Shown here: piece by piece, positions 1 through 64,000 of the stretch
How the letters are laid out: every line of letters starts with the position of its first letter
Position numbering within the stretch: position 1 is the stretch's first letter
DNA from: Flaccisagitta enflata
Lineage: Eukaryota
Assembly (NCBI GenBank): GCA_965153355.1
Contig: OZ231126.1
Location: 43,028,001 to 43,092,000 of the forward strand
Reading direction: 5' to 3'
DNA: 64,000 nucleotides
Notes under the pieces: model-generated
Told to the model about the DNA's origin: nothing
What the model saw: the letters and a program-made list of their open reading frames with translations, nothing else
Databases searched by the model: none
Translations under genes and position numbers: made by a program

Positions 1-974
1 AGGATGAGACAATCAAGATTTTTTTTTAGATAACAATCTCACTTTATCAGTCTATCCATTTTTTATTGATCTGCTTCTCCGCAATAGAAAAAAAACTAAG
101 AAAAAATTCATAACAAGTAGAAATGAAACGTGACCGACCAACCAATGGACGAAGTAGGCTGCACGTGACAAAAAAAATCCAGTGATAATGTCAAAAAGAA
201 CATGCCGGATTGGGCAACTTGCTGTGTCATCTGCCTGTTTATAGAAGGAGCAAAATGTAAGGACCAGCAGACAGATGTACAGACAGTAAGACAAATAGAC
301 GGATGGATGGAAGGTCACTATACCCAAACTGAAATTTATGGAAGAGGGCCTTGTGTACCCTCATTGACTAATCAATATGCGCACCACTACTAGTTTTCCA
401 CAAAATAGGCAATATTGCCCATAGTGCATGAAACTTATTGACTCCTTGACATCCGTTATTGCACAACTGTATACAGAAATGTGATGATCTGAGGCTCAAA
501 TTTATGTCTGGAACTAGAGTTTAAGCCTCAAGACTAGTTAAAAAATTGCTCAAAAATCGCTGACAAAATCTCTTGGCATAATTGATGTTAAAAAACAGTT
601 TGGGCCCGTTTCTAGTCACAAACAACTGCCCACCCTAAGTTTGTTCGCTTGCATTGCTCACAACGCTTACTTTGCTCACTTGCTCTGCAAAGCTTAACAT
701 GCTTGCTCCATTCATGGGCTCTTTCACTCACTTCGCTTACTCCCGTATGTTTAAAGGGAAGAATCCCATTTTTGGTCGTCATGAGAAACACACCCTATGC
801 CAACAGAAGCAGCCCAGGTTTGACATCAGATGAAGCACTCAAACAAGTGACGTGGGGTCACAATATCGTTGCGGACGGGTGGGCAGGGGCAGCCAACCCC
901 CATCCACACCCAACACCCCACCCAACACCCTTCGCAGCACAGTCACATACACAAAGAGCTTTAAAACGCTCGTT

Positions 975-1405
975 TTTGGGCAGCGGCCCCGAAGGGGACG
1001 AAGTCCTGTAGAACACAGGGGGACTTTTGTTCCTCATTCCGTCCGTCCGTTTGTCCCCCCCCAGGCTCTTTCAGGCCGGGAATCTGCCCTCTTAGGCCTG
1101 AAGTTTACCCTCTCAGGCCTGAAATCAGCCCTCTCAGGCCTTGAATCTGCCCTACAAGGCCTGAAATCTGCCCTCTCAGGCCTGAAATCTGCCCTCACAG
1201 ATTCAAGGCCTGAGAGGGCAGATTTCAGGCTTGAGAGGGAAAATTTCAGGCCTGAGAGGGCAGATTTCAGGCCTGAGTCCCCCTGTGTTCTACAGGACTT
1301 TGTCCTCTTCGGGGCGCTGCCCTGCTTCTTCTCACACCCCATTTCACAATCATGCAAAGCAGGGCAACGGGTATCGCTGACCACTTATTGCCCTTGGGCG
1401 ACCTG
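975..1405 (+). mobile_element. Short dispersed repeat family A (subterminal inverted repeats around a 21-bp array), DINE-1/HINE-like
   Basis: GGCAGCGGCCCCGAAGGGGACGAAGTCCTGTAGAACACAGGG ... CCCTGTGTTCTACAGGAC..GGGGCGCTGCCC. Related copies at ~2160-2680, 2738-3340, 5940-6495, 54760-55265 and 62310-62900. Confidence 0.65.
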
Positions 1406-1732
1406 TTCCACTTTTCAACTCGTGCTCACGGACTGACGGACGGACGGACCTACAGATCGACAGACAGACGGACAGACGGACAACGCCTCTTATAGAGTTG
1501 CGTGTCTGCAACTAAAAAAAAATCCCTCACTTCGTTCATATTCACTCAGTAAATGAACTTTTCCCTCTAGTGAAGGTAGACTTTTGTCCTTGATAGTTTG
1601 GAAGCAAGGAGCACCCTGATAAGAATGATCACGTTTTGGTGCCGATCCTATTGTCTCAGCTGCTGGTTTGCCGCCTGGAGCCAAACCGATGAATAGAATC
1701 AATGAAATCATCGTCATCGATAAAAGGCGCTT

Positions 1733-2048
<316 letters not shown>

Positions 2049-4044
2049 TCTTATTCGAATGAATCAATTTATCTATTAAAAGAAAAAATTGAATATTTCT
2101 GGATTTTTAGTCACGTGCTACGCAATTCCCACGAGACCCTGCTTTCTTTGTCCTATTTTATGCAGGGGGAAATTTCCTGATGTCCGTCCGTCCTTCCGTC
2201 CGTCCTTCCGTCCGTCCATCCTTCCGTCTTTCCTTGCATCCTTCTACCCGTTCTTCCATCCATTCCCCCCCCCATTGGCTATCAAGGCCTCAAATTTGCC
2301 CTCCCAGCCCTCAATCAGCCTCAATCCGGTTAGTCCCAGCCCTCAATTCAGCAATTCAGCCTCAATTCTTAAATAAGCCCCCTGTCTCAAATCTGCCCTC
2401 CAGACTTCAAATCTGCCCTCTTGACCTTCAATTAGCGCTCCAAGCACTAAATCAGCTCTCCCTGACTCAAATTTGCCGTCCAAACCTCCAATTTGCTCAC
2501 CAAGCCTTAATTCCGCCCGCTAAAGCCTGGAATATGACCCCTCAGGACGTCTGGAAATTCCTCTGGTGTTCTACAGGACATTGACCCTTTGGGGCCGCTG
2601 CCTTGCTCTTACTTCACTTCTTACCTGGATCACTGCCAGAAGGGCATCGGGTACCGCTGACCATGTGCAATCCTTAGATGACATGTTTTTTTTTTTTTTT
2701 TTTGTTGACCACCCGGTATTGCCCTTGGGCGACCCGCTTTTGGGCAGCGGCCCCAAAGGGGTCGATGACCTATGCTTTCACACATATGGGGGATTTTCTC
2801 CTTCTCCTTCCCCATCCCCCCCCCTCAAATCCCAGTCTCGAGGCCCAAATTCCAGTCTGAGGCCCAAATCCCAGTCTTGAGGCCCAAATCCCAGCCTTGA
2901 GGCCCAGATCTAACCTCAGTATAATCCTAACCTCAAGGCCTAAATCCTAGCCTCCAAGCCCAGATTTCAGTCTTGAAGCCTAAATCTCAGCCTCTTTGAA
3001 AGGTTTTTTTGAAGATTATTTTTTAATAAAGTAGTTAAGTAGTATACTGTCTACATACTTATGCTCTAGATAGTATCTCAGCCTTGAGCTCCAAATCCCA
3101 GCCAAGAGGCCCAGATCCAAAACTTGAGGATTTGGCCATGAGACTGGGATTTGGGCCTCGAGGCTGGAATTTGGGCCTTGAGACTGGGATTCGAGGAGGG
3201 ATGGAGAAGGAGGAGAAGGAGAATTTCCCCATATGTGTAAACATAGGTCATCAACCTCTTCGGGGCCACTGCCTTGCTTCCCCTTCAGCTTCAACCACAA
3301 CCTACTTAGGCAGGGCACGGGTACCGCTGACCATCTAACGCTTTTTCGACCATTACATATTTGCGGTGTTTGGTCTCACTGCTCCTGCCCAAATGGTCTA
3401 GTAGTAGTAACCTCAAATGAAGTTCCTGCCCTTTCACAAGCGAGCATGGTTGAGGGTTGAGGGCTGGATTCTTGAGGGTGAATCCTTACTCCCCAAAAAT
3501 AGTGGGTAAAAGTGATGCGATGGGATGGATCGTCTTGATTCCTATCATCAATCGTCACTCACGAAGTTCACAGGATTTAGTAGGCAGGCAACGGCTGTCA
3601 CCTGTCAGCCTGTCATTATGCGGGTTTATTACTGTGCAGCATGAATTTGTTACTAGTAAGACATTGCTTTTATGACCTTCATCTAAGAGCTTTTTGTAAC
3701 CGATTTTTTTCCTAAATTTTGTCATCCCTGCTGCACAGTCTCCTACACAGCAAAAAAACCCCACGTTATTTTCTTAATCTTCATAGATATTAGAACAAAT
3801 AGCTACAGAATAGATAACAACAATAAGAAACTACGCATAATTATAATTTGATAGAATAACTCGCTTTTCCGAGATAATGTAAAGCAATTTTTTTCTGAAA
3901 TGACTACTCTCCCAAGGAAATAAAAACCATTATGCAAATTAAGATTCATGTTCCTTCAAAACAAAAGACACATCGAATTCTGCTGTCTAAAATGCATGTG
4001 TGATTGTGTGTACGGTTTCTTATTCGTAGTCGTGTATCACTGTA

Positions 4045-4363
<319 letters not shown>

Positions 4364-5750
4364 TGTTGTCATGGTCGCTAGGAAAATTACCGTTGATGAA
4401 GTTCGGGCCCCAGAAACATTTCTATTTTAAAAATTTTCCTGTGACAAAAACTCCGGGCCACAGCATCATCACTGCTAACCAACCTATCGAAAATTTCTTG
4501 AAAAAAAGACTTATTTACATTACTTTTTTTCTAAAATTTCTATAGTATTGAATGAATCATCAAATCATAAAAGCATGAATGAACGAATGAGTGCAAGGAT
4601 ATAAACTAAGTAGATGAATGAATTAGAAAAAGTGAATGAATGAATCAATGAACAAACAAACGACTGATTGAATGATTGAATGCATGAATGAATGAATGAA
4701 TGAATGAATGAATGAATGAATGAATGAATGAATGACTGAATGACTGAATGAATGAATGAATGAATGAATGAATGAACAAAAGAACAACTGATTGAATGAA
4801 TGAATAAATGAATGAATGAATGAATGAACGAATGAATGACTAAATGAAAGAATAAATGAATGAATAAATGAATGGGTAAATGAATGAATGAATAAATGAA
4901 TGAATTCCAAATTCTTGACTTTGTATTTGTCTTTATATTTGTCTTTGTATTATTGCCATTTATAAATGCATGAGACAAGGACATTCAGCAAGGTCTCAGT
5001 GGAATGATCTTTCGCAGAGTTTCGAAATGTCGTGGATTTTACTATGTTTTTCTCATTGGTTGGGTGTGAAACACTGTCAAACAAGTTGTTTGTTGTTGTT
5101 GTTGTTTTTTTTTATTTTTTGTTTTTTTGTCACCATAGTTAATTAAAGGTACGGACAAGTCACAAAAAAATAATGAATGGAAACAAGGAGCAAGCAATTA
5201 TGCACCCTGATGTGATCAAGTATTGGGTACCGATCCTATCGGCCCAGCTGCTGATTTGCCGCCAAGAGAAATATGGGTAGAATCGATGAAATCATCGTCA
5301 TCTATATAGTTTTGAGGATAAGAGGCGATTCTTCTTCTTCCTCTTCTTCTTCTCCTTCTTTTTAGGTGCGACAAAGCACCTCTATAATAGGCTATGTCTG
5401 TCGGTTGGTTGGTCGGTTGGTTGGTCGGTCGGTTGGTCGGTCGGTAACGCATTCGTTTGACAATCCACACCGTCGCACCTGTTGGCCTACTTGGCCTTGT
5501 TCTTCTTGTTCTTGTTCTTGTTCTTGTTCTTGTTCTTGTTCTTGTTCTTCTTCTTCTTCTTCTTCTTCTTCTTCTTCTTGCTCTTCATCTTCTTCTTCTT
5601 CTTCTTCTCCTTCATCTTCTTCTTCTTCTTCTTCTTCTTCTTCTTCTTCTTCTTCTTCTTCTTTTTCTTCTTCTTTTTCTTCTTCTTCTTCTTCATTCTT
5701 CTTCTTCTTCTTCTTCTTCTTCTTCTTCTTCTTCTTCTTCTTCTTCTTCT

Positions 5751-5788
<38 letters not shown>

Positions 5789-7967
5789 ATCTTCTTTGTC
5801 CTCTCTTGTTAGAAGCGATTTTTCTTCTTTTTATTTGCGTGCTACGCCCCGCTTTGTCGGTTGGTTGGTCGGTCGGTTAGTCGGTCGATCGGTTGGTCGG
5901 TCAGTCCCCTTTTCACTTTAACGATGTTTTTTTAGCTTTTTTGGCAGCGGTCCCCAAGCGCCGATGTCCTGCACCACACATGGGGGAATTTCCGGATGTC
6001 CAGATGTCCGTCTGTCCGTTCATCCATCCTTACCCCCCCCCTGGCCGTCAAAGCCTCAAATCCTCACTCTTAGGCCTGATTTAGGCCCTGTAAGCCCTCA
6101 AATCAGCCCTCCAGGCCTCAAATAGGCTCTCCAGGCCTCAAATCAGCTCTCAAGGTCAAAAATCAGCTCTTCAGGCCTCATATTTGCTCTCCAAACCTCT
6201 AATCAGCGTTTCAGGCCTCAAATCAGACTTCCAGGCCTCAAATCTGACCCTAATGCCTCAAGCCGGCCAAAGACCTCAAATCTTATTTTCCGACCTAAAA
6301 TCTTTCCCGCAGACCTCAAATACTGCTTAAATTACCTCTTAGGCCTGATATATTCCCCCTTAGGACGTCTGGAAATTCCCCTCTGTGTCCTACAGGACAT
6401 CAGCCCTTTGGGGCCGCTGCCCTGCTCTCACTCCACTACTTGACCACTCTAAGCAGGGCATTGGGTACCGCTGACCACGTGCGATCCTTGGATGACAACA
6501 TGAGTATACTGCTCCTGCCCAGATGCCCTAGTGACCTCTTGCACTGCTCCTGCCCACCCACATGCGACTAGAGTAACCGTGTATCCGGCCTTGTTCTTCT
6601 TCATCTCCTTCTTCCCCTTCAATTTGAAAAAAAAAACAGTCATCTAAGTAGGCTAGTGGGACGATAATGTAAAAAATGGCCATGTATGGCATATGATGTA
6701 TGGATCGGCTCGTAATAATATCAACATTATCAAAAAACTTCATTTTTGGCCTATTTTACCAATTTCAGAAACATACAATCACTAAAACCAACAAATACTG
6801 TGCAGTCATTTCCTGGCACTTTTTTCTTGATGATAAGATAAGTAAAATGCGATATTGAAACGGCTCATACTACCAGAAATCTTTGATAATATCTCTCAGA
6901 TTACTAAACTTAACATTTGTCCTTCACATAACATCAAACAAAACGCTCAAGAGCTACTATCTATTCAGCTACTTACATCTATATCCACCCTAAATTACAA
7001 TAAAGAATTTTCCATGCTTAGAAATGAGCATCAACTTTGTAAGACCACTGCTCACAAACGAATTGAGCTACAAACCCCAGATTGGTCGCAATTTAAAGAG
7101 TTCAAACAACTCTTTAAGTTAAAACCAATCTGGAATATGTATCGTTTAAGTTGCAATACTCCTTCAAAGTTGATTATTTTTCAGAGCAAAAATTTTGTTT
7201 TCCAAGATAGTTTCCTCTAAGCTGCGTCTTACAGATTAGTTTTCTGATGCTTCCACTGAGCATACCTGCTCATTCATTTTTTACTGGCTCGCTCAGTTTG
7301 TTATGCATTGAAATTCCTTTTATTTCCTTAGTTGGCAATAAGTTATCGCCAATAACAAAAAAAAATGTTGGTCCCTAGCTAAAATCCGTTAGAGCGGGGT
7401 TCCACTTTAACGAGTTTTTAGTTGCGGACACGCAACTCTATAAGAAGCTTTGTCCGTCAGTCCATTGGTCTGTCAGCACAAGTAGATTTTTGGAAGCTTT
7501 TTATTTGCGGACATGCAACTCTATAAGAGGCTTTGTCTGTTGGTCCATCCGTCTGTTGGTCCGTTGGTCCGTTGGTCTGTCGGTCTGTCAGCATGAGTCA
7601 AAAAGTGGAAGAACGAGCTTTTTGTGTTTTTTTGCGTATGTTTGTGTACATGTGGGACATTTGGGTGTAGATGGGGGTTGGACGCCCCTGCCCACCCATC
7701 AGCAACAATATTGTGGCCCCGCCTCACTTGTTGTGTATGTGTCTGAGTTGAGGAGAGAGTTGGGTGGGGGGGTTGGGTGTGAATGAGGGTTGCCGACCCA
7801 TTCGCAACAATATTGTGACCCCGCCTCACTTGTTTTTTCTATTCTTTTAGGAATTCAATTATTTCTCCTCTTTCTTGATTTTTTTCCTTTTTTTTTCTGT
7901 CTTCATTTCCCTTTTTCTTTTTCTTTCTCTTTTATTTTCTATATTTCTTTCTTTCTTTCTTTCTTTT

Positions 7968-8008
<41 letters not shown>

Positions 8009-10049
8009 TTTTCTCCTTTCCTTATATCTTCCTTTCTTTATTCCTTCCTTCCTTCCTTCCTTCCTTTCTTTCTTCCTTTCTTCCTTCCTTCCTTCCTTCC
8101 TTCCTTCCTTTCTTTCTTTCTTTCTTTCTTTTTTTCTTTCTTCCTTTCTTTCTTTCTTTTTCTTTTCTTCTGTCCTCATCTCTTCCTTCCTTTCTTCCTG
8201 CCTTTCTTCCTTCCTTTCATTTTCTTTCTTTCTTTCCTTCTTTCTTTCTGTGTAAGAAGCATTGAAAACGCGTAGCGCGAACGCATTAGCAACCAAATAT
8301 GTTGGATGCGATGCGTAACGCGATGCGCGAGCTGCTGGAAAACGCGAACGTGAACGCTCTTGAAAATCCCGCGCATCCTTAACCTTTTTCGAGATACCCT
8401 CATACTCTTTTGGCTACAGCTTTTTTCAGCTTCATGCTAAAAGATTTCTGAAACCAGATTTGAATTCCCCACGCAATAACCTACATTGCTATCCTGCGTC
8501 GCTCGCGTTACCAAGCGATTTGCGGCCTCATATGACGGTTTTCTAAACTCATTAGTTATTCCGACAAAAAATCATATTACTCGATAGCCTGACAATAGAT
8601 CTACTTGATTTTGAATGATTTTTTGTGATATTGGTGAATTTCGAGCAATAAATTGGATATACATCGTGGTTTTCAAATTCTGACAACTTTTTTTTCCACT
8701 GCAATCCTCTTGATTTCCCGCTGACTTCTTGCCTAATCTAAGGGCTTGGTACCTGTTGTTTTTGTTTTTGTTTTTCTTTTCAGATAAGTTCCAATCGATT
8801 TTGATTTTGATTCGATATAAAAATGAAAAGAGAAAATGGAACATGTTAAGTATTGCAATGTATCAATAACGTTTTTTTTTTTTTTTTTTTTTTGCGGCAC
8901 CTGTTGCCCTACTTGTAGCTACATTCTTTGCCGCGGAAGAAGAGAGAAAATGGGATTTATTGGAGGGACCAAAGGGATGATATGGATGGGGTCACCATCC
9001 CGACACCCTGCTTACGACAATCTTTTACATAATTTAGATTCATGTTGAGCATATCACAAATTGCGTATAGATTGGGACAATACGGTGGATGGATCTGTTT
9101 TTGTAGAATTTACTTTTTTTCTATCATTTGTTTGCTTCTTATTCAGAGGTAATAATGAGAAATGAAAAAACAGCTTTTCCCAAATAATCTTTCCTTTCTG
9201 GGTCGGACATAAACACGGCGCATAGCCAGTCACTTTGTTTTTTATCGATTGGGGATTTAGGAAGGAGAGGGAGGAAAAAAAGAGGGGTAGGAGGAGGAGG
9301 AGAAATTACCCCATGTAAATGAGGCATTTCCGAAAAGGATCAAATCCTTCGATTCTGTCGGTCATTCTCTGTATCTACTATATCAATTGTTTCATTGTTC
9401 CTAATGTCGTAAATGGAATCATAATACTCAAGCCAAACAGAGACCCAAAATACATGTGAAAGCAATTGGAACGAAGTAGGCATCATATGTATGGTGATTA
9501 TAACTTGAATGAAAAAGAACACATACATTTAATGGCAGAAGAGTAATTTAGTTCAGCCTAATCTTTGTTCAATCTATTTGTCAGTAAACAAAGATTAGAC
9601 TTAACCCATCAAAAATTCTGACTTTTCTGCCATTAAATGTATGCGTATCTTCAATGAAGATTCTTCATTTTGATGTTCTTCTTCATTCAAAGCAATCGGC
9701 AGTTTCAAACAAGAGTCAAATCCCTCCCCCCCAGAATCCTTATCGTCCCTTTGTACTAGTATTTTTTGCTTGTACAATGAACGTCTTCCATTTCATTTCA
9801 TTGCATGTCCCTATTAAGTTATCCTTGGCAATCACATCAAATTTGATGTCTCTCATCCAAGTCTGTGGTATGTCTCTCCCATGAGGTCTATGGTTACCAA
9901 TCTAACATTTACGTCTCTCTCACGAGGTCAATGGTAAACAATGAAAAATCAACGTCTCTCTCACGAGGTCTATAGCACAAGAAACGAAATCATTGGATAA
10001 CCCATGTTCACTCTCCACTGCCTTTTATGAGAAAAAAACGGAGAAAAAA

Positions 10050-10790
10050 TTGTTATTAGATAAAAAAAATTCTTCATCACATGCCAAAATTTTTTAATTA
10101 GATGACAAAAAATTATCTTCCAATAAAAAAATATTGTCATCAAATAAAAAAATTGTCATCAGATGACAAAAAAATGTCATTAGTTGACTAAGAATTTTGA
10201 TCAGATGATAAAGAATTGTCATCCGATGATAAAAAATATTCATCAGATGACAAAAATTTTCATCAGATGATAAAAATTTTTCATTAAATAACAAAAAATT
10301 TTCATCATATGACAAAAAATTTTCATCAGATGACAACAATTTTTCATCAGATGACAACAATGTTCATCAGTTGACAACCAATTTTTATCAGATGACAATA
10401 ATGTTCATCAGATAACAAAAAATTTTCATCAGATGACAAAAAATTTTCATCAGATGACAAAAAGTTTTCATCAGATGATAAAAAATTGTCATCAGATGAC
10501 AAAATATTGTCATCAGATGACAATAATTTTTATCAGATGACAAAAATTTTGCATCAGATAACAAAAAATTTTCATCAGATAACAAAGAATTTTCTTGGAT
10601 GACAAAAAATGTTCATTAGATGAAAAAAATTTTCATTTGATGACAACAATTTTTCATCAGATGACAACAATGTTCATCAGTTGACAACCAATTTTTATCA
10701 GATGACAATAATGTTCATCAGATAACAAAAAATTTTCATCAGATGACAAAAAATTTTCATCAGATGACAAAAAGTTTTCATCAGTTGAGA
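10050..10790. repeat. 21-bp minisatellite
   Basis: Many copies of TTTCATCAGATGACAAAAAAA-like units, followed by a CATTTGATG/CATCAAATG hairpin near 10800-10825. Confidence 0.95.
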
Positions 10791-10874
10791 CGAATAACAT
10801 TTGATGTCACTATGCATCAAATGACAAGAAGATCTTCAGATTTTCAAGATGACAAAAAGTATGAGACAGATGAC

Positions 10875-10940
<66 letters not shown>

Positions 10941-11128
10941 TTCAACCTGGAATCACGTGCCCTCCTCGATTGCCCACCGATATTTGACCTTGATTCTCTC
11001 CACTCCTGCTCTTTCTCTCTTAGTCCATGGTGAAGTTGAAGTGAGAGATAAATTCCCCATCCATGATGTGTCCATGGGGTTGTTATCCCTCTCGTCAACA
11101 CCCCGATACCTTTTTATCTTCAGCCATT

Positions 11129-11197
<69 letters not shown>

Positions 11198-11251
11198 ATA
11201 TCTTTTCTTCTTTGCTGTAATTCTTTCTGTCTTAATGATAATATACAGTAC

Positions 11252-11822
11252 AGCAATGGCGACCTAGACTGGAGGATAGATTTTAGGTATCTTAATTTTA
11301 TTCGTATCATGAAATATTTGACAACTAAGCTAATTAAAGGTTGCTTGATTGAGTGAATACATTTGCGTTTCTTAAACTTCAACTTGTGACTTGAACTCAT
11401 CAAGACTTTATTTTTAAAGGTTCTAACCTATTTTATTAGATCAGGCGAAAAATTTCATATATTTCTGAGAAAAAAAATCAGCTCAATCGGACCATCTTTA
11501 CAGGTTTCACAGCTATATTTATTAAACAAAAGTTATGCAAATTAGTTTTTGGGTAAAAATTAAAAGGACCATACCTGTAAAAATGGACCGATTGAGCTGA
11601 TTTTTTTTCAAAACCATACAAAATTTTCCACCCGATCTATTGAGATAGTTTAGATCTTTGAAAAATGAAGTATAGATGAGGTCAAGTCGCAAGTTTAAGT
11701 TTAAGAGACAAACATTTTCACTCAATAGAGAAATCTTTAATCAGCCTAAATCTCAAATATTTCACGATAAAAATGAAATGAAGATAACTAGAATCTATCC
11801 TCCAGTTTAGGTCATCATTGCT
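11252..11822. mobile_element. Foldback/MITE-like element with long degenerate inverted arms
   Basis: AGCAATGGCGACCTAGACTGGAGGATAG...CTATCCTCCAGTTTAGGTCATCATTGCT; complementarity continues inward (AATCAGCTCAATCGG / CCGATTGAGCTGATT). Confidence 0.85.
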
Positions 11823-11959
11823 CCCATCGTACTATACCTTCATTCCCATTCTCTTTCTCTCATTTTTTCTGTCTTTTTTCATTAGTTTTTTGTTCGCTTA
11901 CCTTGTTCCTCGTATTCTTTCTTTTTTTTTTTCTCCTTTTGGGCAGCGGCCCCGAAGGG

Positions 11960-11969
11960 NNNNNNNNNN
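11960..11969. other. Assembly gap (10 N)
   Basis: Run of N; a family-A repeat is truncated at its left edge. Confidence 1.
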
Positions 11970-12536
11970 CCATCGTGAGAATTGCAGCGCGCTTATGTCG
12001 GGTCCGCTGGTCTGCTGTCGCTTGTATGGTTGCGGCGCAATGTCGGCCGGTCGTTGACAACTTCATCGAGAATTGGTAAGCTGCGTGCTAGCGTCGGTCC
12101 GTTGTCCGCTGGCCGCTTGGCATGGTTGGTCGGTTTGTCGGTCGCCGTAAGGTTGGTCGGTTGGTATATGACATGACATGTGTCGTGATGACTCTTTTTA
12201 TTTCATGATAATGTTACGGAAGAGTGCAGCTTCGTGAAAGCCTCCTGCAGCTAGCCGACCTTCGTGGTACCTTGAACGGGGTGGTGGCTGCGGTCAACAT
12301 CATCCATAAGTAATTTATTGAATTTGGGAGGTTTACTGCCACGAGACCAAACGAACGTTCAAATGAATCGAAATATGATGTTGATGCTGATAAATATTCA
12401 TTCAAACAGGTAATCCTATTTCTGTGCTTGAAAGTGGAACTGCTATAAAGTGGGTTCAACTGCATGTGCATATTTCTAAGTTTAGAGTTGATGTTTCATA
12501 CTTTTAATGAATTTTAGGCTGGAGTAATAGGCGAAA

Positions 12537-13352
12537 GTGGAACGCTCGTCCCAAACCAAATGGTTTATGTTCAACACGGATGACGTTCGGGACCACCGCG
12601 TGTATCAATGCTTATCGTCCATCCCCGGAAGTGATCATGAGGATCTAGAGGCGGATTTGGGAGTCGCCTCGGCGCATTACGTCAATTCGAATCCATTTGT
12701 AGAGGACGCCTCGTGCGCCCATGCTGGAGCGCCCGATGAGGCATCCTGTGTGGACTTACCCCCGGCCTCACCTCCTCCTCCAGCTTCTCCTCTTCCTCCG
12801 GTGCCTCTTCCTCCTCCGGCGTCTCCTCCTCCGTCACCCACTCATCCTCTTCCTCCCCCGCCTCCTCCTCTGGATGGAGTTGACGCGGCTACGGGTGGGT
12901 TTGAGGACCGGAAGCCGGACGAATTTGCTGCACATCACCTACCCCACGATCGCTCCATCGCTCCTCCGCGTCCGCATCCTCCCCCTTCAAATGCGAGGGG
13001 TGCTATCGGGGGGTTAAATGGCGCTGATGGCCGATGGGATAACGACAACGCTGCTGATCATCGCCATCCACGTAATCGATCCATGGCTCCTCCTCGACCT
13101 GCCCTTCCTCCACATGGATGGAATGGTTCGGATGCAACTGACGGGGCTGTTGGTGGACGAAATTCGCTGGGCAGGCGCGCATCCGTTCCTTCTCAGCCAA
13201 GTCCTCAACATGTGATTGTCAACGCCTCATCTCTGACGCGCGATGGTCCTGGACTTCCGAGGCACGTGTCCTTCTTCAACGGACAACACCCAGAAATCCG
13301 CGTCGCATTTCCTCCTTTGCCAGAATTGGAAGGACTGACAGATGGTGAATGA
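12537..13352 (+). CDS. Proline-rich hypothetical protein, probably the last exon of a spliced gene
   Basis: 271-aa GC-rich ORF with an acceptor near 12517 and upstream donor-like sites near 12076 and 12410. Confidence 0.45.
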   Translation: MERSSQTKWFMFNTDDVRDHRVYQCLSSIPGSDHEDLEADLGVASAHYVNSNPFVEDASCAHAGAPDEASCVDLPPASPPPPASPLPPVPLPPPASPPPSPTHPLPPPPPPLDGVDAATGGFEDRKPDEFAAHHLPHDRSIAPPRPHPPPSNARGAIGGLNGADGRWDNDNAADHRHPRNRSMAPPRPALPPHGWNGSDATDGAVGGRNSLGRRASVPSQPSPQHVIVNASSLTRDGPGLPRHVSFFNGQHPEIRVAFPPLPELEGLTDGE

Positions 13353-13494
13353 ATGTTTCGCTTCTCGTCAAATTCGAATTCTAAGAGAAGCTCATAATTT
13401 CAATTTTGGATAACATCTAGTTTTAAAGCCAAGAGCGACTGTGAAGGCCAGTTTTTGATTCTTTGGCATTTTTGTCCGTCAGTCTGTGACGCTT

Positions 13495-14453
13495 TTTTTT
13501 GGACAATCCATATGTTGCATGTCATTGTTTTATTTGGCCCTGTTGTTTTATTCGGAGTGGTTCATTTTTATCGAGTATTTTTATTGTGTGTTTTACTGAC
13601 ATTTTAATCTCATTTGCATATTGTCGTCTATGTAATGATTGTGTAAAATGTGAGGTAATGTCGATCTTATATCATTTTTTTTCCTACATTTTGAAGTTTA
13701 ACACTGATTTTTAGTAAAAAGAGTAAATTTTTGTTTTAAGGCCAATGAAATAATTAATAGTATATTCTTACATGTATCGTTGACATTGTATAAATATGAA
13801 ACTATGCTGAGTAATGAATTTTTTTAAAAACCCTACTATCTAACTCATCCAACTCATCGTGCATATCAAACAACTGAGAACCTTCCCTATGTTTGCATAG
13901 AGGCCATTAAGGAATAAACCTTACTGACTTTGGCCCCGAAATACTGTATGTTATATGTTTGCCTTTAGAAGGTGAGCTTTTTAGATAATCCATATGTCGC
14001 ATGTCACTGGTGTATTTGGCCCTGTTTGTTTTATTCGGCGTGGTTCATTTTTACCGAGTATTTTTATTGTGTGTTTTACTGACAGTTTAATCTCATTTGC
14101 ATATTGTTGTCTATGTGAGGATTGTGTAAAATGTAATGAAATGTCGCTCTTATATCATTTTTTTTTCCTACATTTTGAAGTTTAACAATGATTTTTAGTA
14201 AAAAGAGTAAATTTTTGTTTTAAGGCCAATGAAATAATTAATAGTATATTCTTACATGTATCGTTGACATTGTATAAATATGAAACTATGCTGAGTAATC
14301 AATTTTTTTAAAAACTCTAACTTATCGTTACATATTATACATTTTAGAGAGTCCATTTTTTTCTATGTTTGCATAGAGGCCATTAAGGAATAAACCTTAC
14401 TGACTTTGGCCTTGAAATACTATATGTTATATGTTTGCCTTTAGAAGGTGAGC
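13495..14453. repeat. Tandem duplication of ~480 bp
   Basis: AATCCATATGT...TTTAGAAGGTGAGC occurs twice (about 13495-13978 and 13979-14453) with scattered substitutions. Confidence 0.9.
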
Positions 14454-14988
14454 GTGGCTCTTTGATATATATATAATCAATTAGTGAACGTCATCTCATA
14501 GAATGTGTGTTTGTGTTAAAAAGATTTGTGTTTGATGGATTTTTATATATTTTCGATTGATCCAGTACTGATTTATGCCATTTTTGCGTGAATCATGATG
14601 AAAAAGTGCTTAAACTTTCTATTACCAATAAAAATCCGTCATGAAATAGTATATTTTGTCGTTGTCTAATTGAAATATCTCTAGAAAGAAACACAGAGAA
14701 ACACAAAGGTAACCTGAAGTCGTTACATTAAAGAGGTGCTGTCGTCCAGGTTCGATTTGATCAGGTACATTTACCTTTAGTCAGAAGATGATTCAGATTG
14801 ATTTATTGGAAGTCACTACTTGCTTAATGCATATGTCCTCCTGCGAAAGAGAAGCCCTCTCTCTCATCCTCAAGTCCATCTCATCTCCATCCGAAGTCCA
14901 GTCCTCAAGTTCATCTGAAGCCCATCCGAAGTCCATCCGAAGTCCTCACATCCATCCGAAGTCCTCAAGTCCATCCGAAGTCCGAAGA

Positions 14989-15444
14989 ATGAAGCCGAAG
15001 TCCATCTGTCTGGCCGCCATTCTATCCGGCCTCATCGTCGTGGCGGCTGGCTGTCCTGTTGAAGGGGATCCCGACGCCCTCGACAACTATGACATCCTGC
15101 CGGATGTCAACACCACCTCATCGCCTCGCGACATCGCCACCTCCACTTCCGCCGCCATCGTCGCCACCACCACATCGACGTTGGCTAAAACGGCCGCCGC
15201 CTCAAATGGATCTGAAGACTCTTTAGACAAGGTTCTAAAGGTCCTTCAGATCCTTTTGGGTGCGGTGGCGTTTTTGTTCACCGTCGGTGTGTCTGTGTGG
15301 GCGGCAAAACGCGGTGAAGTGGTGGATTGGCAGAATGGATGGGCTGGGACGGTCGTGCGCGTCATCCTCTGTACAAGAGATGGCGTCGCTGCCTACCAAG
15401 AAGCAAGAGAAGCTCGCCGCGAGATCAGGGATCTAGTTCGCTAG
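14989..15444 (+). CDS. Small type-I membrane protein
   Basis: Signal-like MKPKSICLAAILSGLIVVAAG, Thr/Ala-rich stalk, TM segment ILLGAVAFLFTVGVSVWA, charged tail; GC-rich coding style. Confidence 0.6.
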   Translation: MKPKSICLAAILSGLIVVAAGCPVEGDPDALDNYDILPDVNTTSSPRDIATSTSAAIVATTTSTLAKTAAASNGSEDSLDKVLKVLQILLGAVAFLFTVGVSVWAAKRGEVVDWQNGWAGTVVRVILCTRDGVAAYQEAREARREIRDLVR

Positions 15445-15987
15445 ATACCCTGACTTGATATTTCTTAAGAGCCCTTTTAAGGGCTCGCCAATATTCTCAA
15501 AAGATATACCGAGATACAATGGTGTAAAAGTACAATTAAAAACAATACTGTGTCCTTTTCTTTTCATTATTACCATGTCAAGACAGACAGGTTTTACATA
15601 GCGGCTAGATATGGAATTACAAAGAGCAAAACAAATGCACAATAGCCAGTTTGAATGCCTAACGCAGAAATAAACCAGAAATCTCGACTTTAAATTTCCC
15701 TTTTCCCATTTCTCGATCTTTCAAGTTCCTTTTTTTCGATCCATGCTGAGATGAAGTTGAAGGTCGCATTTGTGGTATGGGTGGGGATGGGGGTTTTGTC
15801 ATGGGGGGTGGGTGGAAAAGAAATGGATATAAAAGAAAGGAAGAAAGAAAGAGGGAAAAATAGAGAAAGAGGCAGAGAGGGAAAGAGAGAAAGACAGAGG
15901 GACAGAGAGAGGGTATGAAAAGAGACAGAGAGACACAAAGAAAGGCAGAGACAGAAAGAAAGAGAGACGGAGAGACAGAAAGAAAAT

Positions 15988-16066
<79 letters not shown>

Positions 16067-16121
16067 AGATGGAGAAAGGCAGAGACAGCCAGAAAGAGAG
16101 ACGGAGAGACAGAAAGAAAAT

Positions 16122-16183
<62 letters not shown>

Positions 16184-16230
16184 TAAAGACAGGCAAAGAC
16201 AGCCAGAAAGAGAGACGGATAGACAGAAAG

Positions 16231-16350
<120 letters not shown>

Positions 16351-17029
16351 CTATATAACGCCATCACATTCAAATTTTTACATTTTCCGCGTAAACTTGC
16401 GCGCTTTGTCGTGGACACTCAATATTTTTTTTTAATTTAGATAATTTATTCATGAAATCTGTATATAAGAGTAAGTTTGCCGGTCTGAGATCATTATTGT
16501 GTCGTCTTAAATTTTTGCTTTTTGCGCTCCTCGCCCTCTCTCTCTCTCTCAATCTCTCTCTCTCTGTCCTTTCTTTCGCTTTTCTTGCTGAATTTTGCAT
16601 TTTTGATTTAATCAAGTAAAAGTACATCGTACTTTTTTAGTTGGGCACATGTGACTCCATGCTCCCACTTCCTTGTTGGCACGCTCCGTCCGCTCCATCC
16701 TTCTGTCGGTCCATCTGTCGTTGGTTTGACTGTCCATCTACCATACTTAACTTTTCCCGTGTTTTTGCGGGTTTTGGCCTCACTGCTCCTATCAAAACGA
16801 TTGCCTAATTTTTTTCACTGCTCAAATAGAGATGTTTTTTTTTATACTGCCTATATGTCATCGTTTGCGCATTTGTTCTATTTCAAATGCAACAAAGCAC
16901 CTCTATAAGTTGGTTGGTCGGTCTGTCTAGTGTCGGTTTGATCAATGATATGGTAGGGTATTTATTAGAGATTCACATGTTATCCCCTATTGGCCTATTT
17001 GGCCTCATTTACAGTGATTTGAAACAATA

Positions 17030-21671
<4,642 letters not shown>

Positions 21672-21703
21672 TGTCATTTCTCTCTCCCCTTCTTTTTCCC
21701 AAT

Positions 21704-21751
<48 letters not shown>

Positions 21752-22052
21752 CCGTTTCTTTCTGTTTACACAGTTGGAGAAAACAACAAAAAGGGGAAGA
21801 ATTAATGCGTTCGTCAGATGCTATCATTTGTAACATACGGTTCAAAAAAAAAATTTCACGTTAAAATTGTAAAAGCAAAAATTAGGACTTAAAGTTCCTA
21901 ATTTCTGTTTTCCTTTCAAGTTTCACATTTTCAATTTTCAAATTTTTAGGTCCAGATTTAAAAACATAATTTGCTTTTAAAAACATTGGGTAAATCATTG
22001 GGATAAACATTGGGAAAAACATTTAAAAAGACATTGTGAAAATCCATTTGTC

Positions 22053-23514
22053 ATGGATGGGAGTGAAGAATATATGCAAAGCCCAGAGGATTTGGGCATG
22101 GAGATGGACGAAGAGGACAGGACGAAGAGGCCGAAGAGGCGTGCGAAATCCCAGTTCCTGATGACTGGCCCAGCAAATGGCCAATAGAATTGATCAACCA
22201 CCCGGTCGAGCTTGGAGATCGAATAATAACCGTGGCAAATCTTCCAACTCCACCAAAGGTTAGTTTTATGCCTCATTTGTGGTATGTCTGCCTGCCCGTT
22301 TGACTGTCTATCTGCCTTACCATTTCATGCATGCCTGTCTGTCTATCTGTCTGCCTACCCGTCTGCCTGCATGCCTGCATGCCTGCTTGCTTCTCTAACT
22401 GTCAAAGTGTGTGCATGCCTGCCTGTGTGCCTGTGTGCGTGTGTGCCTGTGTGCCTGTCTGCCTGTTTGTCTACATGTTTTCCTACCTGGGTGCCTACTT
22501 CTTTTTGCCTGCTTTGTTTACGCTTTTCCTTTACATTTGTTAAATGAGTTTTTTGTTTTTTATTTACATCTCAGATTACACATCTTGTCCTACATCAAAC
22601 TCAAATTGTGAAGCTTTTTGGGGACATCAACTACAGGGAATTCAAGGCTCGCTATTTAGAAAACGACGAACACTTCATATACTTTCGTCACTCGCGGTTA
22701 GTTACATGAATTAGAATGGCATAAATGGTACAATAAATAACGGACTAACAAAGCCTCTCATAAAGTTGTGTACTCAGAATTTTAAAAATACCTCCATCTG
22801 TTCATGTTTCCAGAGACATCCCTCTGGCTCAACTTCTCTCGGATGACCTCCTCTCTCATTTCCACATCATTAAAGTGATGCGCCTTGGAAACAAAACGAA
22901 AGAGGATTGGCGCTGTACTTTGAAAAAATGGGTCCAAGATCCGACGAAGGACCGAGACGTCGAGGATCTTCTTTCGACCATAACAGCCCTTGACGATAAA
23001 GATTTGGACCGCATTGCCCGCGCTTTGGTCCATCCGTGCGACTTTGTGTCGCAACCGTCGCCAATAACACAAGCACGGGTCATGCTTTTGGAATGACAGA
23101 AGGCCGCGACCGATTTGGCCAGGTATTTCATTTATGTAGAGTGATAAAAACACGTGTTAAACAATCTACATATTCACCAACCTACTATTTTATGTCTACA
23201 ATAATACTGCTAAAATTATCTCCCCATTTATTCTCCAGATGAAGGGTCAAGGCACTCGACTGGATAAGAAGCCACGCCCAGCCCCTCCTCTACTACATTG
23301 CATCAAAAACGCCATTGAGTTTCGTCCCCAAACCAGAGCGGAATGGCACTCTTGCCAAGATGTCCTCATCAATACGCCAACAAAAATCGGCAACAGCGCC
23401 ACCAAATCATCCTCTCCGACGTTGATCCTGAACAATGGAGAATCTTTACAGGCGCCGAAATCTCTTGAATTTGGAGGTACGTTTGTTTGTTTGTTTGTCT
23501 TTTATTTTCATTGT

Positions 23515-23582
<68 letters not shown>

Positions 23583-23634
23583 AGTACAAGAACTAGGTAT
23601 AGGCTATAATTTTTTGATGGAAATTTCTTTCTTC

Positions 23635-23670
<36 letters not shown>

Positions 23671-23673
23671 TTT

Positions 23674-23733
<60 letters not shown>

Positions 23734-23749
23734 TCCTTCTTTCTTTCTG

Positions 23750-23816
<67 letters not shown>

Positions 23817-24903
23817 AATTATCATAGTAACACATTTAAACTTCTTTTTTTTTTCACAGACGAAACCGTCTCCTATGTCCTTGATCAAGCCGAAAAAAAG
23901 AGACACATCAACAATCAACTGATGTTGTTTCTTATCAATCATCACAACCCGGATTCAGCATGCCACTTCTTCAGTCTACTGTCAAGCAGTGACAAATGGA
24001 ATCTGTTCACTGTCTTAGGTAAATATCCCATTTTTACTTGCAAATATGCAACTCTATAAGAGGCTGTCCGTCTGGGCCCGTCTATTGATTAGTCAGTCCG
24101 CAGATGACCAATTTATGGCACAAACGCACATTCCCTCTCTGCCCTGCTGCCTGCCCTGCCCTCTCACCTCCCATGCCCTCCCCATGCCCTGTTATCCTGC
24201 CATGCCCTGCCTTCTGCCCAGGCCAAACACTCATATTGCCATTTCATTACCATTGCTCAGGTGCCAGTTGGATGTCCATGACTCGAAATCTCGTGGATAT
24301 TTATCAAGAACAGAAACTTGCCGCTGACAATCTCAAATCATGGTCCTACAAAAACTTCAAGAGGTATAAATTGTATTTCCATGATAAATAAACCACTCAT
24401 CTGTATCGTGCTATGTCAATCGGTCCGTTGGTCGGTCTCTGTTTTTGAATCCAAATGGGCTTTGCATTAGTGTCCCTACCAACCATCCAAATCTGGTTTG
24501 CCATGTACCTGGCATTGTTTACTTCCCATTTTTTTTTGTCATTTCAATTATTAGGCATAAACACATCATCGAGGCCAACGACAAGGCCAAAAGGGCGCAC
24601 AAGCGCGATTGGGAAAGGAACAGAGAAGCCGGGCGAGTCCGGGGCAACTACGAACCGCTGCAAACCACTTTCGACTTGGCGGTTCGTTGGTTGGCCAACT
24701 TCTTGCGGAAACATCATTTCGATATCAAGAAATTTCTACGTTTCGTCCACAACTTCCTCGACTTCTCAGGAGTGAATAACGACCCATCATTGGCCAAGCG
24801 TAACTGCGCGTTCTTCTATGGGAGTTCCAATTCTGGGGTATGAAAAACAAACAAACAAACAAACAAACATAAAACAAACAAACAAATACATGATGTAGAA
24901 ATA

Positions 24904-24955
<52 letters not shown>

Positions 24956-26404
24956 ACGAAAGAAAGAACAAAGAAAAAAGGCAAAATAGAAGAGCTAAAA
25001 CCTAAGTACACGTTCATAATTATTTTTTTCCCTGATTTTTTTTCTTTCATTCCAACCCATCCATATCACTGCCCCTGCCCATCCATTTCCCTATAGAAAA
25101 GCTTCCTCAGCAAATGTCTCCTTGAGAGCATTTATCTTTGTTATCCAAATCATGAAAGGTGAGTTATTGATCAATCAAATCTTCACATATTCTCAAATTG
25201 AAGTACCCTCCCCTGCCCATTGTGCCGTACCCACCCCGGCCCATCATGTCGTTAATCCCAGATCACTATACAAATTTTTTTTTCTTCTTCTTATTTTCAG
25301 CGTTAACTTTTTCCTTGAGCGACTGGACGAACTGTGTCATATCGTCTTTGCCGAGGTTAGTTTATTGCTTTTCTTTTTTTTTTACTATTAGCTCTTAGCC
25401 TTAGCCTTAGCCTTAGCCTTAGCCTTAGCCTTAGCCTTAACCTTTAGCTGTTACTCATGCTTTATGCTTCTGCTTATGCTTTCAAATCTTATGCTACGGA
25501 CAGACTCACAGCCCTAACAACCAACATGGTAAAATATACAGTCGCATGTCCGTAATCAAAAATCATTACTACCATTGCCCATGCCCATGTAATTATAAAT
25601 GTAACCCCGCGTCCCTTCCCTTAGGAGCTCAAGACGGGTTTTTTGCCGATTTCTTCGCTCAAGCTCATGTTTGAAGGTTCTCCCACGGTAATAAACAAAA
25701 AAGGGAAATCGGCGTCGATGAGAACCACCCCCTACCGCATTTGGGTGACATCCAATGACTAATTAAGTTCCTACGTGCCCTCAGGGGACCAAAGAAACCT
25801 CAACGCTATGCGTTCAAGGTAATTATTTCATAATATGCACAATAGAAGTTACGTCACACATTCAGACGGACGGATGGACAAATTAAACGGATGGCACTTA
25901 TATGCATTTCATATACAATCTCCCTTACTCATTGACCTGTACCAAATGTCACCCAGCATTACTTTACAGATGTTTCGAGTTCCAAATGTCTACCCCCGTG
26001 GTCACGGAAACTATGGAGCAAATCGAGGCCGCGACCCCTCAACAAATTGCACGGCTCAAGACAAAATACGAAATACCCCCAAACCGGCCTTTCAGGTAAT
26101 TATTTTAGGCTACACGGCTCCTGAAGTCGCATGTGGTGGGCAGGGACAGCGATAAAAGAGGCAAACCGTTCATAACATCAATTACATCTAAAGCTTACCG
26201 ATGGACCAACCAACCAACGGACATAGCAGGTTGTAGAGTCGCGTGCATGCGACCAAAAAGAGCTCTTTTCTGCATCATTTGTTATCAATTTAAGCGCCCC
26301 CCCCCTATCCTTTCCTCTTATACAGCTACATTTTGCCAGCGCCAATCGTAATCACCCCTGCCCACTGGGTCGGGCGTTTTGCTTCGTCACTTCAATTTAA
26401 ATGA
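22053..26404 (+). pseudogene. Parvovirus NS1/Rep-like protein (possible HUH domain plus SF3 helicase), 12 exons
   Basis: Exons 22053-22258, 22575-22696, 22814-23122, 23239-23476, 23860-24018, 24261-24363, 24555-24837, 25097-25158, 25301-25355, 25625-25818, 25970-26095, 26326-26404, all GT-AG. The spliced protein has KRNCAFFYGSSNSG/KS (Walker A), IVFAE/E (Walker B), KLMFEGSPTVINKKGK (B'), IWVTSN (C) and AMRSR/CFEF (Arg finger). HFHII lies at 22857. Lesions: frameshifts in exons 1 and 3, TAA at 25760-25762. Confidence 0.8.
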
Positions 26405-26920
26405 CTGTCCTGATCCTGGCATTCCCTGGCAAGACACGATCCAGGATCTGCCCTGAAATCAAATCCCGTAACCCCGGGCGACACACAGTCAAAAATTGAC
26501 TTATTGGGCACTGTTTTAGCTTCTTCATGGTTATCCCTGGACAAGATAACTTTTGCATCTTCCAAGCTTGACATTGTCTGAATTGCAGTCCCTCAACGAC
26601 TCATTAGTTACTTTATTCATCCATTTCCTTTGTTCTTTTGTCGTTGGCCCAAATACACAATCTTTTGTCATTGGCCCAAAATGTGTCATTGTCATTTATT
26701 TTGCTTTGCTCGTTCATATTATTGTCACGATCGCTTTACCTAATTTCAATAAATAAAATAAATATCAATAAATAGATTTAAATTAACAGAGTTTTTCATT
26801 CAACTGATCATAACTGTACATGTGGATGTTTGACAAAAACTCATCAGTGCTACCACTGCACTTTATGAAATACTCATTTTTATAGCTATTGAATACGTGA
26901 CAGTTTGCTGACTGAGGTCA

Positions 26921-29900
26921 TTACTGATACATTTCAAGAAACTCCAATCTCACAGGAAAATCAAGACCATTAGACATGTAATTAATGCAGCACGTACGTT
27001 GTTTAAACATATCACCATTAACTAACGTATACAAATACTCTTTTTCGTGTTCCAGACACACACCCAAAGCGATAAAAAACTTTTTTTTCCATTTAAAATA
27101 CCTATTAGCTTCCTCTGTATTCATAGTTACTTTTAAATGGTGATCTAGCAATACACTAGTTAATGTACTAGAACATAGTGTTTCTGGGGTGAAAGCTCGG
27201 TTAAACATAGTTAAAAAACCATCGGTGTTAAAACGTACTGCTTCTCCAAGAAAATAAAAATTCCACGTCAAAAAAAAGTTCATAAATATCGAGATTCCAT
27301 TTGATATTATGGCCATATGCAATTGTTTAAGGTTACAAATTCTCGATGAACTTGCAAAATGGAAAAGTCTTTTCTCTGCATTGACCTGAGTGCCATGAGA
27401 GAGATTATGCAGATCCTGTATGCTTTTTATATCGTTTTCATTCATTAGATAGCTATTTTTATGCTTGTGTCCAGATATGCCAAACGCTCCAATAGCAGAA
27501 TTCAAACTTCCTTTGAGTATTTGAATAAACCCAGTGCATTGCTTATAATTCTTAAAAGCGTTAAACACTGGCGCCTCCAGTGTATGAAAGGGGTTTAATG
27601 CTGAGACGCGGTATTCAATGATTTCAGTGATAGCAGTAATTGAGAAATCACTGGTTAAACCATTGGTTAGCATTTCCCTCAAAATCAGAGTTGAGACAAT
27701 TTTGTCCTCCACGTCATAACTAGTCTGTGAAATACCATCTTTTTTGTAAAAAAAAGGTTTCAAAACACCTAAGTTATGCCTTGTTTTGTCTCCTGCAACT
27801 GTGGTGCATTTCACAAAGCCATTCAAATCTCCATGTTTGATTGCAGTTATCACTTTATCATGAGTCAATGCTCCATATCTTAGCATAGGGAAATTTTGCA
27901 TGGTTATCTGCTCCACAAGTGTTGATAACTGTATATCACGACAGTCGAATTTACATGGCAGTTTTAGACTGTCCATAAATGCTCCAGTACTTTTATGCCA
28001 AAAACGCAGCACGTGGCATTCGGATACGCTTACAATTCTTTTTCCGCTTCTTTTATACATAAGTGCCGCCTTTTCTAACGTGTTTTTGTAATCCTCATCA
28101 TAGGTAACGTTTTTCTTCAGAGCGTGGACCGAATCTCTTTGTTCATTTGTTTTCATTTTCCAGAGTCGAGGCTTTAAGAATTTCAAGTGGGCGCTGCCAT
28201 CGCCAACCATTTCCTCAGTTTTGCATGCGTCACAGTGCAGTTTGTGACCTTTCATCACATTAGCTTCACTCGAATGGCATATTTTTGGGCAACTATGCCA
28301 TATACACCCGTCGGCTTCATAGAACACCTCGTTCCCTTCGATTTTGAGAATAGCATCGAATAGCATCCCGTATCTCATTTTTTCTTGACCATTTAAGTGA
28401 GATATTGAAAACAGAGCGTCACAACAAAACTCTATAACGCCTAAAATCATGTTAGAAAATGTGTGACGCTTTCGACTCCGTTTTGTGACATATGTTGTTC
28501 CTTTTCTCACGTACATGTGCGGCAGTCCGACCAACATCCAATTAGCATTTTTTTTCAATACTAAATGGCCATAAAACTTCTCGAAATCCACATTCATTGC
28601 TCCTTTCATAAATCCTTGATCATGACAAATGCTTTTTTTGGCATTTAATACTCCGTATGAAACAAATGTTTCGTGTATTTCATGAGAAAAAGCCAAGGGC
28701 GGGGAAAACAGGGCGTTTCTCCTGCCTTCGTCTAATGTACTGGCCATCAAATGCCTACCGATCTGAGTTAAATTTCTTTGACCCACAATATTCAGTCCAA
28801 ATTCACTTTTGAACAAACTCACAGTATCCTTGAAATGTGCCAACATGTCTGGAGTCGCTCTATTCCCTTGAAATGTTGCTCCGAATTTATTTAACAGTAT
28901 AAAATTCAGAGGAAATTGGTCTACAGCGACAAATTGTAGCACATTTTGATCGAACTTGACATGTATGGTTTCACATTCTCGATCATTGCTGAGCTTTGAC
29001 AACAATTCAAACATAAAATTGCTCACTATTTTGGGGTCTTCCTGCCCAACTGACAGATAAATGTCATATTTGCTCAAATATTTGACAATTTCAGTTTTTA
29101 CCATCTGCAGATGCTTCAGTTTGCTCCTATCGATTGCTTCCGGGTCGCAGTTTTCATAACTGCTCAATGCTGTTTCTATTTTTTGTAGTGAGTCAAAGTG
29201 CAACACTAATCTTTCGCCTAACACCCATATGGCACATTTTGCTAAGAATTTTATGATGAATGAAGCACAGTCCCCTAAACTTTCAAATCTCCTTGACATC
29301 ATCATTTGATCAGTGCCTTTCAAATCAATCTGCATTGTCAAACTCACTGACGAGTCCTTTTCAACATTAATTAAGCAATGAGTGTACTTGGTATCCTTGC
29401 AAATGCTCAAATGTTCAAAATCAGCCGTTTCTGACACAATTTTTTCCGCGGAATAGGGAAAATTCACTTGCTTCTCGGCAACAAAGCGTTTTTTTTCGCA
29501 TACTTTGAACTTTTGATGATATTCTAACCATTGTATACGAGAAAAACACCTTGTGCACTTTGAACATACAAATTTTTGGGAATATTTCTGTAAATTTAGC
29601 ACTGTCTGCACGTGATTTTCATTTTTGGTTAACAGATAAATGAATTTCCCGTAGTCATTGTTTGACACATTCTTTGAAGAGAAGTATCTTTGATATTTTG
29701 TAGTTTTTAATACTGTGTCATTGGCAACCTTTCTCATATTCATGGTTTTTTCACTTAGCAAAATTATGGAATGACCTAAGAATTTTTCCAATTCGCCTAA
29801 GTATCTTTCTGGTAATCCCAAATGACCAATTTTCTCTGAAAGAATGTCCTTTTCCTTTCCTCTTTTTTTCAGCCATGCCAAAAACTTTTTCTTTAACTTT

Positions 29901-30682
29901 TTTGCTCTTTGTCTGTGAACTCTTGTTCTTTGCCCTTGTCCTTTTCCTTTCCCCATTTCTGAACTCCTCCTTTTTGCATTTCCACATTTGTCCACGTCAA
30001 AAATACTGCTTAATGCAAGCCACACACATGCATTGCTGTCACAACTACCATCGGTACATTTATGCTCACTTAAACATCTTCCATTGTTGCCAAATATCTT
30101 GGAGGGCACACTTGTTAGATGAAATGTCAGTGAAAGCGGGGCCAAAAAGCTGTCACTATATTTACTGCTTAAACTCGATAAACTTGCTAACATGGCTTGA
30201 TGTAAATCCTCATTTTTGAGAATGACATCAATGAAATGGTTAAATGATTGAATGTCATGTATGAGATAGGATTGGCCTAAAATCCCACAATTACTGCGGG
30301 AAGCCCAAATGAAGTTACTAGGCCCTCCAGTAGTTGAGATAATCGCCATGTTTGGACTAAACTGAATTCTTACTGATCTCCTTAATCTGACATAATAGTG
30401 GTATAAAACCCCTCTCACAAATTCTATGAGGTAGTTTGACACATGGAGGGGGGACGGCCACCAGTTACGGACATGGGCATCACTTAGCGGTCGATTACTT
30501 GCCAGACGAAAATTAAATTCGCTCACCATCATGTTGGGATTAACTGTGATCTGATTTCTTACAGTGTTCCAGTTGGCTTCAACAACTCTTCTTAATTCAT
30601 CACAATAGTCATTTCCAGCGACAGTACTGTCCAAATCCCTAACTATTGCATTGTTTATTTCAGCATAACTTAGACCACTCAT
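26921..30682 (-). CDS. Divergent protein-primed family-B DNA polymerase (Polinton type), 1253 aa
   Basis: N-terminal CVWLAL block and C2H2-like CSKC..F...LEYH...C; insert FDAIL..FYEADGCIWHSCPKIC; motif A-like VDFEKFYG (~28571-28591); motif B-like KGSLNSAIGAFG (~27488-27514); motif C-like FNTDG (~27219-27233). A probable C-terminal remnant with IKCSG continues past the stop toward ~26760. Confidence 0.8.
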   Translation of the reverse strand: MSGLSYAEINNAIVRDLDSTVAGNDYCDELRRVVEANWNTVRNQITVNPNMMVSEFNFRLASNRPLSDAHVRNWWPSPLHVSNYLIEFVRGVLYHYYVRLRRSVRIQFSPNMAIISTTGGPSNFIWASRSNCGILGQSYLIHDIQSFNHFIDVILKNEDLHQAMLASLSSLSSKYSDSFLAPLSLTFHLTSVPSKIFGNNGRCLSEHKCTDGSCDSNACVWLALSSIFDVDKCGNAKRRSSEMGKGKGQGQRTRVHRQRAKKLKKKFLAWLKKRGKEKDILSEKIGHLGLPERYLGELEKFLGHSIILLSEKTMNMRKVANDTVLKTTKYQRYFSSKNVSNNDYGKFIYLLTKNENHVQTVLNLQKYSQKFVCSKCTRCFSRIQWLEYHQKFKVCEKKRFVAEKQVNFPYSAEKIVSETADFEHLSICKDTKYTHCLINVEKDSSVSLTMQIDLKGTDQMMMSRRFESLGDCASFIIKFLAKCAIWVLGERLVLHFDSLQKIETALSSYENCDPEAIDRSKLKHLQMVKTEIVKYLSKYDIYLSVGQEDPKIVSNFMFELLSKLSNDRECETIHVKFDQNVLQFVAVDQFPLNFILLNKFGATFQGNRATPDMLAHFKDTVSLFKSEFGLNIVGQRNLTQIGRHLMASTLDEGRRNALFSPPLAFSHEIHETFVSYGVLNAKKSICHDQGFMKGAMNVDFEKFYGHLVLKKNANWMLVGLPHMYVRKGTTYVTKRSRKRHTFSNMILGVIEFCCDALFSISHLNGQEKMRYGMLFDAILKIEGNEVFYEADGCIWHSCPKICHSSEANVMKGHKLHCDACKTEEMVGDGSAHLKFLKPRLWKMKTNEQRDSVHALKKNVTYDEDYKNTLEKAALMYKRSGKRIVSVSECHVLRFWHKSTGAFMDSLKLPCKFDCRDIQLSTLVEQITMQNFPMLRYGALTHDKVITAIKHGDLNGFVKCTTVAGDKTRHNLGVLKPFFYKKDGISQTSYDVEDKIVSTLILREMLTNGLTSDFSITAITEIIEYRVSALNPFHTLEAPVFNAFKNYKQCTGFIQILKGSLNSAIGAFGISGHKHKNSYLMNENDIKSIQDLHNLSHGTQVNAEKRLFHFASSSRICNLKQLHMAIISNGISIFMNFFLTWNFYFLGEAVRFNTDGFLTMFNRAFTPETLCSSTLTSVLLDHHLKVTMNTEEANRYFKWKKKFFIALGVCLEHEKEYLYTLVNGDMFKQRTCCINYMSNGLDFPVRLEFLEMYQ

Positions 30683-31181
30683 TGTTGGTGTTGAGTTCGG
30701 CCTCTCACTTTAAGTTTATCTGGAAACGTCACTCTCCGCATTCGAGGCAGTGGTGCCACGCTGACACTATTTCCACTCCTACATTTTCCAATTCCATGCA
30801 ACGCAAAGGACAAGAGCAGGTGATTGCCGCAGTTTCTGTACCACTGATAAATGTCTTTTAAATGTGTGACCATTTTTTTTGTAATTTTCTATAACAAATA
30901 GTTAATTAATAACATTCATTATTCAGCTAAAATCACGATCCATAGCATAATCATTTTTTTTTACTAATTTTCATTATGCAAAACTAATGTAAAACACTGT
31001 ATTTTAAGTGCGGTGCAGCATGACAGGGCGCAGTAGTTGATGATTTAAACTGATGATATGGTCTCTGTCTTTTCATGGCAATAGTTATTATTCATAAATA
31101 ACCCTCAAATCATCGGAACTTTCTTCGTCTTTCGTACATAGAATTGTCGCCAAAAGATTTCCTATAGAGTAGAAAATCATT

Positions 31182-31430
31182 TTACTTTGATTTCAGCCTT
31201 CTCTTGGCCATCACTACTAAACGACTCGGAATTCCATCGCACCCAGAGCTCCGGCGTCTCCTTCTTCTTCTTCTCGACTTTGTCGCCGACAAAAGCCCAC
31301 GTTTTCTCCTTCGTCCTCGCTTCGACCTTCGAGATTTTCGTCGTCTGCGTCGTCTCTTTCGCCTTCGCGGTCCATGGAGAGTTTCGTCTCGCACACATTG
31401 TCCTTTCTTATTTCTCCGTGCCTTAGCCAT
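31182..31430 (-). CDS. Arginine-rich protamine-like protein, candidate virion core protein
   Basis: MAKARRNKKG..PRRRKRRRRRRKSRRSKRGRRRKRG..SRRRRRRRRS uses mixed codons, so it is not a simple microsatellite. It lies directly downstream of the MCP gene. Confidence 0.55.
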   Translation of the reverse strand: MAKARRNKKGQCVRDETLHGPRRRKRRRRRRKSRRSKRGRRRKRGLLSATKSRRRRRRRRSSGCDGIPSRLVVMAKRRLKSK

Positions 31431-31564
31431 CTCAGGTAACTGGTAAAGCAAAACTAAACAAAAACAAATTTCATTACATCTACTATCTGTACAAAATTCA
31501 CAATGCAGCTTTACAAATCATAGGCAAATGGGGGGGGGGGGATGCATATCAATCTAAGTGACTC

Positions 31565-31604
<40 letters not shown>

Positions 31605-31628
31605 ACTCTCTCTCTCTATCATAAACGT

Positions 31629-34526
31629 TCAATTAACAAGGATATTCCCAGATGCATCACATTGCACCAGTGATTTTTCGAAGGAAGCGATTTGAATAAT
31701 CTTGTTTGATAAGGCTAGATTTGAATCTTAGCCGAAAATCAATAGTTCCAGAGGAAATGAGATTCAAACCATCATCTGAATTCATCAAATGCCTCGGGGT
31801 GGATTCAAATGGGAAGCAAAACAAATATAACTCTTTTTGAAATTTCACTCTGGAAATACTGTCGACCGCTTTCGGGAAATTCCGAAGTAACTCACGGTAC
31901 CAATGGTCATTAGCCAATGACTTTTCATTTGACAGATCCATGTTGTTCAAGAAAGAGGGTTGAGGCACCAATTGGCCGTTTTTGAAGACCTCACTCTGTT
32001 GTAGGTCCTCGTGATGATACACAAAGCGATTTTGGAAATTCCCAAGGTATTTCTCCTGTATGATACAATCATTTATTCATTTCTATGAAAATATTTTTCA
32101 ATCAACAGTATTATGATACAATCATTTATTCATTTCTATGAAAATATTTTTCAATCAAAAGTATTAGAACAAGGTATTGGGCTTTAATTTCTATGAAAAT
32201 ATTTTTCAATCAAAAGTATTAGAACAAGGTATTGGGCTTAAATTTCTGTGAAAATATATCAAATTCAAACTATAACCTCACCTCATCAGAAAAGAAAATC
32301 ACCAGCAAGTCTGGGATACGCTGGAATGAGCACGCCGAGTTAAGGAAGTACAGAGACGATCCTTTCTGAAGTGTGTAATGCCTAAAAGTATGCAAACGTG
32401 TCAATACATGTCAGCAGTCAATCCCTCTATCTCACTGTCATACTTACAGGAACCATCAACACTACTTGTACTCTAACAACTGATCCGTTTGTGGTCAACC
32501 CTGTCTGTCCATCTATCAGCTTGTCCCTCTGTCAATTGGTCCATCCGTCTACTTGCATGCACATACCTAATGTGAGAGACAGGAATGACACGACGAATGC
32601 TCTCAGAATTTATTAAATCGTACCAACTGTAAAATTAATACAAAAATGCCATGAATCCACACTGTATCAATGAAAAAATATATAAAAATCCACCAAACAC
32701 ATATTTTTTTAGTCGCGTGTTACGCGACTCTACATCCCGCTTTGGAGGTCCGTTGGTCCGTTGATTCATCTATTCATTCACACTTTATTATTTTTTTTTA
32801 TTTTGGGATTTGGGCTATGCTCCTGCCAAAATGATCATGTGACCTCATTGCTCCTGCCTATCTACACGCATCTGGGGTAGCCACCACACTCACCTTGTCC
32901 GTACATTTGTTTCCAATTTGAAATATTGTAGAGCCACGCGAGCATTCAAAAGCGATAATTCAAAATTATCAGAATTTGTCGTGTTCTTTATCAAAATCTT
33001 TCTTTCACCGTGCATCTCCAGTGAGACCTCTTTAAATAAGCATTACAATTTAGGTGCGACAAAAGCATCTATGACTGGCCGTGTCGGTCGGTTGGTCAGT
33101 TGGTCGGTTGGTCGGTTGGCTAGATACATTGCACTGACCTACAATTCTTTTTTGAGGTACCAGAAATCCTAAATCGAAAAAACGGCTAAGCAGCCGCAAT
33201 GGAACACAAAATTCCATGCCCTCACTTTCAGCACATTTGCGAATCAATTTTGATCGCTCGTAAAGACCTGAAACGTTATAACATTAATTACTACATGTAA
33301 TTAACTTTTCCTACCCCTACCCCTACCCCCTAACCCTCTTTAATAAACACTCTCTCTCATCCCCCTCTCTCTCATTGGCTTTTTTTACCTTCGTTGAAAT
33401 TTTTTTTTTTTGAGTAAAGTAGCCTTTATTTGTGCGGCAGTTTGTTTTACCCCATCAGTGACGATGGCATCATAATCCTTCAGACCACAAAGTCCAGATC
33501 CCATTCCATCGATGAAAAAGAGATTGCAAAAACAGCGCCCGCCTAAAGTACATTTATTAGAGTCAATTAGCGTAACAAATCCTATATAACTTTACTGTTA
33601 CAATGTACAAAAATATGAATAATACCGAAATACCAAAATACTCATAAAATACCAGCAAGTACTTATAATGCATACATAACTGGCCTTTGTCTAGTTTATG
33701 AGTCAGTTGTTACTGAACCATGTTCGGTAAGCTATAGTAGATGACTCTGTCTGTCGTTCTTAAGCTTAGTGAACTCTGGCATGAGATTTAAAACAATAAA
33801 TGATCTGTTAGCATTGCCCCTAAACACCTGTACAAACAAAAATCATAATTATCTACCAACAAACATCTGTGATGGTTCAGCATGTACTTGGGCACAGTAC
33901 GAACATTGTGACAGGGTACGTAATGGCATGTAATGGATGCTGGGCACAGGCGATTGTATCGGGTATGCAACTAGATATCAAATGGGTACAGATATGGGTA
34001 TTTTGCACAGACATGGCATGTACTTTCAAAGGGTATATACAGGGTACGGGTATATAGCAATGCAACGTGGGCATTATAGATGTGGGCATGGGCATATACT
34101 ACCACACACTATACTTACTTCATCTCTCTCCAACACACCTAATACTTCAATAAAATAAGTAAGAAAGTTGACATAACTACTGGCCTGTACTTACACCTAA
34201 CACCTGCTTAAACATTAATATCAAATGTGACATTTTTGCCACAGTTCGGAGGGAACACTGGGAATTTAGCAACTGAAATATAAAAAGAAAACTATTGACC
34301 CATTTATCTGTCCTTACCAACCATCTACAACTGCATTATCATATCTCACATATCCCCCCCCCCTCTCAAATACCAATATTCATACCGTGGTAGCATTTTT
34401 CAACGTATTTGCTGGTGCCACATCAATAATTGATCCACTCTGTATGCCCGCAAAGGAATCCGGGATGATGGATAGCTTACATATATCCAAAATTTGAATA
34501 GTTGAATCTGACACTAAAGTTTCCAT
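31629..34526 (-). pseudogene. Polinton-type double-jelly-roll major capsid protein, about 9 exons, with frameshifts
   Basis: Exons 34526-34386, 34272-~34200, 33827-~33680, 33542-33389, 33267-33139, 33029-32894, 32626-32567, 32381-32282, 32055-31629. The last five join in phase at GT-AG sites. Peptides GLYERSKLI, QRIPDLLVIFF, YLGNFQNRFVYHH..FKNGQLVP, YLFCFPF, LISSGTIDFRLRF and (after a frameshift) IIQIASFEKSLVQCDASGNILVN* follow the Polinton MCP pattern. Exons 2-4 are degenerate. Confidence 0.8.
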
Positions 34527-34764
34527 TTTCAGTTTTTTTTTCTTTGTCACAGCAGCACTTAAAATTAAAAAAAAAATAACATCAAAGCACATGCAAAATT
34601 ACTTTCTTTATCTCTTTAGAATTTCAAAAACATGAAGGCATTTAAAAAACATATAGGCATTTAAACACTTTGGCATTTGGGCACTTCAAAATTTTAACAT
34701 TTGGCCACTTGGGCACTTTTAAACTTGGGCTCTTTAGCACTTGGGCACTTGGGCACTTGGGCAC

Positions 34765-35382
34765 TTAAACACATGCCCATAAAGCGCTATGAATTTGTAT
34801 TTTGTTTGTTCCTCTTTGTGTAGATGAATATAGGTTGTTCTCAACTTTGTAAGCTCCTTCAGAAACTTTTTTGCGCAACGTTGCCCCAATTCTCCTCTGA
34901 AGATATTTATTGCAAGGCAGCGAGAATGTTATGGTGATGAATTCCTGAATGAAACACCTGCTGACACCAAACGAATGCCCGTTTGAAATGGCCTCATCCA
35001 CGTACGTTTCAAACATCAATGACGTCACCGTGTCCTGTTTTCCATAATTCCTTTCAGCTTGGTTGTTGCTCAACGCAACTAGTTCGCCAAGTCTTTCGCT
35101 AAACAACGACATCCCCATGCACAAATCGCTAAGTTTCGCGTCGATCGCATCCAAACGCTGTTCCAGAGAAACTGGCATCCCTTCATCGCTGTCAGTTTCA
35201 CTTTCAACATCGCACCCACTTGCTTCAGCCTCCTCTCCTCCCCCACTAGCCACAATCTCCTGATCAACATTTCTCCCCTCCATCACTTTTCCACAATCCA
35301 TGCCATCGATAAACTCTTCATCGCTTCTCGATTCATCCATTTTTTCACTGCAAATGTCAACGTTTCCAGTTCCAAACCACAA
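34765..35382 (-). CDS. Acidic/coiled-coil protein with a C-terminal linker-histone (H15)-like winged helix
   Basis: YVDEAISNGHSFGVSRCFIQEFI..RIGATLRKKVSEG resembles the H1/H5 globular pattern (EAI..GSSR..I..YI..ALK..V..G). Confidence 0.5.
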   Translation of the reverse strand: MWFGTGNVDICSEKMDESRSDEEFIDGMDCGKVMEGRNVDQEIVASGGGEEAEASGCDVESETDSDEGMPVSLEQRLDAIDAKLSDLCMGMSLFSERLGELVALSNNQAERNYGKQDTVTSLMFETYVDEAISNGHSFGVSRCFIQEFITITFSLPCNKYLQRRIGATLRKKVSEGAYKVENNLYSSTQRGTNKIQIHSALWACV

Positions 35383-35482
35383 TTTTCAATATCAATCTGA
35401 GACAAATATACAACACATCAAATTTATTTCATTCACATGTAAATCTTTCCTTAATCATCTTAACATCTTAACATCTTATGTC

Positions 35483-36028
35483 TCAATAGTAGTGGTTCAC
35501 AAATCGCTTTCGCAACATTTGTTTCTTCTTTCTACGCACAGCCTTCATACTTTCACTAGGCTTTTTCATTGCATAACAAAATCCACAATGTTCTTTCTCA
35601 CATCTCCCAACGCAGGACTGCTTGAATAACGATATCTCCATGACAACGCCATCCTCGGGTCCAACGCAAACGCGTACCGCCTTCGCATTGTTCTTCATAC
35701 TCGCGTTCCGCTCTTCCGTTCTTCGGTCCACGGGCACCGCGTCCTCGCCCTCATTTCTTCGTTTCATTCCCCTTGTCACCTGCCTTGATGATGGCGATGG
35801 CTTTGGCGATGGCGATGGCTCCTCCGGTTTCTCGTCGAAATAGCATCTTGGCATCTTCCCATTCAACAGTTCCTCTAAGGTAACCAACTCGCATTGGTCG
35901 TAGTACTTTTGAAGATTCTTCGTCACAACGCTGACTTTAACCAAATCGCATCCATCATAACATTGATAGCGCCTACATTGCAAAATAGGCACTGGTTGTG
36001 GCCTCATATCAATGCCCGGGCATGACAT
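35483..36028 (-). CDS. Hypothetical Cys-containing basic protein
   Basis: 181-aa ORF with CRRYQCYDGC and CVGRCEKEHCGFC clusters and a basic tail; co-oriented with neighbouring genes. Confidence 0.45.
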   Translation of the reverse strand: MSCPGIDMRPQPVPILQCRRYQCYDGCDLVKVSVVTKNLQKYYDQCELVTLEELLNGKMPRCYFDEKPEEPSPSPKPSPSSRQVTRGMKRRNEGEDAVPVDRRTEERNASMKNNAKAVRVCVGPEDGVVMEISLFKQSCVGRCEKEHCGFCYAMKKPSESMKAVRRKKKQMLRKRFVNHYY

Positions 36029-36137
36029 AGTTCAATGTTCATTGTTCAATGTTCAAGGTTCAATTTTGTCCGTGTTACCTGCACAAATATGATATTTCAA
36101 TTCATTAATAACACGCTGTATACAATGCCAAACTAAA

Positions 36138-37006
36138 TCAATCAATGACAATGATATCGCCATCGTCATTATTTCCTTCTTTTCCTTTCTGTTCATTTGT
36201 CTTTTTCTTTTGATCTTTTTTTGGCAGGCATTTCGCATAGCCATTTATCATTTTCTCCCAGTCTCTTACACTTTTGTCCCAATCTTCTTGTGATGCATAA
36301 ACGTTTTTATCTACTGATGCCAACACTTTATCGAGATCGTCAAGAGATATGCTTTCCCACTTAACTCCATCCTGAACATTTTCATTGTTTTCGTCATTCA
36401 TTTGCCCTTGCTTGTCATTCATCCTTTTTCATCATTTGACGCTCCCATCTCGCTATTCGACGCTCATTCTATCGCCTCTTCTTCAGCCGCCACCACGCGC
36501 TCCATTCTCTGCTTTGCCGTTCTCATTCGCGCTTCCTTCGCTGCCTCGCTGCTTGTCTTTCTGCTGCTTCGTCGTCCTGCTCACTGCTCTGCTGCTTTGT
36601 CGTTTTCGCCACTCATTTCGCTCGTCGCTTGCTGCTTAGTGGATTCAGACATTCGCTGTTTCTTTTTTGCCGCTTCACATTCTTTGTCATCAAGTTTTCT
36701 TTTCTTCATCTCTTCTCTTTTTTCGCGCAGTTTCTCTTGCTTCACCAAATACTCCTTCCAATGCGTTGGTGGAACTGTTGGTTCTATGTTATGATAACAT
36801 CTTAAGTTACTTTGACGCTTTCTAGAATTCAAATTGTATCTTTTTATTTCCTCTTCTTTAAAACCATTTACACGCTGAAACAACTGTCTTACTAATTCAT
36901 GTCCATCCTCTTAATTCAACATATATCCCTCAGCATAAAGTTCCATAAGACGGAATAGAGGTGTAGACCGACTACATATCGGGGCATGATTGTGCTCTCT
37001 ACCCAT
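36138..37006 (-). pseudogene. Fragmented charged hypothetical gene
   Basis: ORF pieces 36581-36883 and 36138-36422 have coding-like composition and are separated by stops or frameshifts. Confidence 0.35.
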
Positions 37007-37113
37007 AGTTACTTTCTACACCTAATAACCAAGTAATTTACAGTTTCATGCATTCATATACAAATATGTATATTCATATACAAATATAAACAGAGTGTCA
37101 TCATTCACGAGTG

Positions 37114-37599
37114 TCATGATTCCTTTGTTTCAGTATCTTCCAACATTGATGATCCACTTGAACTCAAACTCGAATAAGAACTCAAACTTATATTTGAGCT
37201 TGAACTTGAGGAGCTACTAGAGGAGCTACTAGAGTCACTATCCCGTCTCTTTCTTTTTTTTTCAGTCTTTGGTTTTGGTGACTTTTTTCTTTTCTCCCTT
37301 TCTTTCCCCTTTTTCTTGTCAGACTTCTTGTCCTTTTTCTCGACGCTTCTTCCTGTCTTCTTTCTTTCCACTTTCTGTTTTTTTTCGGTTGTTTTTTTTC
37401 CACTTTTATCATCTTTTTTTTCATCTTTCTTTTTGGGTTTCCCTTTGGCTGATCTTTTCTTTCCCTTCTTCATGTTTTTAACGTCTTCATTATATGTTTT
37501 CACGGCCGTTTTATTTTCCACACTTGTAGATATTTCTTCCCGTTCCTCACCACGCATTCTCTTCTTAATTACTTCCAGCGCAGTACCCGTAATACTCAT
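37114..37599 (-). CDS. Lysine-rich protein with a poly-Ser tail
   Basis: 161-aa ORF starting 8 nt after the penton stop; very K-rich with varied codons. Confidence 0.5.
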   Translation of the reverse strand: MSITGTALEVIKKRMRGEEREEISTSVENKTAVKTYNEDVKNMKKGKKRSAKGKPKKKDEKKDDKSGKKTTEKKQKVERKKTGRSVEKKDKKSDKKKGKEREKRKKSPKPKTEKKRKRRDSDSSSSSSSSSSSSSNISLSSYSSLSSSGSSMLEDTETKES

Positions 37600-37606
37600 T
37601 TTAACC

Positions 37607-38732
37607 CTACAATTTTTTACAAATAACCAAATTGAATGAAATAGGACATTTTTTCACACAAACACCCAATTCATAAGGCTCAAACAAATTATTATACAAG
37701 CAAAACTGCATTTCGCGAATGACTATATTATTCAAGCGCTTTAAATTGTACAAAACGACTTTTTTTTCAATATCGTATGAGCAAAGAATTGAATGCATAT
37801 TTCCATCTACAAAAAATGTAGGCTCAATAAGTTTCTTGAATCCAATATGACATATTCTGTCTTCATCGGCAACAAAATGTACAATATCACTTATATTGAA
37901 ACAATTCATAAATTTTCAATAAATTATCACTCTCTTTCATGACTTCCGCCTCGGTTTTCCCACTACTGGTAAATGTGCGCATCACTTCACTTCTAAATCC
38001 TAAAGCCAACAACAAATGAACACTAGCAAAAAACATGAATCCAGCAGCCATTTTCATCTGTACTCTACCATCTACATACTTTAAACAAAACATATTCTCC
38101 ACAGGAACAACGGAGTTTGTCGCACTCATTTTTTGTCGTAGTGAATATTTTACAAAATTTGGATCTACTTTATTTACATTTCCATTGTCTTTTCTTTTTA
38201 CAGGTGGAGGACCAGTTATCACCACTGGACTCTCGGCAACGTCTGTATTTCCATCTATCACCACTGTACCCTCGGCAACGTCCGCATTCCCGTCCGAATC
38301 CGCGCCTGCATTCTCGTTCACATTCTCATCGACTGGATTCTCAATGGTCGCATTCTCTTCGGTGGCACTGGTATTCAAAGGTACATCGTTGCTTCCCTAA
38401 TTGACATTCTCTATGCAGCCGGTCTTTGTTATGAAATTGTTGTAAACAAGAGTGTTAACTTGATGGCATAAATCGTTCAGAGACACATACTTAATTTCAT
38501 ATTCATGAGTATCTTCCCTTTTCAGAAACTTGGTATCATACCCAAAGTTCATGAAGAAATTCAGTTTTTTCACTTTTTCAGGCATAACCAATTGTTCCAT
38601 CTTCACAAATGTTTTTTCTTTCTCGTTAACATTTAAGTTTAGTCCATTCATATTTACATGAAATGAAGACTTCTCACGCACATAACATCCCCTGTCTTTC
38701 GTCGTCACTCTTATCACTTTCAAGGTCTCCAT
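37607..38732 (-). pseudogene. Minor capsid protein (penton), with in-frame stop and frameshift
   Basis: N-terminal SSFHVNMNGLNL..TFVKMEQLVMP and C-terminal LIEPTFFVDGNMHSIL..IREMQFCLYNNLFEPY..PISFNLVI resemble Polinton penton ends. TAG at 38397-38399 is in frame with ORF 37887-38378, and there is a frameshift near 37900. Confidence 0.6.
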
Positions 38733-38744
38733 ATCTCTTTCTCT

Positions 38745-39116
38745 TCAAACCATATTCCTCAGGGCAACGTTTCTTTCATTTATTTCCACAGGCCGCCCTC
38801 CTGTCAGTCGCACAGTTCCAATGCGCATATCAACTTCAAATCTTCTACCCCATCTCAGTCGGGCAGATGCAGCCAACTTCGCAAAAATGAAGACAGCTAC
38901 CATCAGCAAGGCCAACATCACGAAAAAACCATCCATCACTATCGCCAAAGGTTCAATCCATTTCAGTTCCAATTCAATCTCAGGTGCCACAGTCGTCCAA
39001 TCATATGTCGTTGATCGATTACTTTCTCCATTCACAGTGGTAACCCAGCTACTTAGAGTAGTGTTGGGCTCATCCCATACAGGCCCAACAGACCACTTCC
39101 CTGTAGTAGCATTCAT
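38745..39116 (-). CDS. Small single-pass membrane protein
   Basis: Thr-rich N-terminus with NAT/NTT/NRS sequons, then hydrophobic FFVMLALLMVAVFIFA. Packed between the integrase and penton genes. Confidence 0.55.
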   Translation of the reverse strand: MNATTGKWSVGPVWDEPNTTLSSWVTTVNGESNRSTTYDWTTVAPEIELELKWIEPLAIVMDGFFVMLALLMVAVFIFAKLAASARLRWGRRFEVDMRIGTVRLTGGRPVEINERNVALRNMV

Positions 39117-39202
39117 TGTAATCTGTACACAATTAAACCGTACTAATCAAAGGCATGTTTTGAAGCATAGAAAACATTATCAAAATTTTTCAATTTAAAA
39201 TA

Positions 39203-40319
39203 TTAATAATCCCAAATTTTTTTTTTTTCAAGTGGCTCTGCAAGACAATTAAGATAACTAGCTTTGGCAAAAGATAACTCATTAAACACCTTCAACTCAT
39301 AAAAGGAGAATTTCGAATCAGACACAGGCTGTAACGAAAACACTGATCCAAGGGTAAAGAAAAAAATATGATCATGCTCATGTCTTTCCAAAACAATGTA
39401 AAACTGTGATGAAAAGGTGAATAGCTTTCCTTGTACCCCAAACCTTCTTTAGGCTTGTATTTTTGAATTTTCACAATAGAAAACAGTACAATATTTTTAG
39501 GATTTTTCATATGTTCCTTTAAAAACTTTCTACTTACAAAGCGCCGATCATATTTTAGCATTTGTACATATTTTGGCGACTGCGATAACATATCAACGCT
39601 ACTGTGCCCTTTAAAAACAGCTCTTGCCTTTTTGTTCATTCTATTTTCAATGGCTAACAATTTTTCTGCCCATGTCAACTTCACCATTTCATCATTGAAT
39701 TGAAGTTTTTCGAGGTACGATCTCAGAGACCTATTCATGACCTCTGCAAAATTTGCACCATACTACCTTCGTCCAATCTTTTAGGTGGGATGGGATTCAA
39801 ACTAATACCATGAGAAGAAAAAAAAGCACGCGATTTTTTAGCGAGATACTCAATACCCATATCAACACTCAAACGTTCACAATGCTCTGGTAAATAAGGA
39901 CTACGCAAAAAAACAGATTTGAATGCAGAAATCAAATCATCAGCTTTAGTTGATTTTAATGGAGCTAAATAACAAAATAAACTCAAACTGTCAACAATTA
40001 GTACCACGTATTTGGTACTATCTTTCCCATAATCACGACTCTTACTTAAATGTAAAACATCTGAAAATACCCAAGAAAAGAACTTTGGGGCTAAAACCAT
40101 CGCCCGAGATATTTCCTTTTTTTTCCGTTCAGAATCATTTCTAATAAGGATGCCATTAGACCGTTCTTCTTGCAAATATTGGTCTATTTCCTTTTCATCA
40201 ATATCAAATCCTCTTGATTCAAAAAACTTCTTGATTTCAGTTTTGTTTTTTGAAAGAAACAATGGAGAACTTTTATCACGTAAACCAGAATCCAATAATT
40301 GTCGTACTTTTGATCTCAT
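39203..40319 (-). pseudogene. Retroviral-like (rve, DDE) integrase, frameshifted
   Basis: VFSDV..KYVVLIVDSLS..LAPLKSTK..LSVDMGIEY, then after a frameshift near 39750 FAEVMNRSLRSYL. The C-terminal part (FFFTLG..KFSFYELK) lies in a third frame. Confidence 0.85.
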
Positions 40320-41554
40320 TTTTTCTTTTTCCTTCTTCCTTTCGCGGGTTCATCCACAACCCCTGTAGACCAAGCTTCCTCAATTTTTGATACGAGCCTC
40401 GGACTCCTAAAAACAAAAACAGGAACAAAGTGGGCAGGGGCGTAAATGCGCGTTTTCATACTTCCAGACTCGATCACACGGAACGGTGCACCGGCCGACG
40501 GACCAATGGACCGACGGACGGACAAGACCCCTTATAAAGTCGCTTATCCGTTACTAGAAGGCAACCAATCAACAGTCAGACATGTATACAAACACATGAC
40601 CTAAAAACAAGCTTACATACAAGCATATAGGCAGACAATCAGGCAAACAGTCATTTAACATTCCCGTGTCATACTCCCATTACCATACCTCCTCAGATTG
40701 GACAAATCCGATTCTGGAACGTTAAACCGTCTCTTCGCCGGTGCCAATTCCTCTTCACTAGAAGACGCCACCTTTCTCTTCCTCCCTCTTCTATTACCGT
40801 CTCCTATCTCCGCGTCAATACCCTCTCTTGGTAATTCAACGGATACACCTTCGCTACCAACGCCGCTGTCAGCCACTCCGCTTCCAGCGCCACTTTCAAT
40901 TGTTGCTTCCCCTCCACCGCTGTCAGCCTCCGCACCTCCGTCGGTATTAGGTAACGATGGCCTCATAGAATTACTATCTTGTTCATGCAAAGCGCGCACT
41001 CTCAATAAATCCTCTTTGATAATTTGAGCGTCCCCACTCCTCAGAGATGCTATTGAGGCTTTTATTTGCATTAAAGCTTCAATAAAAATTGTGCAGCCAA
41101 TTGGGATTTGCGCTGCGTTTGACGTCACACAAAATGAAATCAAATTTTTTATGTTTGAGAACTTTATCACTTCAGATTGCACTATGATCTCAAAAGTATT
41201 TTTGTCATAGTCAATTAAGTTACTTCGATTTATTTCATCCAAAATTGTTTCACCAAGTTGACGCTCTTTATTCCCACTTAATCCGCTCAAAACAGCATCA
41301 GATTCGTTGCTAGGAGCCAATGGCACATTACCATTATTGTTAGAATTCAATGGTGCATTTCCATTGGGGGCATTGTTGCTGTTTGTCTGACTACTTCCTG
41401 TTGCACTTTGTCCACTTTTCAAAAGGGATAATTTTTTCCCCTCAACAAGGCCTTTAATCTTCTCAATCTTTTCCTCACATGAAGTCCCTTCCTCGTCTAG
41501 AACCGACTTCAAAAAAGGAGATTTCACATAACTAGTGGGATTAGTAGAACTCAT
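40316..41554 (-). CDS. Conserved Polinton-type accessory protein next to the integrase, 2 exons
   Basis: Core ILDEINRSNLIDYD..EIIVQSEVIKFSNIKNLI..PIGCTIFIEAL resembles a recurrent Polinton ORF. A GT-AG intron at 40688-40407 restores LRRSPRL...RRKKKK*, whose stop overlaps the integrase ATG. Confidence 0.6.
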
Positions 41555-41567
41555 TTTTTTTCGCCCA

Positions 41568-41897
41568 TCAATCACATTCTAAACAGTTGTTTATAAAATC
41601 ATACAAAATATGATTGTAAAACAATTTTTGCTCCTTTTTTGAACACCGTAAGAATCTCTTTTTTCGTTTTTTTAAAGAAATTTTTTTACTTTTTAAGAAT
41701 TTCAAAAGTTTTATGTTTTTGGCAATGTATTTCAAAGTTTTTGATGAGAAACAATGCTTCAGCTTTGATTTCATGCAATTTTTCACAATTTCAATTATGC
41801 AAACGAAAACGTTGGTCTTCAAATCCTTAGTAAACAAGGAGTCAGTGACACAAGCATCTAAGAATGATCTTAAATGCTTTTTTTTCCGACACGCCAT
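41568..41897 (-). CDS. Small basic Polinton-type protein
   Basis: CIIEIVKNC..LKYIAKNIKLLKFLKSKKISLKKRKK resembles a small basic ORF I recall downstream of Polinton ATPases. It starts 12 nt after the ATPase stop. Confidence 0.6.
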   Translation of the reverse strand: MACRKKKHLRSFLDACVTDSLFTKDLKTNVFVCIIEIVKNCMKSKLKHCFSSKTLKYIAKNIKLLKFLKSKKISLKKRKKRFLRCSKKEQKLFYNHILYDFINNCLECD

Positions 41898-41908
41898 AGA
41901 TTGACTGC

Positions 41909-42979
41909 TTACTGTACTTGCACACTATCAATCTCTCCCTGATCATCCGATTCTGAGTCCGACTCGTGGAAGGAAAGAACTTGATCATCTGACGACATTA
42001 AAGTATTCATCCAAACCGAAGGCCGTCGACACAAAGGAGAAACACAAATCAGTAAAAACTTATATTGTTCACTTTGAACATAGCGTTCAAATATTTTCCA
42101 CAATGTCAGATCTCCTTTAAGCTTAACAAAATATCGATCCAAATTTCTTTTGATAGTTTTAACGTCGTGATTGGATCTCCACAGGACAATATGGGTTGAG
42201 TTAACCAAAAGGCCATTCAGTTTGGACGACTTCAGGAACATGTCATATTGCTGTGCCACATAAAATGTCACAATTTGATAATGGTGATTCCACACACTAC
42301 TGAGGTTCAAAAGAGTTTCCCTCAGTGGCTCACTTGATAAAGCTTGTACATGAAAGTCGTCAAAAATTATACAAGTGGATCCTTTTTCAATTCCCAAACT
42401 TTCGATAAAATTTGTCTCTGGAATCTTTCTTAGGAACAATCCTTTAATATCATTTTTTTCAGAAAAAAACTTTCTCAATTCTGTCACAGCACTACACTCC
42501 TCGCGAAAAAAATAAATGACCTTTGTTGGCTTGGTCACAAAATGATTTTGATGGTCTTTAATTGTCTCCAATAAAAATGTAGTCTTTCCTTTTTATCCAT
42601 AAATTGAATATGCAACAAAAATACTTTTAACGAGTTATTATCAAAAGTATTAGAACAAGGTATTGGCCTCAAATTTCTAAGAAAAATATTTTTAATCAAA
42701 AGTATTAGAACAGGGTATTGGGCTTAAATTATTTCTATAAAAATATTTTCCAATCAAAAGTATTAGAACTAGGTATTGGCCTCAAATTTCTTTGAAAAAT
42801 ATTTTCCAATCAAAAGTATAAGAACTAGGTATTGGCCTCAAATCTGAAGTCTTATTTTAGCTATAAAAAGTATTTTTTTGTTGCATACCACAATTACTAT
42901 TTCCCAGTAAAAGTAGAAAACTTGACGGAGGATATTTATGAGTTTTTGTGGAATAAAAATTTTCATTTAATTCAGCCAT
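41909..42979 (-). CDS. A32/FtsK-like genome-packaging ATPase, 2 exons
   Basis: Exon 1 42979-42889 (MAELNE..PPSSFLLLLGNSNC-G) joined to exon 2 42588-41909 gives Walker A GNSNCGKT in phase. Walker B CIIFDD, then HHYQIVTFYVAQ and NSTHIVLW. The frame appears intact. Confidence 0.85.
42640..42845. repeat. ~55-bp tandem repeat inside the ATPase intron
   Basis: About 4 copies of ATCAAAAGTATTAGAACAAGGTATTGG...AAATATTTT; the same unit occurs at ~32140-32260 in MCP intron 8. Confidence 0.9.
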
Positions 42980-43925
42980 CACTATGAATAAAAATTGTAA
43001 AATCATGCTTATATATATATATGCTTTTCCTCTTCCTCTTCCGCCTCCTTATATTTCTTTTCTATCTTTCTTTTCCTCCATTTCTCTTCCTCTTCCTATT
43101 AACTTTCATATATTTTTTTTTTATTTCCTGTTCCTCTTCCTCTTCCTCTTCCTCACTCCTCTTCCTCCTCCATTTTTTTTCATGTCATGTTTTCTGTCTT
43201 TCTATGTCTGTCTTTCTATCTCTGTTATCTTTTCGCTCTTTCTATCTCTGTCTTTCTATCTATGTTGTTCTATCTCATGATCAAACTAACCTGTATTGTC
43301 TATCTTTCATCTTAGCCGTCAACTGACTATAGAACCATTAGGTAACTAACCGTATTTTGCACCATATAAATGTTACCAAAAATGCTCAAACCAAAATCTT
43401 CAAATTTACCAATACTATAAATGTACCTTACTATGTCCCTTTAATCTTCCTACCTTTCATATCACATTTACTATGCCATTTTGTATTTCAAAACTTCATT
43501 TTGCCTTTACAATTCTCTTTAAAAAAGTTTCAATCAAAACAACCTTTAAAGTAACAATAAAAAACCTTTTCAGGCATTATAATTTACCCAATTTCTCATA
43601 CAACAACCAAAAACGTACCTTCAATACACCTAAAATGGACTACCAAAAACCTGAAAGGGTATACCAAAATACCTGAGAAGAACCTCAAAAACCTTAAACC
43701 TGCCATTCCAATATACTTATACATCCATATATCAAAATTTACTTTTTCAATAAGCCTTTCAAGATTTTTTAACCATTCCTTATATCTGTGCATCTCCTCC
43801 TCAACCCTTTCCTCTTTATTTTCCTTAACTCAGCCGTTCCTAATTTCTCAGCTCTATACCAAGTACTTCTCCTTTTCATCTAAGAAGAAACAAAAGGCCA
43901 ATGTCAGAAAGTACACGAACTAGAT

Positions 43926-44110
43926 ACGGGCTATGATTTTGGCAGCCAGAGCCGAATCACAGAAGGTACAAGTTCATGGTACGGGCTATGATTTTGGCAG
44001 CCGGAGCCCAAATCACAGAAGGTACAAGTTCATGGTACAGGCCATGATTTTGGCAGCCGGAGCCCAAATCACAGAAGGTACAAGTTCATGGTACAGACTG
44101 TGATTTTGGC
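43926..44110. repeat. Subterminal 56-bp tandem repeat, about 3.3 copies
   Basis: Unit ACGGGCTATGATTTTGGCAGCCGGAGCCCAAATCACAGAAGGTACAAGTTCATGGT at 43926, 43981 and 44037, with a partial copy at 44093. Confidence 0.95.
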
Positions 44111-44216
44111 GATAGTAGTAATACTTCTTATCTTATAGTATTTTGAATGGTCATCATCATTTCTATCTTTCTTTCTATCTCCTTCTATCCTCCTGCTATC
44201 TTTCAATGGTCATCGC

Positions 44217-44263
<47 letters not shown>

Positions 44264-44564
44264 TCCCTCTTTATTTCTTTGTTACTAACCTGTGGTCAGC
44301 TTCATTTGCTATACAAAGTATAATAGAAGATAGTAAATACTGTACTGTACCTTATAATTGGCCGGAGAGACGTTCACATGGCCGTAATCTTAAGTTAAAG
44401 CTTGACCAGCATAGAAATCTGGCCACTCTATAGGGATTTCAAGCTATGAACTTGTACTGCTAAATCAAATTTACTATAGAAATAAAGAGAGCTGTAGGTA
44501 GGAGCACTAGGTATTTCCCTTAGATTTAGTGATGACGTCACACCGGTCAGTAACAAATTTTGCT

Positions 44565-44585
44565 CTATAAGACCAGAAGACTTAC

Positions 44586-44589
<4 letters not shown>
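44565..44589 (-). repeat. Putative right terminus of the Polinton-like element
   Basis: The minus strand begins AGTAGTAAGTCTTCTGGTCTTATAG (AGT-repeat start typical of Polinton TIRs) and abuts (GT)n. Confidence 0.65.
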
Positions 44590-44626
<37 letters not shown>

Positions 44627-44697
44627 TGTGTGTCTCTCTCTTTCTCTCTCTCTCTTTTTCTATCTCTCGCTCTCTCTCTCTCTTTTTTTCTTTTCAC

Positions 44698-44765
44698 CTT
44701 GAAGGCTCCGGTACCATCCTGGTGGTGCCATCTGTCGCGGATTCCGTCCTCCACCGCCGCCAACG
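44698..44765 (-). other. Possible host exon (68 nt)
   Basis: GC-rich island with a strong polypyrimidine-CAG acceptor and an AAG/GTGAAA donor; product not recognised. Confidence 0.35.
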
Positions 44766-46756
44766 CTGAAAAAAAAAGAAAAAAGAAAAAAAAAGAGCAG
44801 GTTCTGATGAAAATGTGATCTCATCGAATCTTTTTTCCCCTTGCGGCACAAATTGGATGGGTATTAAAACGCGCTAAAAAAAAAGAGTAAAAATCAGATT
44901 AAATTTCTTCAGGCGCGCAGGGAGGAAAAAAAACAAGGTTGTCAATGGAAAAACAGGTTGTCTTCCTTTGTAGAGACAAAGGCTTCCATGTATCCTTGTA
45001 AATAGAGTGCTCATGGAACGTGTGTTCATCTGAGAAGTTGCATGTGGGTCACATTGCCAATCGGCAAGTTGGCCGAATGTTCCGTTGGCTTTTTTGAGCC
45101 TAGGGTTCATTAAATCACTGCCCTGCTCCTGGCCAATGACCAATGGCCCAATAGTTCCACACTCTGCTCCATCCCAAATGCTCATTTTTTGGGGGGGCAG
45201 AATGACATAAAATAGAGCAGCGATGAGTAATATCAAAACAGCTAAAGTAAAATGTTGTGACATGAGGTTAAAGAGTGTAGTTTGCCAAACTCTGCCCAGT
45301 GCCCACTTTCTCATCCACAACGCCAAAGTCGCTTTATAGTTGGCTTGCAAATCTTTTAGCAAACGATAAAAGGGGGGCCCAATTGGAAACTTGTTAGAAG
45401 GTCACGAAACTTTGTAGAATAAGATTTCTGAGCGATACAACCTCGTAATTCCCACCCTAACACATGTCGCGAACTTTACATGATATGCACATTTCATGAA
45501 TGCCATTTTATGAATGCCAGTTGATGCCATTCGATATTACTCGATCCACAATGTAACTTCTTCTCAGGCTTTGGATCCGATGGTAAATAAAACATCTCAT
45601 GTTTTTTTTTCTCTCTATCATTGTCGCCATATGTTTTATTCCTGACAGTTATTCCCTTTCCTGTCTTCTCCTTTTCAGCTTTTTGTGCCGAAATGCCACT
45701 CAGCATAAAACACAATTTAACATTAACTGTCGCCATCAATCTCTCGCCAGCGTCATGGACATTGTTGACATCTGTTTCTTTTTTCTTCTTTTTTCGTCTC
45801 GCTCTTTTGGTAGTTTTTCTCTGTTTTTCGCTTTCTATGGTTGCTTCATTTTGTTTGTCCATCTATAAGGCATTTTTGCAAAGCGACACTATGAGTGGAC
45901 GTTCCTGTAAAAAGGTAAGAAAGTCTGTTAGCAGGTATCGACTCTTTTAGGATTACGCGGTCAAAAATCAAAATGGTAATTTCTGACCGTTATTGCCCCA
46001 GCTACAAACGATTCTTTCTGATGTATGTAAATAATGGAGACTGCATGTGTGATATGTGAAATACTACATATATGATGCGATCCGCGAACATCACAATTCA
46101 CAAACAACATGTATATCAGTTTATCTTGTAGTTGACTTGTTCGATTATGTTGTCAGTGGCTACGCCAAAATATCCCACATCAACGGTTGTAAATTTTGAT
46201 AGCTCTTTTGCCCTCCCAAAAAGCTACAAACGTCGAAGCAAATTCCGGCAAACAAAAGAATTGGGAAAGTTCGCGTTAACCTTATATCCCCCTGAACTGT
46301 GACGGCTTTTCGCTGTGAAGGAGAACAAGGCCAAGTAGGTCAACGATGTGTCTTCTATAAGTGGATGTTATTCTATGAATGAATGTTTATTTAATGGATC
46401 GATATTTTGAATGATTGAACGATTGGATGAATGAATGAATGAATGAATGAATGAATGAATGAATGAATGAATGAATGAATGAATGAATGAATGAATGAAT
46501 GAATGAATAAAAATGATGAAATGAAAAAATGAGAGGTTAGATTTGTGATATTTTTTTGATGAAAGAGTCTCAGATTTGAATGTTTGCGTACAAACCGACA
46601 GACAGACAAACAGTCATGGCTTTTTATAGAAATGCGAAAACGCATCTTAAAAGGAGGGAAAAAAATTCACTTTTCGTTCTCTGCCGGATAATAAAACTGT
46701 TTTCTGCGCCATTAACCCACTTCAGGACAGAGGCCTGCCTCCGTTTGTGTATACCT

Positions 46757-47740
<984 letters not shown>

Positions 47741-48326
47741 ACAGGGGGAGGGGGAAGGAGGTATGAAAACTACTGAACATTTATGAGGAAAGTGAAAGGA
47801 GCAAAAGAAATAAAAGTAAGCAAGAGGGCTGGCAGGCGTTTTTTTTAAATGCGAGTAATCACGAACGGTTCCGGGTGGTGACACTTTATGCGAGAAAAAG
47901 TGGCGCAATTAACCGCGTGATGGCGCAAATAACAACGACAAGAATAATAATGACTATCAAGACGACAGTTGCCTTAGAAATGAGAGTTACTTGGGTTAAA
48001 AGCATGGTTGGAACGAAGAGTGGAAGGAGGGGGGGGGTGTGCTGGCGAGGAACGGAAGTTATTGTTGTATTGATGGTTGCAAGGGCATGTAAGGTTTCAG
48101 GGAGCGGGCAAACTTCAGTACAGTTAGAAATAGAATAGTATCTACAATTAAATAGAATGGTATCTACCACAACCGACGCACATCTTCACTCATGAAAGGG
48201 AATCTTCCGTGATGCTGTCCCAATGGAATAAAAGTAAATCCTCTTAACGAGGAGTGACAGACAGACAGACAGACAGGCAGACACACAGACAGACAGACAA
48301 ACAGACACACAGACAGACACACAGAC

Positions 48327-48415
<89 letters not shown>

Positions 48416-48684
48416 GAAAGAGATAAATAGTCAGAAAGAGAGATAGACAAACAAGCAGACAGACAGACAGACAGACGAACAGACAGACAGACAGATGCAA
48501 AGAGAGAGTCAGAGTGAGACTGAGCTCTAAGGAGGCGGAAACGGAAACAGAAGAAATGAAAAATATTGAAATAAGACAAAATAGAACAAAAAGAGATGGA
48601 AAAAACAAAACTGGTAAAGAGAGAATAGGAAATGGAAAGATGAAATGTGCCGGATATTATACGGATGAAAAGCAGGGAGACAAG

Positions 48685-48778
<94 letters not shown>

Positions 48779-49143
48779 AACAGAGAGAGAGATAGCCTAA
48801 GAAAGACAGACATACAAAAACGACATCTTTAATACAGACAAAGACTGAGACAGAAATACTTACAGACAGAGACAGACATACATACATACAGACAGAGACA
48901 GAGACAGAGACAGAGACAGAGACAAAGAGAGATCGCGCACCGGATATCATAAAAATGAAGGGCGATTGGCTCCGGTGGTTGGAACGTATGATGCGAGAAA
49001 GGAGACGGAAACACAGAGCAGTAGGGAGAAAGGAAAATGGGGGTATGGCCGGTTAGCCGGATGGAAGGAAAGAGCGAAAGAGCAAAGAAGTAAGGGATGG
49101 GCGGGGAGATATACCACGCCAACTTATTCAATCCGACAATCAC

Positions 49144-49315
49144 CTTAATGCAGGGGCATTGTGTCCCATACCGTAAACACCCAACGGCAATCTCATTCAA
49201 TCTCAACGCCCTCAACGCCTCAACGTCAAGCAAATCCATTCCCACAAAGCCCTCATAAAAATCCACAACATACAATATCCGGCCTCCAGCGATGTCTATC
49301 AACATTACCGCCAAC
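49144..49315 (-). other. Possible host exon (172 nt)
   Basis: CAG/ and AAG/GT boundaries around the open frame LAVMLIDIAGGRILYVVDFYEGF..CLRYGTQCPCIK; product not recognised. Confidence 0.35.
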
Positions 49316-49539
49316 CTGATAGAATTGACTGTGACATAACTTTTATGTCGGATGTGACAAAACAGTGTCAACTTTTATGGCGTATCTGGCGATGGTGACC
49401 GCGATTTGAAAGGTGATGGCGGTAGCATTGAATGGGGTCAGATGGTGATAGTGGCAATGACATAAGCGATGACTGTTGCCTTCCTGAGTAAAGGGCCAAA
49501 TAAAATGAAATAAAAAAAAACTATCTAAACTCGAAAGAT

Positions 49540-49905
49540 TTTTTAGTCGCGTGCACGCGACTCTACAACCCGCTTTGTCGGTCCGTCCATCGGTCCGTCG
49601 GTCCGTCGGTCTGTCCGTCGGTCCGTCCATCACACTTTACTTTTTTATTATACTTTGAGTTATTTTTAGTCATTCTAAGTCATTCTAAGTCATTCTAAGT
49701 CATTTTAGTCATTTTAAGTCATTCTAAGTCATTCTAAGTTATTTTAAGTCACTTAAGTCAAATAGGTCAAAGTAGTCATTTCAGTCATTTTATGTCTTTT
49801 TAAGCCATTTAAAGTCGTCTTGAGTCGTTTTAAGTCATCTTGAGTCAATAAAAGTCATCCTAAGTTATCTATGTCCCACACGCGACTTATAGGTGTTGGC
49901 CTTGT
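49540..49905 (+). mobile_element. Short dispersed repeat family B, DINE-1/HINE-like (non-autonomous Helentron architecture)
   Basis: TTTTTAGTCGCGTGCACGCGACTCT palindrome, GTCC/GGTC microsatellite, subterminal CACGCGACT and GGCCTTGTT end. Related copies at ~7415-7830, 32708-32880, 51436-51527, 52470-52518, 53030-53210, 55766-55970, 58188-58365 and 63630-63770. Confidence 0.65.
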
Positions 49906-50067
49906 TTTTTATATTTTCCCCTTTTTTAGATAACACCATGTGACTGTCTCTGAGATTCTAATATTTTTTTCTGAGTTTCTCTCTGTCTGTCTGTCTGTCT
50001 GTCTGTCTCTATCTCCGTTTGTCTGTCTGTGTGCGTGTGTTTTTTACTGTCTGTTTGTCTGTCTCTG

Positions 50068-50135
<68 letters not shown>

Positions 50136-50341
50136 GATGGCCTCCTTCCGTGCTTTCGTCCCCCCTCTTCTTCAGATATGTTGTGGAAAAAGACAAGTTT
50201 CTGGGTTCCAACAAAAGAATCAAATCATAAATCAGGGAAACAAAACGTCATCGTTGCGCTCAGCTTAAAAACGTAGTTTCCTTCTACTACCGAGGCTAGC
50301 GCCGCCGTCGTTATGGTTTTGACGTTGTTGTTGTTTTGACG

Positions 50342-50427
<86 letters not shown>

Positions 50428-50661
50428 CCTGCTGCTGTTACTGACTCTGAATCCATTTTTTTCCTTCAGGATCAATAATTTCTTTCAACATTCCCTCAGC
50501 ATTAGGCAACAGTAATAGTTTTGGTCTCAACTGTTGTCATCCGCATCGACCAACAGCAATCCGCGGCAGCAACCTACAAATGCGCGGCTAAAGTGAAAAT
50601 TTCAAGGGGGACCGACGTCAAAAATCCCCTTTGTTGCCATCACGGCTAAAAAAAAATGGAA

Positions 50662-50767
<106 letters not shown>

Positions 50768-51380
50768 GAAGAGAGAGAAAGAGAAAGAGAGAGAAAGAAA
50801 GTCGGGAAAGTTGAAAAAAATTTACGCCTACAGAAAGACAGACAGACAGACAGACAGACAGAGAGACAGGGAAACACCATCACAAATCTGCGCACAGTCA
50901 CACATAAAGATAGCCATGGAAACAGATTCAGAAAGAGAAACTGTCAGTCAAATTCAAAGCCATATAGCAAACAGTAACACATACAACCCGATTGACGGAC
51001 ATGAAGAAAAAAAAACAAAGTACCCAAATGAGGACAGAAGCAAGGACAGACGCTTATAAACAAGGCTGGATGGACGGCAAACTCAGCCGCATGCAGGGTC
51101 AGTCATGTAGGACAGGAGGAGGCCATTGAGGCGCTTAGGCAAAAAACGCAGAAATGGACAAATGTGGTGAAAAGTGGCTTATAGAGCCGCGAAGCACACG
51201 ACTAAAAATTACCAAAACAAGGCCAACACCTTTGAGTCACGTGCGGGACATAAATAACATCAGATGACTTCAAATGACTCAACATAACTCAAAATGACTT
51301 GATATGACTTGAAATGTCTTAAAAAGACTTAAAATGACTTAAACGACTAAATTGACCAATTCAACTTAAGTGACTTCATG

Positions 51381-52379
51381 TAACCATGGCGTCAATGAAA
51401 ATGGCCGCCTATTCAAACCCCTCCCCTGAGTTCATTTTTAGTCGCGTGCTACGCGACTCTACAACCCGCTTTGTCGGCCCCTGCCCACCCGCACGCGACT
51501 GGGGTAGCCGTGTATCCGGCCTTGTTTTGACTAGCTTCAAAACTTTTTAGGTGGTAATAGAACTCTAAATTTGTGGCTCAGAGAAAAATTAGAACTCAAA
51601 AAAGTCTACAAATGTACCCGTGGCATCAATTTTTGTGAAAGGCATCCAAATATGAACTGCCAAATCACTCATGCCACAGGCACAAAAATACATTTTTTCG
51701 AGTTCTGATTTTTGCATCAGGTCCATAAACTGTAATACTATCACACACTTGAAAAAAATTGCCCCTGTTTCAAAAAATTATTTCATTAAAGAGGTGGGAC
51801 AACAGGTGTTTAAGAGATAATTTTGCACATTTTCAGTAAAATCAACAAAAAGTAGTGCAAAAATCAACATTTTTAATTTCTGATTTTTTTGTTGAATCAG
51901 AAATTTGATGAACTATTTCCACCGGAAAAATTGTGAAACTAGTTGAAAAAATGAGCTCACTGTAGAAAATTAAAGTTAGTAAAAATTTTTTATCAAAAAC
52001 TGATTATACTCCCTTGTTTCAAAATCATTACTGTGACCACAAAAATCAACTTTTTTGAGTTCTGATTTTTTTGCTGTCTCAAATATCATTTTTACTTTCT
52101 TCATCTTTGAAAAATTCAAATACAATGATGAAAAAAAAGTCATTTTTTTAGGTTCTAAAAAGAATCATTGTAAAAAGTTATTGATCAATTTATATTAGAA
52201 TACTGTTCACAAAAATTAATGCTGCGGACACAAAAATTACCTTTTTCAAATTCTGACTTTTCTGCTAAATCAGAAATTCAAAATAGTATCACCATCTCAA
52301 AGATTAGGAAGCTAGTCCAAAAATTGAACTCACAGCAGAAAATTGAACATGGCGGCCATTTTTAATGACGCCATGGTTA
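51381..52379. mobile_element. Non-autonomous TIR DNA transposon (~1 kb) with a nested short repeat
   Basis: TAACCATGGCGTCAATGAAAATGGCCGCC ... GGCGGCCATTTTTAATGACGCCATGGTTA; the terminal TA may be a target-site duplication. No ORF. Confidence 0.8.
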
Positions 52380-54322
52380 GCTTGATTTGAGTTAATATGA
52401 CCTCGAATGACTTAGAATGACCAAAAATGACTCAAAGTTTGATAAAAACGTAAATTGTGAGGGACCGACGGACGGACCGACAAAGCGGGGTGTAGAGTCG
52501 CGTAGCACGCGACTAAAAAGCGAATCTGAGTTAGAGTATAAAAGAACCATCTGCTTCCAGACAAAAAGAGAATAACGGAAACTCAAAAGAATCCTTTGAA
52601 TCTCTCTTTCTTTAAAAATAGTCTGTTGAAAAAAAAAAAAGAATTCCATTTTCCAGTAAATCAAAATGGCGTCAGGATTAATGAAATGAATGAGAAAGAA
52701 CTGCAAGATTCAAGGGATGAGTTAGTCGGCTGAGTTGGTGGGAGGTATAATGTAGTAGCCCATTTCTACTGGGCGGGTAGGTCGTCCAGCAGCATTTATA
52801 ATCAATACAAATGACTATGGCGAAAAAGAAAAAAAAAAGAGAGAGAAAATGTTTGTCAATGTTTCACAACCAGGCAATGGGAAAACGTAAGAGAAATCCA
52901 TGACTATTTTGAATCTCTGTAAAAGATCTTTCAAGTGAGAAGTGGCAATGGCATTTGTAATTTCAGGATTTTCAAATTCGAAACTCTTTAATTTGCTCAA
53001 GTAACAAGTAACAAGTTGCATTTACAAGAACAAGGCTGTAAACGCGGCTACCCCAGTCGCGTGTGGGTGGGCAAGGGCCATATTTGAGATCACTAGAGCA
53101 TTTGGGCAGGAGCTGTGAGGCCAAAAACCGCAAAAAAACAAAACGACCGACCAACCAACCAACGGACGGACGGGTAAAGCTGGGTAGAGAGTCGCGAAGC
53201 ACGCGACTGAAAACGTAAATACAAAAATTGCTGGTTGAAAACAAATCAAATTTTGCACTGTTTTAATTAGCGATATCTTTCTGCAAACCTTTGCCATTTC
53301 GAGCGTAGCGTAGCGTAGCGTAGCGTAGTAAAACGAGTAAAGCTATTTTCAAGATTTTTCATAGAGCTTTCAAGTTGCCATGAAATTTTTTTGATAGATT
53401 ATGCCAACAATAAAAAAAGAAATTTGCGAAAAAGTTAGAAATCGCTATTTCTGCCGTATTTGCATCATCCAAAAATCCGCGTTACGGACCGACGGACAGA
53501 CGGACCATCCGACCTCCGGACCACGAGCGCGCGACTAAACAGGTATTCTCTGTATTCTTCTTGGATGAATCGTTCTTTCTCCTTTCTCGTCTCTCTGAAT
53601 TTGAATTTCGTCTATTATGGAGTTGGACATCTTTCATCTTTTATGGCCACATATTCCATTAACGCTTTCCTCCTCCGCGCGCCAAAACGGGGAATCAGCC
53701 ATACATCACCAAACCCAACAAAATCAGCCATACATTACCAAACCCAACTAAATCACCAAACCTAACCAAATGAGCAACTCGTAATTCACTTAATTCAAGG
53801 AGTGAATGAATGAGGAATGAACCAGTGAGTGGCGAGATGTTCTCTCACCGGTCCAACAATTTTTTTCACCTGTAACACAGTTTAACCATGAACAAGTGAC
53901 GCGGGGTCACAAATGCCGTTGCGGACGGGTGGGAAGGGGCATCCAACCCCCATCCACACCCCAACCCCAACACTCAAACATACACAAAAAGTATCCAAAA
54001 TGCTTGTTTTCCCACATTTCAACTCGATGACCCCCTACTGAAAGACCGACGGACCGATGGACAAAGCCTCTTATAGAGTTGCGTCTCCGCAACTAAAAAC
54101 AAACCAACTGTTTTTTCCAAGATCTAAGACAATGAAGAGACGGCAAAATATCGTCAGCCTTCGAAAAGACGAAACGGAGAACAAAAATGATTCATAAATC
54201 AGAAACGTGACAAACAAAACGAGAATCTGAGGCGCATTCAAATTTCAATGGAAGTCGGAAAACATGAAGGAGTTCGTAAGTTGAATGTCGAGACTCGTAA
54301 TGTTGTCAACAAAAACAAACCA

Positions 54323-54404
<82 letters not shown>

Positions 54405-54409
54405 GCACG

Positions 54410-54523
<114 letters not shown>

Positions 54524-55130
54524 CACCAGTCATGGACTTTTTTCTAGCCCTCTGAATATCGATATCCAAATACAGTGGGGCCCCGCCTCATCGGTCCCAT
54601 TGGGACTGAAGATTTTTGACCTTTATCTCAGGATAACCTTTAAAGAGAGGTGAAATCACATTAAAAACTACCATTTGGGATCTCAAAATGCTGACCTTTA
54701 TTGATGGGGAGCCTTTTAAAGCGAGGCTGTTATTGCGGGGCTCCACTGTATACGTATAATCTCAATGTCCACGCCTCCTCCTGGGTCCCGACTCTTAAGC
54801 GTTACATGGTCAGCGGTACCCGATGCCCATATTTGAGTGTACGTGGGAGTGAGATGATGAGAGGGGCAGCGCGGGGGCCTCAGAGGGACTGATGACCTAT
54901 GATTCCACACTGGACGCATAGGGTCTTGAAAACCAGATTTGATGTCTGAGATGCCATACTTGGAGTCTGAGAGACCTAATTTGGGGTCTGAGAGACCTGA
55001 TTTGGGGTCAGATAGCCCAGTTTGAGGCTTTGGTAGGGCGGGAGGCGGACAATATGACAGACAGACATATATGGACAGACGGATAGACAGACGGACGGAC
55101 AGATGGACAAACAGACAGATGGACAGACGA

Positions 55131-55187
<57 letters not shown>

Positions 55188-55703
55188 TGGACGGAAAATG
55201 GGAACTGAAGAAAATTTCCCTATGTGGAATCATAGGTCATTAGCACCTCTGGTCTGCGGCCGCTGCTCAAAAACGAAAAATAGAGGAGAAGGATTCATGG
55301 TAAATAATTGACATTCTGGGGGTGGTAAAGGGAAATGGTGGTAAGTGGGTGGTAAAGGGATGGTAACTGGAAAGTGGTGGTAAGGGAAAATGGTGGCGCC
55401 TTGGAAGGTTATTGAGGCCGGGTATAGAAGGAAAGAATTGGGCTTCCACAAGTGATATGCGTGAGGCCGATAGCGACTATCGAGTGAATAGGCTCCAGCA
55501 AGACCATTAGCCGACGAGGAAGACCATATATATGTATGTGTGTGCCCATACAGAAGGCATGTTTGGTGGTGCCCATGGAATGCTTTTTATCGAAGTTTGG
55601 AACCGAGATCTACACGGAAGAAATTGCTGGGCGTCAAACTCCTTTAGAATTTTGGATGATGGATGCCGATTAACGCTGAGAAGAAAGAGAGGAGGAAAGA
55701 AAA

Positions 55704-55745
<42 letters not shown>

Positions 55746-58700
55746 CAAACAGACAGAAATCATACAAGTGGCGCGGGATCACAATATCGTTGCGGACGGG
55801 TGGGCAGGGGCGTCCAACCCCCATCCCTTACCTAACCCTCAACCCACACATGAACATACACAAAAAGTATCTAAAACGCTCTTTTTCCACTTTTCAACTC
55901 AGTGACACCCGTACCAATGGACGGACTGAGGACCAACGGACATACAGAGCCTCTTATAGAGTTGCATGACCTGGGACTTGTCATATCCGCATGTCCGCAA
56001 CTACATGCCCGCAACTAAAAAACGGAGAGAGACAGACATACTGGGAAGGATTACACAGACTGAGATAACGAGCGAAAAAAAGAGCGACAGAAACACACAA
56101 TTCACAAAGACGAAGAGGCAAAATCCCTGATTTTAGATCTAAACCTGGATATTGGGCCACCGGGTTAAAATTTGAGTAAAACGGCTAAAATTTGGTCGGT
56201 TTTTGCATTACTGCTCCTGCCATACTGCTTGGATAGCCTTTTTTATCACTGCCCCTGCCCACCCGCGCGCGACCTCGGTAACTGTGTTTCCGGCCTTTTT
56301 CTTTTTCTGATATAATCGTCTACGTGTTGATATATTTCTACCAATAACGTTTTAAAAGAATTCTCCCCTTCCTTTCTATCTGTAGTGCCAAAAGAAGTTT
56401 TTCCTGTTCATTTGTCAAAGTCAAAATACAACTTATGCACGCGAGTCTATCTCTCATCTATACGAAATTTTTTTTATCTGTGTTTGGGCAAGCGTCCAAG
56501 GTTTCTTGTAGTGCTTCTTTGTTTGTTTTTTTGAGCTGCTGGCTAAGCGACTCTATAAGAGGGTGTGTCCCTTGGAAGGTAGGTCCCGTGGGAACGCGCG
56601 AAATTTTGGATGACGCAAAATTGCCTTGTCAAATTTCAGCCCCCGCCCTGCCCACCCTCATCACTGCCCCTGCCCATCTGCCAACGACCACTTATTGGCC
56701 GTGTTTCCGGCCTTGTTTAGATATGTCCTTGCATATCTTAATTCTCTTTAAGAAATTCAATTCACCATATTTGAGTCTCTTTCATCCAAAATTTCATTCA
56801 TTCATTCATTCGTTTATTCATTCATTCATTCATTCATTCACTCATTCATTCATTTATTCATTCGTTCATTCATTCATTCATTCATTCATTCATTCATTCA
56901 TTCATTCATTCATTCATTCATTCATTCATTCATTCATTCAGTCATTCAGTCATTCAGTCATTCAGTCAGTCAGTCATTTATTTATCTATTCATACAGTCA
57001 TTCAATTATTCCTTTATTCATTCATATCGTCATTCATTCATTCATTCATTCATTCATTCATTCATTCATTCATTCATTCATTCATTCATTCATTCATTCA
57101 TTCATTCATTCATTCATTCATTTGAAAACGACATTTAACCCTAAACAGCCTTCATTCATAGATGAAGCATCTTTAGCCCACTTGGCCTTGTGTTTCTTCC
57201 TCTTCCTCTTTTGATTGTGCGCCGTCTAAACATTTCCGGTAACCGTTCCTTTCTGCGTCCAACTCTCGTCACCTTAGTGTCACCTTTGCATCACGTTTTT
57301 GTCAAGATGATAAAAGAGCACCGAGTTTTCTACATTCGCATCGCATTTCATTCTAGACGGCGTTTTCTGCCAGTTGTTTAATACGCGACTCTACCAGTAT
57401 CCTTATCCGTCAGTCCGTCTGTTGGTTGGTTTTCCTATCTGTCTTACCATCTATCATACCAGCTATTTTTAAACCTGTCTGTCTGTCCATCCGTCCCGTA
57501 TGGGTTTTTTTCATCTTACAACCTAATAATCACAGGACTAAAAGATTTTGTCTCTATGTTTTTTTCCATTTTTGTAATTCATTCTTATTTCTAGACATTA
57601 TTCATTCAAAACTTCCCATGCATGCGACATTGGTCTGACAGCCTTACTCTCTTTCCTATCTTACACTATTTCTTGTCGTGCGCGGGTTGCCAAAATGTAG
57701 CGCTACAAGTCAAGTTTTTTTGACGTGTATGTATCGTTACTTTCACAATCTTTAAGACTCAATTCTTTTACCTCATGTTTGTGTATCATATTTTCACATT
57801 TTTTTGTTTTGCATTCTTTTTTATTATCACCGACTAGAGCTTTACTTGTCTTGCTTTTTCTTTCCCATTTCTTTTCTTCATATCCTTAAGATGTACAAAA
57901 CAAAGCAATGGCCATTTGTCTTCATCCATCTATTTCTATGTTTTACACCCTTAATATATACAAAGCAAAAACATTTCTTTTACTTTTCAGTGATGTCTTA
58001 GATACCGCCTTTTCGGCCAGATACTCTTCCATTCTCCCTCTATTTATTTACGGGAATCCATCTTCTGCGTCTTTGGCTCTCGACTTTTGCATTTGGCCAG
58101 TTGGTGTACTCGTCGGTCCGTCCGTCCGTCCGTTTATCCTATATAGTTTCCAAACCCTCTTCATGGAGGGCTTGGTGTTTGTTTCATTTTTAGTTGCGGA
58201 CACGCAACTCTTTAAGAGGCTTTGTCCGTCCGTCCGTCGGCCCATCCATCCGTCGGTCCGTCCGTTCGTCCGTCCGTCCATAATGATCGAGTCAAAAAGT
58301 GGGAAAGCACGCATTTCCGCTCCTGCCCATACGTCCGCAACTGGTGGCCGTGTATCCGGCCTTGTTCTTTTGTTGATCAAATCATCCATTCATACATTTC
58401 AAGAATCAGGCACCTTTGTTCAGTTGTGCGAGGCTGGGGCAGTGCAGGGTAGGAGAGGGAAGATATATCCTCCAATATCAGTGAGGCTAAGTTCGAATTC
58501 CTGACCATTTGAAATGATGCATGGTTAGATTCAGTCGTATGACACAATAAGTGTCGCTCAAAAAGTGATGATTTCAGATAAGGTAAAACCAACAGGGTTA
58601 CCAACATACTATGAGACATACCAACAAATAAAACATGTGGAGTTGCTATCATGGGAAAAACTTAGAACATTCAACAAGGGACATAAAAAAAAAGATAAAT

Positions 58701-59763
58701 TGCTTGTTCCATCACTTTTCTGAACTCCCTCCAACATCCTCGCGCATGTTCCTGTTGATGAATAGACAAAATGGAGTCCTATTTTAGGCGACACTCACTG
58801 CGATATGACCATGAGATGGATTACATCCAGGCTTACATCCGGGCTCGCAGACAGAATTACGCAAGGATCCGATATATTGGTTTATATCTTTATGTATTGG
58901 AATTGGATGAAGAGGAAAAAAATGAGTGAGGAGCCAAAGTGAGCACCGCTCGAGATGGTGCAAAAAATACGAGGCGAACTGTGAGGCGGCAGTTGGAGGA
59001 GAGAGACACACAACGCCAGTGACAGAGACAAAAAGATTGAGAGACAAAAACAGAGGAGATAGTAGAAGGGGGAAAAATACAGACTCTGGGACGAATGAGT
59101 GAGGAGAAAGACGCACGAAGTTAGTGGCAGAGACAGAGACAAAGCTCAAAACATAGGAAATAGGGACGGAAAAGATAGTATAGAGGAGTGAGGAATGAAA
59201 CTGAAGTTAGTGACAGAGACAGTGACAAAGATCAAAATACAAGAAACAGGGACAGAAGAGACAGTAAAGAGGAACAAAATGAAAAGGCCTTAAGGTGGCT
59301 GATTGAGGAATGAGACAGGGGGATAACGAAAAAAACTTGAGAAAATGTAACATAGGAAGGAGGTAGAGGGGGAGAGTAGGAAGCTCGAGTGGTAGGTGTT
59401 AACGGAGGAAGGAGGAATTCTTAAAGGTGAGGAGACTGTCCGGTGGGGAAAGACAGCAAGCAAAAGAAAAGGAAGATATAACAGTGGAGACTTCTCTCGT
59501 ACTCGTAACATGTTTGTTCCATGTATTTTCTCATATATCTGATGATCTCGATTATGTTGATAATATTTCCGTTTCTGGAAAATGGATTTAGAAGAAAGTA
59601 TATCGTTCGCAAATTACAAAATCCTCTTTGACTGAAACGGAAAGGAGAAAGGATTTAGAGGATAAAAGTGCCTCTTGCTATTCTTGAGATGGGGAAATAC
59701 TGAAATCGCAGTTCAAAGGGTGGAAGCTTGGACCGAGCATTATTCAATTTGTCACAAGAGTAG

Positions 59764-59892
<129 letters not shown>

Positions 59893-60554
59893 TCAGACGG
59901 AGACAGAGATAGACAGTTAGACAGATAGACAGACAGAGACAAACAAACAGACAGACAGATTGCGTCGGAGACGGGATAAAGAGAAGAGCAATTGGACACA
60001 GAGACAGAAGTAGACAAAGAGGAATGCTGAAAGACTGTCCGTACAACTGAGAGAAGGATAGCCAGACAAAATAGTCAGCAGTACCAACAGACAGACAGAC
60101 AAACAGAAATAGAAATAGTGCAGTCGTGGATGGATAAAAGGGGCGAAAGGGAGGCAGACAGACACAATGGACGACAAAAGAATGACAAATATTTCTGCAA
60201 ATTGGGTGACAGGATAGAAGAATCGTTATGGCGGTGGACAGTAAAGGTACAGACAGTTTCAGAGCTAGACAGTCGAGGTACAGACGGTTTCGAGTCGATT
60301 CTTTGAAAGAAAAAAAAAGAGCACACATGTGAATTAGAGGGGGAAAGGGGGAGGAATAGTAACGCTTCTGTGGGAGTGTCAAGGCATATTTGAAAGTCAT
60401 TATGAAAGGGAATGGGAAGAAAGAAAAAGAAAGGGGAGAAAATACAATGAAGGTTACTCACTAGTCACTACCTTTAGTCTGAAAATGTGCGACAAATGTC
60501 CGAAAAAATTGTGGTACTTAGTTAGGAGGATACTTAGTTTGGAGGAGAGAGAGA

Positions 60555-60615
<61 letters not shown>

Positions 60616-61280
60616 GACAGAGACAGAGACAGAGACAGAGACAGAGACAGACAGAGACAGACAGAGACAGAGACAGACAGAGACAGTCAGAGACTGAATG
60701 AGATGCACTGAGAAAACAAATAAACAGATGATTACGATGAGTGTTCTTTATCACGTTGTTCCTATAACGTATCCATGTTTGCTCCCTTGATACCCGTTAT
60801 TGCGGGGTTCAAATGTATTATCTAATTACGTCTAAGGAAAGTTTTGAAGAATATGAAACAAAGCAGCTAACCATGGAACTGATGATAGTATCAACAAATT
60901 GTACCTCTTTTGGGGATGCGATAACCCACGACGCACGACATGAGCGACGCTGATTGCGTGCGTGCGTGCGTGCGTGCTTGCGTGCGTTCTTGAGTGCTTG
61001 TGTGCGTGCTTTTGCGTTTGCGAGTGCGTCGTATAGATATAATGAATAATGAAGAAGAGAAACTTCGTAACTTTGAAGGTAGGCAACAAAAAAAGTGGAA
61101 GAAAATTGAAAGCGAGTTAAAAATGGAAACGGAAAATGGGGAAACGAGTGACAAGAAGACGGGAGAAAAAAATCAACAAACAAAAACAAAAACACGAAGA
61201 CGAAGAGAAGATTACAACAATGGAGAAGACGACGACGACGACAACGACGACGACGACAAAGACGACGACGATGACGACGA

Positions 61281-61331
<51 letters not shown>

Positions 61332-62022
61332 AAAGAACGAAGACAAAGACGACCAAGTAGACGATTGCTTGTATGAATTTTTTAATTGGTATCTCAATAT
61401 CGTTGTTTACATTCTTGAATCTTGATAAATAAAAAAATGAAAAACTTTTTCAGTTTCCTTCATTTCTCTTTATCACAATTGATATTCTCCCTCTTTTCCC
61501 ATTACTTACCGTATTTCTCCTAATAAGCAGCCCGGACGCTTGTAAAATCATGATTTCACATTTCATTTTAGCCCCCTAAATAGCATTTCCTCCACTACTT
61601 TTGACCTTTTTTTTTAAAAGAAATAAAGAAATACTGCAGTAAGTGAAAAGGAAAAGTTTTAGAAATGCATTACCTATCCTCAAATCTTAATCTTTTTAGT
61701 TTTCTCTATTTTCTGTGATGAAAATGCTAATGTGGTTAGGGGGGGGCGAGGGGGCGAGAGGGGGCGAGAGGGGGCGAGAAATACGGTATTAACGACAAAA
61801 AGGTGTTGTATACATAGCGGCCATGTGTGTATAATGAGACTAAAACTACTAAATCTTTTGCACAAGTCAGGTTTCTTGCATTTTAATTTGCTTTTACCTT
61901 TTTTTTTCTGCTGCTTCTGCTCCATTAATTCTTCCTTCCCTTCGCACTGGTGAATCTTTCAGCTGCGTGGCATCGTTCATTTCCCCGGGACTCTCTCTCT
62001 CTCTCTCTCTTTTTCTCTCTCA

Positions 62023-62097
<75 letters not shown>

Positions 62098-64000
62098 CTC
62101 TCTTTTTTCAGTTTCGGACTGCCGATCCAAAAGTGTGTCCCAACTCCACCCGCTTTTTCGGTCGAGTGCTCCCTACGCAAGTGTTGATTAGTCCGTCTGT
62201 CGGCTGTTACGTCAAACCCGACTTTTTCATCATTAGTGTGCAAACACCTCTAGATTAAAACAAGGCCGGCTACACGTCGCGTGCGGGTAGGCAGGGGCAG
62301 TAATAAACAGTCGCCCAAGGGCAATATGTGGTCAGCGGTACCCGTTGCCCTGCTTTGCATGACTATGAATTTGAGCGAGGGGAAGTCCTGTAGAACACAA
62401 GGGGACTTTCATACATTCTTCCTAGGATAGTTGATGAGGCACTGAAGAGGGCTGGTTGACGGCGTTTGATATCCTGAATGCTGGGCTGATCTGAAGGCTG
62501 AGAGGGCTGATTTCAAGCCTGAGTTGGTAGATTTGAGGTCTGAGGGGGCATATCAAAGGCCTGAGAGGGCAGATTTGAGGCCTGAGAGGACAAATTTGGA
62601 GTCTGAAATGGCAGATTTGTGGCCTGAGAGGCCTGATTTGAGGCCTGAGAGGCTTGAGAGGGCAGATTAGAGGATGATCTGAGGCCTGAGAGGGCAGAGT
62701 TGATGCCTAGAGGGCTGATTTGAAGCCTGACAGGATTGATTTGAAGCTTTATAGGGCTTTTTTGAGGCCAAAGAGGGTGAATTATAGGTCTGTGAGGAAG
62801 ATTTAAGGCCAGAGAAGCCAGGTTTGAGGCTTCAGAGGACAGATTTGAGGCCTGAGAGGTTAGATTTTGGGCTTGAAAGACCTGATTTGAGGCCAATGGG
62901 GGGGGGAAGGAACGAAGGAACGAACAAACGAATGAACAAACAAATGGAAAAATGGATAAATGTAGAGTCTGAAACATGTCAAACCAGATGGATTTTAGCG
63001 GTCTGTTTCTATGGGTTAACTATGGTCTTTTTCCTCGTTCTTAGGCTCAAAAGACGTAGAATTCTTTTTTTAATAATTACACAACACTAAAGCTGATATA
63101 AAGACGATTTGGACAATGTCAATTTTAAACAAACAAGTGTTATTAAAAGTTTATTTAACAAGCCATGAAATTTGGGGGAATCGTGGACTCAAGATGCGCA
63201 AAAAGGATGGGGGTTATGTTTGTTTATACATCATTGCGACCAAAGAAATGTAAACAATACTTTTTATGGCTATGAAACAATCAATAATTGCCAGTAGCAC
63301 GATATTCTATACTTTTTTTTTGGTGAAAATTCTTGCAGAAATATACCACGAAAAAACGAAGTTTTCTAAGGACCGTTGTGCCCAAGTTCTTAGGAGGCGG
63401 GGATTTGCCCAAAGTCAGCCTTATGCACCGTGATTTGAGGTTTTCAAATCTATTTTCAGATCTTTCATAGCGTAACGCGCGGCAACGCGGCATGTTATTA
63501 AGTGGGAGGTGGTAGAGGAGCTAGAATGATGATAAAAGAAATCACACCGCAATGGCGCAATAGCATTAGAACCGTAGCTTTAGACGCAAAATAAAAGTAT
63601 TAAACTACATTCGTGTCTCAACCTTATCAGTTGCAGACACGCAACTCTACAAGAGACTTTGTCCGTCCATCTGTTGGTCTGTTTGTTGATCCTTTGGTCC
63701 GTGGTGATCGAGTCAAAAAGTGGAAAAATGACCGTTTTGGATACTTTTTGTGTATGTTTGTGTGACCCCGCGTGCGTAGTAGTGGTCCATTACTGGAACA
63801 AGCTTCTCTCACTCGGGCATTTAATGCCTTCCGTAACTGCACCACAGATTTTTTCGTGTTGCGTAAAAAAGAATTATTTTACATAGTAGAAATCTAAGCA
63901 TGGGTAGGGGCACGAGTACATCCCTCCATCTGTCTCTCCGTCTTTCGAAGATCGTCAGTAGCGACGTTGCCATTGAAGAACTGCTTGGTCAAGAAGTCAA

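Follow-up and report, generated by a model that had tools for sequence, protein, structure and literature searches.

We describe a genuine spliced gene at 22.05-26.10 kb on the forward strand of the window (the whole 64,000-nucleotide stretch of DNA that was analysed). It has at least ten GT-AG exons, and the last ~150 residues of its predicted product read as the complete motif set of an SF3 (viral AAA+) replicative helicase, with motifs that support an assignment to the small-DNA-virus type. Facing it tail to tail is a large ORF without introns, plausibly encoding a protein-primed PolB, and both genes are damaged in this copy. In our view the pair most likely belongs to a single integrated virus-like element, at odds a little short of even, and we infer the linkage, the viral origin and the function of the pair from the observations below.

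Direct reading of 22575-26099 on the forward strand gives ten exons separated by nine introns of 117-383 nt, each with canonical GT..AG ends, and the modelled coding sequence (1611 nt, 536 codons) stays in frame up to the TAA at 26097-26099. The parts of the gene are as follows:

22053-22257, forward strand: uncertain 5' coding part, in which the ATG at 22053 opens one frame
up to 22257, forward strand: exon ending at the donor AAG/GTTAGT (22257/22258), in another frame than ATG 22053 and without an ATG
22575-22696, forward strand: exon 1, starting in phase 0, donor GTTAGT
22814-23078, forward strand: exon 2, holding HFHII, weak donor GTCATG
23239-23476, forward strand: exon 3, rich in Pro, Ser and Thr and linker-like, weak coding signal
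23860-24018, forward strand: exon 4
24261-24363, forward strand: exon 5, with 22 of 28 residues identical in the relative P0001
24555-24837, forward strand: exon 6, a helical region followed by the first half of Walker A (…KRNCAFFYGSSNSG)
25097-25158, forward strand: exon 7, beginning with KS, which finishes Walker A
25301-25355, forward strand: exon 8, ending at IVFAE of Walker B
25625-25818, forward strand: exon 9, with the second Glu of Walker B, B', motif C, an in-frame TAA and AMRS
25970-26099, forward strand: exon 10, completing the split Arg codon, then CFEF… and the stop

The preliminary description counted twelve exons, of which the ten GT-AG exons hold up, whereas the remainder comes down to an uncertain 5' exon. 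In that 5' part, 22053-22150 scores better in codon usage when read in the ATG frame, and 22067-22257 slightly better in the other frame; the mismatch between the frame of ATG 22053 and that of the donor at 22257 implies either a frameshift here or an additional 5' exon. Exon 2 has an alternative strong donor at 23122 that would require a frameshift, and all three frames of exon 3 are open, one of the others reading LLYYIASK (two Tyr at 23288-23293).

Database fragments back three splice junctions of the model, and one relative lacks one of the introns. For example, P0001 runs from exon 5 through a diverged intron into exon 6, and five of the six database relatives of exon 6 diverge immediately past SSNSG/V, while the sixth (P0007) ends at that V. 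In P0017, exon 6 is followed by a 33-residue in-frame intron and then by exons 7 and 8 fused without an intron; P0013, conversely, carries an intron more than the window gene. The introns of the window gene contain host-like microsatellites and a dispersed repeat. In four RNA runs, 12-27% of the words sampled from 21900-30800 are present, shares that do not indicate which part is transcribed.

The ordered SF3 motif set reported in the preliminary description is confirmed, every motif being read at a definite position. Walker A (KRNCAFFYGSSNSG/KS, read directly at 24796-24837 and 25097-25102) bridges an exon junction, so that GSSNSGKS (model aa 385-392) is divided between exons 6 and 7. Walker B, IVFAE/E, lies at 25341-25355 and 25625-25627 (aa 425-430), 39 residues past K391, followed by the B' motif KLMFEGSPTVINKK at 25661-25702 (aa 442-455), motif C IWVTSN at 25739-25756 (aa 468-473) and the Arg-finger box AMRS/RCFEF at 25805-25818 and 25970-25982. 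The candidate Arg fingers, R492 and R494, are 19-21 residues past N473 of motif C, and the Walker A Lys is 82 residues before that Asn; in AAV2 Rep, K340, N421 and R444 give spacings of 81 and 23 (PMC12713660, available text). With motifs B' and C defined as in PMC13308288, Walker B ends in Glu-Glu and B' forms a 14-residue K….G…..x.K, resembling the parvovirus motifs of that paper. The full pattern occurs once in the spliced model; none of 20,000 shuffled versions of that model reproduces it, and translating the unspliced window in all six frames yields no instance.

This gene copy is decaying or already a pseudogene. After motif C and ahead of the Arg box, a TAA at 25760-25762 that the preliminary description lacks interrupts the reading frame. 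Splicing cannot remove it: no GT donor was seen in the stretch from the motif-C codons to the TAA, and coding resumes just ~30 nt further on. Together with the ATG at 22053, whose frame does not match that of the exon following it, this stop marks the copy as defective.

Database searches with the exons gave no assignment to a known SF3 helicase family. Exons 1-4 and 6-10, as short fragments, had no Pfam match to Parvo_NS1, Rep_N or any other family at E <= 10 beyond a single pointer, a non-significant match to PPV_E1_C (E 0.16) that was not repeated in four relatives scanned with Pfam. PDB sequence searches with single exons or read-throughs returned nothing meaningful. The exon-6 structure model (pLDDT 77.1, four helices) had no Foldseek match in PDB or BFVD at E <= 0.001, and the wide VIA search with the whole model counted 0 chains at Z >= 5; on VIA re-alignment the best listed row reached Z 5.0, all rows being generic helical hairpins, which we dismissed. 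We likewise set aside the ESM Atlas neighbours of exon 6, patatin clusters at a chance-level score of 0.88. As no exon is tied to Parvo_NS1, E1 or another family, the label NS1-like describes the motifs: the proposal of a parvovirus NS1/Rep-like gene stands for the SF3 motifs and their spacing, but not for profile or fold matches of the exons or for a complete HUH site. The residues before and in the P-loop (Lys-basic-Asn-Cys…Tyr-Gly-x-x-Asn-Ser/Thr-Gly-Lys-Ser) would fit papillomavirus E1 at least equally well.

The HFHII motif that had been noted far upstream is present, at 22857-22871 in exon 2 (HFH at model aa 56-58), but the HUH nuclease built on it in the preliminary description finds nothing beyond this tripeptide context. 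Parvovirus HUH sites have a Glu 8-9 residues upstream and the catalytic Tyr 58-82 residues downstream (PMC13308288). Here, positions -9 and -8 are Gln and Leu instead of Glu, the nearest acidic residues are Asp at -5/-4, and in the in-frame model no Tyr follows before aa 214, 156-158 residues past the HFH histidines. Without a Glu before HFHII and without a Tyr for 156 residues after it, the predicted protein does not support an active HUH nuclease. The alternative frame of exon 3 would place Tyr-Tyr ~86-101 residues after HFH, but it is disfavoured, requiring two frameshifts and scoring worse overall in codon usage. The N-terminal origin-binding domain of E1 and large T has a Rep fold without catalytic residues, and an N-terminus of that type would likewise fit the Tyr-less N-terminal half.

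The neighbouring gene and the other features around the helicase gene are:

30682-26786, reverse strand: intronless pPolB-like gene, ancestral stop at 26783-26785, in one frame and collinear with intact 1299-aa relatives
26108-26291, no strand assigned: short dispersed repeat copy directly past the helicase stop, with at least 12 partial copies elsewhere in the window
39295-40349, reverse strand: pair of overlapping ORFs, of which the upstream member (39738-40349) weakly matches the rve integrase core
19626-20594 and 20757-21671, forward strand: ORFs of no assigned function, upstream of the helicase gene

The pPolB-like gene of the window is a damaged copy of the 1299-aa family: it is 97.3% identical to P0026, and a stretch of ~12 codons has been replaced by one with two in-frame stops (26921-26923 and 26918-26920). 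Its assignment as pPolB is made solely on language-model features, in which PF03175 accounts for 23 of the 30 closest Atlas clusters, the best score being 0.94 with 186 of 256 features in common. No Pfam match was found in any of the six family members and no match among PDB sequences, and the fold prediction for the C-terminal 703 residues, with six sequences, reached a pLDDT of 31.4. The Polinton polymerase described earlier as the neighbour therefore keeps its PF03175-like Atlas features, but gains no sequence match in Pfam or PDB.

Relatives of both genes come almost entirely from marine metagenomes. Those of exon 6 are 39-97% identical, and a search with an exon-6 profile (HMMER) of 1.84 billion representatives gave nine proteins at E <= 0.001, all fragments of the same small helicase family, whose members elsewhere are all exon-sized pieces on contigs from marine metagenomes. 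Among the matches listed, all helicase relatives are ENA metagenome proteins, with the cluster member P0037 coming from another source, and all PolB relatives are marine ENA metagenome proteins. IMG/VR scans with exons 6 and 9 gave no match, and neither the polymerase scan of IMG/VR nor the polymerase profile in JGI metagenomes found a relative; the exon-6 profile had two matches in JGI metagenomes that we discarded as chance, L001 being a high-GC, bacterial-looking contig. No second copy of either gene was found within the window. Several variants at ~97-99% exist for helicase and polymerase alike. Between the ~97% helicase variants and the window, 22 of 675 exon-coded residues differ as against 31 of 254 intron-translated ones (rows that are not independent), showing constraint on the helicase exon within this set of close relatives. 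The identity ladder is 97, 73, 68, 68, 66 and 65% for the helicase exon and 98, 73, 68, 67 and 58% for PolB, and each gene has a broken relative (P0012, a helicase relative broken mid-exon, and P0030, respectively). Orthologous loci of related species would equally yield parallel identity ladders.

The helicase stop is 684 bp from the ancestral stop of the pPolB-like gene and 822 bp from its premature stop, so that the gap of ~500 bp given in the preliminary description was too short. Terminal inverted repeats (TIRs) did not appear in a self-comparison of the window, which returned only microsatellites and the dispersed short repeat; the repeat at 26108-26291 was accordingly dismissed as an element-specific TIR. 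The intergenic stretch holds no TIR or other boundary signal, a circumstantial point for linkage, but no TIRs enclose the two genes either. No recognisable ORFs were found between or beside them, and eight ORFs looked up at 25.5-26.7 kb had no entry in the protein collection. The rve match (PF00665, E 6.9e-5) scored 23.5 bits, below the 32.6-bit cut-off, in an ORF that is split in two and has no match among PDB sequences. Pfam searches of 20 window ORFs had no match to a capsid, penton, adenain-like protease or packaging ATPase; a candidate ATPase ORF reached AAA_14 only at E 0.12 and had no PDB match. ORFs run back-to-back on the same strand at 34.7-42.6 kb. The Polinton label can thus point to PF03175-like features and a weak rve signal, but not to a Pfam polymerase match, a capsid gene or TIRs. 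We also considered and rejected a shared promoter motif, as the 12-nt tandem repeat preceding ATG 22053 is not enriched (14 matches, with 17.6 expected), and an alternative genetic code, since the in-frame stops of neighbouring ORFs mix TGA, TAG and TAA and a 1262-aa ORF has none.

If the two genes belong together, the element would resemble a Polinton or adintovirus, judging by PolB and the weak rve integrase signal, to which a Rep/NS1-E1-large-T-type helicase has been added. The helicase of intact copies would act as a ring ATPase that opens or unwinds element DNA for the protein-primed polymerase, a role paralleling that of the NS1-type helicase adjoining PolB in bidnaviruses. The parallel course of the two identity ladders is circumstantial evidence for such linkage, as are the metagenomic origin, close variants and broken relatives that the two families have in common and the one or two lesions in each window copy. 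The main competing explanation is chance adjacency, in which a host-resident helicase family, either an old domesticated virus-derived gene or its pseudogenised paralogue, gained host-like introns and had a Polinton-like element or remnant land beside it. At least nine introns in 1.6 kb, with host-like microsatellites and a dispersed repeat, against none in the 3.9-kb polymerase suggest different histories. Intron positions that vary by lineage (one extra in P0013, one fewer in P0017) fit long residence as a spliced gene, and the repeat lying between the two genes, the lack of enclosing TIRs and the constraint on the exon among close variants agree with this. However, a single essential host gene would hardly be expected to show a premature stop here and a relative broken mid-exon, divergence in the best-conserved helicase exon (65-73%) is as rapid as in the polymerase (58-73%), and the 1.84 billion representatives contain no relative beyond the same marine-metagenome family. 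Introns do not exclude membership in an element either, since introner-bearing Maverick-Polinton-like proviruses of dinoflagellates carry tens of introners (PMC11957031, in the portion available). We hold chance adjacency to be possible, though doubtful on balance.

More specific versions of linkage fare less well. That a marine eukaryote hosts a Polinton/adintovirus-like family with PolB, integrase and an intron-bearing SF3 helicase of the Rep/NS1-E1 type is, taken as a whole, unlikely. Still narrower is a parvovirus NS1/Rep with active HUH and SF3 domains in a chimeric Polinton, which would match the parvovirus-in-Polinton state from which bidnaviruses have been proposed to arise. HFHII, the Glu-Glu Walker B, B', motif C and the spacing resemble NS1/Rep, the tail-to-tail layout with PolB recalls bidnaviruses, the alternative exon 3 frame offers a Tyr-Tyr ~86-101 residues after HFH, and such an integration was proposed by Krupovic & Koonin (PMC4061559, in its available part). 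Yet the residues expected before and after HFH are not in place, the alternative frame costs two frameshifts and a worse score, and no Pfam match to Parvo_NS1 or Rep_N was obtained with the nine exons searched. The residues around the P-loop would fit E1 at least as well, and an E1/large-T-type N-terminus would account for the Tyr-less half too; we therefore rate this version as quite improbable. Finally, the helicase might sit in its own mobile element or in an endogenous small DNA virus, merely nested beside the polymerase element. Multiple variants, a broken copy and viral-type motifs would suit this, and the two upstream forward-strand ORFs could be members, but there are no delimiting repeats or termini, the introns speak against a recent small-virus insertion, and the helicase ladder parallels that of the polymerase, making it the least likely of these explanations.

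Among known systems, dinoflagellate introner-bearing Maverick-Polinton-like proviruses are similar in being integrated virus-like elements whose genes hold many spliceosomal introns (PMC11957031, available portion), whereas the introns in the window are not one repeat family and are limited to one gene, and its splice sites and composition are, in our judgement, not dinoflagellate-like. With parvovirus NS1/Rep the gene has in common how Walker A, B, B', C and the candidate Arg finger are ordered and spaced, along with the Glu-Glu and the upstream H-hydrophobic-H. The differences are a Walker A of GSSNSGKS in place of GPA[ST]TGK[ST], a multi-exon gene, nuclease Glu and Tyr that are not in place and the lack of a profile-level match. 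Adomaviruses and related chimeras combine a small-DNA-virus-type SF3 replicase with adintovirus-like genes, as in a clam-associated example in which RepE1 is paired with adintovirus-like virion proteins (PMC11071296, available sections). They are, however, episomal and have a helicase instead of PolB, while the window has both, with the helicase spliced and chromosomal.

With Polintons, Mavericks and adintoviruses the locus shares a large intronless PolB-like ORF with PF03175-like features, a weak rve match and back-to-back ORFs on one strand at 34.7-42.6 kb, but it differs in that TIRs, capsid genes or a protease were not found in the window. Canonical Polintons and adintoviruses have no NS1/E1-type helicase beside PolB, and where a helicase replaces PolB in such elements it is D5-like or virophage-like, according to the available parts of PMC11071296 and PMC8502044. 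A Polinton with an NS1/E1-type helicase beside PolB was not described in the literature searched, although supplementary genome maps may hold cases. Alpha adintovirus PolBs are strong BLASTP matches to bidnavirus PolBs (PMC8502044, as excerpted), whereas the window polymerase lacks a Pfam PF03175 match. If helicase and polymerase form one mobile unit, this would be a chromosomal, integrase-associated combination of a small-DNA-virus-type SF3 helicase and a protein-primed PolB, as well as a densely spliced virus-derived replication gene that bears on intron spread in integrated viruses (PMC11957031, available portion). If they are chance neighbours, the more ordinary result would be a new lineage-restricted, intron-rich SF3 helicase family, likely of viral descent.

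A likeness is also seen to Bidnaviridae and 'bidnaparvoviruses', in which an SF3 helicase gene also adjoins a large PolB of the protein-primed type. The bidnavirus helicase has no rolling-circle endonuclease domain (PMC4061559 and PMC8502044, available parts), which would fit the missing catalytic Tyr here. By contrast, the window locus is chromosomal, its helicase has at least nine introns, a weak integrase signal lies nearby and no parvovirus-like capsid gene was seen. Bidnavirus origin has been explained by a hypothetical insertion of a parvovirus into a Polinton (PMC4061559, available part). If the linkage is true, the locus would represent a living analogue of the small-DNA-virus-inside-Polinton intermediate of Krupovic & Koonin and a replication module that pairs protein priming with a small-DNA-virus helicase, and a surviving lineage with both genes would make that scenario for bidnaviruses testable by the phylogeny of each.

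The helicase gene is, as far as its sequence and that of its relatives can tell, a real gene, with a splice model confirmed by database fragments. Its exons were found by reading the DNA in three-frame translations and were then joined by script, giving ten exons and nine canonical GT..AG introns (117–383 nt, pyrimidine-rich acceptors); the joined frame spans 1611 nt, or 536 codons, and stops at TAA 26097–26099. Since the junctions were picked for frame keeping, the open frame alone is no independent proof.

Exons of the helicase gene, frame-joined at GT-AG junctions
22575–22696, + strand, exon 1
22814–23078, + strand, exon 2
23239–23476, + strand, exon 3
23860–24018, + strand, exon 4
24261–24363, + strand, exon 5
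24555–24837, + strand, exon 6
25097–25158, + strand, exon 7
25301–25355, + strand, exon 8
25625–25818, + strand, exon 9
25970–26099, + strand, exon 10

For example, P0001, a relative with 66% identity in exon 6, covers exons 5 and 6 with a diverged intron between them, and in an alignment of six database relatives, five diverge directly past …SSNSG/V, at the GT donor, while the sixth ends at V. Another relative, P0017, continues from the end of exon 6 into a 33-residue in-frame intron exactly at the exon 6/7 junction, and then reads through exons 7 and 8 as far as the next donor, lacking intron 7/8; P0013 has an extra break within exon 6, at a site other than the window's junctions. Therefore, intron positions vary between lineages of the family, and lineage differences are seen when intron presence and position in P0013, P0014 and P0017 are compared with exons 6–8 of the window. 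Codon-usage scores favored the model frames in exons 1, 2, 4, and 6, and were ambiguous for exon 3. From the twelve exons claimed in the preliminary description, we thus retain ten plus an uncertain 5′ part; the rest was not reproduced.

The window's helicase copy is damaged. An in-frame TAA (25760–25762) lies two codons past motif C, in sequence too tight for an intron, and the frame of ATG 22053 differs from that of the next exon, which ends at a good donor (22257) and has no ATG, indicating either a frameshift at the 5′ end or a true start further upstream. Just 5′ of this ATG, at 21980–22016, the 12-nt unit AAACATTGGGxA occurs three times in tandem; beyond this array, its core shows no enrichment in the window (14 matches vs. 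17.6 expected). Two long ORFs without introns (19626–20594 and 20757–21671, + strand) lie immediately upstream of the gene, one acidic and the other weakly matching a C2H2 zinc finger (E 0.0038).

The ordered SF3 motif set that had been read by hand from spliced exons was borne out: a pattern coding motif order and spacing had one match in the model, 0 in 20,000 model shuffles, and none when the window was translated contiguously in all six frames.

SF3 motifs of the helicase model, by residue
Walker A, GSSNSGKS, aa 385–392
Walker B, IVFAEE, aa 425–430
B′, KLMFEGSPTVINKK, aa 442–455
Motif C, IWVTSN, aa 468–473
Arg box, AMRSRCFEF, aa 490–498

The Walker A Lys and the motif C Asn are 82 residues apart, and this Asn and the Arg 19–21, compared with 81 and 23 in AAV2 Rep (K340, N421, and R444, as stated in an excerpt of PMC12713660). 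As in the motif forms of three parvoviruses found in the tabulated part of PMC13308288, Walker B of the model ends in Glu-Glu, B′ has the 14-residue K….G…..x.K layout, with four identical and five similar positions relative to PPV5 B′, and motif C shares T-S-N (PMC13308288). This likeness is at the motif level only. Papillomavirus E1 is presumably at least as good a fit to the P-loop context. In E1 and large T, the Asn-to-Arg distance is shorter.

The preliminary description also proposed an HUH nuclease, and the HFHII on which this was based exists at 22857–22871. In parvoviruses, according to the motif section of PMC13308288, a Glu lies 8–9 residues before HUH and a Tyr 58–82 residues after it. 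In the in-frame model, positions −9/−8 to HFH are Gln/Leu, and the next Tyr, residue 214, is 156–158 residues past the HFH histidines; to find a Tyr-Tyr at about the right distance, exon 3 must be read in a different frame, which requires two frameshifts and has a worse overall score. With Glu and Tyr out of place, this alternative frame poor, and no Pfam match for exons 1–4, an active HUH nuclease in the helicase protein is, on present sequence, not supported. It is conceivable that the N-terminal part is a catalytically dead Rep-fold origin-binding domain, such as E1 and large T possess, and plain nuclease loss, as in bidnaviruses, is likewise conceivable.

Family assignment was sought in Pfam with single exons and stop-to-X read-throughs as queries rather than the spliced protein, and at E ≤ 10 these had no match except PPV_E1_C (E 0.16, exon-6 ORF), which was not repeated in four relatives scanned. 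PDB sequence searches with helicase exons, including a 15-sequence profile, returned nothing meaningful, and an Atlas search with a helicase exon gave matches at chance level. The exon-6 structure model consists of four helices (pLDDT 77.1), for which comparison with PDB, BFVD and a wide VIA fold search revealed nothing specific. When 1.84 billion representatives were scanned in full by HMMER, an exon-6 profile matched nine proteins at E ≤ 0.001, all of them short fragments of the same helicase family. Because the searches match only its own members, the family is isolated at the sequence level, and the "parvovirus NS1" identity is hypothetical.

In the neighboring polymerase ORF (− strand, ATG 30682), one frame is collinear with intact 1299-aa relatives to 26786, with 97.3% identity to the relative P0026. 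A stretch of ~12 codons is replaced, with two in-frame stops at 26921–26918, and the last 46 residues are cut off (26783–26925, −); 684 bp separate the ancestral stop (26783–26785) from that of the helicase. Pfam matched no family in this ORF and five relatives, and in the PDB the family profile found zinc-finger chains alone (E 0.2 or weaker). In language-model features of residues 560–1262, PF03175 occurs in 23 of the 30 nearest clusters (best score 0.94); this is a lead to a PF03175-type identity, not a test of it. Within the ORF (26924–30709, −), residues ~380–405 hold a C2H2-like zinc-finger stretch, a feature of the polymerase family, and ~795–830 a Cys/His-rich stretch, …DGCIWHSC…, which we take to be reminiscent of Vsr-type endonuclease motifs, as an Asp-Ser-Asn-x-Cys stretch near residue 225 presumably is of OTU proteases.

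Further ORFs lie back to back on the polymerase strand (−) at 34768–42592, in some cases parted by a lone in-frame TGA/TAG or made to overlap by a frameshift. A weak rve match (E 6.9e-5, below cut-off) was obtained for one of them, beyond which Pfam found nothing in this run and no capsid gene was recognized; 19 other ORFs across the window had no significant match. When two of the ORFs were compared with PDB sequences, the rve one gave a chance match only (E 1.2), and the candidate for an ATPase had no match. No TIRs were found in the window, and the single inverted match close to the intergenic stretch (26197–26259) is part of a many-copy dispersed repeat. Given no Pfam match for the polymerase, the weak rve match and no TIRs, the "Polinton" label is plausible, thinly supported. 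The putative element has ~90-nt tandem pairs at 42640–42843 (42.6 kb) and 43905–44110 (43.9 kb), and a 51-nt direct-repeat copy (32209–32259) is 90% identical to 42640–42689.

The window is eukaryotic DNA with abundant microsatellites and the short dispersed repeat, a SINE- or MITE-like family with many partial copies; ten N in a row (11960–11969) mark an assembly gap.

Dispersed repeat copies
1343–1518, 5357–5421, 7415–7732, 24031–24100, 26108–26291, 32676–32770
49540–49602, 51428–51526, 52459–52520, 54040–54107, 58187–58306, 63623–63764

One copy lies within helicase intron 4 and one immediately 3′ of the helicase stop, and the intron read-through of helicase relatives P0009 and P0010 has a repeat resembling it. 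Public runs with the 21900–30800 stretch mostly carry a marine metagenome label, plus one organism; part of the stretch is present in 20 of the 24 listed runs, at least half of the sampled words in nine, and four RNA runs contain its words at shares of 0.12–0.27.

We tentatively consider that helicase and polymerase are linked in one element, at somewhat short of an even chance. The points in favor are circumstantial: the listed relatives of both are all ENA metagenome proteins; their identity ladders run parallel (97, 73, 68, 68, 66, and 65% for the helicase exon; 98, 73, 68, 67, and 58% for the polymerase); each has several 97–99% variants and a broken relative (P0012 for the helicase, P0030 for the polymerase); both window copies are slightly damaged; and the helicase exon shows constraint in comparison with its introns (22/675 vs. 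31/254 differing residues, in rows that are not independent). Against linkage stand the nine introns of the helicase gene vs. none in the polymerase, the dispersed repeat between them, and the lack of TIRs enclosing both; orthologous loci in related species would also yield parallel ladders. That the two genes are adjacent by chance is, to us, somewhat less likely than linkage. Introns alone do not exclude element membership, because Maverick-Polinton-like proviruses loaded with introners are described (in the portion of PMC11957031 consulted). No loci related to either gene were found in IMG/VR, JGI metagenomes gave chance matches only, and an exact look-up of eight local ORFs found none.

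The literature searched, supplements aside, describes no integrase-associated unit in a chromosome where PolB and a helicase of this kind occur together. Adomavirus-like chimeras, in the account excerpted from PMC11071296, join helicases of the E1/large-T type to virion genes resembling those of adintoviruses. Bidnaviruses, as presented in extracts of two sources, have an NS1-type helicase without endonuclease together with a Polinton-derived PolB, and their origin is ascribed there to the integration of a parvovirus into a Polinton (PMC4061559; PMC8502044).
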